Below, in pieces: positions 1 through 64,000 of a stretch of DNA of 64,000 nucleotides; positions within the stretch are counted from its first letter, which is position 1, and each line of letters opens with the position of its first letter. The DNA lies in NCBI GenBank assembly GCA_964016885.1, contig OZ024743.1:341682001-341746000 (forward strand), in the 5' to 3' direction. A program made the position numbers and the translations under genes. Origin of the DNA: Eledone cirrhosa (taxonomy: Eukaryota). The notes below the pieces were generated by a model. The model had not been told where the DNA came from. It did no database searches and saw only the letters and a list, made by a program, of their open reading frames with translations.

Positions 1-1496
1 ATGAATTTAAGCTAAATCAAAATTATGGGTGTCATGCCAGAAAGACATGCGCCATATCACCCGCAAAATAAGCTCTAAGATTCTAACGAGTAGGTCTGAG
101 CATTTTATAATAACTAGAGATTGATTAACATATAAATAAACATGAATAATCACAGGAGATAATTTTTACAAGTGTGTAACCACACATAGCTAGGTAGGTA
201 ACTAAATAAAGTTGACCAGAACTTCAAAAATAGATATCTTATAATATGATTAATCTTCCCTGATTATATTCCATTAGAGAAATATATTTCACCAATTAAT
301 CAGACGGTAAACCACAGAATTGGATACTTGGATTTTCAACAAGGAAGAGGTTACAGCAATCCGTGTTTACACTTCAAGTTCAAATCAGCGACTGGCCAGC
401 ACGTGTTGTATTTACTAGAAATACACACATCATACTAGCTTCGTCCCAGTGGCGTGAATAGGGTTATTGACAACTAGAAACAGCAGTCGAGTCCTTTCAA
501 CAGAGTTAGCTCTACAATTAAGGAGCCGTATTTATATATCTATATCCAAAATTAAGATAAATCAAATGAATTTAAGCTAAATCAAAATTATGGGTGTCAT
601 GCCAGAAAGACATGCGCCATATCACCCGCAAATTAAGCTCTAAGATTCTAACGAGTAGGTCCGAGCATTTTATAATAACTAGAGATTGATTAACATATAA
701 ATAAACATGAATAATCACAGGAGATAATTTTTACGAGTGTGTAACCACACATAGCTAGGTAGGTAACTAAATAAAGGTGACCAGAACTTCAAAAATAGAT
801 ATCTTATAATATGATTAATCTTCCCTGATTATATTCCATTAAAGAAATATATTTCACCAATTAATCAGATGGTAAACCACAGAAGTGGATACTTGGATTT
901 TCAACAAGGAAGAGGTTCCAGCAATCCGTGTTTACACTTCAAGTTCAAATAAGCGACTGGCCAGCACGTGTTGTATTTACTAGAAATACACACATCATAC
1001 TAGCTTCGTCCCAGTGGCGTGAATAGGGTTATCGACAACTAGAAACAGCAGTCAAGTCCTTTCAACAGAGTTAGCTCTACAATTAAGGAGCCGTATTTAT
1101 ATATCTATATCCAAAATTAAGATAAATCAAATGAATTTAAGCTAAATCAAAATTATGGGTGTCATGCCAGAAAGACATGCGCCATATCACCCGCAAATTA
1201 AGCTCTAAGATTCTAACGAGTAGGTCCGAACATTTTATAATAACTAGAGATTGATTAACATATAAATAAACATGAATAATCACAGGAGATAATTTTTACT
1301 AGTGTGTAACCACACATAGCTAGGTAGGTAACTAAATAAAGGTGACCAGAACTTCAAAAATAGATACCTTATAATATGATTAATCTTCCCTGTATATATT
1401 CCATTAAAGAAATATATTTCGCCAATTAATCAGATGTTAAACCACAGAAGTGGATACTTGGATTTACAACAAGGAAGAAGTTCCAGCAATCCGTGT
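1..1496. repeat. Tandem repeat, 565-bp unit, about 2.6 copies visible (probably continues off the window start)
   Basis: ATGAATTTAAGCTAAATCAAAATTATGGG recurs at 1, 566 and 1131; the copies differ only by scattered substitutions. Confidence 0.95.
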
Positions 1497-1879
1497 ATTC
1501 ATGTTTATTTATATGTTAATCAGTCTCTAGTTATTATATATATATATATAGGAGTGGTTACACAAAAGTTAGTTCACCATACCGAGAAAAATTGTTTCAC
1601 CCCAGCGGATCCTCAGCTCGTAATGGACATGGTTATACGGAACATGAACGCGCATGCCCAGAAACGCTCACTTCGCTCAGGCATTACGAAATTGCGTGCG
1701 AGAGGTGTAAGGGAGATAACTGCGAAAGTCAGAAAATTTCTAGTTGATAAAAAAATTAGGATGTTGTTGTAATTCAATCCGGAGCTTTGTAGTTATGGAA
1801 GAGGTGTTTGAAGACGTGTAGACAACGTGTGAAGAATTCATTACTTGAGTTTAGGCAATCGCTATTGCGTAATTTCTTT

Positions 1880-2450
1880 AGAATATTTATTCGTTCATCA
1901 ATACAGTCCACACGACGGATTTCCCCTTGCGTATGGCTTGGACTTAGTGATGGCTTGCCATTGAATGGAGTAGTCTATACTTAAGACCTTGAGCGACCAT
2001 ACGTGGCTCGCGAGTTTCGTGGATCAACGTCTGTCCGGGTACCTAAAGGTCGACTGGTGGTTCAGGAAGCATTCCTTAAATAGGCTCTCCGCCATACCTA
2101 CATAGGATTTGACATCCTGAGGTTGATTTGATTGGTTGGAAGTGACCACAGCTTCATAAACGTTAGGGGATGTGTTGCACTGCTGTTGAGGGAGACACGC
2201 TGGTGGGTGCTGCTCTTAGGGCTGTTGTTGATGTGGGCCTTCAAGTTCTTAGCGCTGGAGTATCCTAGTTTTACTTTGTTTCGGTTAAAGATGGAGCGGT
2301 ATTTATGATCTATGGGAAAGTGTCTATCTTAGAGGGCTAGAAATGTTTTGCCTACATTGGTTTTAACGTTGAGTGAGAAGGGAGGAGAGAACCAGATAGT
2401 TTGTCTATTGTTACGCTTTCTTTTCTTATTGCTGTTGTTGTTAGTTTTGG
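1880..2450 (-). mobile_element. Degraded Penelope-like element fragment (linker plus GIY-YIG region)
   Basis: ORF 2329..2538 contains RQTIWFSPPFSLNVKTNVGKTFLAL, the PLE WFNPP..V.TNIG motif. The downstream minus-strand sequence resembles an interrupted GIY-YIG nuclease. Confidence 0.8.
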
Positions 2451-2454
2451 AGCT

Positions 2455-3270
2455 TACTATCCAGGGCAAACTCCTACACGAGAAGACGCCGGAGGAAACA
2501 CTACAAATGCTGTTTACGATGGACCAACTCCTAAACAAAAAAGACGAACTTGTAACTGCATGTAAACAGCGAATGCGTAGGACTTAATCTCCCGTCATGA
2601 CCCGGGTGGGTAGACAGTGCCTGCAACATCGTTCTTTTTCCCAATTGCCGAACAAGATAGGGGAAACCCCAGCTAACATACGTAGACTATACTTCTTTTC
2701 TTTTCCTTTTTTCTTTTCTTCTTCCTTTTATGTCTTCCTATCACTTCCTTCCACTCCCTGTCCTCTTCCTTTTCTTTTTTCCTCTGTTCCTACCCCGAGG
2801 CGGCGAATCGGGATTTTGTAGCCTCAGTACGCCCACTCCAGAAAATTATATATAGCATTGGCCGAAAACGCAATATCAACTAAATATAGCAGCTGCTTTA
2901 GACTCTAGAGATTTTCTTATTATTTTTTACTATTTAATTTTATTATGTTTATATTTTTTAAATTTATTTATTATCTTTTAATCTCAATTTATTAACCTAT
3001 TCTATAACGTCCTAATCTCTAATTCCTCCAGGATCCTTTTTCGCCTGCTTCCTAACTAGCCTAATTTCATACACACTCCTTAGCATTTGATGTATAGAAT
3101 TCATTTTCAACGCTTGAACGGCTCCACCCACTCCCTCATTGTTCTATAAGGAATTACCCCTTGAAAAATTCGCCTATTTATTTATCACGCTAAAAATTTC
3201 TAATTTAATCCAGAAATAGTCGTCGAAACGGCTTGAGCTCTGCCGTCGGAGTTAAACATTTTCCTATATC
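2455..3270 (+). mobile_element. PLE 3' end and pLTR, related to the 58.8-63.5 kb family (family A)
   Basis: LLNKKDELVTACKQR matches NKIDELVTACKHR of ORF 60370..60765. The segment ends in the same GTCGAAACGGCTTGAGCTC motif as the family A pLTRs. Confidence 0.8.
3156..3252 (+). ncRNA. Type I hammerhead-like motif, family A, with a U3-A8 core variant
   Basis: ACCCC-TTGAAAA-[long helix II, CGCCTATTT/AAATAGTCG]-GAAA-CGGC-TTGAGCTCT-GCCG-TC^GGAGT. Confidence 0.55.
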
Positions 3271-4286
3271 TGTTGGATGTACATCGTAAACGATGATGAC
3301 ATCTTTTTTATTGTTGTTCCCCTCTGCCGTGGGCCCGAAGGTGGATGTGGAGGCCGGTCCTTGATCTGCAGGTCCATGGACAGTGGGGGCAGGGGAAGAG
3401 ACTGGGGTCAGACTGGTAACTTCCAGAGGTTACCTCCACCCCTCGCCCATCGCCGCAGGGCTTTGGGAGTGCACGCTAAAGAAGAAACCTGTGCGGGAAT
3501 GTTTTATAGGGGGAGGGCCAGTACACAGTCACGGTACCACTCACTCGGCCGTAGAAGCCAGAATCCAGTGGTACGGAGGACCGTCACGACCAGGGATTTC
3601 CTTGGCTGCAGTGGATGGCCACGACGTCTGTAGTGTCTTGCCGTGCCCTAGCTCTCCATACAGCTTGCTGTCGCCGCCTTTGTGACCGTTGGGACGATGT
3701 TGTCTTCCTCCACTCACTCCGCCGAGTCCAGTCTTCGCATGCAGGGGCAGGCATCCCCTATCTAACTCACCAGGGGAGTTTCAGACACGTCCGGCTACCC
3801 TCAACCTGGTTCGGGCCGCCAGCCAAGACGGTTTACCATGGTGTGGCCGCTGTTGCATGATACAGCATTTTGGGGCCACAAGTGAGAGCTGAGTGTCAGG
3901 TGGGACCCAATGCAGGACGGGCTGTACTGAAAAGGGCATGGCTAGCTCTCCCTACAGATGTACATGCCCCTCCCTGACACCCCAGGCATATACACACGCA
4001 TATACATACACATACATATGTACATGTGTATATACATATTTACGCATTTTGGGATGGCCGTTATGAGTTCTTCCACCCTTTGTCACATTTTATTTTTTGT
4101 CCTCCCGGGTGTCCAAAATCACCCTCCTCACAAAGTAAACTTGGTGGGGTTGCCATTTATTCGCCGACGACGCGACCATGCGACAGGTTGTACTGGTTTA
4201 TATGCTACCAGTAGCACTCAAGAGTGACCTGACATATATATATTTATATATGTCATATATATATATATTTATATATATATATATTT

Positions 4287-4325
<39 letters not shown>

Positions 4326-4364
4326 GATATTAACAAATGGAAACTATATTTATAAAACCATATC

Positions 4365-4429
4365 TATTTTATTATACATATTTCAAGGATACCATGTTAA
4401 ATTATGTTATGCTTTCATCAGACAAAATA
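4365..4429 (-). ncRNA. Minimal type I hammerhead ribozyme, family B (inverted copy)
   Basis: Reverse complement of 4563-4627 with one helix II mismatch. Confidence 0.8.
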
Positions 4430-4562
4430 CAATATATACCAGTTTTATAAATAAATATTGACATACCCTTTCAAAATGCAACCGTTACTTTTGGAAGACA
4501 AAATTAACGGTTGCATTTTGAAAGGGTATGTCAATATTTATTTATAAAACTGGTATATATTG

Positions 4563-4627
4563 TATTTTGTCTGATGAAAGCATACCATAATTTAACATGG
4601 TATCCTTGAAATATGTATAATAAAATA
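4563..4627 (+). ncRNA. Minimal type I hammerhead ribozyme, family B
   Basis: TATTTTGT-CTGATGA-AAGCATACCAT..ATGGTATCCTT-GAAA-TATGTA-TA^ATAAAATA. Helix I has 8 bp, helix II is present, and loop III is quasi-palindromic. Confidence 0.85.
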
Positions 4628-4754
4628 GATATGGTTTCATAAATATAGTTTCCATTTGTTAATATCATATATTTACTTTAAATACTTGTCGAGTGCTTTA
4701 TATCAGTTATAAACATATTTGCTTGCTGTATCCCAACAATTTAAATAGAACTTT

Positions 4755-4810
<56 letters not shown>

Positions 4811-5617
4811 GACACAGAACAAAGGAGAGAAATAGAACAAGAGAGATTGCATTAATATGAGGAGAATCATACATAATGAACGCAATGCTAAAGTTGAAAG
4901 TATTCTGACTCCAATATGTTTATTTTAGTCTAAAGAAGAATGATGGAGACAGAAATCTGTTTTGCATATCATTAGGGATTTGAATGGTAAAAATTAACAA
5001 ACCGAGTTTATTAATGGTTAGGCAGAAGGAATATTAAGTAAAGTAAAGACTTGTTTAAGTTCTTATGTCATGGGCAAATGAAATATTGATGTTACAAGCA
5101 AAATTATTTGCGGTGAGGGGACATTTTTTTTAAATATTTATGTTAATGTTGAAGATATAGTATTCGAGAATGTACAAAGAAAATAATCAGATATACACAA
5201 ACGATCGTACACGTATATGTACACACACACACACACCTAAACGTACACCCGCACACACACACACGCGTGCGCCCGCACATTACAGCACCACATCCACAAC
5301 ACATATAGATAAACATGTGATTTTGACTAGAACAGAAAGGATCCCAAAGTAAGTTTACTCAAATACCCATACTAGAGTGAAATAACATTTCCCTTATTTT
5401 GATAAGCTAAATGACTTGAAACAACCTAGTTAACCGGCATGGCTGAGTCGTAACTACCTCGCATTGCTACAACATGGAGCCTGATTCTGTAAACCTGAGT
5501 CAGACATGAGGTAAGACTTTACAACTACAGCCTTCAGTTAACCAATGAGATAGGAGTCAAATTTTGTAGTCGGAAAAATCAAAAGCCAATCGCTCGCGCA
5601 CAGACACACACACACGC

Positions 5618-5729
<112 letters not shown>

Positions 5730-6098
5730 ACACACACATACACACACATGCACGCACGCACACACACATACACACACACGCATACATATATAAATATAGG
5801 TCGGATGGTCTATATCTCTCCTCGTCTAAGATTTCACAGAACTTAAGTTCACAGATATCACGGACTTGTTTTCCTCTCTTCCTATCTTTCCGTTTCATTA
5901 CCATCTTTGTTTGTTTGCATGTCTCGCTCGCTTCACCCTATTTTACGTGTCCCAATAACTTTCTTTAGTTATTGCTCGCCCAACCAGAGGTATATGATCT
6001 TTAAAGCGAAGAAATACCAATGAAGGCTGGAAGATCACTGATGAAGGGCTAATTTTATTCATATGTAACCCATGTGCAACCACGCAGCACGCCATTTT

Positions 6099-6144
<46 letters not shown>

Positions 6145-6324
6145 GAAATGTATACAAGGAGTTCAAAACCGTTAGAACATGTTTATGTCTATATAACAGT
6201 GCGCCCGGAATGGGTTTGTCAAGGACATGGAAAACAAAACAATGATCAATATAGGACCCAGGAGGGATTTCACGATTAAATTAACATCATAGTCAATTCT
6301 TCTCCTCTGTGCATGTGTTGTTGT

Positions 6325-6510
6325 GGATTGGCAGTATCAGTAGAGGGTCGGACGCCATGCTTTCCAGCATAGTTACGTCCCTTTACGATCTGAGTTCAAA
6401 TCCCGCCGAGGTTGACTTAGCCTTTCATCCTTACGGGGTCGATAAAATAAAGTACCAGTAATACACTGGTTAATTGCTGGCCTTGTGCCTAAAGTAGAAA
6501 CAGTTATTAT
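6325..6510 (+). mobile_element. tRNA-derived SINE, family 1
   Basis: A-box-like TGGCAGTATCAG and B-box GAGTTCAAATCCC, then GCCTTTCATCCTTACGGGGTCGATAAAATAAAGTACCAG (resembles the MetaSINE central domain, from memory) and an ATT-rich tail. About ten copies are in the window. Confidence 0.85.
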
Positions 6511-6799
6511 CACAGAGCAGGGGGAGTAACTCTGGCCGGTGTTCAAAAAATCCATTCTCATTTAGATTGTTATGCCTCTTCATATGCTGGTGTTTAGCAT
6601 CTTTATATTATGTGTGTTGTTTCAATAGTGCCAGTACAGGTCGGGTCTGGGGTGTACATTTATTATTTAGTGGATGTTGGTTCACTAATGCTTGTTCGAG
6701 CATGGTCTGCGATGTACATTTGGTTCACAGATGTTTGTTCATACCGCCTGCCCACCGGGGTGTTATGATTAGGGCAGGGGGACCCAGTTCGTAGTTTTC

Positions 6800-8515
6800 A
6801 TGTCGCAGTCGCTTCCCAGGCAAAATACGATGCCTGCACCCGATGTTTACAATTTATGACTGATTCTGTTCGGCTGTTTATGAGCTCGTGGGGTGTTCTT
6901 ATGATGTAGTACAGCTCCATGAGGCAGAGCTGGTATTTCCCACTGAAGTTGTAGGGTGCAGCCCTACCGACAATATCTCAGTGTGTGGGGGAGCTGATGT
7001 TGGCGTCTTGTAATGTGGTGACGTAGTTGGCAAGCGATGTGGAGTGCCTTAGTATTTTTGTTCCTGAAAGAGTGGAGATGCGTTCTAAATCTCGTTTTAA
7101 ACGAGCCAGAAGTGGCTCCTATATATTGTTTAACTCCGCTATGGCTAGTTACGGTGCACCTATAAGTAACCTTATCAGTCAGGCAGTTTCCCCTGAGAGG
7201 GCAGCCTCCCCTGTCACGACAGTTGCATTTTCCGTCACGGTCGCTCCTGGTTCCTGAAGTAAAGATATTACTATTGCTACCTATGTTGTTATCTATGTCT
7301 CTAACTCGGTCATTGGTACTGTTATCTCTCGAGGCGTGCGGTGTTGTACCATTATCACTCCGCACGCCGCAGCCCGTTCTGTTGCCGGTGGGTGACGCGT
7401 GTGTGTCACCGGTATGTTCTCCAAGCACGCCCTGGATACGTGGGTTTCGTCTGCCGGGGCTGCCACCAACCCTATTTGGTGCTGTTAGGGGGATTTTAAG
7501 GTTATTAGTGTTGTTGTCATGTCTGGATGTATCTGTGCTACGGTGTAGTGTTTTGTACAGTGATTAGTTGCTCCTATGATGTCAGCTAGATTGGGGGTGG
7601 TAGAGAAGGATATTTTGATAGTGTTCCTGTTAAGTATTTTTCTGTATTTATGATTAGGTTGGAAATTCCTCTCCAAGGCTTCGAAGAATATCCTCGGTAT
7701 GTCGGAGGCCACACTCCGAGAGTAGGGGGGGGGGAACCATAGGATATTACGGTGGCGTTTCCCCTTTACAGTGGGTTTGCTACAGGTTGTGCTTCCTAGT
7801 TGACAGTACTTACGGTTGTTCCTGTGCTGTAGCCGGTTATGTGTCCCCCATTACTTTATGTTCAGGTAGGGACGCCTTCCCTCCGTAATTTTTATGTGTG
7901 GCTAGACGCGGGTTTGGGGGGGGGGGGACGTTGGTAATAGGCCGCCGCCGTTGCTGATCCTATAGTTAGGGAATAATTCCAATAGGCTGCAGCGGGTGGC
8001 GTTACCAATCGGGTAACACTTACCATACTGTCGGTTGTCTTGGTCGCCACTCGTGTAATTAACGGTGTGGCCAAGTTTCTTAGTGTGGTTCTCTATACTA
8101 TAGTTCTTGACGCTGTCATGGTTGTAGCGTGCTCTGTTATAGGTATGGCTCACTATAATAATAGTCCTATGTTGTGGTTGGTTTCTATAGCTAGCGTTAA
8201 GGATGTAGGAGATTCTCCGGTTAAAACCGGCATTTAGTAAAACCTAATTATAATATTCGGCCGCTTGGTTGAAGATATCTTCATTGGCGGAGAGCCTCGA
8301 GATCGTATGGGATATGCTATATACTATGGAGTTGAGAGTAGACTTAAGGTGGTTAGATGCATAGTTTATATAAGACAAGATCTCCCGGGACTTATGGTAT
8401 GGATTGTATAAGCCCGTGCTCAACTCCAGGGTTACGTCTAGAAAATTGACTATTTGGTGGTTGAGGTCCATAGTCACTGATAGGCTATATGTCTTGAAGA
8501 ACCTATATATGCATT
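6800..8515 (-). mobile_element. 5'-truncated, frameshifted PLE (RT C-terminus, linker, GIY-YIG)
   Basis: IVNFLDVTLELSTGLYNPYHK (8244..8558); RKILNRNTIKISFSTTPN (7485..7712); CNCRDRGGCPLRGNCL..VTYRC..YIGATSGSFKTRF (6964..7428). Confidence 0.92.
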
Positions 8516-8519
8516 TGCG

Positions 8520-8636
8520 TAGGCGCGTGGCTGAATGGTTAGAGATTTGGATTCGCAATCGTGAGGTTATAAGTTCGATTCCCGGACCGGCTGATGCGTT
8601 ATGTCCCTGAGCAAAATATTTTATTTCACGTTGTTA
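8520..8636 (+). mobile_element. tRNA-derived SINE, family 2 (CORE-like), partial
   Basis: TGGCTGAATGGTTAG...AAGTTCGATTCCC, then GTCCCTGAGCAA. A homologous copy lies at about 9820. Confidence 0.7.
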
Positions 8637-9339
8637 CCCTACCTGGATTTGCGACCGATAGATGTTATCAGCATTGGTAAGACTATTGGAAATATTGTTT
8701 TCTCGTATCGATTTGGCGAACAACAATCGACTGACAATATATATATGGGTGTGTGTTTGTGTATACTGCATACATATATACATATATAATATAGAACATT
8801 CAGTAATATTCTTTATTAGTGGAAGTGGTACTAATGTGAGCGCTTGACACCATAGCAGTAAATATTTAATTTGATGCAAGTTTCATTTTAATACGCCTTT
8901 ATTAAATATCAACCTTTACATATGTTCCACGGATGATTGATTCGAGATATGTATTGATATGATAGATCTGATACTAGCATCGATCTACTTCTGAGTTGCA
9001 TGAAGTGAATTCATCATTGCGTTGGATCATAGGAAAGGTAGTCGCGAGTGTATCTAAGATTGCTCATGATTACATGGGCACTTTCAAGACTAGCGAAAGC
9101 ATGTTACACGGTACTACATCATACTCAATTTCTATTGACGGCTGTAATTGTAGAATGTATATATATTTATATATATATACGTTTAAATTTGGGGGGAATT
9201 GTAAAGCACTCGACGTTATGTAACTGATTCATCTTTGATGCTGAATCATGTTGGTGGTGCGGGAACGGAGTAAATATATTATAAAGTGAAATGACAGGAG
9301 GCCAAATATATTGAATTTCCCTAATTATTTATTTCTGCA

Positions 9340-9800
9340 AACACTATGCACACTTCAGTTGCCAGGTTGCGTAAGAACCCTATATATATATATATATATG
9401 TGTGTGTGCAAATGATTATAATATAACGGTGATGAATTTGTTTTGCAAGGTTATTTATATTAAATCGTGTGTTGAAACAAATATTGTTATATTTGAGGAG
9501 GATCATGTTATAATATTGCCAGAGCTTTTTCGTCACACACCTGCGAAATCATCAGTGAAACTGTTATGTTTCATCTGCTGATGTCACAGGTGTGTGACGA
9601 AAGAAATCTAAGAGACTATATTTATATCTATATATAACTTTTGGTCAATCAATGATGAACATTTAAAGCCAGCTAAATTAATTATAGAAATACAAAATAT
9701 ACTGCAGCGAAAACCAACCCAAACCAAACAATGAGTGTATTTTATTATATATTTCTGGCAATATTTAACATGAGCCTCCCCAAATATAACAATATATATT
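9340..9800. mobile_element. Degraded inverted pLTR pair (family C) with hammerhead remnants
   Basis: TTTCGTCACACACCTG (9527) and CAGGTGTGTGACGAAA (9587) form an inverted pair. The minus strand reads CTGATGA-TTTCGCAGGTGTGTGAC-GAAA-AAGC-TC. Confidence 0.6.
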
Positions 9801-9819
9801 ATTCCACTATCGATTTGTG

Positions 9820-9965
9820 AAGGCGCATGGCTTAGTGGTTAGAACATTGGGATTGCAATCGAAAGGTTATGAGTTTAATTCTCTGAGCGAATAATGTTTT
9901 GTTTCCTTGAGCAAGACATTTTTTTTTCACGCTGCTCCAGTTTACTCAGCTGTAGAAATGAAATG
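9820..9965 (+). mobile_element. tRNA-derived SINE, family 2
   Basis: GGCGCATGGCTTAGTGGTTAG...TCCTTGAGCAAGACA...GCTCCAGTTTACTCAGCTG. Confidence 0.7.
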
Positions 9966-10309
9966 ATAGGACTAGGGTCCCTATCATTAAATTACCCAAG
10001 ACACCTCCAACGAGATATACCTTGAAGGAGGCCAACTAAACCTGCATAGGTGTGAGCTATTACTTTGGGTAAGGTGAGAAAAGCTCAAAGCATTCTTAAG
10101 GTGTTCACCACGTAAGGGATTTAAAACAATCGAAATAATCTCCCGAAGTTTAAAGTTTTTTGCTGTTAAAGTGAAGGGAATTAATGTTTTAAATTTAATC
10201 CATCTTTAATATCTACAATAGTTTCTTCACCCATGATAAGCTTACATGTACATGCAAACAACGTTATAACTAATTAACAATTATTAACAATTATTTATAC
10301 AATATGGGA

Positions 10310-10495
10310 TGGATTGGCAGTTTCGGAAGAAAGTCGGATGCCATGCTTCCCTGCATAGAGTTATTACCATTTACGGACGGAGTTCAAATCCCGCCGAGGT
10401 TATCTTTGCCTTCCATCCTTATGCGGTCGATAAAATAAAGTACCAGTAATCTACTGAGTAATTGCTGGCCTTGTGCCAAAAGTAGAAATAATTAT
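10310..10495 (+). mobile_element. SINE family 1
   Basis: Homologous to 6325-6510. Confidence 0.85.
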
Positions 10496-11288
10496 TTATA
10501 CAATATACACACCAGCTGCGTATCACCAGGATTGTTAAGAGGGATTGAATTTATCAAAAACACGCGAAGAGAACCAACGTTGAATATAGGTGAGCAATCA
10601 AGAAAGCAAATGATGCCGCTAGATGTACAAGGTGGTAATTATGGTGAAAAAGGATGTTTCCAGCTTAGGCGTAAGGCGATATATATTATTTCCCTTAAGC
10701 GTAAGAAAACATATATTGGTGTATACGTAAACCTAATACAGAGAAAGAAGTAATCACTCCAAAAGTCATACCAGTAATTAAGTAGTTTTTGCTTTAATAG
10801 ATTTGCAAAAGGTAAGTACAAAATTAGGATTAGTCAAGTTACTCAAATATAACAGAAAATTAGGAGTCGAAAACAAATTTGCTTGATTATATACGGCATG
10901 CTAAATTCTAATATCTAGCCCCAAATGCAAATCAGAAAAGTGGTGTAATATTAACGGGGTGGTGTATTATGGCTTAAGTAGTTTGTTTAATTTATCCTAC
11001 GTTAAAGCGTGGCTTTTTATATTTATATTTATTAATTATTAAATATCTCCGGGTAATTAGTGGTGTAGGTTTAGAAAAGTTATTTACGACTGTGTAGGTT
11101 CTTAACATGAATTACATAAACAAACGAGTATTCCCATGTATACTTATAAATATAGATTCATATACGCCCACGCATATCATCATATCATTACATTTATGTA
11201 TACAGTGTGTATGTTTGCATATGCATGTGAGGTTGTTAACGATTGTAGATATTAAATATGGATTTCATTTGAAAACATTGGTTTTCTT

Positions 11289-11392
<104 letters not shown>

Positions 11393-11643
11393 GGAGAGGG
11401 AGGGATGTGTGTTAGTGTATGTGCGTGAGTGTATGTGCGTGTGTTTGTCTACGGTGCTAGGTCAAGAATAGCTACTAATCAAAGTAGTACTCGAAACACG
11501 GGGAAATGTACAGTAGTTATATAGATATGTAAAATTCTGACCGTGCCGCTAGGTGGTTTCGGCTTGTGAGTTCAGCAAGCCTTTACATCGCTCTCTCTCT
11601 ACACACACATATATATATGTATGTATATATTATTATCATATTT

Positions 11644-11780
<137 letters not shown>

Positions 11781-12036
11781 TATATGTTATGGTATTCCCC
11801 GAATATGTTTTACATAGATACCCACACAAATATAAAATAGGTTTGTGTACGAAACCTTTTAACGTTTTGAATATGACTGGAAATATAGGTCTGAAAAATG
11901 TGTGTGTGCCTTATTTGATGTAAATAATAGTTTAATGTAATATTTAATTAAATGAAAACGTTGATAGAAGGTCGGTGGTTATTTAAATTTAATCTTTCTG
12001 TGTTATATTCGATTGTCGGATACTCATATACACATA

Positions 12037-12084
<48 letters not shown>

Positions 12085-12879
12085 TGCGTATGTATATACT
12101 TATGTGTGTCTGTACGTGTATGTATGTGCTAATACGCACACATACTTTCTAAAGCGAAAAATGTGTGGTAAAAGAAATACATAAGAATGTTTGTAAAGAT
12201 AAAAACATAAAAGATAAAAACATAAAAGATAAAAACATAAAGATAAAACTTCGATCAAATGATTGAGGAAGTTACAGAAACATATATTTTCAAATGTAAT
12301 AAATATCAGGTTGTATTTTATTTTAGAAACATTCAGATTTTCAGCAGGAAACACGCTAATACATTTTATTAGAACAAATTATGTATTTATTTCCGAAACC
12401 TGAATAAAACCACTCTTTTAAACAAACAGCCCTATATAGAAAAACAAATGTTGTTTATTAAACTGAATTGTAAACAAAATGTTACAACCTATTATTTTTC
12501 TTTTTCAGAGGATTATTAAGATGTTGTATAGTTAAATAATATATTGAATAACGCAAGGGATGCCATACATTTGTTTGTATCGGATTTACACCGAAAGGTG
12601 CACATATATTTCAACAAAAGTATAGAGAATGAAGCAACAAAGTAGCCTTCAAATAATCGCTACAATTACTAGAGAATAAAAAAATCTTCCTCAAATTACA
12701 TTCTACCGTATTGAAAATATATTTCGGGATAGATGTGCGGAAATGTCCCTACATTGCCTGAAACTGAGTTCTCGAAAGAGAACTTGATGCTCAGTTGTAG
12801 GTATATATGAATATATAAGTATGTATGTGTGTCAAGGCAGAATTCTAGGAGAAGGAAAACTCTGATATAACACCTGCAA

Positions 12880-13330
<451 letters not shown>

Positions 13331-14627
13331 AGGGGGTGTCACTTGGAGTTACTGCAGGTTCACCCGGGAGAGCACTCGATGTTTAGGTTCACTTCTGTGA
13401 TGAGGTGTAGAGCTATACAGAGTGTAATATATTGAAAGGATAACAAGGACGATTGACTACTCCTTCATTGCATTTATTGATAGGTGACGCGCGTTTCGCC
13501 ACTGATCAGCTCAAGGTTCGATCTGTATCGATCCTACCCGACTCAATAATCGGCGGCTCGACGGACCCTTTTAAAATGCTATAAGAAAATGGAATACATG
13601 CTATGTGGTAAAGTCAGAGTTTCAAGAGTTTGACAAAATGAGTTGTTTTGATTGGTGGGAAGGATCAAGGGGATGTACTGTCCTATAGTGTATGTGGGGG
13701 TGGATGTGATGGTGAGATGTTGGTGACGGTTGGGCGATGAGATGGGCTGTGGTGTGGTGGTGGCGGGTTGGCCTTGCCCTGTAGTGTATGTGGGATGGAT
13801 GTGATGATAAGATGGTGGTTATGGTCGCTTACTGGGATGGGCTGTGGTGTGAGGTTAGAGGGTTGTCGATAGAATGGGTTATCATGTGTGGAGGTGTGGT
13901 TGTGGTGTTGTTGTTTATGGTAGTGGTGTATGTGGTGGTGCGGTGGATGTGTTGGTGGTGTCGAGTCCTTACGGAGATACATAGCTAGACGCTCTTCGTC
14001 TGACAAATACGTTGTATATATGTATACACACATATATGTATACATGCGCATATCTATTGATGTATATACACACACAACACATACACACACCCTCGCCCAC
14101 ACATATCCACACACACACACTTACACAGCCATATGCATATACACACACATGTATGGGAATGTGGGCATGTGGACACATATAGGGAGAGTGGGGGAGTATC
14201 GGTGGGGGTGGCGTAGGACAAAGATGGAGGGAAAGTGAGAGGCAATGGAGAAGGTGTCATACATATATACATACACATACATACACTCATACACACATAC
14301 GGATATGCGCACATACAAGCACACACATGTATACATAAACATACACACACACACACACACGTATACACACACATATATATACACACATACACACACACAC
14401 ACATACACTTACATGCACATATACGCACACATATACACACACATATAGATTCACTTATATACATATTTATAAATATAAGTATTAAGTTGTTAAACAAGAT
14501 TCGATGATTATGTCAAAGAATGAGTTTTACAGTAGATTGGAAGCACTCAACGAAAAAATAATTTTCAGGAGTTATTAATATTAAAATATAAGTATTAATA
14601 AAATAGATGTTCTTTTGATCAATTACA

Positions 14628-14678
14628 TTTTATTATACATATTTCGGATGTACAACAGTACGTCCTCATCAGACAAAA
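14628..14678 (-). ncRNA. Minimal type I hammerhead ribozyme in a nested pLTR (family E, starting at about 14480)
   Basis: Minus strand: TTTTGT-CTGATGA-GGACGTAC-TGTT-GTACATCC-GAAA-TATGTA-TA^ATAAAA. Confidence 0.85.
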
Positions 14679-15169
14679 TATAATGATACATGACATACCC
14701 TGAGATGTTAAATAGTTAAGATTTAATCAAGGTAGTGATTACCCGATAGCAAATTTTGCTTATATAATATCTGTGTGAGAGTGCAAAAACGTAATGAATT
14801 CATTAGAGAATGTGTGAGTAAGAAAAAACGTTGCATACTTAAAGTGTTCTAAAATTTTAAATTGTATGATACTACGATATAATATATCTAGGGAAACGTC
14901 TCATGAATTATAACAGCCACTGGAAAAATATTTATAAGGAGGGAAAGATAAAGTGTGTGTGGGGGGATTTGGGGGGTGCGAAAGTTAAACGGTTAGAATT
15001 TGGAAATATTTAATTTATAATATTAATGTTATGACTCCAGATTTCAGATTTATATATTATTTATATAAATTCGTTAAGTGTGTTATCATTTCTAATCTTC
15101 TGAATTGTGAGAATAACATTTTAAAGGATTTAGCTGGCACGTGAAGAATGAAATATTATACTGTTGATT

Positions 15170-15835
15170 AATTACCTAAATACCACAAGCTCTTCAATAG
15201 ACACACCGTAAAATTCTCTTTCTCCACAGCACCAAATCTAGGCCACACAATAGCACACACTAATAGGGCAAAAATACCAAAACACATGGTTGCTTCACAA
15301 CAAACCACCACCACAACCCAGAACGAAACCACACACACAACACAACAACCCACACATCAGACCCACACCGCATGACACCAACCGCCAACGTGCCACCACA
15401 CCGGTTACACCCAACTGCAACTGCAAAAACGGGCCGAATGCCCACTAAACGGGGAGTGCCTCGTTAAAAACATTGTTTACCGGTGTGATGTCACAGACGG
15501 CAATAAGGAGTACTCAGATATAGGGGCGACATCCACTACGTTAAAGGAGCGCTGGTATAACCACAGGAGCTCCTTTAAACATAGACTGAAACGACCCCAA
15601 ACCAGACTGGCCGATTTGATCTGGGACCTCAAGGGCAGGAATATTGAACCCCAGATCTCGTGGTCAGTGAAAAGACGCGTGGCACAAGTCCCCAGTGACA
15701 GAAACCACTGCAGATTATGCCTGGCTGAGGCGGCGGAAATAATTAAATTAAAATCCGCCATAAACTATAGGTCGGACATAATTGTCAATTGCAGACACAC
15801 CAGACTGAACACCTTTCCGCACAAACATTCGGAGG
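15170..15835 (+). pseudogene. PLE linker plus GIY-YIG fragment
   Basis: Manual translation gives KLFNRHTVKFSFSTAPN, CNCKNG and NIVYRCDV..IGATSTTLKERWYNHRSSF. ORF 15616..15969 gives CRLCLAE..NCRH. Confidence 0.85.
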
Positions 15836-17973
15836 AGGGCCATGCACTAACCATGACCCAGCATAATAATAACCACATCTGCCCCGTATCACCATCGCCC
15901 ATCTCAGCGAATTTATTAATTTTAATTTATTTTATCTTATTTTATTGTATTGCATGTAACCATTTGTAAGCCCTTATTTTGTATATCATGCCGCATACAT
16001 CACCCCCACCAAAAATCACACTAACCATGACCCACCATAATAATAACCACCTCTGCCCCGTCTTACCATCGCCCATCTCAGCGAATTTATTTTATTGTAC
16101 TGCATGTGACCATTTCTAAGCTCGTATTTTGTATATCATGCCGCATACATCACCCCCACCATAAATCACATCGCCATACACTCCTCATCCTTGCAACATT
16201 GTGTTCGATCAGTCTTCTGTGACAGGTTTTACCTTACAATCCATAGTAACATCGGACCTTGTAAATACAATGTCGATCATATCACACCATTGCCACCACC
16301 ACCACCACACCACACATCGTCATATTACTACCATACACACCCGCAACCTTATCCCCCCCCCCCATGTTCCCTCTGTCTACCCTAACCTACAACCCCACGC
16401 TAAATTCGACCCTGTAAATGTACTGTCGCGCACACACAACCACCGGCACCACTAGATGCATCCACATACTTCAACAATCATTAACATCATTAAAATCATC
16501 AACACATATCATCCCTCACTCCCAGATCGACTGTATTATATCCCCCCCCCCCCCACGTCTACCTTACCGTGTTACACACCGTAACTTCTGATTATATAAT
16601 CATTTTGTCGAACATATCACCCCAGCACCACCACCACCACCATGACCACAATACACATCGCCATACGTCCATAAACTCTTTACCCCCGCGTCCCCTATGT
16701 CACCTTTTAACCTGTAACCCATCGCACTATTCGATCCTGTATATTTTTGTAGCTCACACTCCACCACAAGACTCAACTCCATACTTTATCAACACTGCCA
16801 ACACATACCTACCCTCCCGAACCAACGCAAGTGTGTGTGTCTGTGTGTAAGCATTGTTTACATATACGGGCGTATAAATATGCGTGCGTGTATGCATATA
16901 TATGTGTGTGTATATATATATACACATATATATATATATTTATATATATGTATATAAGTGAATCTATATGTGTGTGTATATGTCTGCATATATGTGCATG
17001 TAAGTGTATGTGTGTGTGTATATATATATATATGAGTGTGTATACGTGTGTGTGTATGTGTGTATGTGTATGTTTATGTATACGTGTGTGTGCGTGTATG
17101 TGCGCATATCCGTATGTGTGTATCAGTGTATGTATGTGTATGTATATATGTATGACACCTTCTCCATTGCCTCTCATCTTCCCTCCATCTTTGTCCTACG
17201 CCACCCCCACCGACCTCTCCCACTCTCCCTATATGTGTCCACATGCCCGCATGCCCATACATGTGTGTATATATGCATATGGCTGTGTAAGTGTGTGTGT
17301 GTGGATATGTGTGGGCGAGGGTGTGTGTATGTGTTGTGTGTGTATATACATCAATATATATGCGCATGCATACATATATGTGTCTGTATACATATATACA
17401 ACGTATTTGTCAGACGAAGAGCGTCTAGCTATGTATCTCCGTAAGGACTCGACACCACCAACACATCCACCACACCACCACAAACACCACTACCATAAAC
17501 AACACCACAACCACACCCCCACACATGATAACCCATTCTATCGACAACCCTCTAACCTCACACCACAGCCCCATCCCAGTAAGCGACCATAACCACCATA
17601 TTATCATCACACCCACCCCCATATACACTACAGGGTAAGGCCAACCCACCACCACCACACCACAGCCCATCTCATCGCCCGACCGTCACCAACATCTCAC
17701 CATCACATCCATCCCCACATACACTACAGGCCAGTATATCCCATTGATCCTTCCCACCAATCAAAACAACTCATATTGTCAAACTCTTGAAACTCTGACT
17801 TTACCACATAGCATGTATTTCATTTTCTTATAGCATTTTAAAAGGGTCCGTCGAGCCGCCGATTATTGAGTCGGGTAGGATCGATACAGATCGAACCTTG
17901 AGCTGATCAGTGGCGAAACGCGCGTCACCTATCAATAAATGCAACGAAGCAATAATCAATCGTCATTGTTATC

Positions 17974-18026
<53 letters not shown>

Positions 18027-18029
<3 letters not shown>

Positions 18030-20190
18030 TAAAATATAAAAGAGAAAACACAGGTAAGCATTAAGAGAAGGATTTTATCCAGGTATTTACGACCGTTTCA
18101 CTGGTAAGTGCAACCTTATATTGCTAAACTGCAAATAGCAGCCACTCAATTATAATTGTTGTTCACTGTCAAAATTTTCAAAATATTGAGTAAGTTACTC
18201 TTGAAATAGTTCTTAATATATAGAGAAAAACATTTTTTCGAATTGTATTTACTAGTATAGAGAGAGAGGAAATTAGAATGTGATGGGAGAAACGGAATAG
18301 TATAGAGAGAGAGGAAAGGGGGTAGAGTTAGGAAGTAGAGTGACAGACTGAGATGGAGGGAGTGGTAGAGGTGGAATGATTCCTTGATCAGTTTTGATAT
18401 GTAGACTTCATATCGGGGAATGTAGTGAGTTAAAGAGAATTAAATTGATCATAGTGGGAGGGATGGATAGAGAGAGAGAGAGAGAGTGAGGGGGGGGGGG
18501 GGGAGATATAAAGAGATAAATATATATATAAAAAATAAAGATAAAGATAATAATTACAAAAATAAAAGCAAAGAAGTGGGAGAAAGAAGAAAAGAAAAGG
18601 TAGCCAAAAAGGGGAGGGAAGGAAGGAAGAAAACGAAGAAATAGAACAGCAATTTAAGCTGAGGGGCGGGATATAGGTATTGGTTTTGTGGGTAATGAAA
18701 AGGGTTTAGATACAACAAGAGCGTATAAAGTCTAAGTATATGCAGTTTGTCATTTGGTAGTAAGAGGTTAAGGGTTCGATTTGCACTTGTAGTGCGCAAA
18801 CTTCTCTTTGAGTCTATGGTTACAATAAATTGATCTTTCGATTTTATTGTTGAGTAACTTATTCTTCGAACTCAAAATGTGGAACAGCTCAAGGTCACAT
18901 AATCGACAGCTTCTCATACCACACCGATATGGGGGCGCGTTCGATAATTTGTTCCACTTCAGGGTGTATTGATGGTTACTTTCCCTCAGTTGCCAGGTCT
19001 TGTTTGTAAGGGTAGTTACATAACGATGCTGGGAATGTTTCATTGCGTAACGGTGTGTATACCAACGGGCTTTAAATGTATTCCACGTCGCTCCGATGCA
19101 ATATCATTCTGGTTGTCTGATTCAACTGAGCATTGGTAAACCAGGTTAGACTGCATACATTCATTATGTAATGGACAGGTTTCAGGTAGGTGGCAGTTAC
19201 AACCTCGAGCTGTTCCACATTTTGAGTTCGAAGAATAAGTTACTCAACAATAAAATCGAAAGATCAATTTATTGTAACCATAGACTCAAAGAGAAGTTTT
19301 CGCACTACAAATGCAAATCGAACCCTTAACCTCTTACTACCAACTGACAAACTGCATATACTTAGACTTTATACCCTCTTGTTGTATCTAAACCCTTTTA
19401 ATTACCCACAAACACCAATACCTATATCCCTCCCCTCTCTTTCATTCCTCTTCTATTTCTTCGTTTTCTTTCTTCCTTCACTCCCCTTTTTGGCTATCTT
19501 TTCTTTTCTTCTTTCTGCCCCCGTCTTTTCTTTTATTTTTGTAATTATTATCTTTATCTTTATTTTTTATATATATATTTATCTCTTTATATCTCCCCTC
19601 TCTCTCTCTTTCTCTCTCTATCCATCCCTCCCACTATGATCAATTTAATTCTCTTTAACTCACTACATTCCACGACATGTCTACATATCAAACCTGATCA
19701 AAGAACCCTTCCACCTCTACCCCTCCCTCCATCTCAGTTTGTCACTCTACTTCCTAACTCTACCCCCTTCCTCTCTCTCTATACTATTCCGTTTGTCCCC
19801 TCACATTCTAAGTTCCTCTCTCTATATACTAGTAAATACAATTCTAAAAAATGTTTTTCTCTATATATTAAGAACTATTTCAAAGTAACTTACTCACTAT
19901 TTTGAACATTTGGACTGTGAACAACAATTATAATTGAGTGGCTGCTATTTGCAGTTTAGCAATATAAGGTTGCACTTACCAATGAAACGGTCGTAAATAG
20001 CTGGATAAAATACTTCTCTTAATGCTTACCTGTGTTTTCTCTTTTATATTTTATACTTTATACTCCAAGATTGAACGGAATTCTTCCAAACTTGTGGAGT
20101 TACCCCTAACCGTACGTTGAAACCATCCATGAAACTGGCTTTCTTAACCACGAACTGGATCACAATAAGCAATTTTCTGCTTCCCTAACA
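18027..20190. mobile_element. Truncated PLE: minus-strand GIY-YIG end with inverted pLTR arms (18027-18890 and 19207-20057) and a tail to about 20190
   Basis: ORF 18768..19043 has CRLCDLELFHIL..LLNNKIE..CNHR. The two arms of about 850 bp are reverse complements. Confidence 0.92.
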
Positions 20191-20453
20191 TATATATATA
20201 TATATATTTGTATATATTCCAATGAAATGTTTTTCTAAATATATCTCACACGGTTAATAATATTGGCAACAGAAGTTTAAAATGCAACAGGAATCTTTAA
20301 GATGGTTTATTTACATTAACTTATAACTATACCGTTTAAGCTACAGATCTCGCCATCTCACCTAACTTTTGAAAATCATGAAATATGTGAAACCGGTAGG
20401 GTTCAGTTATTGTAAATATACCTTCTTAAATATTCCAATTGCATTATCAACAA

Positions 20454-20530
<77 letters not shown>

Positions 20531-21156
20531 TTTTAGCATAAGAAAATATCTACATGCGTGTGTAATTTATACACGCATATATTTATTTTTTCAATTTCAA
20601 TTGAGTTCTTAACACGTTGGATTGATAATGTTTTCGAAAAAACTGATTAACCCGCGTGTATATTATTTTTTTCCTCCTTTCGTGGATCGTGGTTGTCTCC
20701 CCTTCCCGCTTAGTGATGCTATAATACTTCCTCAGTCAAAAACTGCTGGAATTTCAAATTTGCCGGTCATTCGATGCGGGAGTGCGCAACTTAACGGACA
20801 CGATTTTTAACTGTGGTAAGAAATGTTTTTCTTATATCAAAGTTTATTGGGCTTCCACTGATGATTTATAAGCGCCCACCTAAATATATTCTTACATGAA
20901 TATATATTAGGCTTCTACATAAACTGGAAATATTCTCCGAATTTGTAGAAAACTTATAATGAAACAATTGTTTGGAAAGAGGGATATATTTTAACTTTAA
21001 TTATATCTCATAAAATAATATAACTGGCTTTTCCACATAATACACATTGTTAGCACCCCATACACTTAAATTGGGTTTATATTAAAATATAACCTAATGT
21101 TTGTTGAGTGAGATGGTTACCAGTCAGAGATTAGCTTTAAACTATCTCTGTTATTG

Positions 21157-21306
<150 letters not shown>

Positions 21307-21746
21307 GTATGTGTGCGTGCGTGTCTGTGTGTGTACTTAAATATTCCCTCTTTACATTATTACTAAATTCATTGTGCTCCAACTAATGTGAAGTAAACGC
21401 TTTATCACACCTTTCTATATATATCTTTAATAATGGATTTGATAATAATGTAGGAATATATATCGTGTTAGTATGAATCCGTAAATCCAGAGAGACAGAA
21501 TGAGAGAGTGTAAAAAAAAATGATATGAAAAGAGATATAAATAAAAGATTGGCCTCAGTACTGGACTGATACTTATTTTACTAACCGCGAATGGCTGAAA
21601 GACAAATTTGAACTGATAATGTAGAGTGCCAGAACGAATACCGCGAAGCATTCTATCCGACATTCTAACGACTCTGCCAATTCAGCACTTTGTGAGTATA
21701 TATTTACGTATATGGATGAAGGTATTACCGATTGATTAAATAATCT

Positions 21747-21950
21747 ACATTACAATAATTGTTTCTACCTTTGGCACAAGGCCAGCAATTACCCAGTACA
21801 TTACTGGTACTTTATTTTATCGACCCCGCAAGGATGAAAGGCAAAGTCAACCTCGGCGGGATTTGAACTCAGATCGTAAAGGGACGTAACTATGCTGGAA
21901 AGCATGGCGTCCGACCCTCTACCGATACTGCCAACCCACATTACAATAAT
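21747..21950 (-). mobile_element. SINE family 1 with a 13-bp target-site duplication
   Basis: Full SINE flanked by ACATTACAATAAT at 21747-21759 and 21938-21950. An older degraded copy lies at about 21540-21690. Confidence 0.9.
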
Positions 21951-23202
21951 GCGGACTACGATGTCACCATGTGCGTGCTTTTTTAAAACTACTTGTTGCT
22001 TTTCCTTTTATTCACCATGGTGTTGTATGTGTATTTCAGTGTGTTTGTGCATTTGTGTATGAGCATAAATCATTAAATTATCTGCACAATGTGCATGGAT
22101 GCGAATGTGCTTTTGAAACGGAGACGGTAAGATACACTGACGCACATACAGATCTACACTCACACTTTCAACAATCATACATAGATTAGATCGTGCAAAA
22201 GGATATACCGGCAAACACACACACACATCATGGACAAGCTCGAAGCCTCGTACAACAACCAAAGAAAACAAACGGTTTACACCCCCAATAAAGAAATGAT
22301 CAAACTCAAGATAGTGTCTTCAGGCTTTATTAAAAATCTCTATAAAAATATACGGCAGCTATCACTGTAGATTATCGGAACTACATTGCTGTTGCATAAA
22401 TCATATCCTTTGGATACATATAGACACAAGCATATACAAATGGTTAAGAAGTTTGCTTAGTAATAGTAAGATCCTAGATTATATTCTAGTGAGCGGCATT
22501 CATAACAAATGTCTGGCCGAACCAAACTTTGTGAGTGAACTTGGGTTGAAAGTCACTACAATGAAGCCTGTCGAGTTGAATTATTTGTAATTCAAAATAC
22601 CCTCCTTATCATACACTATGTGTGACGTTAAATGAGCTTTCTGAATTCGTTAAAATTATACGTAACAGTTTAATACTTCCCCACGTATACGTTAATTTAA
22701 TGAGTAGATGTTTCAGATAATGGAACAACTCTTGCATACTCATCATTGGAACCGACGTCTGTGTGAGTGTGTGTGTATGTGTGTGTGTGTGTATAGGGCT
22801 GGATGTGTATGTATGTGGAAGCAGCTGAGTGTGTGTCAGTGTGAATGTGTTTGAGCTTTGTCTTGTATATCTAAAGTGCCGTATAATGGGATTAAACATA
22901 GAACCACGTGTGGTTATAGTGGTATTTATATAATATTTAGCACTCTGCACGAATTTCTTACTTGCATTTAGAAATAACGCCGCAAAATTAGACATCATTA
23001 TTGTAAACGCAGGATAAATAATATTATATTTTTAACATATTTTGATATATTGATATCTGATAGGATTTTACTCCATAAAAAAGGCAATGCAGAAAGCTTG
23101 TGACGGCGTCTGGGGAAATAATTGATAGTTTAGCTCTGATATATGAATATAAATGAAGTATAAATCACTACATTAACATATGTATAGCTTGTATGCATAA
23201 AT

Positions 23203-23267
<65 letters not shown>

Positions 23268-23955
23268 CGAGAGGGAGAGAGAGAGAGAAAGAGAGAAAGA
23301 GTGATAATTGGAAGTTAGAGAAAATGTATTAAGTGTAGAATCTAGCTTTATGTAACGCCTTTCATCAATATTTCAATCTATAGTGCCACCAAAATGTTTC
23401 ATTCTCACCAGTTTTAGAAATTTGCTAGAAGTGTTATTTTTTCTTTATTTATCTTTTTTCTCTTTCGTTATTATTATTTTCTTTTGTTAGTTTTTATTTT
23501 ATTAATAATTTTGGTGTGTTGGTGTATATACATAGCTGGAAAATATCTATAAATAAAATATTGCCTCTAGTATAATTAATCGGTTTAAATTGTGTGTATA
23601 TGTTGAAGAATTTCGCTGAATATTTACGTGGATTTAGATTCAACTAGACGAACCGTGACCCGTTGGGTTACGTTACCTTTAAAATATTTAAAAAACAAAA
23701 CATGTTGACTTAAAAATAATTTTTAAATAATTAAAATATACACAGACATGTATATAATGTGAAATGAAACTGGAAGGTCCACATATATATACGTGTGTGT
23801 ATGTATATATATAAATGTGTATGTGTATATATATGTGTGTGTGTCTGTGATCTATATACATTGGTCATAGACACACACACACACATATACACACACAGAT
23901 ATATATACAGACACACTCATATATATATATATATATACACAACAACACCATTAGC

Positions 23956-24010
<55 letters not shown>

Positions 24011-24553
24011 CTCCTCTGCTTCTTTCTCTCTCCCTCTGTTAACAAGGAACTCGGGAACACGTGCTCCGATTCAAGCGAAACTTCTTTTATTCCATTTGTA
24101 TTCGCATTTCAGGGTCATCTTCCCTTCAAAGTATTTTCCCATTATGCGCCCTTTTGGTTGTATTATATTACAAACAAGCAAGCAAGCAATAGCAGAATTA
24201 GAGTAATATAGAGATGGTAATGTATATCATCCGGAGAAAATTTTGTTTACCATAAGCTTCAGTCCACCAACTCTTTATAACTGAAATTTTTCAAATTAAC
24301 CCGTCTCAGAAACCTTACCTATTCTCCAAACCTACATTTAATCAGTTGTCAGTTTTGACACTTTCTCCATGTTCATGGGACATTTAATGGAGTCCAGTCT
24401 GTTGCTAGGAATTTAAGGCAGATTTTCGGTCAGTGGGTAACCATCACATTCTTTTCTCTCTTTCCATGAATGTCTAAAAGTAAAACAAATCGCCCTCATC
24501 TTCAACATCATTGTCTTCAAACAAAGTTTGCAAGAGTTATTATATACTCTACA

Positions 24554-24614
<61 letters not shown>

Positions 24615-24620
24615 TGTATG

Positions 24621-24676
<56 letters not shown>

Positions 24677-24818
24677 TATTTGATGAACATTTACATGTTA
24701 TAGTTGCAATTGATTAATAAGATCGCTAGAGTGAAAAATCTTAATTCAACAACATAAGGTCTGCCTGTACGATCTAGAAAATATTAAATCAATACTCACA
24801 GAGTCATATGGGCAAAAA

Positions 24819-24859
<41 letters not shown>

Positions 24860-24900
24860 TGTATATATGTGTATATACGAACATATATATATATACACAC

Positions 24901-25055
<155 letters not shown>

Positions 25056-25564
25056 TGTGTGTGTGTGTATCTATCTGTCTATAGAATGGCGTGCTGCGTT
25101 GTTGCGAACATGAACATATGAATACAAATAGACAAGGGGTAATGTCCTCATCAGTAGTCTGCTGATTATCGTTGGTATTTCGACGCATTAAAGACTAGAT
25201 ACCTAAATTCAGTGCGAGCGATAACTCAATTAAGTTATTGGGACAGTGGGAAAACAGAGGGAAGGAAACAAACACATGGTGGTATGCAACGGAAAGAGAG
25301 GAAAATAGAGACAAGTCAATGAATCCTGTGGGCTTAAGTCCGACAAGTCAAATTGACAAGGAGAAATAGCCACGTCCGAGCCGCGAGAAGATTGAGAGAG
25401 GAAAGAAATTCAAGCAGGTCAGACGGGAGGAAGTGTGGGGGGGGGGAGAAGCAGAGAGGCAGTGAGTATATATATAAAAGATCATGTCGGTTACTGATGC
25501 CTGAACTAGTGTATAGATGTATATAGTATTTTTACTTTGAGCTTAATAATTGCATGTTATTATT

Positions 25565-25755
25565 GGTGGATTAGAAGTATCGCTAGAGGGTCGGACGCCT
25601 TGCTTTGATGCATAGAGTTCCGACCCTTTCCAATCTGAGTTCAAATCCGCCGAGATTAATCTTGCCTTTCATCCTTACGGGCTCGATAAAATAAAGTACC
25701 AGTAATGCACTGGTTAATTGCTGGCCTTGTGCCTAAAGTAGAAACAATTATTATG
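25565..25755 (+). mobile_element. SINE family 1
   Basis: Homologous to 6325-6510. Confidence 0.85.
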
Positions 25756-26171
25756 AGTGTATAACTCTACATTTTTTATTTACTTTCGGCTCCTTGATTT
25801 GTGAGCTAACAAGTTGGGTGAATTTAGGCTATTATTTCTAGCCGTTTTACAATCCACCCACGTCACTTGAAACGACGAACACACGAGGTATTTAATTTCC
25901 ACGTGTTTATTTAGTTTACCTACTCTCATAGGTGTTTGTTGCATATAATCTCATCCCCCGCTGACGAATGCCTTCGGAATATCTCTTACAAACACAACTT
26001 TTCAGGACGAAATAGATTAAGCTCTAACCTGTGAGGGAGATAATTGTTATTGAAACGGTCAGTACATTTTAATTTTATCTTGTATTTTCCGTTTGATTCA
26101 GAGTTTATATTCATCAAACCAACGTGGTTTTGCTACTGTTGTAATTCTAAACACACAATTTACTGTGTTTA

Positions 26172-26220
<49 letters not shown>

Positions 26221-26225
<5 letters not shown>

Positions 26226-26690
26226 ATTAAATAAATGGAAAACTATATTTATAAAACCATATTTATTTCATTATATATATTTCGGGGATATCATATTAAC
26301 AATATGCTATGCCTTCATCAGACAAAATACAATATAAACAGTTTTATAGATAAATATATTCGACATACCGTAATAGACATCAACTTCATTTGAAGAGGTT
26401 TACTCTAGCAGTGAAAATACAGAGAGAAAGGAAGAGAGAGAGAAAAGAGGGAAATAAGAAAGAAAGAAAGACAAAACGAAGAAAAGGAAGAAAAAGAAGA
26501 AAAAGAAAAAGAAGAAATGCAAGGGACAAAATAGAGAGATGGAAAAATAGATAAAGCGAAGAGCTTCATGTAAAGAGACAGAAAGAGATATATATATAGA
26601 GAGGGAGAGGAAATAGAGATAGATACATATATAAATATAGAAAAATTAGGTAGTGGGAGGTCATTTTGAGTAAGTGTATCAATGATGCAT

Positions 26691-26725
<35 letters not shown>

Positions 26726-27291
26726 TAAATAAATAAATGCATCATTGATACACTTACTCAAAATGACCTCCCACTACCTAATTTTTCTATATTTATATAT
26801 GTATCTATCTCTATTTCCTCTCTCTATATATATATATATCTCTTTCTGTCTCTTTACATGAAGCTCTTCGCTTTATCTATTTTTCCATCTCTCTATTTTG
26901 TCCCTTGCATTTCTTCTTTTTCTTTTTCTTCTTTTTCTTCCTTTTCTTCGTTTTGTCTTTCTTTCTTTCTTATTTCCCTCTTTTCTCTCTCCCTTCCTTT
27001 CTCTCTGTATTTTCACTGCTAGAGTAAACCTCTTCAAATGAAGTTGATGTCTATTACGGTATGTCGAATATATTTATCTATAAAACTGTTTATATTGTAT
27101 TTTGTCTGATGAAGGCATAGCATATTGTTAATATGATATCCCCGAAATATATATAATGAAATAAATATGGTTTTATAAATATAGTTTTCCATTTATTTAA
27201 TATTGTAAATATACTCCAAATATTTGTCGAGTGCTTTTATATCAGTTATAAATATTTACTAGTTGTAACCCAACAATTTTAAATATAACTT

Positions 27292-27296
<5 letters not shown>
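26221..27296. mobile_element. Palindromic pLTR insertion (family B) with arms of about 490 bp
   Basis: 26221-26710 and 26725-27206 are near-perfect reverse complements centred on a (TTTA)n/(TAAA)n switch. The tail 27207-27296 is on the right only. Confidence 0.92.
27098..27163 (+). ncRNA. Minimal type I hammerhead ribozyme, family B (inverted twin at 26264-26329)
   Basis: TATTTTGT-CTGATGA-AGGCATAGCATATT-GTT-AATATGATATCCCC-GAAA-TATATA-TA^ATGAAATA. Confidence 0.8.
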
Positions 27297-27351
<55 letters not shown>

Positions 27352-29239
27352 AATAAACACAGTAAATTATGTGTTTAGAATTACACGGTAGCAAAACCAC
27401 GTTGATTTGAGGAATATAAACTCTGAATCCTATTATATATATATAATATTATATATATATAATATTATATATATATAAGATTGCTTGACGCATCGGGTGT
27501 GGTATAGATAATGATGGGAAGTTTGAAGGCTTTGACAATGCGAAATGGGCGAACAAAAAAATAAAACGAAATATGTTATGTGTTACCTTATGTATTTATC
27601 GTGATAAAATCTCTTCGCCTATAACACGGAACAGATAAGGAATAAGTAAATGCGCTACCAGATGTGGTGGACAGAGGTAAGGGAGAAGACGAAGGGGGTA
27701 TAGGGCAGTTCCTTTCTTTTATTCTTTTTGTTTATTTATAGGTTTGATATATTAACAACAGTTTGCGCATTGGATGAGGAAAATGCATGACATTGCCTGT
27801 CTAATTTTCCCGACTGAAATCGTGTTATGAATTTTCCAAATGGCCAGAAGGTCACTGCATCAGATAAAAAGATTTCATTATAGACAAATGGCACATCGTT
27901 GCTTTTCTGCCGGATTGTAACGGCCAATGTAACAAGAAACAATGTATGGTCATAGGACATGAGTATGAAATTTTAATTACTAATACTGTTCCCTACATTC
28001 AAGACATGGGCTCCTTTGCGCAGGAATACAGAAGGATCGAAAACCTAACTATTATTCTTGCGACAGAGCAATCACGTCGGGGTCTTCTGTCTACGTGTGC
28101 AGAAAGACAGAAGGAAAATGAATAGTAACAGAGTCATCGAAACGTCCTGGAAGATGATCGTATGTACGAATACCATCGATCCCAATCTCAGTACCAGAAG
28201 TTGACAAGGAAGTCGAATTCCTCTTCACCCTCCCATAACAACAATAACAGTAAGGAAGATATGGAACACGAAAATGTCAAAAAACCAATTGTCACCAACA
28301 ACGACTCCACAACGGGCCAGCGTGTCCGTTACGATTTCAGTATCAGAAGGCGAAGCACAAGAAACCATCCTTCCTCCGAGCAATTCCCCTACCCAACAAT
28401 GTTCTGACAAAGTGGCACGATAGAGGTCAGAGAAGAAATATAACGTACAGAAATATAACGTATAGAAAGAATTATTTTCGATGTGTATACTGAAAAAAGT
28501 TTGTTATCTATGAGATATTTAGGTAGATTAAAAAAGAAAAAAAATCTCGTTTATAGATGGAGTTTTATCTTTTAAATGCAATTTCGTTCTTCACTTTACT
28601 TCTATTGTTTATTATAAATTTTAGTTATATCTGCCTGAATTATAATGTAAGTATATAGATATTGTATCTTGGAATACGATCGAAGTAAAAGAAGTTGAAT
28701 GATTAGTATCTTCATTCATCGTTTTCTTCACAGAGTTTAAAAAGTAACATGTTGCAAAAGAAAACAGGAAAGTAAAAGAAATCAATCAGAAGGATTATAG
28801 AGATATATAAACGTTCCGAACATTTTATTATTCTCTATTATTTGGTATTATCCTCATCAACATGTTAACAAAATAACATGAAGTGAAGGCACACACACAT
28901 AGTCACACATACACAGATTCACACATGCAACACGTGCACACACACATACGCACGCAGGTACGCACACATATACGCACACAAACCCATACACACACACCTA
29001 TATATATGTATAAAGAAGAACAAAACGAGGTTTCACATTGAAGATATATTGATTAAGCTCAGTGTGATCGCTGATCGCTTTTAGATGTCCTGTATTAAGC
29101 GCTGAAACATCTTAATCTCGATTTAACAGCTGATGATGGATTTCTTTTCTTCTCTTATTTCGTTCATACTACCATCTTAAACTTTGTTTACAGTAACCAC
29201 ACAGCTCCTTTCGTGTCTTATATATATATATTTTATATA

Positions 29240-29403
<164 letters not shown>

Positions 29404-29453
29404 ATTATTATTATTACTATTATTAGTAGTAGTATTATTATTACTAAATATAC

Positions 29454-29509
<56 letters not shown>

Positions 29510-29512
<3 letters not shown>

Positions 29513-30051
29513 AAAGAATAGAGATGTAACACACAAGTTGTGATATATTGGTAAACGGAAAAGAAAATGCTGACAAATTGTTCACAGTGAAAAATAGTTT
29601 AATTAGGAATAAGTGAGAATTAGTAATAGTATTGGTTAGTATTCAGTTTTGGTTTTTAGTTTTACCGGTTGCGCATTTGTAATGCTTTACAAAAATAATT
29701 TTGAGATAGAGCGTCCGTGATGTTTGCTCTGGTCTGATTAGTTTTGGGAATTCTACCTGTTTTTATGTTAAAAAAGTGGCTCCAGCGGTATTAAAATAAG
29801 TTTTGCGCCAATTCGTGTTGCAAAAATTCTTGTGGTCAAAACAATTTTGATTTGTCGGTAGAGGTCATGTGAATGTAAAAAATAGATTTTGCGCCAAATG
29901 TAGGTTTGTGTCGGCTGACTGAGAAATAAGTCTTTCACAACAAATATGTGTGTGCGTGTAGTAGTAGTAAAGAGGGTCGTTGTTGTGATAATGGTCAGCA
30001 GGGATGTGTGAGCGAACCGCAGCCTTTTGACAGTTCAAATGCCTATTAAGA

Positions 30052-30092
<41 letters not shown>

Positions 30093-31890
30093 CAGAGTAA
30101 TTCGTGGTAGAGGGATGGTCAGTAGGAATGTGTCTGTAATTGTGTGGGGGATATTTTAACATGTTAAAAGCTATTTTTCAGCTCTTGTCTTACACGGAGA
30201 AGTGTGTGTGTGTGTGTGTGTATGTCTCTTTGTATGTTAATGTACGCGTGTGTATGTGTATGTGTATATATATGTGTGTGTGTCTGTGAGAGAATGTGTG
30301 TGTGTGTGGGTGTGTGGATGGACCAGTATTTATTTCTGGTAAAATGGTGTACATTATTCGATATTTTCAGTAAAATCGATTCTCTCAATTGAACATCAAA
30401 CACTTTAATAATAAAAGGTGTGAAATGATATATAGTATTGGCATAATACCAAGGTGTGTGTAAGTGTGTCCAGATTGTACGTAGTGCAAGGGGGATCCAT
30501 TAGGCCTTGCCGTATTGGAATACCTGTGCACAAATATGTATCTGGAGTGTGTCCAGATTGAACGTACTGCAAGGGGAATTCATTAGGTCTTGCCGTATTG
30601 GAATACCTGTGCACAAATATGTATGTGCCCATCAGTGTGCAATGCATGTGTGCGTTTATGTATGTGTGTGTGTCGGCATGTTTATATCTATAGACATCAA
30701 AAGGTATGCAAATTTGTGTATATTTGTGTTGCATCATAGAACATGTGTGTTTACGTATGTAATTGTGTTTATATGTGGGTAGAGATGTATGCTGATGTAG
30801 GTATGTATGTTGACGTGTGTATGTTGTGGGTTCGTCTTAGGGCGAAGTGTTTAGACGGAGTCCGTATTTGTTAATAAAATAAGATTCCTTGCTGATGCGT
30901 TGGGTGTGGGTGGCATTATCTTTAAATTTGTAGAGGGAAAAGATTCTGAAGTTGGGATGATTTTGGGCGGCACAGGTATCAATGTGTTCACTCAGTGGTA
31001 TTTTCCTGTATTCCCGTATTTTAATTTGAGATCTATGGACAGTCAGACGTTGGCGGAGGCTATTTTTGGTCTGGCCTATGTATTGTTCTCGACAACCTGA
31101 GCAAGTTAATACATATATTAGATTTTCTGATGCGCATGTGAAATTGTGTTTTACTATAAAACGTTGTCCTTCTTTGAAATAGAATTCCGAACCCTCTATT
31201 AGGTTTATGCAAATGCCACATTTGGGTCTATCGCATTTTTTTACTGTGGGTTTCGTTGTTGTGGTTGGCAGTACTTTGGCATGTGTTAGGATGTTTTTCA
31301 TTAACTTAGATTGTTTTTTGCTCTTTATGATATCGTGTGTTCGTAGGATTTGGTTCATACTGTGGTCCTTTTTCAACACAGGGATGTTCTGGAGGATGGT
31401 GTCAAAGGCCTCATTGTTGAGGGGGTTGTGTGTGGAGATGTATGGATGAGCTTTTAGTTTCGGTTGATTTACTTTAGGGTGTCTAAGGTCCTGGGTACTG
31501 AGTTTTAGGGCACGTTGGATTCCATTGTCAATTAGTGATGCAGGGTAGTCCTTACCTATGAGTGTGTCCTTTAGTTCTTGTAGCCGTAAGTAGCAGGTGT
31601 TTTTATTGGAGACTATAGTACAGATTCTCTTGGCTAAGTTGTAGGGAATATTAATTTTAACGTGTCTAGGGTGGCAAGAGTTGAAAGGAAGATATTGCTT
31701 GGAGTCTGTGGGCTTGTAGTATATGTCTGTTTCTATTTTTTTGTTATGGATATTAATGAGGATGTCGAGGAAGTCGAGTTGTCGATGGCTGTATTCCATC
31801 GTGAAGTTAATATTCGTGTTGAGCCCATTTATAAGAGTGTGAAATTCATTAAGTTTCTCGATGACCATCCTTCTACCACGAATTACTCTG

Positions 31891-31957
<67 letters not shown>

Positions 31958-32513
31958 CACGCATACACACACACATACACACACATACACACACACGCAC
32001 ACACACACACACACTTGTCTTAATAGGCATTTGAACTGTCAAGAGGCTGCGGTTCGCCCACACATCCCTGCTGACCATTATCACAACAACGAACCTCTTT
32101 ACTACTACTACACACACATATTTGTTGTGAAAGACTTATTTCTCAGTCAGCCGACACAAACCTACATTTGGCGCAAAATCAATTTTTTACATTCACATGA
32201 CCTCTACCGACAAATTAAAATTGTTTTGACCACAAGAATTTTTGCAACACGAATTGGCGCAAAACTTATTTTAATACCGCTGGAGCCACTTTTTTAACAT
32301 AAAAACAGGTAGAATTCCCAAAACTAATCAGATCAGAGCAAACATCACGGACGCTCTATCTCAAAATTATTTTTGTAAAGCATTAGAAATGCGCAACCGG
32401 TAAAACTAAAAACCAAAACTGAATACTAACCAATACTATTACTAATTCTCACTTATTCCTAATTAAACTATTTTTCACTGTGAACAATTTGTCAGCATTT
32501 TCTATTCCGTTTA

Positions 32514-32520
<7 letters not shown>
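29510..32520 (-). mobile_element. 5'-truncated PLE with an inverted upstream pLTR (arms 29543-30121 and 31862-32520)
   Basis: The arms are reverse complements and enclose the RT-EN reading frame; both ends abut (TA)n. Confidence 0.92.
30837..31860 (-). CDS. PLE polyprotein C-terminal part (RT end/thumb, Cys linker, GIY-YIG endonuclease); uninterrupted but 5'-truncated
   Basis: INFTME..LDFLDI..TDIYYKPTDSKQYL..SCHP, KKCDRPKCGIC, NLIYVLTCSGCREQYIGQT..LRQRLTVH. The first ~85 aa of the listed ORF are read-through of the inverted pLTR. Confidence 0.9.
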
Positions 32521-32554
<34 letters not shown>

Positions 32555-32556
<2 letters not shown>

Positions 32557-32850
32557 ATACTTTTGGAGGTTCATGTTGCCAATAAGAAACACACGCACCA
32601 GTTGTTTTCACTTCAATTTATTATAATAAATTTATAAATTTAGGAATTTATAAATTTATAAATTTCTGGTTGGTTGGTTGGTTTCACAACCAGATAGTTG
32701 TTTATATATTGTCAAAGTTCTTTCGTCACACATTCTGTGACCTCTTCACTGACTGGGGATTATTTTCTTTGTTTTTGTGCCTCTCCTTTGTTCTGTCCTA
32801 CGCCATTTTGTTTCTGTGTGTGTGTTGTGTGCTCAGTCTCGAGCATGCAG
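32555..32850 (-). mobile_element. Solo pLTR end, family C (second copy at 42095-42312)
   Basis: Shared TTCTTTCGTCACACATTCTGTGAC. The minus strand gives a degenerate HHR: GTCA-GTGAAGA-GGTCAC..GTGAC-GAAA-GAAC-TT^TGAC. Confidence 0.65.
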
Positions 32851-32855
32851 AAATG

Positions 32856-32921
<66 letters not shown>

Positions 32922-32923
<2 letters not shown>

Positions 32924-34648
32924 TATAAATGCACAGTTAAAACTACCGATAATATATTTAAATATGTTGGTGCCACTTCAACAAAATTTTAGGATCGCTG
33001 GAATAATCATAATCATACTCTAAGAAAATCTGTTAAAAAATCTTCTACTTCACTTTCACATCTTATATGGGATTTAAAATACAATAATATAGAATATTCA
33101 ATATCTTGAAGAAAGATTTCGAAAGCACCTGCATACCGAAATACGGTTTTATCATGATTATGTAAATTGTTTTATCGAAGAAATGTTTTATGTAATTAAC
33201 TGTCAAAACTCTATTAATCTCAGAACAGAATTATTTTCTTCTTGCAAACAACGCCAAAATTCCAAGTCCAGAAGTATTTTTAAATTATAATATCTCTATA
33301 ACCTTCAAAATGATCCTATTTCCTTAACAAAATTTAAATGTAAATTTTTTAAAATTTTTTATATTTTTAAATAATTTTAAATATTTTTAAATATTTTTAA
33401 ATATTTTAAAAATATTTTTAATATTTTAATATTCTTTAATATTTTTAACATTTCAGAAATTCTTTATACCTCTAATATTTATAATAATTTTAATATATAT
33501 AATTAATATTTTATTTTCCTACACCTTTTAATTCTGACATTACTTTTAATTCCGACATTATTTTTAATTCTGACTTTCTTTTGTAAGGACACACCAAATA
33601 TTTTGAGTAGATTGATAATCTTTAAATGATATTCTAAAAATTCATCCTATTTAAGATAGTTCTTTGAAGAACACATTACATTTTTCCTCTCTTTTGTTAT
33701 CTAAACATTCACACATCTTTCGACTAAAGTAATTGATCTCACACCGAATAATATATAATTTTTTCTTCTTTAATTTTAAATAAAATTAGAGTTATCTTTG
33801 CTCTATCAAGCGTTACAAACATAAACACTATTTTCAATCGTGAAAACATAACGATTTTTTGTTTGATAATCTATATAGCTTCGTTAAATTAACAATATTC
33901 TAAAACATTCTCAATGTTGAACAAAATTTTTGAATTCACAAATTATTCTACTCTAACAACTTGAAAATACAATTTCGACACCCTTCGTAACTCATATATA
34001 AACAATCAATACATACGCAACTTATAAAATAAAGTACCAGTAATGCACTGGGTATTTGCTGGCCTTGTGCCTAACGTAGAACCAATTATATATATAGATA
34101 TTTATATACATATACCCTATCCTAATATAATAAGATAAAAATACTTACAACCATAATTCTTCATATGATCTAATTGATTATGTATACAATATTATAACTC
34201 ATAATATAGATAACAAATCTTTTTCCCCAAATTAACGAGTATCCTCTCTCTTCACATACAATAAGTTATCATAATTATTTAAATTTTCCATAGCGTCTAA
34301 AATAACGTTTTTTTCAGCCCTTTTACATAAACCTCATTTGCATACTCATATTAATAATTTTAAATATCTGGTCTTTTTCTCTTCTCATCACTTTCCATGG
34401 ATACCTTGAACTATTAAGGTATATTATCCTTATATTTATAAAACATTTTGTATGTAATCTGATGATAGCGTACCAAAATGTTGGTACCCTTGAAATATAT
34501 ATAATAGAATAAATATTGTTTTATAAATATAGTTTCCAATTATTTAATATCAATGTATATTATACTCCAGAAAAAACTGTTGAGTGCTCTAAATCAGTTA
34601 TAAACATTTATATTCCTTGAATTACCAACAAATTGAATATCCCTTCTG

Positions 34649-34650
<2 letters not shown>
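32922..34650 (+). mobile_element. Truncated AT-rich PLE: GIY-YIG remnant (to about 33290) plus a family B-like pLTR with an HHR at 34451-34510
   Basis: YKCTVKTTDNIFKYVGATSTKF; CTGATGA-TAGCGTACCAA-AATG-TTGGTACCCTT-GAAA-TATATA-TA. A SINE 3' piece lies at 34024-34090. Confidence 0.8.
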
Positions 34651-34716
<66 letters not shown>

Positions 34717-34747
34717 TATATATATAGATATATATATGTATATATAT

Positions 34748-35382
34748 AATGCAATGAAATACCCATGATCGTTTGGTAAATCACTGATGAGGGACTCATT
34801 TTATAACATGTTATCCATGTGCAACCAGCAGTATTCTTCTCACCCATATTTTTCATATATTTACCCAAACTGCAATTCTGTGTTTCTCTCTTTCTCTCTT
34901 ACTGCTCCCTCGTTCTCTCTGTTTCTCTTACTTTCTTTCGTCCCCTCTGCCATGTCAGTTAACTCTTTCTCTCTACTGACCTCTTCCTCGCACTCCCACT
35001 CACTCAGTCCCTGTTTCTCCCCATCTTTCTTCCCCCCGTTCGCTGGGAAAACGGTTTTCATTCTTTCTAACACCGGATTCACTAGCGAAAGGTCTGTTTC
35101 TGACTCGCTCATATATTCACACAGCTTATGCTGAAAAATAACTATGTTGCTTGTGTTTATTTCCATCTTCGGTTAGGTTCCCCCTGTGTTGTTTACTTGT
35201 CTCACTCGCTTTACGCGTTTCTATTGTCCTAATAACTTATTTTAGTTATTATCACTCCAACGTGAGGTATATGATTTTTAATGCGATGAAATACCCATGA
35301 TCGTTTGGTAAATCACTGATGATGGACTCATTTTATAACATGTTATCCAAGTGCAACCAGCAGTATTCTTCTCACCCATATT

Positions 35383-35390
<8 letters not shown>
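34748..35390 (+). repeat. About 530-bp unit with a ~110-bp terminal direct repeat between (TA)n tracts; related copy at about 5900-6105
   Basis: GAAATACCCATGATCGTTTGGTAAATCACTGATGA...CCCATATTTTTCAT occurs at 34757 and 35288. Confidence 0.75.
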
Positions 35391-35436
<46 letters not shown>

Positions 35437-35560
35437 GGAAAAAATGAAACGAAATTTGCATATCGAGTGGGTTAACCCACTCGATATGCAAATTGGGCTA
35501 CTCAGCCCTTAATATGCATAAGATAAGTATATACGTTCAACAATCTGGGAGGAAGGTATA

Positions 35561-35601
35561 CGTTGCTGACGATAGCTAATAAGCTTGAAACTAGTACAGC
35601 G
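35561..35601 (+). ncRNA. Minimal type I hammerhead ribozyme
   Basis: CGTTG-CTGACGA-TAGCT-AATA-AGCTT-GAAA-CTAG-TA^CAGCG. Confidence 0.9.
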
Positions 35602-35984
35602 TTCCTTTGTCAGTGTTGAACAAACGAGCAACGATGGTTGCTAGACACTACGGCTTAATACGGGATGTTTGTTTACAAACACACCGAGCATTATAATAAA
35701 TGTTCGGTGAATCCAAACGTACATATATATATATGTGTGCATGTATGTATATATATATATACATACTACTGTACGTCTGTATACATATATGTATGTACGT
35801 ATACATACTTATATTTAAGTAACAGCCGTACTAAGAGTGGGAAATGTAATTTCGTTTCATTTTTTCCGTTTATCGTTTTCGGTGCACCCGGCCGATTAAC
35901 TCACTCCATATGCAAATTGGGCTACTCAGCCGTTAATATGCATTAGGTAAGTATATACGTTCAACAATCTGGCTCGAATGTATA

Positions 35985-36025
35985 CGTTGCTGACGATAGC
36001 TAATAAGCTTGAAACTAGTACAGCG
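35985..36025 (+). ncRNA. Minimal type I hammerhead ribozyme
   Basis: Identical core. Helix I extends through GTTCAACA..CTGGC / GCCAG-TGTTGAAC. Confidence 0.9.
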
Positions 36026-36406
36026 TGCCTTTGCCAGTGTTGAACAAACGAGCAACGATGGTTGCTAGACACTACGGCTTAATACGGGATGTTTGTTTAC
36101 AAACACACCGAGCATTATAATAAATGTTCGGTGAATCCAAACGTACATATATATATATGTGTGCATGTATGTATATATATATACATACTACTGTACGTCT
36201 GTATACATATATGTATGTACGTATACATACTTATATTTAAGTAACAGCCGTACTAAGAGTGGGAAATGCAATTTCGTTTCATTTTTTCCGTTTATCGTTT
36301 TCGGTGCACCCGGCCGATTAACTCACTCCATATGCAAATTGGGCTACTCAGCCGTTAATATGCATTAGGTAAGTATATACGTTCAACAATCTGGCTCGAA
36401 GGTATA

Positions 36407-36447
36407 CGTTGCTGACGATAGCTAATAAGCTTGAAACTAGTACAGCG
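36407..36447 (+). ncRNA. Minimal type I hammerhead ribozyme
   Basis: Identical core with the long bulged helix I. Confidence 0.9.
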
Positions 36448-36645
36448 TGCCTTTGCCAGTGTTGAACAAACGAGCAACGATGGTTGCTAGACACTACGGC
36501 TTAATACGGGATATTTGTTTATGAACACACCGAGCATTATAATAAATGTTCAGTGAATCCATACGTACATATATATATGTCTGCATGTATGTATATATAC
36601 ATAGTACTGTACGTCTGTATACATATATGTATGTACGTGTACATA

Positions 36646-36703
<58 letters not shown>

Positions 36704-36709
<6 letters not shown>

Positions 36710-37492
36710 CGGCGATATCGAATTGCGGCAGTGATCAAAAACAAAGCGAAACGCAATTTTCGAGATATGCGGCAAGTGCTCAATGGACTAAAATAAGCCA
36801 GAGTAATAAACATACGTTATAACGGCCAAACAAACTGAAAGCCCCGGTCAAGAAGCCATCAGCCACTCGAGCCAAAAAAACGAAGCAAGCTAAACAGGTC
36901 AAACGAAAGAATTTACTTGGAACCCAGGAATTGATGATATAATCCAGTGAAAGGTTTCTGCGACAAGTAAATCAATTATACTGCCTGCTTCAATATTAAG
37001 CTTTTCGTATAAGGATCGAACAAGGCTGACATTTCGTCAACAGGTATTTTGTTCTATGCCAGCGAGCGGGATCCCAGCAGTAGTAGTAGTAAGGTGCTGT
37101 ATTGATAACCCCACGGGTATTACCCTGCAAGGCAAGTAACCCCAGTTTTTGGCGGATGAATATAGCATGTGTAAAATTAATGCAAGAATTGCCAAAACTG
37201 ACAAATCGAATTAAGCTCTCGATCGGGTTGTTTTAAAAATAAACTTAAGCAATTAATCAGTCAATAGAATTATTTAATAGAATTAACTGTTTAATTACTA
37301 GGCCCCGGAGATTAATACAAATATAATTTCAGCGAGATCGAATTTCGGAAGTTGTCAAAAACAAAGCGAAACGCAATTTTCAAGATATGCGGCAAGCGCT
37401 CAATGGAATAAAAGAAGCCAGAGCAATAAATATAGGTTATAGAGGCCAAACAATCTGACAATGGTGGTCAAGAAGCTACAGCCACCGAATCC
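36704..37492. repeat. About 617-bp unit with a diverged ~170-bp terminal direct repeat
   Basis: TAATTTC(G/A)GCGA..CAAAAACAAAGCGAAACGCAATTTTC occurs at about 36704 and 37324. Confidence 0.7.
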
Positions 37493-37874
37493 AATATATA
37501 TATATATATATAATAGGTAGATTTCCGACGTGGATCGAGACTTGTTGATTAGAAAAACACATGTCTTCTCCTATCTTGTTTTTCTGTTTCTACATATTTT
37601 TACTACATTCGTACGGGCTTCATTTCTTTTCACTCCTAAACACCCACTCAACTCTATTTCTATTTTCTGATTAATCAATAGCGTCCGAAAATTAAGACTG
37701 TTTTTTGACTCTATTGAATGGTAATCTAACATAGGATTATGGCATTGTATTGTTGTTTTGTATTTTTTTCAACCTCAACGTTTCTTCCACACATTCCTCA
37801 AACACACACGCGCGCGCGTACAGACACAGATAGTTGTGTATATATAAATATATCAATAATAATGATATAATGAT

Positions 37875-38056
37875 AATAATTGTTTCCACTTTTGGTACAA
37901 GGCCAGCAATTATCCTAGTGAATTACTGGTACTTTATTTTATCGACCCCGGAAGGATGAAAGGCAAAGTTGACCTCGGCGGGATTTGAGCTCTGAGAGCT
38001 GGAACGAATACCATAAAGCAATCTATCCGACGTTCTAACGACTCTGGCAATTCCCA
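37875..38056 (-). mobile_element. SINE family 1 (variant)
   Basis: CTGGTACTTTATTTTATCGACCCCGGAAGGATGAAAGGC. Confidence 0.85.
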
Positions 38057-38231
38057 CGTTTATGATATAATGATAATAATAGTGACTAACATCGAAGTTG
38101 CAGCTGGGATTAGCATTTTTTGAAATCAATCTTCAGAGGTTGGCACGAAGCATTCAATGAGATGATATCGAAAAATGGATAAATTATAGCTCAGAGTAAT
38201 ACCAAATGTTGGGGTGTGACATATATATATA

Positions 38232-38455
38232 TACCAAGATAATAACAAATGGAAACTATATTTATAAAACCATATTTATTTTATTATATATATTTCAAGG
38301 GCAACCAATATATATAATAAAATAAATATGGTTTTATAAATAGTTTCCATTTATTATTATCTTGGAATATTTACTCCAGTAATTTGTTGAGTGCTCTATA
38401 TCAGTTATAACCATTTATGTTTGTCGGAACTCCAACAAATTAAGTACAACGCCTT

Positions 38456-38516
<61 letters not shown>

Positions 38517-38715
38517 CGAAGGAAATGTGGTAAGGAACCAGGTGGACCATAACGCACCAAAGTACTCAATACTTGAGGTAGTAGAGTGGGTAATAGGAAC
38601 CAGTAAGACCCCGGCAGCTGAGCTCAAGCCGTTTCGACGGCTAATTCTGGACTAGATTTAGTCCAGAATTAGCCGTCGAAACGGCTTGAGCTCAGCTGTC
38701 GGGGTCTTACTGGTT

Positions 38716-38757
<42 letters not shown>

Positions 38758-38949
38758 TAAATGTTTAACCCCGACGACAGGGCTCAATCCGTTTCGACGG
38801 TCATTTTTTTTTTAGTCCAGAAATAGCCGTCGAAACGGCTTGAGCTCTGCCGTCGTGGTTAAATATTTTCCTATTTCCCACTCTACTACCCTAAGTATTG
38901 ATTACTCTGGTGCGTTATGGTCCATCTGTTTATTTACCACGCTTCGTTC

Positions 38950-38955
<6 letters not shown>
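38232..38955. mobile_element. Cluster of three miniature fold-back pLTR insertions: 38232-38456 (family B), 38514-38720 and 38753-38953 (family A)
   Basis: Each is a short palindrome of a pLTR 3' end with a one-sided tail; they are separated by (TA)n. Confidence 0.85.
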
Positions 38956-39029
<74 letters not shown>

Positions 39030-40080
39030 GAATATATCAATTAATGACCACAAACCGGCCTTTCAGTCCAAACTACTGGTCAAACTCATAGCTCGCTCTA
39101 AATTAGACCTAGGTAGACTAAGCAAATGCATCTTTGACCGGATAATGCTAGAACTAAGAAATAAGAGGAAACTCAGCCTCTGGTCCTGTACAAAAGAGGT
39201 AATCGACTGGTTCTCCGGCATTGAAACCAAGTCGGACGTCCGTTTCGTACAAATTGACATTGTGAACTATTACGCCTCTATATCCCCGGTCATCCTAAAC
39301 AAGTCATTGATCTCAGCCATGAACAGATCATGCCCACCAGAAAGGAGGTAGACATCATACTAGTAGCTAGGAAATATTTACTAGAATTTGACGTTAAATT
39401 AAGGGAACGACAAAATAGACCAGATAGCTTCGACATTACTATGGGGTCTAGTGACTCAGAACAGGTTACGGATGTAGTAGGGCTATAACTCCTAAATATA
39501 ATAACGGATGAGATACCCACCATGGGTGGAGGCTTTTACCGAGACGAGGCCCTACTGTTGGCCCGCGGACTCAATAATAGACAATTAGATAGACTACACA
39601 AACGACTTAGATATATCTTTAAGTCCCAATGATTAGCGGTAGAAATAGAACCCAACAGTAGGACAGTAAACTTCTTAGTAAACATTAGAATTATACACAG
39701 GTCTCTACCACCCATACCATAAACCAAACGAAATCCTAAAATATGTCAACAGACACTCCAACCACCCTAGGAGCATAATTAACTCAATATTTAAAAGCGT
39801 TTCCTACAGAGTGTCAAAGCTGTCGGCGAACAGAACTATCTTCAACCAGCACGCGGAATATTATAACTCCGCACTTGAAAAAGTCTGGGTACAATGAGAA
39901 GATAAATTAAAATAACCAAACTAGAATTCACAACACCGGTAAAGCCAAACAGACCTTTAGAAACCCATATAGACGCGGAACACCTAGAACAAACACTAAG
40001 GAAAGACCACCTCTAGCCGACAGGACATGCAGATAAAGCTATACTCGCCAATCCCAGTAAGGACTCTGATTACACCGTGT
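39030..40080 (+). pseudogene. Degraded PLE reverse transcriptase
   Basis: NDHKP..SKLDLGRLSK..FVQIDIVNYYASI. Downstream frames give FDITMGS and GGFYRDE; there are frameshifts and stops. Confidence 0.9.
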
Positions 40081-40154
40081 AACATGTCGTTGATGTCTTT
40101 GTTTCTTCCCTTTGTCAAAGTAGTAAGTTTAGTAGTATTTCATTAACTGTACAC

Positions 40155-40188
<34 letters not shown>

Positions 40189-40972
40189 TTATGTGTAATT
40201 GTTATATGTGTGTATATTTTTATGTTTATTTCCTTATCAGTGGTGTCAACTTTCCTGTTTATATGTTTTCGTTGCCCTATATTTCTTTGAAATCTGATTT
40301 AAAAAAGAAAACTGGTCTTTTTAAATTTGTTTATCAATTCGTTCCGTTTCTGTGTTTAGTGAGATGCAGTTGGGCATGTTTGTGTGCGTGATTATATGTT
40401 TATGTGCTGTGTGTATTTTATATATACATATTTTTTATATATACAATTATATATGTATATGAGGTCTATGCATATATCATCTACCCTGCTTACACTGCAG
40501 GACATACTCTTCATTTGGATATCGACGCGATTTATATATGCTAGCTTTATAGGTTTGTGTTATAAACTCAGTGAAGACGCACTGAATGAAGGTCTTGAAT
40601 ACTGCTTATAGAGTGAAAACAATGTTTGCTATTCATAGTAATTACCGAATTCGCAATTTTGCCGATACTCTTCATTTGTCGAAATAGATTTTAGACTTTG
40701 GAGAAACTGGTAATTTTGGCCAATATTTGATGTAAACAGCCACTATTAATAACAAATAGTATATATACATATATATGTATATGTAAGTGTATGTGACTGT
40801 GTAAGTGCATATGAGTAACACACGTTAAGTATGTGCTTGGCAGTACACCGTGACTTGGCAGACACCGTTTTTCTCTGAAAGCGTTCACTAAATAATTCAG
40901 AAATAATTACATGTATACCAACAATTTCTATGTGAATGAAAGAAGCTTGAATATATTATGCAAAGAAGATAA

Positions 40973-41010
<38 letters not shown>

Positions 41011-41842
41011 ATTCGATGAATCAAGGCATAATCGTTTATGTCGCTGTTTTGTGGTGAATTCCATTAGTTGGAAAGAAAGTTTTGGCGCAGTGTGGCATAC
41101 ACAATACATCTATTTCACCGAGGTTCTATATAAAGCAAACAAATCGGACGACAGGAACGCGAAAATGCGTTATATGTAAGTACCTAAATTATGCCTGACT
41201 AAGTATGTATAATATCTAAATTATTCGATGGATTCGAAAGGGAAAAGGATGTTCGAAGCAATACATACGTTATTCAAAATACGCATTTGTATATAAATAC
41301 ATATTTCTATATGAATAAAAATGAGTCAGTAAATATATATGGTATATTATATTATATGATAATGTATGATCGCGTAACTGGTGATGGAGTCTTAGGGATG
41401 GCTCATTGACATTAGGTGTTTCTTGGGCATTTTAAATCTGGCGAACCTATCCAGACTTAAGTACAGCAGATTTCTCCCAGAGAATGATAGAAAGCGTGAG
41501 AGAACGAGAGGAAGTGAAAAAGGTATAGAGGAAGAATCAACCCAGTTCTAGACTGGTATTTTTTTTATCAAACTCAAAATGTTGAAAGACAAAGGTGACG
41601 TCGGCAGATTTGAGCTAAAAGAGCAGGATCAAATAGCAAAAGAATTCAGTCCCATGTTTTGTATCCTTTCATGTGTTAGTTAGCAAACGACCGTGTTGAG
41701 AAATTATTTGTAATGATATATTTTGGCTCTATACTTAACATAGAGCGTTAATATTCCTTTATCTATTCAACAGAAATGTTGACATCAGATTCACACACAC
41801 ACGCACACAAACACACACACACACACACACGCACACACACAC

Positions 41843-41897
<55 letters not shown>

Positions 41898-41899
41898 TA

Positions 41900-42080
41900 T
41901 AACGAAGGAAATGTGGTAAGGAACCAGGTGGACCATAACGCACCAAAGTACTCAATACTTGAGGTAGTAGATTGGGTAATAGGAACCAGTAAGACCCCGA
42001 CAGCTGAGCTCAAGCCGTTTCGACGGCTAAAGCCGTCGAAATGGCTTGAGCTCAGCTGTCGGGGTCTTACTGGTTCCTAT
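41900..42080. mobile_element. Miniature fold-back pLTR, family A
   Basis: TAACGAAGGAAATGTGG...TTCGACGGCTAAAGCCGTCGAA...GTTCCTAT inside (TA)n. Confidence 0.85.
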
Positions 42081-43731
42081 ATATATATATATATTATACT
42101 TTGGGAGGGTCATGCTACCAATAAAATCACACGCACCTGTTGTTTTCACTTCAATTTATTATAAGTTTCCGGTTGGTTGGTTCGATAACCGGAAGGTTGT
42201 TTATATATTGCCAAAGTTCTTTCGTCACACATTCTGTGACATCCTCATTGACGAGGTTTTTATTTTGTATCCCTCCTTTGGTCTGCCCTACACCATCTTG
42301 CTTTTGTGTGTTGTATATATATATAGATATATATAGGATATATATATAAATACACAAACACACATATATATATATATATACACAATTATATTATTTAATT
42401 TAAATTAAATCTGTTGCATCATGTGTATGCACGATATACAGTAATATGCGAATACTCTCTCCTTCAAAATATGATGGGTATTCTTTCTGATAGGAATGTT
42501 TCATAAGACTAGAAAATAATCTGATTCAATTCTTTTTCGGCAAGGGGAGACACAACCTGTAGTGTACCCTTATTTTTCATATTTTTTACACACTGGAACC
42601 ATTGTATATTTATGAGAAATAGTTATATTATTATGCATCTCAAAATTACTATAAAATATTGCTGTGCAGAGCATTATTACATAATTCACGTCGTAATCAG
42701 TGAATGGAATATTTTGACGGCTTCACTAAATTAGTATAGATTCGTAGTTTATGGGTATAAACTACGAATTTTTCCTTGCAGAGAAGATTGACATTCTTTA
42801 CTTCATGAATATATGGATCTCTTTCGCATTTTCCCATAGATTATCCACATTATTTTCTTTTCACAACGTGCATAAAATTTTAAATTTATACAAGACATGT
42901 CCAGACCGATATATTTCGAATTATCTAAATGAAAATGCTGCGCAATGCATTAGTAATTAATACATGCCGTCATTGCACAAATGGCTATAAGATAATATCT
43001 TTAGCGTAAAACGACACTTTCTCTAAAATGTCTTGAAACTAGTCACATCATTCACAAATGTGTGACATGTGTGAATGATCTTTTTATTTATCATATCTGA
43101 TATATTCTTCCTTGAAAGAATATTGAAACACAAATAAAGTAATAAGAGCAATATATCAAACAAACACAAGCACCCGAAGCATATCGTAAAATGTTCGATT
43201 TAAAATAGAAATTCAGATATTTACACCAATGTTTCGGAAAAGTGAAACATAGAAAACTATTGTAGTAGATCTAGCCCGCGGCATATGGTCGCATGTTAAA
43301 CCTCCGTCGATTAAAATGATGAGGTTTTTCAGTGTCTCAAACAACGGTAGTACTTACCAGAGGAATTAACGGACAAGTAGCTGATAATTCTCCTGCAATG
43401 CTTACTCTTAATGTCATTGTCATGGAGATGGAATGTGTCCTTGTGTGTGATAAGAATTTCCCTTCAAACCACAGTTATAATTTATATTATTCAACTGACA
43501 GGGCTGAAGCAACGAGAAATCAATTATGTTACACAAGGACCCAGGCATCGCTGAGATTACGTACTTACAATCCTGTGTCGAACACCATAACCAAAGAGCC
43601 ATGCGCATTTTTTATAGTTGACTAACGGCAATTTCTCTTTTCAAAGTAATCATCCTCTAAGTAGCTACAAGCAATGTATTGATGCATAACTATAAATCTA
43701 TATATATAATTATCATTCATTTTTATTATTA

Positions 43732-43855
43732 TTTCAAATCCCGCCAAGGTTAACGTTGCCTTTCATCCTTACGGGGTCGATAAAATAAAGTACCAGTAAT
43801 GTACTGGAATAATTGCTGGCATTGTGCCAAAAGTAGAAACAATTATTATTATTAT
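43732..43855 (+). mobile_element. SINE family 1, 5'-truncated
   Basis: Runs from the B box to the ATT tail. Confidence 0.85.
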
Positions 43856-43899
43856 TTAAACAAAGAGTTTTGTGTAAATATGATGAAATTCTCCTGTCA

Positions 43900-44310
43900 T
43901 TTTATTCATTCCTCCAGGGCGTGATGTTAATAACCCGCAAACATATCTCTTCTCATGCATTTTGAGTACCGAAAGTGTAGCAGATTCAGAATATTTTCTA
44001 AGAATACGCACTAACAAGTCTTTTTCAAAATTGAAGCCGTTTGATGTAAAATGTTCGGCAAGTTCTGTCGAACTACTGTTATTGTATTGTGCCTGGCGTC
44101 ATATCTGCGCCCATTGAATCTTTTATTTAATTGTTCTGTTGTACAACCAACATAAATCAAGTTGTATTTCGTGCATTCTGCTGCGTACACCAAATGGGAA
44201 TTTCGACACGTCCCACCTTCCGTGTAAATCATAACATTTCCGTTATGATTCCTGATGGAATTCACCTGACTCAAGCTGTTACACAATGAACAGGGCTTAC
44301 CTCTTGTGGC
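43900..44310 (-). pseudogene. PLE GIY-YIG fragment
   Basis: CRNSHLVYAAECTKYNLIYVGCTTEQLNKRFNG (ORF 44011..44286). Confidence 0.8.
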
Positions 44311-44919
44311 TGTTTTTCAAGGTACAGCGTGTAGAAACTCCAATGCTAGTTTTCTTGGAGTCAGAATTAGAGGTTAATAAACAGACAGATCCTTCAAGGA
44401 CTTCAAATGTTAGGTCATTAACAAATCACATACAATAAAAAACTCTTAACCAATCGGACGCAAGAGATGTTGGCATTCTAAGATCACTCCCTCAGTGAAT
44501 AAGTGTTTTATCTTTATAGACACACCCCTTCAACTCTCTTTCCCTCACATATGGTATCTACATCCCAACTATATTAACCCCATCCCATCTTTATCACCCA
44601 TCCAACATGTATATCCCTGCTTTTATGTTCCCATATATCTTTCGGTTTACTTATCTCTCTTTTATTATATTGTCCATCATACTATACTATCCATCACCAT
44701 ATTATTCTTTCATCCTAACGTATGTATACTTATATCTATATATATATATATATTTTTTATATGTATTTTAACATTTTTATTTTCTTTATATATTTATTTC
44801 CTTATTATTTTATTTTTCAATTGTTATTTTATCTGAATGTTATCTGGTTGTTTCAAATCTCACTACTCTTTTCGTATCACTATTTTTCCTGTTAATCTTT
44901 CCTGTCATTATCTTACTTG

Positions 44920-45106
44920 AATTGGCAGTATCGGTAGAGGGTCGGGCGCCATGCTTCGACGCATAGAGTTACGGCCCTTGCCATTCTGAGTTCAAATCCC
45001 GCCGAGGTTAACTTTGCCTTTCATCCTTACGGGGTCGATAAAATATAGTACCAGTAATGTACTGAGTAATTGCTGGCCTTGTGCCAAAAAGTAGAAACAA
45101 TTATTA
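44920..45106 (+). mobile_element. SINE family 1
   Basis: Homologous to 6325-6510. Confidence 0.85.
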
Positions 45107-47530
45107 ATGTTAAGTATATTTCCATATTTCTTATCATCCTTATATGAATAGAGTATTAGCAGGTGTTTCACGTGTAGATCTCTATAATATTGATCTTAAA
45201 GCTATTTGCTGAGAAGAGATTAATTGCGCACTCCCCCACTATCTCCCCCTCTCTCCCTCTCTCTCCCCCACTATCTATCCCCTCTCTCCGCCCTTTTCTT
45301 CCTCTCTCTCTTGCTCTCCCTATATGTGTATATATGTATGTGTGTGTGGACGTATAGGTATATACGTATCTATATACGAGTATCGGCTCAAAGATTCATA
45401 GGATGACCAAGATACTCTCATGAGCTTCAATTCAGTTATTAATAAGAAGAGTTGAAATAAATGCCTGCAAGATCAAGTATCACTCCCTCATAATCAGTCT
45501 CTGAACCTTTGAGCTCACCCTCGAATGTACATATATGTATAAACTTTTATAAACTTACAGACACATAAGCATACAGATAGATAGATGATAGTTGTAACAA
45601 AAGAAAGAATCAGTTCCAAATACTGGAGTTTAGAGTATAGATTATTACTTACGTAACATTCCTAAGTCTTTTCACCACGCTTCATGTTATTTCCTAACTT
45701 TGACGAAATAGCTGTTATCATGTGGTTTTAGTTTTGTTTTGTATTCGTCTTTGGACATAATACCTAACAGCTTGCTCTTATCGCCTTTACAAATGACAAT
45801 TTTCGCTTTATGTTCCAGGTCTTACAGAGCTATGCTAAGATTCTGGTTCATTATGATTTTGTTCTGTTCATATCTTGTTTATTGCACTTATACTTGAATA
45901 AATATTGCATTGTGTCATAAGCGTTTGTAACATTCTAATCACTAAGTCTCGAGAGACGAATATAGTAGTTTTAATCCGAAATTCTGTCTGGTTTGATCAC
46001 ATTTTACTTTGGTGTGGAAGTCTGTACCGAAATTGATAAGTACAAGTTGATCAGAACTGAGAGTGTTGCAAGTGATTAAGGAATGTGTTTACCTGTGTAG
46101 ACAAAAAATATTTTCCTCTTATGACGACTGCTAAGCTACCATTTTTCTCTCTCCTTCTGTCTCCCTCTTTCTATCTCTCTCTCCTCTCTCTCTCTCTCTA
46201 TATATATATATCTTGAGGCCATTTCATTTTGTGAAAAGTGAGCAGATAGAAATTCATACACACCCGAACATGCCATAATTTGTTGGCTTCTTCTTTCCCT
46301 TAGTAACTGAAAATGGCACACAGCTTACTGTTTATTAGGTTGATAATAGGCTAAACTATATTGGATGCAAACAGGTTTTCAATTCATCTTAACATCTGTA
46401 ATCAAAGATGATTCAGGTCTGTGGAATACTTCAAGTCTGCAACCCTCTCTATGCAGCCAATGACCTTCCACGAATTCGTATATATATCCAAAGTAGGTGT
46501 TACTCTTATACTACAGAATTTACCTGGCATTCAACAACGATAACGATTCCGGTAATTGTCTCCAAGAAGAGAGTTTTGTGATCAAGCATGCAACGTTCAG
46601 GTCTTCCAACAGTAATGATAATTGCCTTGTCCGTAAGATTGTTCTGAATCTTAACGTGACTCATAATAATAAGATTCTAGATGTCAGTGAGAACTCTCGG
46701 CCCCAACGGATAATCTGATTGTGTGACACTTAAAGTTGAGCCAAAGACATCGATTATGCAATAATAAACTTCCATTTATTCTACATAGAACGATTATTGA
46801 AAACAACGTTTTGAGAAGAAACAGGAACAAATAAGCGTGGAGAAATTTGAAAATTGTTATTTCTCGCTATACTTTGCACATCAATAGGACTATAATGTCC
46901 TTGTTTTGTCTTTTTTTAAATAGTTCGCTATATCACTTGTATTTGTTACAATTTTTTCAGGTGAAATCGTGCAACACATTTCACGCAACTTGCGTATCAC
47001 CTTTCCATATAATAATAATAGCTCTCACCTTTCCATCTGTAACTACTCGTAAATATCTTCTATGTATTGTTACATAATTTGCTATAAACTCATTGCGACT
47101 GATTGCTCTTACACTTCGGTGGTATACGTGTATTAACACATTCATTTATTACAGAAACTCTTGTTTGTAATTCGCGGTTAGAAATTCAGTAGGATACAGT
47201 TACATTAATTATGAAATCAATACATTAACAATTCCAATTAAAACAGCTTGGCATTTGGAAATATAAGAGAGCTATTTAAAAAAAAAAAAAAAAGAAGCAC
47301 ATTATGGTCCTAGTTATGTGCAAAGTATTGCAAGAAATAGAATCCAGTGTTTTACATGGATCAGGGGCATATACATTATACGGCAATCTAGTATAAAGAA
47401 ATTACAAGCATTCATAAGAAGACACAAGATCAGAAACTCCATCATATTAGAGAAAGTAAAGCGCAATAACATGGTGCATATATTGGTGTAGCAAATCATG
47501 CACTGGCTTTCACAGGTACAAAACATGGAC

Positions 47531-47706
47531 ACATATTTTAGCAAGTGGTACCAGAAATCAATGTAGACCATAACTGAGATACATGAATGTAGCTAAACTC
47601 AAATTCAGTTTATTGAACATATTTTAGCAAGTGGTACCAGAAATCAATGTAGACCATAACTGAGATACATGAATGTAGCTAAACTCAAATTCAGTTTATT
47701 GAACAT
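47531..47706. repeat. Exact 86-bp tandem duplication
   Basis: ACATATTTTAGCAAGTGGTACC occurs at 47531 and 47617. Confidence 0.9.
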
Positions 47707-50700
47707 TTCCACAGCCGGATGACTGCTTCTTATGACAAAACCTATGAATGATAGCGATCCACTTTTCATAGTTTTACTGTAGACTGTAGTCTTCGACAGT
47801 TATTGTCGATATTGACAAAGATCTCATACACGCGTGTTTGGTTCTTATTACTATTTTACTATTCTATCTATTTTAAACAACTTTGCTGTTTCTAGATCTA
47901 AATGATCTCTTTAAATTGATCTCCTCTCTACTCTACACCTATATATTCCCGACATATAAATTTTATATTATTTGCATTTTTATAACATATTTATATAATC
48001 GATATTCACAACGCCATTCTATAACTTCATCTATCAATTTTAAACTTTTCTTTACAAACAACTAAGTTTGCTCTACATAGCAGTCTTTTCCCTATCTTTC
48101 CTATTGTTAATATTTTTTGTGTGATATATTTGTTTTGTATTGATTTATTTCGGTTTCGTGTTTCAAGAATATATATGTATGTTTGTATATTACGTATATG
48201 TGTGATAGTTAGTTCGAATATATTTTCTATATGAGTATTTGTACGTGTCGAGGTTGCTTTTAATGCATATGTGTTCCTTTGTGTTCGTGAATATGGCATT
48301 TATACGAAACAGTGAATATTAAATAGGAGATAGAAATAGGAAAGAAAATATGTTTAAATAAATAACATTAAAGAAAATATAAAACAAAAGGAATAAAAAC
48401 AAAACAACTGGGAATAAATATATAACGTGTAAACACAATACTAAAAAACGTGGCGAATAATATAAGAAAAATAAGAAAAAATATCATGTCGGGAAGTGTT
48501 ACAGAGAATCATGAAATTAAATGTTAAAAAGAAAATATAACATTTTTAGAATGACAGTTTCCACGCCTCGCAAACGTCTTATCAAACATCATATACAAAC
48601 AGGTCAGGAGAACTCTGTTTGAAAGATGAAAGAATTTCACACCAAATAAACAGTTTCCAAGACAATGATAACTATCTGGAGTTTTTTTTCTTCGTATATA
48701 AACAATACAAATAGCTTTTGCGAGACTATCCTGTATAAAAAAATATGTACAGTGCTGAATATGTTTTCCTATTACACAAACACAAAGAGTAACAATAAAT
48801 AATTCTTTCTAGAAACTTCTGTGTAAAAAAAAAAAAAAATCATTGACATAGAAGTCAAAATCTTTCTCATCCCGCATCACATCATCTGAAAGAAACGAAG
48901 GTTTTCTCCTCTACAATATAGAATAAATGTGGGGATGGCAACGCCGGTAAAGAGTTTCAGAATACATATTCTCATTCAAGATTCATTCCGAGCTACATCC
49001 CTACATCAAGAACCACGTTTCGCTCATAAGGCAATAGTCGGCTCACAGTGCGAGAAAAAATTCCCCGGATATCGAGCAGTAAGATAGAAATGGGAAGCGT
49101 CTCCTTTCAGGTTAGTGTTAGCGCAAATATCATTCAATTTAGGACAACAGAAATTATCTGTAATTATATACGTCTAACTCACTCAACTGAAGTGCGTATG
49201 TCGAGATAGTAATAAAAACTCTTAACGATAGGAGGAAACTAAAACCCTTGGCAAACAACAAATCCACATACCTGAAGTGACATCACTGCATTTTGTTTTT
49301 ACTTACAGTGACCTATATTAGGACAGGACATGGATGCTTTTCTTTCAGAAATTAATCTCTAGTCTTATAAATTTAGGGGAGACATTTGTGCCCATTTTAA
49401 ACCTTTTCATTCGTAGGTATAATCAAATTAAAAAGTATCTATTTTCTAGAAGAAATCATCTACCTATTTGGAAATCAGTTAGGAATCTGTATTTTTATTT
49501 GTATGAACCACAGTTTCAGCGAAAATAGACCATAGTACCGCAAACATGTTTGAACTAATGAACACTTCAACACATACCTTCTATAATCTCCTATACATTT
49601 TGTAGTGCAAAACCCAAAATTAATGAATGTTTTTATTTTTTTCTTAACTTCATCAAAAACAAATTTAAGTTTGCACCATTCAGTGAAGGCAAACAATCGA
49701 AGGTAACGCACATGCGTACAGACACATACTAATGCGTACAGAATCACACACAAAAACATACGACTGAGGCACATAGACAGTCACATACATATAAAAAACA
49801 TAGACTTCAAATCTTACACAGACAAGCACGCAACCAAACTTAGGAACAGGCTCACATATTAATTTTCATCGAAGCACACTTTCACAAGATGCATACACAA
49901 TATTAACCATACACACATGCACTTACACATTTATAATATTGAATACACAAGTATAAACAAATAAAAAACAGGGCCACACTTACATATAAAAATATAGTTA
50001 GACACATATATAAGACACATGCGAAAGCAGGTAGGCGTAAAACCTATATCTTGTATAAGTGAATATTATATTTTAATTCCGGTATATGTAATCTGTATGC
50101 ATTGTTTCTTTTTATGTTATATAAAGGTTATAATTAAATTGATAATTTATATTTTCTATCTTACGTTCGTAAATATTTTTAAAAATAAAAAAAATGACGT
50201 TACTGTAATTGCTTTCGTGTTTAACTTTCGCCACTCACGGTTTATAGCTGTTATATCTTCAGCATTTTAGTTTCACATCTTACACTCACGAAGGCAAGAT
50301 ATAACCAGATGCATCCTAACTATAGAATACGTAATTGTAAAGATCATAAATCAAAATACAGTGGGTATTACATATATCTCCGTTACCTAAAGCATGAATA
50401 CATTTCCTTACAACATGAGATTTATAAATTCTCTGATTAATACGAATCCTCAAATATTATAGTTCAGATAACTAACATAATTTCCTAACTGAAGCTATTA
50501 CATTCTACGCCCACGTTCAAAATTTTATACCTGGTTTCAGATACAGCACATTATAATACATAACAAAAAGGAAAATAATTGTTACCACTAATATAGCATA
50601 TAAATTTTTTAAAAGAAACCCAGAATATTAGTTATAGAAACTTAGATAATATCAAAATACGCAGAAAAAAGAAAAATTCAAATAAAATATAGTAGTTAGT

Positions 50701-50879
50701 GCAAATAATGCAGCAGTTACTGCAAATAATTCGAGTTCAAGCTTAGATAATTGAAGCCTCAAGATGCCGATTCAATTCAGTTATACAAATGAAAAGCACC
50801 ACTATCTTCACTGCATTTTGCATTTGGAAGATGTGTTCTAAAAAATCTAGGATGGTTAATGGAATATAATTAAGCCTAT

Positions 50880-51175
50880 ATAAATATACATACCATTTAT
50901 GGTAAGCTGTTTACCAGAACTGGTGGTTGCGGTTGGTAAACGATGATGCAATAAATTAATTAAAGCACTCAACGCTATGCAAACCATCCATTCTAGCTGT
51001 GGCATCTCGAGGCTGGTGTAGGAACGGAGTTAAGTATTTATCAAAACAGCAACAGTATGCCGGACTGGAAAATTTACTTTAGAATTTTAATTCCGCGAAA
51101 GGACTATACATATTTCAATGGTCCAGCCCTATTATCAGATCATGATGCGAGGCTAAATGATTTCATCAGGTGTTA
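50880..51175 (-). mobile_element. Degraded pLTR end with an HHR-like core (51101-51172) and a tail hairpin
   Basis: Minus strand: CTGATGA-AAT...ATT-GAAA-TATGTA-TA^GTCC, with weak helix I. The tail hairpin resembles the one at 9207-9272. Confidence 0.5.
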
Positions 51176-51869
51176 CTTGCAGAATTATATACGCGGATTA
51201 CGTTGAACCCAAACAGAGAATGGAATATAGAAGATAGAGAAATAGAAAAAGAAAATAGAGGAGCGATTCGATTCGGAGACTCTTGAAAAATGTGGTGTTA
51301 TCAATGGCAGACAGACCCTAAATGATAGCGTATCCGTTAACGCCAGCACTGAGGAGTTGTAGGCATGATATAGGCGGTGGTGGTTGTCAAGTGGGGACCT
51401 GCCAACTAGCTCATATGAATCAGCCAGAGAATACTTTCTCTATTTAAGGTATTTTACATCCCGGGCCGAATCTCATCCTACCCAGAGGCTTCGCCACATT
51501 TCAGCTCTTTAATTGCCCATGTGACGTCATCCTCCGTGCGGTTACTATCATGCTCAGAGGCACTTCTCCTGTACATCAGATGATGATCTTGTGACCCGGA
51601 TTATGGGATCATCAAATTGTACTCTCCACCTCGCGAAGATGCCCCACTCTAAAGAGAGAAGAATTCTAGAGGAGTTCTTGATAGGTGTGGCGAGGGCCAT
51701 CTTATTATGAATTCAGCAGATGGTCTGCCTGATTACTTTAGTTGCAATTATGAAGAGCAAATTCATCCAAGGTGTAATCAACAATGTAACATCACAAAGC
51801 ATAAATATATAATCCTGATCCAAGGAGAAATTTGGAATTATAAATGCACACACACACAATCCCCTCCCC

Positions 51870-51922
<53 letters not shown>

Positions 51923-51925
<3 letters not shown>

Positions 51926-52125
51926 CAAAGGAAATGTGGTAAGGAACCAGATGGACCATAACGCACCAGAGTGCTCAATACTTAGGGTAGAAGAGTGGGA
52001 AATATGAAAAAGTATGACCCCGACGGCAGACCTCAAGCCGTTTCGACGGCTATTTCTGGACTAGTCCAGAAATAGCCGTCAAAACGGCTTGAGCTCTGCC
52101 GTCGGGGGGTCATACTTTTTCCTAT
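51923..52125. mobile_element. Miniature fold-back pLTR, family A variant
   Basis: Palindrome centred on TTTCTGGACTAGTCCAGAAA at about 52062; (TA)n flanks. Confidence 0.85.
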
Positions 52126-52172
52126 GTATACATATATATATATATTTATATATATATACATATGTATATATA

Positions 52173-53190
52173 TAGAATAAGGAAATACAAAGTAGATTAG
52201 ATGTTAAATTCGTTTATCGATAAGGCCATGATACATATTTCGATGACGACAGTTTCGTATAGTACCCAGTGTCATGATCTCACCAGACAGCTTCTTACAT
52301 AATAAAGTTACAATCACGAGGTAATCCACAATTTAAGTGACAAGGGAACGGACAAACACGATGTTCATAAAGCAAATGCCTGTCCCCCTGCCAGCTTCAA
52401 ATCATGCTAACAGGTTTGCGCATGTGTAAATGTGGAATATGTAGCAGACTATTATCGCAAAACATAGCAAGCTATCGTCTGCAGGTTCCTTCTCACTCCC
52501 AGGTTCAAGGGTCACAGGGTGCCAGGCAGCCAACCATGTTTCCGGCCAAATAGTGTATTGGCTGAAGACCATGGTAGCGTGGATAGATTTTATATGCACA
52601 CTACAAAGACAACGTTGACTGATTTCTCTGAATAGATTGTGTATGTGATAGAATTCACTGTATTAAACTTTTCTATCTCCTTATACATGTATATATGTGT
52701 AATAACATTTATACTTATATATATTTTCTCTTCATCTCTCAATAGACATATTTAATCTCTCATTATATATTTTTAATATATTTTTACCTCTATCAATATG
52801 TTATTTTCCTTATTTTTCTTTGTTATATTTTCATTCATTTTTTTCTTTTTCATTGTTAAGTTCATGTGATAGACTAATTGTTTGTTTAAATTTCGACGCT
52901 CCACACTTTAGTCTATATTATTTATTTACTTAAAACAAGATTCTAACTTTTATTTTCTATTTTAATTTCTATTTTCCATTCGTATTGCTAACTTTAACTT
53001 GCATTGTGAAACATAGTATCTAGACCATGGAATAATTCTATTTGCGGGGGATGGTCAATTCTATTGTCTAAGTGTAAATATAAGCGTAGTATTAAACCTA
53101 TTAAATGTCACTAAATCGGGAATGTAATAAAACTAAATATATTTACTATTTCCACCCTATTTCTATCTTGATATACACTGGCATATATAA

Positions 53191-53271
<81 letters not shown>

Positions 53272-54032
53272 TGTGTTTGTGTACTTATATTGTTCTTCAC
53301 CGTTATTTTCCATCTTTTCACTATGTGTGTTAATTCATCTGTTGGAAGACGATATTTGCTAGTTATTCGTATGAATTATCGTATTCTATACCTTAGTTTA
53401 TATTCTTTAATTTAACACAATCAAAATTTTATTTCTGTTATTCAGTTTTATTACCAATTTTAACTGCCATTGTGAGAGCATACTATCTGGACCCAGAATT
53501 ATGCATAATTTGTAATAGTGAAAACATTAAAAGTCATACTCTTCCACTACCACCGTTCTGCCAAATACACTGTTCGGCCGAAATCATAGCTGGCTGAGTG
53601 GCGCCCTGTGACTCTTAAAGGAGAGGAGTGGTGAGGACCCTCTATGTGATAGTTTGCTATGTTTTGCGATAGTAGTCAGCTACATGTCCCACATTTACAC
53701 GTTCCAACCATGTTGGCGTGAATTGAAGGTCACAGGGGAACGGGCATTCGCTTTATGAACATCGTTTGTCCGTTCCCTTACCACTTAAATTTTGGATTAC
53801 CTCGTGATTGTAACCTTAACATGTAAGAAGCTGTCTGATAAGATCATGACACTGGGTACTACGCGGAATCACGTGGCCACTGTCGTCATCGAAACATGTA
53901 TTACGGCCTTATCAAAAAACGACTTTAACATATAATCTACTTTGTATTTCCTTATTCTAAAAATACTCCCTCACTCCTATGTGGAAAAATGTACGTTGAG
54001 TTCTCGAATTGAATTACATAAATGTTTACAGT
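52173..54032. mobile_element. Older inverted pLTR pair (52173-52562 and 53560-53960) with mutated hammerheads; tail to about 54032
   Basis: The arms are diverged reverse complements. 53830-53907 reads GCTGT-CTGATAA-GATCATGACA..TGTCGTCATC-GAAA-CATGTA-TT^ACGGC. The twin at 52225-52291(-) has CTGGTGA. Confidence 0.75.
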
Positions 54033-54049
54033 ATATATATATATATATA

Positions 54050-54542
54050 TTAAAGAGTTAAACAAGATTCAATGAGTACATCAAATAATAAGTTTTACAG
54101 TAGATTGGAAGCACTCTACAGGGAAAAATATTTTCCAGAGTTATTAATATTAAAATACAAATATTAATAAAATAGATGTTCTTTTGATCAATTAAATTTT
54201 ATTATACATATTTCAGACGTACAACAGTACATCCTCATCTGACAAAATATAATGATACATTTAACATCTCAGGGGGGTGGATTGGCAGTATCGGTAGAGA
54301 GTCGGACACCATGCTTTGAAGCATAGAGTTAAGTCCCGCCGAGATTAACTTTGCCTTTCATCCTTACGGGGTCGATAAAATAAAGTACCAGTAATGTACT
54401 GGATATGTTGCTGGCCTTGTGCCTAAAATAGACACAATTATTTTTGTCTGATGAGGATGTACTGTTGTACCTCTGATATATGTATAATAAAATTTAATTG
54501 ATCAAAAGAACATCTATTTTATTAATATTTGTATTTTAATAT
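54050..54542. mobile_element. Fold-back pLTR (family E) with a SINE (54277-54440) at its centre
   Basis: 54146-54247 and 54441-54542 are inverted and homologous to 14480-14710. The HHR cores are mutated (CAGATGA in one, GATA in the other). Confidence 0.8.
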
Positions 54543-54561
54543 ATATATATATATATATATA

Positions 54562-54962
54562 TTTAAAAAGATAGAGGTGTGACACACGATTTGTGATATA
54601 TTAGTAAAAAGGAAACGAAAATGCTGACAAATTTATCCCAGTGAAAAATAGTTTAATTAGGAATAACTATAAATTAGTAATAAGTATTAGTAATAAGTAT
54701 AAATTAGTAATAAGTATTTTTGCTCTAATCAGATTAGAGCAAAAATCACGAACACTCTATCTCAAAATTATTTTTGAAAAGCATAAGAAATGCGCAACCG
54801 GTAAAAACTTAAAACTAAAACTGAATACGAACTAATACTTATTACTAATTTATACTTATTCCTAATTAAACTATTCTTCACTGGGAAAAATGTGTCAGCA
54901 TTTTCTTTTCCTTTTTACTGATATATGACAACTCGTGTGTCACACCTCTATTTTTTTAAAAT
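54562..54962. mobile_element. Miniature fold-back of the 29.5/32.5-kb pLTR family
   Basis: GAAAATGCTGACA...AATTAGGAATAA and its reverse complement; central TTTTGCTCTAATCAGATTAGAGCAAAA. Confidence 0.8.
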
Positions 54963-54973
54963 ATATATATATA

Positions 54974-56380
54974 TGAATAAAGTTAATATATCTGAGGGTA
55001 CAAGGTACCCCCAGAAATATATATAGGTTGTCTATGATTCAAGGAGGTTCTATGGTAATAATTTGATATACCAGAACTTAATATCAAGATAAGCAGAACA
55101 AGCAAAATTCAACCAATTTTTCAAAATAAATCAAAAATAATTTACAATTAAAATTAATCAAAATTAAAAAATATAATATAAATATTTACCTATTCAAATA
55201 GCCCTTACTGTACAGTTTCACTTTGCAAAACATGAGATATCACATGGATATTAATGGAAAAACAAAGATCATCAGAGAAGCATTTTCCTTTCCTAGGGTT
55301 AAAAACCTCAGGAACGATAAAATATATGACCTCGTCTCCAACTGACACGAGTCTAAAGGTCGTAAAAGTGACCCGTATGTTCGCTGGTGTGAAGTGAAGG
55401 CGGGAAATCGTAGACTTGTTGTCTATAGTCGCCACTAAAAAAAATAGCAGCTAATTAGAACGACAGATTTGTTCTCTACATAACGGAGAATAATGAATAA
55501 AGTTAATATATCTGAGGGTACAAGGTACCCCCAGAAATACATAGGTTGTCTATGATTCAAGGTGGTTCTATGGTAATAATTTGATATACCAGAACTTAAT
55601 ATCAAGATAAGCAGAACAAGCAAAATTCAACCAATTTTTCAAAATAAATCTAGGAAAGGAAAATGCTTCTCTGATGATCTTTGTTTTTCCATTGATATCC
55701 ATGTGATATCTAATGTTTTGCAAAGTGAAACTGTACAGTAAGGGCTATTTGAATAAGTAAATATTTATATTATATTTTTTAATTTTGATCAATTTTAATT
55801 GTAAATTAATTTTGATTTATTTTGAAAAATTGGTTGAATTTTGCTTGTCTGCATATCTTGATATTAAGTTCTGGTATATCAAATTATTACCATAGAACCA
55901 CCTTGAATCATAGACAACCTATGTATTTCTGGGGGTACCTTATACCCTCAGATATATTAACTTTATTCATTATTCTCCGTTATGTAGAGAACAAATCTGT
56001 CGTTCTGTCTAGCTGCTATTTTTTTAGTGGCAACTATAGACAACAAGTCTACGATTTCCCACCTTCACTTCACACCAGCGAACATACGGGTCACTTTTAC
56101 GACCTTTAGACTCGTGTCAGTTGGAGACGAGGTCATATATTTTATCGTTCCTGAGGTTTTTAACCCTAGGAAAGGAAAATGCTTCTCTGATGATCTTTGT
56201 TTTTCCATTAATATCCATGTGATATCTCATGTTTTGCAAAGTGAAACTGTACAGTAAGGGCTATTTGAATAGGTAAATATTTATATTATATTTTTTAATT
56301 TTGATTAATTTTAATTGTAAATTAATTTTGATTTATTTGGAAAAATTGGTTGAATTTTGCTTGTTCTGCTTATCTTGATA
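54974..56380. mobile_element. Non-coding 516-521-bp unit as two head-to-head partial tandem arrays, with hammerheads
   Basis: About 1.3 units on the minus strand (54974-55650) and 1.4 on the plus strand (55650-56380). ORFs 55205..55435(-) and 56027..56257(+) are near-identical. Confidence 0.85.
55665..55745 (+). ncRNA. Type I hammerhead ribozyme with an extended helix II (copies at 56181-56261 + and 55201-55281 -)
   Basis: GCTTCT-CTGATGA-TCTTTG-[CATTGATATC..GATATCTAATG hairpin]-CAAAGT-GAAA-CTGTACAG-TA^AGGGC; loop III is a perfect palindrome. Confidence 0.75.
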
Positions 56381-56842
56381 TATATATATATATGTATATA
56401 TACATGTATGTATGTGTTTCTAAAATGAATAAAAATGTCGTGTTTCAATAATTAAAAACACACACCATAATGAAAGTTCTGCGATAAATTCCGAGCTATT
56501 AATAATATAAATTCAAGAGCGAATTAGATATATTAGAATATATCAAACAATATACAGGAGATATTTCGCAAAAAATGTAAGTGCATATCAACTAGAAATG
56601 AGCAATATAGACAGTTTAACAATAAAATAAGCAAACGGTGCATGCTGAACACCAAATAATTATTTTACTCTCTCATACATAATACTTTCATGGCTATAGA
56701 ATTATGTTTCTCTTTCGAATCGTGAAGATCATAAGGTAAGTAGGTGCAGTAGTTAGAGAGGGCTAACTAAATATGAACTCACACCATTAAACAAATCTAA
56801 GGTCTGGCCAATAACACATGGAGTTAAGAAATAACACCACGT

Positions 56843-57315
56843 TGACGAATACCAATAGTATGAAACAGAGATCTGTCAGCTTATCTCCCTTGTTTGTTGA
56901 AAAAAGAAATAAGTAACATAGTCGCTACTTTAAAATGATAGCGTAAGGTCTTCAAAATGTTTTAAATTAAGTATACAGTGTATTGCCAAATATGCGATAG
57001 ATCTCTGTTTCATATATACATCGCTATTTCAGAGCACCAATTCTAATTTTCAATTTTTGCTGGACCGGCAACCGCTCTGTATAATCAGTTCCTGATTATT
57101 ACTGAAATTCTATAAGAATCCAACATTTATAATTTTCAACAAACAAGGGGAGTGCTAGGCTCTGACGAATACCAACAGTATGAAACAGAGATCTGTCAGC
57201 TCATCTCCGTCTGTTTGTTGAAAAAAGAAGTAAGTGACATAGTCACTACTTTAAAACAATAGCGTAAGGTCTTCAAAATGTTTTTAATCAAGCATACAGT
57301 GTATTGCCAAATATA
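56843..57315 (+). mobile_element. Non-coding ~320-bp unit, about 1.5 tandem copies with hammerheads; retrozyme-like
   Basis: TGACGAATACCAA(T/C)AGTATGAAACAGAGATCTGTCAGCT occurs at 56843 and 57163; the element ends in (TA)n. Confidence 0.8.
57133..57224 (+). ncRNA. Type I hammerhead ribozyme with a long helix I
   Basis: GGCT-CTGACGA-ATAC-CAACA-GTAT-GAAA-CAGA-GA-TCTG-TC^AGCT, closed by TTTTCAACAAACA/TGTTTGTTGAAAA. Confidence 0.9.
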
Positions 57316-57316
57316 C

Positions 57317-57389
<73 letters not shown>

Positions 57390-58033
57390 GTGTGTGTGTG
57401 TATGAATATGTAAGTATGCCAGGTCGCTCTTTAGGAATACTGGTAACATTTAACCAAGTACAAACCGTGCATGGTTGGTTTGTCGGTGACTAAATCGGCA
57501 ACCCACCAAGCTTGCTTGGTGAGAAGGGTGATTTTGGACGCACTGAGGGATGAACACCAAAACACGTCAAAGGACGGAGGAACTCACGAGGGTCAACAGC
57601 TATCCAATAATGTATGTACATAAGTATATATGCTTTTATATAATGCATATATTTTTATTCATAAATACATTTCAATCAATTTCATTTTTTAAATAGATGA
57701 TCTGTGATGGGAATGTATGTATGTTATCTCTTTCTCTTAATTTCGAGTATATTTATTTGACCGGCCACCTTCTCCCCATAACGGCATTCCTGTTTTAACG
57801 ACATCACAACTTTCTCCGGCTTAGCCTGTTCCCCCCCTTTTTGGAACTTTCCCCCGTTGATGGGCGTGAGCCCGAAATATTGGGATTAAATCTCCACTAC
57901 GGTAACCCTTCTACCTTTGTTTTGTTTTCATCTTTGTCTCTCTCAATCTTCACTTTCTCCTATTTCTCCTATCTATCATTCACTTCCTACCTCGAGATTT
58001 CCCTTCTGCATTGTTGTGGCTTTCTAAACTACG

Positions 58034-58108
<75 letters not shown>

Positions 58109-58914
58109 TTATCAAACTATCAGAATAAAAGATTACAGTTAAAAATGCAATTAAAAAAACAACGAAGTCAGAAAAAATCATAGTCAGAAACATGTAATGT
58201 TAGTTGTTTGTGTTTCTTGGAGAAAACTGAAGTTTATAGTGAAAATCATGGTGATATTTGTATTAAAGCTTTTCCTTTAAGAAAACCTTTAACGCAACTA
58301 ACACTATTTGCGTGTGTGTTGTATTGCTATAAATACCCAGAAGATAAGAGAGAATGCAACATATGAGACGCGTTGTAACGCATTATATTATGAATTAATC
58401 TACCTCAAAATTGTCATTGCACGATATATGTTTTATCGCTGTAAGTTTGGGAACTTGACTGACGCGAAATCCTTTAAAGTTCGTTCTGGTAATGACAATA
58501 ATGATGCAATATTAGTGCGTCATCATTATTGTCTTTGGAACAGGTAATAGAACGTTCAGGTTCACCACTACTGGAGATTTTCTGACATGGAAAAGTTTTA
58601 CTCTTTGAATTCTGAAGCCATAATGGACAAGTCTTTCACTTGAATCTGTTCTAACCACAAATAAAATAACCTCGAAATTTTCTCCTATTTCTCCTATCTA
58701 TCATTCACTTGCTACCTCGAGATTTCCCTTCTGCATTGTTGTGGCTTTCTAAACTCCGTATTTTACACATTTCAATATGCTTCAAGCAAACTTTAACACC
58801 CTCATATATATATATATATATAACGAAGGAAATGTGGTAAGGAACCAGGTGGACCATAACGCACCAAAGTACTCAATACTTAGGGTAGTAGAGTGGGTAA
58901 TAGAAACGAGTAGG

Positions 58915-59010
58915 ACCCCGACGGCTGAGCTCAAGCCGTTTCGACGGCTAATTCTGGACTAAATGAAAATGTTTATCTTGGTATTTGAAATGCCGAGCTT
59001 CTCAGGGGGT
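58915..59010 (-). ncRNA. Hammerhead-like motif in the 3' pLTR (twin at 62722-62817); non-canonical core
   Basis: Minus strand: ACCCC-CTGAGAA-GCTCGGC..[~40 nt]..GCCGTC-GAAA-CGGCT-TGAGCTC-AGCCG-TC^GGGGT. Confidence 0.6.
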
Positions 59011-59655
59011 AATTCCATATATGGTAAAAGTGATTGTCACAAGGATTGGTCAAAAGTTTGTTGTTGAGACATAATAAATCTATCAAAGCAATTTGTGGAG
59101 GGAAGGCGTAGCTGAACCTGCCAGTAGAAGAAAGAGGGAGAGGGGGTGGAGGAAACCCAGTCGTGGTTGATAGTGCCAACCACGGCTGGGCAGGAAGTCA
59201 AAGAAGATACTAGGGAGGGGAGGGGGAGGAAGTCGAAACAATAAGTAAAACAATATGGGGTAAATATATAGAATAATACCGGGAGTGTTAAAAAACAATT
59301 AAGTGTAAAGTAAAAAAACAATTTCTGGTTACTATAACCTAAGGACAGCTATCAAGTCTCTCACTGGTACTGCTAGACTAATGAAAGGTTTACTAGGTGG
59401 GACGGAATTATAATGAGACCCTTTTAAGAGGTATAAGTAAACAACCGAATATATCTTACGGTGACGGGTCAACAAGTGGGGGGGGGGGGGGCAAAATACT
59501 AAAGAAACTACCAAGAAATAATAAATCAGAGTCCCGAGACAAGTACGAAATAAAAGTTTCTACCCCAGGCACAAGGCCAGCAACCACGCATTGCCAAAAA
59601 AATATAAACTAATACGAAATAATAATTCAGAATCCCGAAAAACAATACTAATACT

Positions 59656-59837
59656 TGTTTCTACTTTAGGCACAAGGCCAGCAATTACCCAGTGCATTAC
59701 TGGTACTTTATTTTATCGACCCCGTAAGGATGAAAGGCAAAGTCAACCTCGGCGGGATTTGAACTCAGATCGTAAAGGGACGTAACTATGCTTGAAAGCA
59801 TGGCGTCCGACCCTCTACCGATACTGCCAATCCACCG
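59656..59837 (-). mobile_element. SINE family 1 inserted in the 3' pLTR only
   Basis: Absent from the 5' pLTR, where the empty site reads AATACTATCTCT at about 63448. Flanked by ACT/ACT. Confidence 0.92.
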
Positions 59838-60399
59838 ACTATCTCTAAGGGTGCCGCCACGCTACAAAAATTCTAGTGCAAACTACATAAATGCTCGTAC
59901 GGAGTATATGTAAAATTTGATACGGAAAATTAATTCAGAATCCCCCCCCCCCCCCTAAAAAAAATTAAAATAATTAAATAAATAGATAAATATTGATATA
60001 CGAGAAATTAAAGCAAAGATACCACTAAAAAATATAGAAAGCACGGGAAAGGTGCGGCCATCGGATAAGAAGGCTAGTATCCGGGGTCTAACACATCTGC
60101 TATAAAAAGCGGAGTCGGCCAAATCTATCATAGATTAGGGGAAGGGGGTGGGGGTACTGAGGTTACAAGGGACCGAGGGGCTGCCTCGGGTGGGCGAGAA
60201 AGTAAAAGGACGAAGACAAAGAAAGAGGACTGGGGTGGAAGGACTAGGGAGGGATGGGGGAAGAATGAAATATAGAGGAAGTGATAAAAAGATATAGAAG
60301 AAGATATTAGGTCTACCTTTGCAAGCAGGGATTACCCGATACAAAATCGGCAAGTGGGGTGTTATAGCCCTAGTCTACCCCTCCCGGGTCATTATGGGG

Positions 60400-62536
60400 T
60401 TTGAGGGCAAGGTAAGTCCTATGCAATCGATGTTTACATGCAGTTACCAGTTCATCTATCTTGTTATAGGAGTTGGTCCGTCGAGAACAGCATTTGTAAA
60501 GTTTCCTCCGAGCATAAATTGCACGGACGGCATCCTCCCGTGTAAGAGTTGGCTCTGGACAGGAAGCTCCAAGTGAGATCATAGGTAATAATGTTATCCT
60601 TGAGGTCCCATATGTGGCCCGAATGTGTAGTGGCGTGACTAAACGCCAGGCCGGGTTTCGGAAGGTATGTCTGTGTTGGTATAGCCGGGTCTTGAAGTCA
60701 CATGCGGTTAATCCTATATAGGCTTTGTTGGAGGCGTCCGTCCTCACGTTGCACTGGTAGATCACATTACGATCTCTGCGTCTGTTGTCGAGGGGGCAAA
60801 TGGATCCATCAGGACAGTTGCACCTCCTGGTCGGCTCTCCACTGCTATTTCGGTTATTTCTTCCATGGGGGTTAATTTTTTTGTTATTAGAGGGGACGAT
60901 GTTTTGTGCAAAGTTTGGTGTGGTGCTGTAGGAGAGTTTGATGGTATTTTTTGTTAATTATGTTGTGGTAGCGGTGTTGTAGTGGCAAGTGTCTTTCAAT
61001 GAGCCTAAAGAAGATTTTCCCGATAGGAGTTGTCACCTCGGCGTTGTGGGGAGGATTGAACCATGTTACGTTGCGTGAACGGTGGTGTCGCCTGCTAGTT
61101 CCGCTAATAGAAGCTCAACAGTAGGATATTTCCTCCCGGAAATCACTCCGCATGAGGGCCTGGTTGTAGTAAGGCGCATGTTCCTCGAATATCTGCTCAT
61201 TAGCTGACAAATGAGATATGCGGAGGGAGATGTTTTTAACCAGGTTATTTGTGATGTTCCTAGGATGGTTTGGCCGGCGGTAGATGTAGTGTAGGTTGTC
61301 GTTAGGTTTCCTGTATGGGTAGTACATATCATTATCGAGATCAAGGGTAACATCCAGGAAGTTAACTCGGGTCAGGTACGTTTATAGGGTTATTTTAAAT
61401 CCCCAGACGCGGAAGAAGCTGATTAATTGTTTACGGACCCGATCTGTACTACTGGGGTTGTACCCTTTAAGGGTAAGGAGCCCATCATCACGGTACAATC
61501 CACCGCCGAATGCAGGAAACAAATCGGTGAGTTTGGCTATTAGGAATAATCCTATAAGATCTGTGACCTCAGCCGAATCCGTCGCGCCCATGCTGACGTC
61601 GAAGGGTGAGTCGGGAGCTCTCTTTATCCATTTGGAGTTGTCGAAGAGTAAGACTGTCTTCCTGGCGTGGAGGATGATGTTTCTTTCCTGGTCGGTGATG
61701 GGCACAAGTGTTTCGGCGAAGTCCAAGGCAGCCGTAAGTAGCGGTAAGGTGATTGAAGCATAGTAACTCTCTATATCAAACTGGATGAATTTAGTGTCTC
61801 GTTTTTCCTCCATATTGCTGAACCATGAGATCACTTCCTGGGTATTGATCCATAGGCTAAGTCTGGCGTGTTGCTTAACTTTTGGTATCACGCGGTCTAG
61901 GATTTTTTTGCTGATTCTCCCTATGTCGAACTTCGTTGGGTTTATAAGCCTGATAGAAGGTTTACGGTCGAAATCGGATTTGTGGTCCTTCAGTGTGAAG
62001 TAGGGTGTCCGTGGGTCTAGTGGTTCCGACGCGGTCGGCGACCCCGAGGCTGGAGGTAATTTGTTGCCATCTCGATTTATGTCCTCGATGCATGAGTGGT
62101 TAGCCTTTTTATAGGTGGAGTTTAGGCTGCTCCTGATCAGTGTGTGGTATCTGTCGGGGTTGACAAAGTAGAGGTTACTAGTTTTATCCGAGTGCACCAT
62201 GATGTCGTTGGTGTTATCGTACTCTGTTAAGTTGCTACAGAGTTTTTGTAGGAATCGGTTGTGTCTGGGTTTGAATTTAATGTTCTTGACCAGTTGGAAA
62301 AGGTCATTCTCGAAGGGTGAGAGAATAGGGTTCGGAGGGGGTGATTTGTAGGTAATAAATCCGAATCTCTCCTTGATACCGAAGTCCTGATTCTCGCAAT
62401 ATCTGTCGTAGAAAAAAGTTCTCCATCTACGTCTTTTCGCAAATGGATCGATTTTTTGCGTGAGCATCCGAAGGTAAAGTTTTTTCGGTGGGACTGGGAT
62501 TTTCTTGGTAGAGAAGTCGGTGTTGTGTTTTCGCAT
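60400..62536 (-). pseudogene. PLE RT-endonuclease ORF with several frameshifts
   Basis: MRKHNTDFSTKKIP..SDKTSNLY..TLKDHK..RLINPTK..FDIESYYASI..FDVSMGATDSAEV..GLYRDDGL, then YRKPND..NHP, WFNPP and IYQCNV..YIGLTACDFKTRLYQH in shifted frames. Confidence 0.93.
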
Positions 62537-63555
62537 GGTGCGGGTGAAAGTACTTGAGCTTAGCGGAAAAGTCTGGATACGGCGTGATAGGGTCGGAAAG
62601 TGCTCTACTACGGGAATAGGAGCTGGATAACAAAGGAAATGTGGTAAGGAACCAGGTGGACCATAACACACCAAAGTACTCAATACTTAGGGTAGTAGAG
62701 TGGGTAATAGAAACGAGTAGGACCCCGACGGCTGAGCTCAAGCCGTTTCGACTGCTAATTCTGGACTAAATGAAAATGTTTATCCTGGTATTTGAAATGC
62801 CGAGCTTCTCAGGGGGTAATTCCATATATGGTAAAAGTGATTGTCACAAGGATTGGTCAAAAGTTTGTTGTTGAGACATAATAATTCTATCAAAGCAATT
62901 TGTGGAGGGAAGGCGTAGCTGAACCTGCCAGTAGAAGAAAAAGGGAGAGGGGGTGGAGGAAACCCAGTCGTGGTTGATAGTGCCAACCACGGCTGGGCAG
63001 GAGGTCAAAGAAGATACTAGGGAGGGGAGGGGGAGGAAGTCGAAACAATAAGTAAAACAATATGGGGTAAATATATAGAAAAATACCGGGAGTGTTAAAA
63101 AACAATTAAGTGTAAAGTAAAAAACAATTTCTGGTTACTATAACCTAAGGACAGCTATCAAGTCTCTCACTGGTACTGCTAGACTAATGAAAGGTTTACT
63201 AGGTGGGGCGGAATTATAATGAGACCCTTTTAAGAGGTATAAGTAAGCAACCGAATATATCTTACGGTGACGGGTCAACAAGTGGGGGGTCAAAATACTA
63301 AAGAAACTACCACGAAATAATAAATCAGAGTCCGAGACCAGTAGGAAATAAAAGTTTCTACCCCAGGCACAAGGCCTGCAACCACCCAGTGCCAACAAAA
63401 TATAAACTAATACGAAATAATAATTCAGAATCCCGAAAAACAATACTAATACTATCTCTAAGGGTGCCGCCACGCTACAAAAATTCTAGTGCAAACTACA
63501 TAAATGCTCGTACGAAGTATATGTACAATTTGGTACGGAAAATTAATTCAGAATC

Positions 63556-64000
63556 AATACCCAGGAAGTGATGTCATGGTTCAGCAATATGGAGGAAAAA
63601 CGAGACAGTAAATTCATCCAGTTTGGCGGAACCAGCAGGCGACACCGCCACTCACGCAACGTAACATGGTTCAATCCTCCCCACAATGCCGACGTGACAA
63701 CTCCTGTCGGGAAAATCTTCTTTAGGCTCATTGAAAAACACATCCCACTACAACACCGCTACCACAACATGATTAACAAAAATACCATCAAACTCTCCTA
63801 CAGCGCACCACACCAAACTTTGCACAAAACATCTTCTCCTCTAATAACAAAAAACTCAACCCCCATGGAAGAAATAACCGAAATAGCAGTGGAGAGCCGA
63901 CTAGGAGGGCAACTGTCCTGATGGATCCCTTTGCCCCTCGACAACAGATGCAGAGATCGTAATGTGATCTAGCAGTGCAACGTGAGGACGGACACCTCCA
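63556..64000 (+). mobile_element. Inverted, internally deleted second copy of the family A coding region (runs off the window)
   Basis: 63556-63625 is the reverse complement of about 61777-61847 and is joined to the reverse complement of about 61103 downward (WFSNMEEKRDSKFIQF|GGTSRRH..WFNPP). Confidence 0.9.

What the first reader, a model, noticed from the sequence alone, without database searches (positions are those of the whole stretch)
35433..36650. Tandem 423-bp hammerhead repeats: candidate retrozyme / circular RNA system
Seen: three non-coding units, each with an identical complete minimal type I HHR (CUGACGA/GAAA core, palindromic CUAG loop III, GUA cleavage triplet). Each has a long bulged helix I (GTTCAACA..CTGGC..AAGG..TACGTTG pairing with CAGCGTGCCTT..GCCAGTGTTGAAC) and further hairpins (AGCAAC/GTTGCT, CACCGAGCAT/ATGTTCGGTG). 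Known: minimal HHRs with palindromic loop III cleave as dimers, and metazoan non-LTR retrozymes are short tandem HHR units that yield circular RNAs. Inference: a read-through transcript would self-process into ~423-nt monomers or circles. I do not know this family from the literature.
Basis: partly seen in the sequence, partly recalled or inferred. Interest (0 to 1): 0.9.

Follow-up and report, generated by a model that had tools for sequence, protein, structure and literature searches.

The report
Abundant two-armed hammerhead retrozyme family
This is an older copy of a non-coding repeat whose hammerhead (predicted self-cutting RNA) core occurs over 12,000 times in this animal genome, and whose youngest copies are back-to-back runs of identical units that were likely written by a Penelope-type reverse transcriptase copying round a small RNA circle, a step so far only proposed for such elements.

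Summary
The repeat is real: 2.8 units of 422-424 bp, three identical hammerhead cores, cut sites as predicted. It is one copy of a dispersed family with 12,756 exact cores and no ORF attached in 67 sampled loci, so it is a non-LTR retrozyme, a known kind.

Insertions carry Penelope marks: a (TA)n target, 5' truncation, head-to-head arms and two fixed 3' ends about 60 nt apart. 58 of 62 classifiable arm pairs use one end of each kind. In 19 young loci (172 monomers), 12 variants are fixed across a whole locus, 25 are singletons and none is partial; no indel lies at 200 cut junctions. This supports rolling-circle copying of one monomer circle (about 0.6).

The window's third unit looks like a later DNA duplication. 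Cleavage, circles and the helper element are not shown. This scan noted the same two-armed pattern before in other families of this genome.

The parts
35387..35433 (.). Left (TA)n tract, the insertion target
35431..35456 (-). Short inverted arm: 26 nt of the tail, ending at the family's long (T) 3' end, CCGTTTA|(TA)n
   Evidence: (L001 q27-52 on the minus strand)
35453..35494 (.). 42-nt perfect palindrome joining the two arms; AATT microhomology and a fold-back at GGTTAACC (mechanism inferred)
35474..35895 (+). Unit 1, 5'-truncated
35535..35621 (+). Hammerhead 1 with extended helix I; core 35566-35596, predicted cut after 35596
35597..36020 (+). Cut-to-cut monomer 1 (424 nt), predicted circle
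35812..35873 (+). Internal copy of the ~60-nt tail between the two fixed 3' ends (inferred reverse-transcription start sites S and T)
35959..36045 (+). Hammerhead 2; core 35990-36020, predicted cut after 36020
36021..36442 (+). Cut-to-cut monomer 2 (422 nt), predicted circle
36234..36295 (+). Second internal tail copy
36381..36467 (+). Hammerhead 3; core 36412-36442, predicted cut after 36442
36443..36651 (+). End of the long arm at the short (S) 3' end, CATACTTA|(TA)n
36648..36705 (.). Right (TA)n tract, the insertion target

Best explanation
The array is one copy of a high-copy, non-coding hammerhead repeat family (a non-LTR retrozyme) that sits in (TA)n tracts as head-to-head arms and is likely mobilised by a Penelope-type RT-endonuclease copying round a predicted ~423-nt RNA circle. 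Steps: (1, inferred) A read-through transcript of two or more units folds double hammerheads through the self-complementary ACUAGU helix III and cuts after GUA. (2, inferred from published retrozymes) A host ligase closes the monomer. (3, ends shown, enzyme inferred) A PLE protein, probably a dimer, cuts (TA)n and primes both DNA ends on the same RNA at two internal sites about 60 nt apart, about 215 and 275 nt downstream of the cut. (4, inferred) Each RT rolls round the circle for a variable length, from a few dozen nt to 14 units. (5, junctions shown) The two cDNA ends join head-to-head, often over a few shared bases or a fold-back. The window copy is an older insertion of about two units, whose middle period was later duplicated in the DNA.
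For: Copy number and ends: 12,756 exact cores, control 0; 3,842 exact tail-end/(TA)n junctions against 4,625 read-throughs. Of 130 arms in 67 loci, 51 end at S, 51 at T and 28 elsewhere. Of 85 head-to-head pairs in 126 loci, 62 could be classed: 58 S+T, 3 T+T, 1 S+S, p 1e-13 against 50%. 5' ends do not pile up at the cut: 0 of 111 within 5 nt and 5 of 170 within 10 nt.

Monomer bottleneck: 19 young loci with 172 monomers give 12 locus-fixed variants, 25 singletons and 0 partial; 0 of 10,000 permutations reach 12. Markers are shared by both arms in L213, L215, L217, L221 and L229, and a length class in L212. 18 of 21 loci with cores on both strands have one subfamily on both, against 33% expected. 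No indel lies at 200 of 200 cut junctions.

Selection on the fold: the helix I pair U-G is G-U in 12 and A-U in 10 of 51 distinct rows. A sister family with about half the letters alike gives the same predicted circle layout.

Literature: two RT start sites flanking the tail, cutting of both strands and a predicted dimer in a purified PLE (PMC11167929); circles and RtcB ligation in other retrozymes (PMC7229834).
Against: No cleavage or RNA data were obtained. The core lacks G10.1-C11.1 (U-U), and the catalytic fold is 7-9 kcal/mol above the minimum-energy fold as a monomer. Only 1 of 9 Xenopus retrozyme dimers cleaved in vitro (bioRxiv 10.64898/2026.07.22.740005). In the one purified PLE, ribozyme mutants still inserted and uncleaved RNA was the main substrate (PMC11167929).

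The query array L139, which was left out of the 19, has partial variants (286C in 5 of 7 monomers, 173G in 2 of 7). Older arrays alternate ABAB (L103, L228; L143). Across all ages, only 42 of 109 units in multi-unit loci have their nearest neighbour strictly inside their own locus. The young loci were picked by likeness to one array, and assembly polishing could smooth arrays.

Linkage shows no clear break at the cut (mean |D'| 0.81 there, 0.72-0.91 elsewhere). The covariation rests mainly on one pair, i.e. two or three events. No helper with a homologous pLTR was found.
Confidence: 0.6

Rival explanations
1. Same Penelope-driven element, but the template is an uncut, linear multi-unit transcript from a donor array. 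The ribozyme is slow or acts at another step.
For: Unprocessed RNA was the dominant substrate for the purified Anolis PLE (PMC11167929). The weak core and weak helix III would slow cutting. Seamless junctions and the lack of 5' pile-up at the cut fit this equally well. ABAB arrays and partial variants in L139 fit copied heterogeneity.
Against: A variant fixed in all 3-17 units of a locus needs a one-unit bottleneck followed by expansion. This happened repeatedly within a lineage whose loci differ by 0-2 substitutions per 424 nt. There are no partial variants and no singleton shared between loci.
Confidence: 0.15
2. The ribozyme cuts out linear monomers, and the RT makes multimers by jumping precisely from the 5' end to the 3' end of the same molecule. 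No ligation is needed.
For: It explains the monomer bottleneck. End-to-end template jumping is a known property of some non-LTR RTs (recalled).
Against: No indel or added base at 200 of 200 junctions, and no excess of arms stopping at the cut (0 of 111; 5 of 170).
Confidence: 0.1
3. PLE-style insertion delivers one or two units, and the long arrays grow afterwards in the DNA by unequal crossing-over or slippage, or are partly assembly artefacts. This is the satellite model of the 2026 preprint.
For: It is the best reading of this window's third unit (mosaic break away from the cut), of ABAB blocks with older diverged end units (L228), and probably of the long 93%-identical arrays on C4 and C28. 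Most arms in the 67-locus sample are under two units.
Against: The longest homogeneous arrays are among the youngest copies. They occur on at least eight of the large numbered contigs, are long on both inverted arms, and keep exact S and T ends. DNA-level growth should accumulate with age and act on each arm separately.
Confidence: 0.1
4. The units are ordinary pseudo-LTR fragments of an autonomous PLE that was 5'-truncated before its ORF.
For: Same target, tail, inversion and hammerhead habits as the young PLE family at L061-L091. The tail can be read as a short ORF-start-like peptide.
Against: No same-sense ORF leads into an arm in 67 loci. Arms of up to 5.8 kb consist of units only. No pLTR homology was found in 70 stretches downstream of PLE endonuclease hits, apart from insertions of the families themselves.
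Confidence: 0.05

Closest known systems
Metazoan non-LTR retrozymes (coral, mussel, axolotl Rtz331/Rtz353; PMC7229834, parts 2-4 of 6 read)
   Same: Non-coding AT-rich tandem units with one type I hammerhead each, thousands of copies and a highly self-paired predicted circle. The one-pair helix III with a palindromic tetraloop matches HHR_Amex1, and the U-U at the base of helix II matches HHR_Amex2; both cleave better as dimers.
   Different: No sequence relation was tested. Cleavage and circles are not shown here. The parts read describe no tail, head-to-head arms or microsatellite target, and give rolling-circle copying by an RT as a hypothesis.
Animal retrozymes as non-autonomous PLE derivatives (bioRxiv 10.64898/2026.07.22.740005, parts 1-3 of 5 read)
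   Same: Tandem hammerhead units that co-occur with PLEs and are proposed to use PLE enzymes.
   Different: That work is mainly on vertebrates, finds pLTR homology for 24 of 57 Xenopus families, and discusses local DNA amplification. Here no homologous parent was found, and the young arrays point to expansion at insertion.
Penelope-like elements with tail and inverted 5' copy (PMC8557442, passages; PMC11167929, parts 1-2 of 4)
   Same: 5' truncation, partial tandems, an adjacent inverted copy, a tail at one end only, AT-rich or (TA)n targets, and internal RT start sites flanking the tail.
   Different: No ORF. The tail is about 60 nt rather than 30-40 nt. Arms reach 14 units of one monomer.
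Minimal PLE hammerheads (PMC4209133, passages; PMC6765202, passages)
   Same: Palindromic 15.2-16.2 and loop 3, and a need for dimer folding.
   Different: This motif has a 6-bp helix I with a bulge and long extension and a 4-bp helix II, and it lacks G10.1-C11.1. It fits the paper's 'canonical' metazoan layout better than the minimal one.

Membership tests
Non-LTR retrozyme | Short tandem units (about 150-450 bp), each with a type I hammerhead motif | tested here: met
Non-LTR retrozyme | Non-coding, low GC, no LTR-type organisation | tested here: met
   No ORF of 130 aa or more over the array; GC 0.32-0.36 in the 2-kb bins holding it; arms are units only. PBS and PPT were not searched for specifically.
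Non-LTR retrozyme | Dispersed, mobile copies | tested here: met
   12,756 cores; 99%-identical arrays on many contigs
Non-LTR retrozyme | Self-cleavage of the transcript | not testable with these tools
   Core intact and helices conserved, but no assay
Non-LTR retrozyme | Monomer-length linear and circular RNA in vivo | not testable with these tools
   No RNA run available to lay; only indirect genomic signs
Non-LTR retrozyme | Target-site duplication longer than 4 bp when present | tested here: inconclusive
   Both ends lie in (TA)n, so a duplication cannot be read
Non-autonomous PLE | PLE insertion anatomy: tail at one end, 5' truncation, inverted partner arm, microsatellite target | tested here: met
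   58 of 62 S+T pairs; scattered 5' ends
Non-autonomous PLE | Sequence homology to the pLTR or 3' end of an autonomous family | tested here: inconclusive
   None to the young Neptune-like family or to 70 endonuclease-downstream stretches; this is a small sample of the genome's PLE families
Autonomous PLE pLTR | Unit follows an RT-GIY-YIG ORF in the same sense | tested here: not met
   17 of 67 loci had a PLE protein hit nearby, none running into an arm in the same sense
Minimal PLE hammerhead (min-HHR) | G10.1-C11.1 pair with an extra base after A9, reduced helices | tested here: not met
   U-U at the base of helix II and full helices I and II. The sister family has G-C at that place.

The most novel reading that the evidence does not exclude
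A dimeric Penelope-type enzyme primes both ends of one (TA)n cut on a single ribozyme-made RNA circle, one subunit at each side of the tail, and both roll round it. This would explain at once the PLE tail at one end only, the inverted arm and the tandem repeats, and the young arrays of this family are direct fossils of it. The 424-nt circle and the co-active 1,217-aa PLE would be a ready substrate-enzyme pair for testing it.
Probability: 0.5. Interest if true: 0.72.

Novelty: new member of a known kind. Interest (0 to 1): 0.5.

Why it matters
The class is known, but how retrozymes and Penelope-like elements make tandem and inverted copies is still open. Rolling-circle reverse transcription was proposed in 2014 and 2020 (PMC4209133, PMC7229834). 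A 2026 preprint also discusses growth in the DNA, and the one in vitro PLE system did not need ribozyme cleavage (PMC11167929). This family gives countable genomic evidence (the S+T rule, locus-fixed variants on both arms, seamless junctions) and a very young subfamily that could be assayed directly. If true, a self-cut circular RNA would be the transposition intermediate of one of this genome's common repeats. The window copy itself is an older and less informative member.

Tried and rejected
Rfam at gathering score: no hit in the window.

Sequencing runs: no RNA holder listed. Four contig runs were laid. They show the family in organism A; organisms B and C gave only 6 and 2 low-depth pieces, which is no evidence of range. 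No loose end clearly led into a coding sequence.

Helper search: the young Neptune-like family found through L012 shares the (TA)n target, has a tail of similar length, and shows S+T ends in 4 of 4 pairs read by eye. But its pLTR has no homology to the unit. The L012 join is S+S, and another head-to-head join (L100) involves a different PLE type. So the helper is not named. Pfam gave no hit for that 1,217-aa protein, and PDB gave only E 0.04 and 0.12 hits to other RTs for part of it. Its clade label rests on motifs, the CX2-5CxxC description in PMC8557442 and recall.

Co-location of 4 of 29 such loci with the unit (L062 excluded) was set aside as shared target use.

The linkage-break test at the cut site was inconclusive.

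Reading the tail as a vestigial ORF start gave short peptides only and was not pursued.

The window's three units were rejected as a rolling-circle record.

The right neighbour (36706-37500) was tested as a possible ORF-bearing relative. In 30 loci it is a ~620-bp tandem unit with no canonical hammerhead in the 11 loci scanned, and no PLE ORF hit joined to it.

A direct genome-wide count of trimers was not obtained; multi-unit arrays were sampled by DNA search instead. The dimer-cleavage paper PMC5785218 was not held.

Paper searches returned no description of this family or of the S+T rule. Subscription journals, Repbase and Dfam were not searchable. The supplements of PMC7229834 were not opened and those of the preprint are closed; either may list related families.

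Full report
Observation. The array lies at 35472-36652, period 422, 2.8 copies, 96% matches, between (TA)n tracts at 35387-35433 and 36648-36705. Three identical 31-nt hammerhead cores start at 35566, 35990 and 36412, and the GUA triplets end at 35596, 36020 and 36442. A strict descriptor finds 3 sites in the window against 0.03 in shuffles. The monomer folds far better than shuffles (z -6.3; circular fold -124 to -147 against about -95 kcal/mol). Rfam finds nothing at gathering score, and no ORF of 130 aa overlaps the array. The quoted helix I matches unit 3 only. The left end is an inverted 26-nt piece of the unit plus a 42-nt palindrome.

The ribozyme. Helix I has 6 bp next to the core, a bulge and a long extension. 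Helix II has 4 bp with an AA(U/C)A loop and a U-U at its base. Helix III is A-U closed by palindromic CUAG, so two copies can pair through ACUAGU. By the wording of PMC4209133 (passages) this is the canonical metazoan type I layout with an unstable helix III that works as a dimer, not the minimal motif. PMC7229834 reports both the one-pair helix III and the U-U in axolotl retrozymes, which cut poorly as monomers and well as dimers. In 61 copies (51 distinct), chosen as 87-nt rows, 93.8% of cells pair. The pair next-but-two to the core is U-G in 25, G-U in 12 and A-U in 10. These rows are related, so this is two or three events, not a probability. Further compensating changes between subfamilies are visible by eye in other hairpins and in a long-range helix. 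A sister family (about 466 bp, 1,633 exact cores) aligns at about half its letters, has G-C at the base of helix II, and gives the same predicted circle layout. I infer selection on the fold of the whole monomer. Cleavage is untested. The catalytic fold lies 7-9 kcal/mol above the best monomer fold, and only 1 of 9 Xenopus dimers cleaved in the 2026 preprint.

The family. The genome holds 2.996 Gb. The core occurs exactly 12,756 times, the reversed control 0 times. I read the 67 loci holding the first 100 matches on contig C1. Positions are given as q, with q1 at window 35822 and the cut at q199. Of 130 arms away from locus edges, 51 end at the short site S (CATACTTA, then TA repeats; BLAST end q410-420), 51 at the tail site T (CCGTTTA, then TA repeats; q40-58) and 28 elsewhere, some of these through broken chaining in old copies. 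S and T are about 60 nt apart. Genome-wide, 3,842 copies stop exactly at T and 4,625 read through it. 5' ends are scattered, none of 111 within 5 nt of the cut; the sample is conditioned on holding an intact core. 17 of the 67 loci have a PLE protein hit with five queries, but none runs into an arm in the same sense. Four subfamilies show median divergence of 0.3, 2.3, 4.2 and 7.6%, i.e. successive waves.

Two-armed insertions. In 126 loci there are 85 head-to-head arm pairs. 23 could not be classed; of the other 62, 58 have one S end and one T end, 3 are T+T and 1 is S+S (one duplicated locus counts twice). The window obeys the rule: T on the 26-nt left arm, S on the long right arm. Many junctions overlap by 1-7 nt, some by 11-47 nt, and others have short inserts. 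This matches published PLE anatomy, with an inverted 5' copy and a tail at one end only (PMC8557442, passages). It also matches the in vitro finding that a PLE protein cuts both strands of AT-rich DNA, is predicted to be a dimer, and starts reverse transcription at two internal sites that bound the tail (PMC11167929, parts 1-2). The element is therefore very likely moved by a PLE enzyme (about 0.9).

Template. A search with a long array found 99%-identical arrays on many contigs. I fetched 20 of them and scored 19; L227 belongs to another sub-lineage and also has its variants in 5 of 5 units. Their 172 complete monomers are nearly identical within a locus, for example 15 of 15 in L208. There are 12 variants fixed in every unit of a locus, 25 singletons and none partial, and no permutation in 10,000 gave more than 1 fixed variant. 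Markers are shared by both inverted arms in L213, L215, L217, L221 and L229, and the 422-nt length in L212. None of 200 cut junctions has an indel. Repeated expansion from one monomer, at insertion and on both arms, is what rolling round one circle predicts. Against this: the query array L139 has partial variants, older arrays L103, L228 and L143 alternate ABAB, the sample was picked by likeness, polishing could smooth arrays, shared markers could come from one donor locus rather than one molecule, and linkage shows no clear break at the cut.

The window copy. It belongs to the 2-3% diverged subfamily. Unit 2 shares its private changes with unit 3 from q80 to q213 and with unit 1 in its 3' part, so the break lies between q213 and q268, not at the cut. 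The simplest reading is an insertion of about two units, then a DNA-level duplication of one period. Transcription of this locus is unknown.

Helper. A very young PLE with a 1,217-aa ORF, a YVDD motif, a CX4CxxC linker and a C-terminal endonuclease-like domain (Neptune label from motifs and recall, no Pfam hit) inserts in (TA)n with a tail of up to about 59 nt and is joined head-to-head to the unit at L012. Its pLTR is not homologous to the unit, and a join to another PLE type exists at L100. It is a candidate only.

Comparison and novelty. It works like, and by the testable features is, a non-LTR retrozyme (PMC7229834, parts 2-4 of 6; bioRxiv 10.64898/2026.07.22.740005, parts 1-3 of 5) and a non-autonomous PLE by anatomy. 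Rolling-circle copying by the PLE RT was proposed in PMC4209133 and PMC7229834 and reviewed in PMC6765202 (passages). Seven paper searches showed no description of this family or of the S+T rule; repeat libraries and closed supplements were not seen. Earlier notes of this scan describe the same two-armed pattern in other families of this genome. I saw them after my own counts, and they are not independent support.

Verdict. A new member of a known kind. Interest 0.5: the family gives quantitative genomic support for an unproven step in PLE and retrozyme biology and makes it testable, but nothing is shown at the RNA level, and this copy is an older one.

Noticed in passing
L068:2920-3825; L248-L268: Sister retrozyme family with a ~463-470-bp unit and 1,633 exact cores, long head-to-head arrays and the same predicted circle layout. 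It is most alike in the tail, the ~80 nt after it and the core.
   Followed up: partly
window 34733-35395 (also near 6011 and 25181): Left neighbour in (TA)n: a partial tandem in which GAAA comes before CTGATGA, the reversed-order hammerhead that earlier scan notes describe.
   Followed up: partly
window 36706-37500, minus strand: Right neighbour: a ~620-bp unit in partial tandem ending in (TA)n, with a motif like this family's tail hairpin, no canonical hammerhead seen and about 2,950 first-look candidates genome-wide.
   Followed up: partly
window 56843-57323: Another hammerhead repeat (~320-bp period, long bulged helix I, helix III CAGAGATCTG) ending in (TA)n. At L099 a copy of it seems joined in the same sense directly upstream of this family's unit, which may be a template switch between two retrozyme RNAs.
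   Followed up: no
window 4317-4810, 26214-27349, 34433-34704, 14460-14691: AT-rich families with CTGATGA...GAAATAT(A/G)TA hammerhead-like cores; two lie as inverted arms between (TA)n tracts.
   Followed up: no
L061-L091, L145-L147: Very young Neptune-like PLE, at least 140 copies at 98-100% protein identity, several with an open ORF of about 1,200 aa containing a long Asn-rich insert. It has three 3' ends in (TA)n, and its tail encodes the ORF's first residues.
   Followed up: partly
L012:1385-3244 and L100:4548-7122: Head-to-head joins between the retrozyme unit and 5'-truncated PLE ORFs of two different types, without a TA tract at the join.
   Followed up: partly
L103, L143, L228: Arrays alternating two diverged units (ABAB; 420/422 nt). 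They could come from a dimer circle made from an old locus or from DNA-level duplication; unresolved.
   Followed up: partly
G000:C4:351.89-351.93 Mb and C28:109.96-110.06 Mb: Clusters of long arrays of the unit about 93% identical to the window, satellite-like.
   Followed up: no
window 30837-32135, 60370-62686, 15376-15969, 6964-7563: Fragments of PLE ORFs of at least two types; GIY-YIG Pfam hit for 30837-31880.
   Followed up: no
window 1-1496 and 54973-56381: Other tandem repeats: a 565-bp period at the window start, and head-to-head ~520-bp units noted earlier by the scan.
   Followed up: no

Follow-up and report, generated by a model that had tools for sequence, protein, structure and literature searches.

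Which enzyme spreads the retrozymes of animals, and whether it works from a circle, are questions for which the literature, in the text available for the works cited here, offers proposals. Penelope-type elements (PLEs) were proposed as mobilizers of animal retrozymes by Cervera and de la Pena 2020 (PMC7229834) and in PMC7761336, and an origin of retrozymes from PLEs was proposed in PMC5680766. In the available text of their preprint, Li, Clavereau, and Pollet 2026 (bioRxiv 10.64898/2026.07.22.740005) consider retrozymes to be non-autonomous derivatives of PLEs, based on co-occurrence and on pLTR homology and phylogeny, mainly in vertebrates. Insertion scars are evidence independent of co-occurrence and phylogeny. 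A short array of non-coding repeats in the 64,000-nt stretch of Eledone cirrhosa DNA analyzed here (the window) raises the question of what its own scars indicate.

Architecture of the Array in the TA Microsatellite

Starting at position 35472, a 422-nt unit is repeated in tandem 2.8 times with 96% matches. The features of the locus are the following:

35387..35433, no strand: left (TA)n target, 23.5 units
35433..35456, minus: outer part of the 5′ inversion (reverse complement of unit 35848-35871), bounded on its outer side by the recurrent 3′ end of the family
35453..35494, no strand: perfect 42-nt palindrome, centered on TT/AA
35472..35895, plus: unit 1 (424 nt); in its first 139 nt, 10 positions set it apart from both units 2 and 3
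35560..35602, plus: copy 1 of the type I hammerhead motif, predicted to be cut after 35596
35720..35814, plus: TA/TG-rich hairpin block inside the unit; its terminal TATAT is the site where the right end of the array meets (TA)n
35815..35873, plus: putative "tail" of about 60 nt between both insertion ends in unit register
35896..36317, plus: unit 2 (422 nt), 37% G+C
35984..36026, plus: copy 2 of the type I hammerhead motif, predicted to be cut after 36020
36318..36652, plus: unit 3, partial; its terminal TATAT is common with the right (TA)n
36406..36448, plus: copy 3 of the type I hammerhead motif, predicted to be cut after 36442
36648..36705, no strand: right (TA)n target, 29 units, (TA)29

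As an earlier note on this DNA had claimed, the array opens with the reverse complement of an internal segment of the unit. In detail, the 24 nt at 35433-35456 are the exact reverse complement of 35848-35871 and of 36270-36293, both of which lie inside units. The perfect palindrome reported to follow is present with a length of 42 nt, but it ends at 35494 and the earlier end point, 35495, was one base too far. It is the longest among the seven perfect non-TA palindromes of at least 16 nt in the 64-kb window. The left arm of the palindrome repeats the initial 23 nt of unit 1 in inverted orientation and is joined to the outer inverted piece via a common AATT, in which the two overlap. The inverted arm measures about 41 nt in total, in two pieces, and the inner inversion junction connects the only two AATT sites in the compared stretch. 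The terminal ATA (3 nt) of the left (TA)n is also complementary to the TAT of the unit at 35871-35873.

The presence of (TA)n at both array ends, also claimed before, was confirmed, with (TA)23.5 on the left (35387-35433) and (TA)29 on the right (36648-36705). The window is AT-rich (35.6% G+C) and contains 49 runs of (TA)≥8; the chance of an array end lying at most 3 nt from such a run is about 0.0055 per end and about 3e-5 for both ends. An inverted copy of a TA-abutting end was found in 12 of the 40 segments between (TA)≥8 runs, one of the 12 being probably a low-complexity artifact. The inversion and TA architecture of the array is real, yet locally common. The right end of the array lacks a poly(A). 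The flanks are (TA)n on both sides, so that a TSD, of more than 4 bp or otherwise, is indistinguishable from them.

The stretches flanking the array (34749-35386 and 36706-37493) are themselves TA-bounded partial tandems with direct repeats of 105 nt and about 160 nt, in which neither a hammerhead nor an ORF of 150 aa was detected. The array region is a chain of TA-targeted insertions.

The Unit and Its Hammerhead Motif

By descriptor search, a type I hammerhead motif was located in all three units, always on the plus strand (cores 35566, 35990, and 36412). Helix I consists of 6-7 bp and a predicted extension, helix II of 4 bp with a U.U at its base, and helix III of a single pair capped by a palindromic tetraloop. 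With a relaxed descriptor, the window yielded 12 motifs and each of 10 shuffled sequences 0-1. Rfam returned no match in the window at the gathering score. At E≤1 on the array there were 61 Rfam matches, all below the gathering score, mostly of miRNA models on the TA-rich hairpin and none of a ribozyme, and the exact 31-nt hammerhead pattern had no match in metagenome_contigs.

The predicted geometry fits the canonical, dimer-dependent metazoan type, as described in the available text of PMC4209133. The minimal hammerhead of PLEs (min-HHR) has a helix II of 7-8 bp, an extra base before helix II, and an absent or minimal helix III. This label was considered for the unit and rejected on its helix II (4 bp plus U.U) and its helix I (6-7 bp with extension).

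By sequence criteria the array is classed as a non-LTR retrozyme. Retrozymes form head-to-tail tandems of units of about 150-450 bp, and here 422 nt are repeated 2.8 times. They are non-coding with G+C below 50%, and the unit has 37% G+C, a longest stop-free stretch of 95 aa, and no blastx match to the five PLE peptides of the window. Similarly to the animal non-LTR retrozymes in the available text of PMC7229834, the array consists of head-to-tail non-coding units of a few hundred bases with low G+C and one type I hammerhead per unit. In the same text, helix III of the unit has its counterpart in the axolotl HHR_Amex1 and the U.U at the base of helix II in HHR_Amex2. Expression as circRNA and self-cleavage were shown for the retrozymes of that work.

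A Mosaic of Units

The differences among the three units are distributed in blocks. Unit 1 has 10 private substitutions, every one of them within columns 1-139; the 11 of unit 3 are confined to columns 196-343, and unit 2 has one private change. Units 2 and 3 show a single difference across columns 1-195. Beyond its first 195 nt, unit 2 differs from unit 1 by one substitution and one TA indel, and the two are identical in columns 196-343 but for the TA indel. The probability of such an order is P = 3e-4 if neighboring changes are merged and 6e-6 if they are not. The three units are an ordered mosaic and not equal copies of one circle, and therefore one pass round a single circle fails to explain the array. 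The best reading is that about 1.8 units, whose two halves are unlike, were inserted and that one unit was duplicated more recently, or else that several templates were copied.

A different template model, compatible with PLE machinery, has all 2.8 units copied in a single pass by rolling-circle reverse transcription from one circular monomer; it is quite unlikely. It agrees with the circRNA model in the available text of PMC7229834 and PMC4209133, with the hammerhead motif in every unit, and with the two complete cut-to-cut monomers, which differ by only about 1%. The 422-nt monomer is also predicted to fold more stably than shuffled sequences (z −5.8 with the TA block; z −2.8 for the 321-nt stretch without it). 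However, equal copies would diverge evenly and not in the blocks described above, and neither array end is placed at a predicted cut site. For the family as a whole, there may be a circular intermediate. The earlier expectation that variable starts within the unit would reveal a circular template does not hold at this locus, where the 3′ end looks fixed and the units are a mosaic; variable 5′ truncation, for its part, is expected of any PLE.

A Recurrent 3′ End in Public Sequencing Runs

Of the 24 public runs listed, none of them from RNA, four (X1, X5, X6, and X23) were aligned to 35635-36065, that is, 431 of 1214 bases, with 35635-35812 skipped. Sequences were aligned at 85% likeness to part of one unit, and runs with a small share were left out. 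The aligned sequences comprise 5743 contigs of X1, 40649 reads of X23, 2 contigs of X5, and 13 contigs of X6; contigs represent sequence variants rather than counted insertions, and the organisms of the runs may differ from the species of the window. The X1 contigs and X23 reads indicate a multi-copy family in these public runs.

Among the X1 contigs, 339 of the 5743 are only partly aligned. In 40 contigs of this run the sequence leaves the unit at 35873 and continues into (AT)n, which is the largest of the six loose ends listed for X1; it is not among the six listed for the raw-read run X23. In the window, 35873 is the base where the inverted arm starts. Because 40 X1 contigs end at that base, the outer end of the inversion is a family-wide recurrent end rather than a random break.

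Contigs of X1, X5, and X6, which carry different organism labels, span the ORF-less head-to-tail junction 35873-35896. The variants 35983/36027 and 35987/36023, phased in one X5 contig, preserve the pairing of helix I. Thousands of X23 reads and an X5 contig match the hammerhead region only (35980 to 36048) and then diverge, pointing to further candidate subfamilies that would share the same ribozyme module.

Seven of the 10 private letters of unit 1 are the majority letters in run X1. The repetition of unit-1 letters in the palindrome arm was considered as proof of self-templating and was rejected, since these letters are the X1 majority.

X23 read ends at 35848-35852 and 35915-35918 coincide with the two AATT sites, a pile-up which is probably a restriction-library artifact. 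Ten of the 12 listed joints show a change of strand. Five joints cluster at 35824-35827 with sides below 30, and another has a single start and a 28-nt side; only four strand-changing joints (sides 36-43) hint, weakly, at variable inversions.

These joints bear on the idea that repair or template switching at a fragile (TA)n captured repeat DNA, which folded back, all at the DNA level, or that the inner junction is an assembly chimera. The (TA)n density of the window (49 runs) is in its favor, and the inner junction joins the only two AATT sites, while a similar AATT joint was found in two reads of the restriction library. The exact two-piece junction is also absent among the joints listed from the public runs. 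Against this idea, repair would not hit one base in 40 contigs, and the architecture marks coding PLEs and not the SINE-like copies described below. Of the explanations weighed against each other here, this is the least probable.

Coding PLEs and Other Repeats of the Window

A tblastn search with the peptides of the window identified eight coding PLE remnants. The claim that the coding PLEs share the 5′ inversion and the target signature of the array stands for the inversion, present in five of the eight, but not for long (TA)n at both ends, found in one only. In six remnants, homology places one end or more at (TA)≥8; in the two others, the TA edge itself served to set that end. In a SINE-like control family, none of the 20 ends of 10 copies is within 90 nt of (TA)≥8.

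The remnant P5 (29510-32516) contains RT and GIY-YIG, and its CX4CxxC linker is of the Neptune/Nematis type. P8, which runs from 58823 to the end of the window, has the motifs RW(K/R), DKT, and CxCX5C, which, in the available text of PMC8557442, characterize the Hydra clade, a clade inserting in (TA)n and carrying canonical hammerheads. Pfam recognized GIY-YIG only, in one of the five peptides of the window. In the Atlas, the P8 peptide is near unnamed animal clusters and RT-named clusters, which may serve as a lead only.

There is no nucleotide homology between the unit and the coding PLEs of the window (best non-microsatellite E 0.088-0.31). A comparison of the unit with the rest of the window, including the eight coding remnants, showed no significant similarity outside the microsatellite block and no 3′ similarity to a partner. 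A 3′ end motif shared with the coding PLEs was tried and rejected: 6 of its 22 occurrences abut TA, its definition was post hoc, and in a rank test against P8 the putative motif was unremarkable (8th of 125 TA-abutting ends). Of 129 compared, the two that best match the end of the array are 3′ ends of coding remnants, with low scores.

The resemblance of the junctions would also fit another origin of the array, in which the unit is the pseudo-LTR of a coding PLE outside the window. A truncated partial tandem made in cis would later have undergone local duplication, and no independent non-coding family would exist. The junction anatomy of the array is identical to that of the coding PLE fragments of the window, the mosaic reveals a young one-unit duplication, and the other subfamilies in the run data have only 35980-36048 in common. 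Li et al. also derive retrozymes from pLTRs followed by local tandem amplification, in the available text of bioRxiv 10.64898/2026.07.22.740005. Nevertheless, the unit has no ORF above 95 aa and no PLE match in blastx, the ORF-less head-to-tail junction occurs in contigs of three runs with different organism labels, and the helix II of the unit is short, as in retrozymes, and not long, as in the motifs linked to PLEs in the window. A pseudo-LTR origin thus appears unlikely.

Several other repeats of the window have comparable features. A second non-coding tandem, at 1-1550, has a 565-nt unit in at least 2.6 copies and is truncated by the start of the window; at its other end, an inversion of 39 nt (1496-1534) adjoins (TA)8. 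Its unit differences are interspersed and not in blocks, and no hammerhead was found in it by descriptor or Rfam. The pseudo-LTRs of the Hydra-type PLE (59005 and 62812, minus strand) contain a motif resembling a hammerhead, whose helix III is stable and whose helix II region is very long. In this motif, core position 8 is occupied by a non-canonical base; the homologue near 3160 has the U3-A8 core. Fold-back fragments of the P8 3′ end are located between (TA)n runs at 38516-38717, 38756-38952, 41902-42077, and 51925-52122, with two recurrent ends 80 nt apart; the last includes a perfect 36-nt palindrome (52045-52080).

A further hammerhead family with a long helix II occupies 4325-4757, 26222-27294, 34433-34639, and 38234-38450 and forms large fold-backs adjoining (TA)n, with arms of up to 489 nt. 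A third family is found at 14489-14691 and 54057-54539, with an intact motif at 14672 on the minus strand; one copy of this family is nested within the coding remnant 13427-17976. At 56843-57314, a 150-nt sequence is present twice at a distance of 320 nt, with a core resembling that of a hammerhead at 57162, and its second copy ends in (TA)n. In the region 54563-56378, a fold-back (54562-54960) is a non-coding relative of the P5 3′ end, and a nested tandem and inverted repeat of complex structure comes after it.

Two Insertion Ends and a Proposed Mechanism

In unit register, the right end of the array is at 35814 (TATAT common with the flank) and the left end at 35873 (TAT), about 60 nt apart. 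The end at 35814 was seen at one locus and may be due to a later deletion between the internal TATAT and the flank. Two ends are also a property of the coding elements: P5 has two inverted ends 39 nt apart, and the P8-family fold-back fragments (38516 and 41902) have two ends 80 nt apart at both loci. The inversion of the array duplicates its 3′ end, as do those of the coding P5 and of the Hydra-type P8 fold-backs.

According to the available text of PMC8557442, PLEs carry an inverted truncated 5′ copy and a tail of 30-40 bp at one end only. In the available text of PMC11167929, this tail is traced to two internal RT start sites, and cleavage and extension take place in vitro on both strands of AT-rich DNA, hammerhead cleavage not being needed. 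Like PLEs, the array is a partial tandem in which an inverted, truncated copy begins at the 3′ end, and it has a microsatellite target, seen both in the (TA)n at its two ends and in the 40 X1 contigs that continue into (AT)n. Its apparent offset, about 60 nt, is longer than the tail of 30-40 bp described for PLEs, and both of its ends show 3-5 nt of TA homology, in contrast to the priming without target homology of Frangieh et al., as given in the available text of PMC11167929.

Inversions at the 5′ end are also known from L1, where they arise via twin priming. In twin priming, the inverted part is an upstream segment and not a second copy of the 3′ end. If a LINE or another retrotransposon had inserted the RNA into (TA)n in this way, an upstream segment would be inverted, whereas the inverted arm here starts at the recurrent 3′ end. 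The array has no poly(A), and the SINE-like family of the window is without the signature. Cervera 2020 keeps LINEs open as mobilizers in the available text of PMC7229834; for the present array this route is very unlikely. A Helitron-type origin was considered in view of Helitron end motifs and set aside.

The array probably represents a single insertion from an abundant family of non-coding retrozymes, placed in (TA)n by the RT/GIY-YIG protein of a PLE, supplied from elsewhere. By analogy with the in vitro work on PLEs, the endonuclease would nick both strands within (TA)n. Reverse transcription of the repeat RNA would then be primed by both 3′ ends, at the internal sites 35814 and 35873, which are about 60 nt apart and have 3-5 nt of TA homology each. 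The long cDNA would copy more than one unit and so yield the tandem. The short cDNA would start at the downstream site 35873, jump between two look-alike sites containing AATT, and end at TTAA, where the two cDNAs would join head to head and leave the palindrome. The short arm may have arisen by such a jump of the RT, by snap-back on the nascent cDNA, or from a longer arm that later lost about 357 nt.

The earlier note had claimed that a PLE mobilizes the hammerhead repeats in trans. The inverted recurrent 3′ end, the joins to (AT)n, the lack of poly(A), and the non-coding unit all agree with this claim; no partner was found in the window, and everything that concerns the enzymes, including their action in trans, we infer by analogy. 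The likeliest driver, as a guess, would be a PLE of the Hydra or Neptune type, because both types occur in the window with (TA)n ends.

A more general proposal is plausible, if somewhat short of probable: animal retrozymes with canonical hammerheads may be inserted by two-ended TPRT of PLEs from two fixed internal starts, with the tail and the inversion of the 3′ end as diagnostic marks. Multimers would then be mosaics or later duplications and not rolling-circle copies.

Relation to Known Systems

The available text of PMC7229834 describes the ends of retrozymes only as larger TSDs when present, and the words "inverted" and "microsatellite" do not occur in its main text. The words "tail" and "junction" are likewise absent from the available text of the preprint of Li et al.; the array, by contrast, provides junction evidence without pLTR homology. 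No junction-level evidence for hammerhead retrozymes was found in the available texts of the literature searched.

Close analogs are the non-autonomous Chlamys PLEs of Chlamydomonas (MRC1 and Chlamys-N4). According to the available text of PMC8557442 and bioRxiv 10.1101/2022.05.23.493040, these are multicopy head-to-tail insertions with microsatellite targets, active alongside an autonomous partner. The array resembles them in being non-coding, head-to-tail, and targeted to a microsatellite. Unlike the array, the Chlamys elements, as described in those texts, are algal, have a (C)n target, belong to a clade without canonical hammerheads, and generally show 3′ similarity to their partner.

With the coding PLEs of the Hydra and Neptune types, as far as described in the available text of PMC8557442 and PMC11167929, the array shares the insertion in (TA)n, the inverted truncated 5′ copy, what would be two alternative 3′ ends, and a hammerhead upstream of these ends. 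It differs from them in having no ORF, an offset of about 60 nt versus 30-40 bp, and an inverted arm of about 41 nt in two pieces. In its anatomy, the array seems to work like a non-autonomous PLE.

The idea that PLEs mobilize retrozymes is already published, and the insertion scars of this array are modest additional support for it. The result backs an existing hypothesis on the basis of one assembled locus and of contig ends. The fixed 3′ end points to an RNA site that could be used in an in vitro PLE assay. If retrozymes are indeed inserted by two-ended TPRT of PLEs, this family would be a defined non-coding substrate for a direct test.

What the first reader, a model, noticed from the sequence alone, without database searches (positions are those of the whole stretch)
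54974..56380. Third HHR repeat family (516-521 bp) in head-to-head tandem arrays
Seen: three near-identical HHRs, two on the plus strand 516 nt apart and one on the minus strand. Each has a perfect palindromic loop III (CTGTACAG), a U.U pair at the base of helix II and a long hairpin extension. The plus array begins about 15 nt upstream of a ribozyme. Inference: a multimeric cDNA with PLE-type inversion; transcription through the locus would give both long dsRNA and self-cleaved monomers.
Basis: partly seen in the sequence, partly recalled or inferred. Interest (0 to 1): 0.7.

Follow-up and report, generated by a model that had tools for sequence, protein, structure and literature searches.

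The report
Hammerhead repeat with Penelope-type inversion
A 516-base non-coding repeat carrying a self-cutting hammerhead RNA motif sits in a TA microsatellite as two back-to-back pieces, the usual footprint of Penelope-type jumping genes, so it is a new example of a known kind of parasitic 'retrozyme' repeat rather than a new system.

Summary
Observation confirmed: three type I hammerheads (two +, 516 nt apart; one −), each with palindromic helix III, a U·U at the base of helix II and a long helix II; shuffles give 0.05 such motifs per 64 kb. The 'arrays' are only 1.3-1.4 units per arm, joined 5'-to-5' at 55650 with a 1-nt overlap, both outer ends in (TA)n. Public DNA runs show an abundant family with head-to-tail 516-bp joints; the unit is non-coding. 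This is a non-LTR retrozyme-type repeat (non-autonomous Penelope-like derivative), probably of an octopod, inserted with the textbook PLE shape; Hydra- and Neptune-like PLE fragments and other hammerhead families with the same shape lie in this window. Cleavage, expression and the locus junction itself remain untested. Known kind; modest interest.

The parts
54973..55650 (-). Inverted arm, 678 nt: unit positions 165-516 (M0, 55650-55297) then 1-324 (M1, 55296-54973); 3' end 233 nt past the cleavage site
55196..55285 (-). Type I hammerhead (M1), C3 at 55275, predicted cleavage after 55206 on the minus strand
55650..55650 (.). Head-to-head (5'-to-5') junction; one C shared by both arms; no fold-back palindrome
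55650..56381 (+). Direct arm, 732 nt: one full unit (P1, 55650-56165) and 216 nt of a second (P2); 3' end 125 nt past the second cleavage site
55661..55750 (+). Type I hammerhead 1, C3 at 55671, predicted cleavage after 55740
56177..56266 (+). Type I hammerhead 2, C3 at 56187, predicted cleavage after 56256
55741..56256 (+). Predicted cleaved monomer, 516 nt, 32% G+C, non-coding, more self-paired than shuffles (z -3.4)
56150..56170 (+). Small hairpin whose 3' arm contains the unit position at which the direct arm is 5'-truncated (possible RT stall point; weak inference)
54961..54972 (.). Left (TA)n target remnant, continuing into a MITE-like neighbour (54562-54960)
56382..56402 (.). Right (TA)n target remnant

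Best explanation
The locus is one insertion of a non-autonomous, hammerhead-bearing tandem repeat (non-LTR retrozyme type) made by the reverse transcriptase/GIY-YIG endonuclease of a Penelope-like element (PLE). Shown: the anatomy, the non-coding 516-bp unit, an abundant family with head-to-tail joints, PLE coding fragments in the same window. Inferred: (1) source arrays are transcribed, probably by read-through; (2) the weak ribozymes cut slowly, best as a double hammerhead in which the two palindromes pair, giving 516-nt monomers that may be circularised; (3) a PLE protein nicks both strands of a (TA)n target and starts reverse transcription internally on uncleaved multimer (or circle), once 125 nt and once 233 nt 3' of a cleavage site; (4) each cDNA runs through intact cleavage sites for 1.3-1.4 units and the two cDNA ends join through a 1-nt overlap, giving the head-to-head form; (5) this copy is probably a poor source of monomers, because read-through RNA folds into a long hairpin, and a possible source of dsRNA/small RNA against its family.
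For: Motifs far above chance. Both 3' ends abut (TA)n, which covers 4.6% of the window. On 4 of 6 listed runs, 355 and 353 contigs (X1, X2, one sample) and 265 and 232 reads (X4, X5) were laid; all 29 bins are covered in X1 and X2 and the joint from unit end to unit start has summed depth 1032-1817 against 6-13 for the thinnest listed contigs (the tool warns that depth is no copy number). Longest stop-free frame in the doubled monomer 97 codons; best tblastn E 0.097 with 124 long PLE homologues. Family variants keep pairing: helix II T-G becomes C-G (55684) or T-A (55720); the two central palindrome bases change together TA to AT in 15 of 26 reads (X4) and 8 of 24 (X5), with equal counts at both places. 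Palindrome pairs between copies at -15.4 kcal/mol and not within a 14-mer; in the plus arm the double hammerhead lies 7.1 kcal/mol above the MFE against 17.2 for two monomeric folds. Eleven PLE coding fragments in the window, one with GIY-YIG and one near-full ORF with RWR, DKT and CxCX5C motifs as described for the (TA)n-targeting Hydra clade (PMC8557442 section 11). Another hammerhead family in the window shows the same head-to-head shape twice, with (TA)n at the outer ends. A purified PLE nicks and extends both strands, prefers AT-rich DNA, starts internally 3' of its hammerhead and uses uncleaved RNA (PMC11167929 parts 1-2).
Against: No cleavage, RNA or circle was observed. No DNA similarity between the unit and the 3' regions or pLTR of any PLE in the window (12 regions, best z 2.5), so the partner is not identified. 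No target-site duplication or empty site can be read in (TA)n. The window's own junction is absent from the runs laid, and those runs differ from all window copies at some places (55746, 56001), so they are a relative or another subfamily. Most contig depth there has U, not A, at the cleavage position (55740; 70% and 87%), and at 55724 an A>C variant in 30-40% of contig depth would break a helix II pair unless compensated in one of 41 rows not shown. The palindrome co-change is probably one evolutionary event. Only 1 of 9 Xenopus retrozyme dimers cleaved in vitro (bioRxiv 2026.07.22.740005 part 3), and minimal PLE hammerheads are weak (PMC4209133 part 2).
Confidence: 0.75

Rival explanations
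1. The unit is the terminal repeat (pLTR/3' region, itself tandem) of an autonomous PLE, and this locus is a heavily 5'-truncated insertion that never reached the ORF.
For: PLE insertions are mostly 5'-truncated, often with an inverted copy; dual minimal hammerheads 100-700 bp apart on opposite strands were attributed to truncated PLEs in Schistosoma (PMC4209133 part 1); the cores here are about 400 bp apart.
Against: The unit joins end-to-start in high-depth contigs, has no ORF or PLE protein similarity, and only 1-2% of laid contigs run on into unlike sequence (most pieces are short, and 104 loose ends were not shown).
Confidence: 0.15
2. An old retrozyme-derived satellite copy was rearranged after insertion by DNA-level events (replication template switch, inverted duplication, gene conversion), with no second priming event.
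For: The outer parts of the arms are 99% complementary over 363 nt while the inner parts differ more; private changes cluster in the first 412 nt of the plus arm (9 of 15 assigned events, p about 0.01 with a boundary chosen after the fact, 0.06 for the whole P1 copy).
Against: Neither arm holds enough sequence to template the other in one step (minus arm runs 108 nt further 3'; plus arm is longer than any copy from the minus arm); both ends lie in (TA)n; the same shape recurs in another hammerhead family and in a coding PLE fragment in this window.
Confidence: 0.07
3. The inversion is an assembly or library artefact (chimeric or fold-back read).
For: The junction was not seen in the 4 runs laid; such structures are known to trouble assemblies.
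Against: Arms differ at 2-4% of sites with copy-specific changes, have different lengths and end cleanly in (TA)n; X2 holds a different opposite-strand joint in the family (55696/56087, one contig, depth 32).
Confidence: 0.03

Closest known systems
Animal non-LTR retrozymes (Cervera & de la Pena 2020, PMC7229834; Li, Clavereau & Pollet 2026, bioRxiv 10.64898/2026.07.22.740005)
   Same: Non-coding, low-GC tandem unit with one type I hammerhead per unit; axolotl HHR_Amex2 likewise has a 2-bp helix III with tetraloop and a U-U at the base of helix II and works better as a dimer; PLE co-occurrence.
   Different: Unit longer than the 150-450 bp of the 2020 paper but inside the 51-972 bp of the 2026 preprint; unusually long helix II; head-to-head inversion and (TA)n target are not mentioned in word searches of either text; RNA and circles not shown here; no cephalopod case found in searches.
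Endonuclease-positive Penelope-like elements, Hydra and Neptune clades, and their pLTR hammerheads (PMC8557442, PMC4209133, PMC3846280, PMC11167929)
   Same: Partial tandem plus inverted 5'-truncated copy, head-to-head; (TA)n target; hammerhead with palindromic short helix III; 3' end roughly 100-200 nt past the cleavage site.
   Different: No RT or GIY-YIG coding sequence; no detectable similarity to local pLTRs; the junction lacks the palindrome seen in Adineta Penelope inversions; end offset between arms is 108 nt, not a 30-40-nt tail.
Newt/axolotl satellite 2 and double-hammerhead motifs
   Same: Palindromic loop III allowing two copies to pair into an active dimer.
   Different: Helix III here has two more Watson-Crick pairs than the single-pair amphibian type; no octamer or tRNA-type promoter box found in the unit (consensus motifs recalled).

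Membership tests
Type I hammerhead ribozyme | Core CUGANGA / GAAA / NUH with helices I-III, helix I open | tested here: met
   GUA triplet; 10.1-11.1 is U-U instead of G-C
Type I hammerhead ribozyme | Rfam model match | tested here: not met
   the long helix II and short helix III depart from the models
Type I hammerhead ribozyme | Self-cleavage at the predicted site | not testable with these tools
   no assay; no RNA run held the stretch
Non-LTR retrozyme | Head-to-tail tandem unit of a few hundred bp, one hammerhead per unit, at least two consecutive ribozymes | tested here: met
   plus arm; family joints
Non-LTR retrozyme | Non-coding, G+C below 50% | tested here: met
   32% G+C, longest frame 97 codons; no PLE protein match
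Non-LTR retrozyme | Multicopy family in the genome | tested here: met
   in a coded organism whose copies differ a few percent from the window's; the window's own genome is not held
Non-LTR retrozyme | Self-paired monomer | tested here: met
   z -3.43, 0 of 100 shuffles as stable; 60% paired as a circle
Non-LTR retrozyme | Expressed as linear and circular monomer RNA | not testable with these tools
   no RNA holder listed
Non-LTR retrozyme | Sequence relationship to the pLTR of a PLE | tested here: inconclusive
   no match to 8 PLE 3'/pLTR regions in the window; rest of the genome unavailable
Autonomous Penelope-like element | RT plus GIY-YIG ORF between pLTRs | tested here: not met
Autonomous Penelope-like element | Partial tandem with inverted 5'-truncated copy; AT-rich or (TA)n target | tested here: met
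Autonomous Penelope-like element | Target-site duplication or 30-40-nt tail | tested here: inconclusive
   target is (TA)n; ends differ by 108 nt

The most novel reading that the evidence does not exclude
The locus and its neighbours record how animal retrozymes move: a PLE dimer primes both strands of a (TA)n target at internal sites about 120-230 nt past the hammerhead, on linear multimers or by jumping between non-identical monomers rather than by rolling round one circle (the proximal plus copy carries an excess of private changes), and head-to-head insertions are self-silencing hairpins that feed small RNA against their own family. Several unrelated hammerhead families share this geometry within 64 kb of a probable octopod genome, which would make it a tractable natural dataset for the PLE-retrozyme link.
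Probability: 0.3. Interest if true: 0.55.

Novelty: new member of a known kind. Interest (0 to 1): 0.3.

Why it matters
Retrozymes are proposed to borrow PLE enzymes on grounds of co-occurrence and pLTR similarity; insertion anatomy of this kind is an independent line of support and extends them to a probable cephalopod. It also gives a compact test of double-hammerhead cleavage and of whether inverted insertions silence the family. None of this overturns current views.

Tried and rejected
No whole genome held, so no genome-wide survey. Rfam: nothing. Sequencing runs: no RNA holder listed. Sharp read ends at 55784 and 55882 in X4/X5 looked like element boundaries but fall on AATT sites in RAD libraries where 81% of laid reads run on unlike, so rejected as enzyme/ligation artefacts; the loose ends at 56028 are read the same way from their consensus. 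The motif pattern found 0 stretches in metagenome and viral contigs. No earlier scan note matched by sequence or place. No octamer, A box or B box in the unit; 12 T-runs on the sense strand make Pol III transcription unlikely (motifs recalled). No tRNA gene called. Simple fold-back self-priming rejected (no junction palindrome; neither arm can template the other). Rolling-circle copying of a single circle is disfavoured but not excluded (p 0.003-0.13 depending on how two unassigned changes and the boundary are treated). bioRxiv supplements were not open; family tables there could include similar cases, though the preprint sampled no mollusc by word search.

Full report
Observation. A descriptor scan of the window finds three copies of one type I hammerhead with C3 at +55671, +56187 and -55275 and cleavage after 55740, 56256 and 55206. 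Each has the palindrome CTGTACAG as helix III and loop, U opposite U at the base of helix II, six pairs and a long extension, and a 5-bp helix I with a bulged U. The generic scan gives 10 motifs in the window against a mean of 0.05 in 100 shuffles. Rfam misses them.

Anatomy. Numbering the unit from 55650, the plus arm (732 nt) is units 1-516 then 1-216; the minus arm (678 nt) is 165-516 then 1-324. The arms meet 5'-to-5' and share one base. Both outer ends run into (TA)n, 125 and 233 nt past the last cleavage site. The monomer is 32% G+C, has no frame above 97 codons, no match to 124 long PLE proteins (best E 0.097) and folds better than 100 of 100 shuffles.

Family. No genome is held. Six public runs of one coded organism were listed, three holding 26-30% of the words, none on record as RNA. 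Four were laid on 55650-56165. The whole unit is covered in the two contig sets (one sample), with summed depth of hundreds to thousands, and the end-to-start joint is present at depth 1032-1817 and in 4 and 2 raw reads, so head-to-tail organisation is a family trait. Among the 40 variant rows shown (41 hidden), none falls in the core boxes; two helix II changes keep a pair, one would break one, the cleavage base is often U, and the two central palindrome bases change together while staying palindromic (15 of 26 and 8 of 24 reads; phase inferred from equal counts). One other opposite-strand joint occurs (one contig). The window's own junction is not seen, and these runs differ from all window copies at 55746 and 56001, so they speak for the family, not the locus. 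Sharp read ends in the RAD runs lie on AATT sites and were discarded.

Context. The window holds 11 PLE coding fragments. The one at 30840-32135 has a GIY-YIG domain and its best named homologue is from Argonauta hians at 53% identity, which suggests an octopod host (inference). The near-full ORF at 60400-62638 shows RWR, DKT and CxCX5C motifs, matching the description of the Hydra clade, which inserts in (TA)n and carries hammerheads (PMC8557442 section 11). Three other hammerhead families lie in the window; one forms head-to-head pairs with (TA)n outer ends at 4317-4760 and 54050-54542. For 7 of 8 terminal ribozymes a (TA)5 run starts within 250 nt of the cleavage site, against 25% of random positions; these are not independent, one value is an internal AT run (true end 205 nt) and one has no run within 600 nt. 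The unit shows no significant DNA similarity to 12 local PLE ends or other hammerhead repeats.

Mechanism. Published PLE insertions are partial tandems often with an inverted 5'-truncated copy (PMC8557442 passages), most often head-to-head (PMC3846280 passages); opposite-strand hammerhead pairs 100-700 bp apart were noted in Schistosoma (PMC4209133 parts 1-2). A purified PLE nicks and extends both strands of AT-rich DNA, starts internally (about 85-130 nt past its hammerhead cut by my arithmetic) and prefers uncleaved RNA (PMC11167929 parts 1-2). This fits two primings at the two (TA)n ends, cDNAs that cross intact cleavage sites, and joining by a 1-nt overlap. Simple fold-back is excluded because neither arm can template the other and the junction has no palindrome. 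The first plus copy has 9 of 15 assigned private changes, six of its alleles nearly absent from the family data: a hint of a mosaic template, p 0.003-0.13 depending on treatment. In the plus arm alone the double hammerhead is the cheapest active fold (7.1 kcal/mol above the MFE; 9.4 and 13.4 for single copies). In a read-through RNA of the whole locus the second ribozyme is buried in a long duplex (141 kcal/mol to free it; 566 for the dimer), while the first, in the loop, costs 6.3. So dsRNA and monomers are alternatives. All of this paragraph beyond the sequence facts is inference.

Comparison and novelty. It works like, and meets the testable criteria of, an animal non-LTR retrozyme (PMC7229834 passages and sections 13, 14, 17; bioRxiv 2026.07.22.740005 parts 1-3 of 5 and word search); expression and cleavage are untested. 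It is not an autonomous PLE. Searches for cephalopod retrozymes or octopus hammerhead repeats found none described, only a count of 235 hammerheads in the giant squid (PMC6962438 passages), and the listing for retrozyme with head-to-head or inverted showed no paper on this shape among the 15 best of 3,534. Two earlier scan notes report similar PLE-type insertion of non-coding repeats in other genomes (unchecked).

Verdict. Real, well-formed, ordinary in kind: a new retrozyme family member with a PLE-type inversion. Interest 0.3.

Noticed in passing
window 35441-36647: 422-bp tandem array (2.8 units) with three type I hammerheads, palindromic loop CTAG, (TA)n at both ends; each unit has an octamer-like 8-mer (label recalled) about 80 nt before the core.
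   Followed up: partly
window 4317-4760, 14460-14700, 54050-54542: Another hammerhead family (helix III TATGTA) in head-to-head pairs with (TA)n outer ends; the 4467-4525 junction is a near-perfect fold-back palindrome; the 54253-54437 junction is interrupted by a ~190-bp dispersed repeat.
   Followed up: partly
window 56790-57315: 320-bp partial tandem with a fourth hammerhead type (core at 57162, degenerate copy near 56843), ending 118 nt past the cleavage site in (TA)n.
   Followed up: partly
window 58820-64000: Near-full Hydra-like PLE (frameshifted ORF 60400-62638, minus strand) between 836-bp direct repeats, with an inverted truncated copy at 63556-64000; no hammerhead found in its repeats by my scans.
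   Followed up: partly
window 1-1496: 565-bp tandem array (at least 2.6 units, 96-98% alike) next to a PLE fragment and a short (TA)n; no hammerhead detected; could hold another ribozyme class or none.
   Followed up: no
window 30840-32135: Neptune-like PLE 3' half with GIY-YIG domain, inside a 548-bp inverted repeat.
   Followed up: partly
window 18021-20062 and 13427-17985: Long inverted repeats (877 and 1061 bp) around PLE endonuclease fragments, one outer end of each at (TA)n.
   Followed up: no
window 6323-6509, 10310-10496, 21747-21939, 25565-25753, 44918-45106, 54276-54442, 59642-59836: About ten copies of a ~190-bp SINE-like repeat; ARAGORN calls no tRNA.
   Followed up: no
window 54562-54960: MITE-like element with ~130-bp inverted ends between (TA)n runs, related to 29472-29741 and 32324-32522.
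   Followed up: no
window 20369 and 51169: Two lone hammerhead-like matches (a U3-A8 core variant on +, a weak one on -); may be chance or decayed copies.
   Followed up: no
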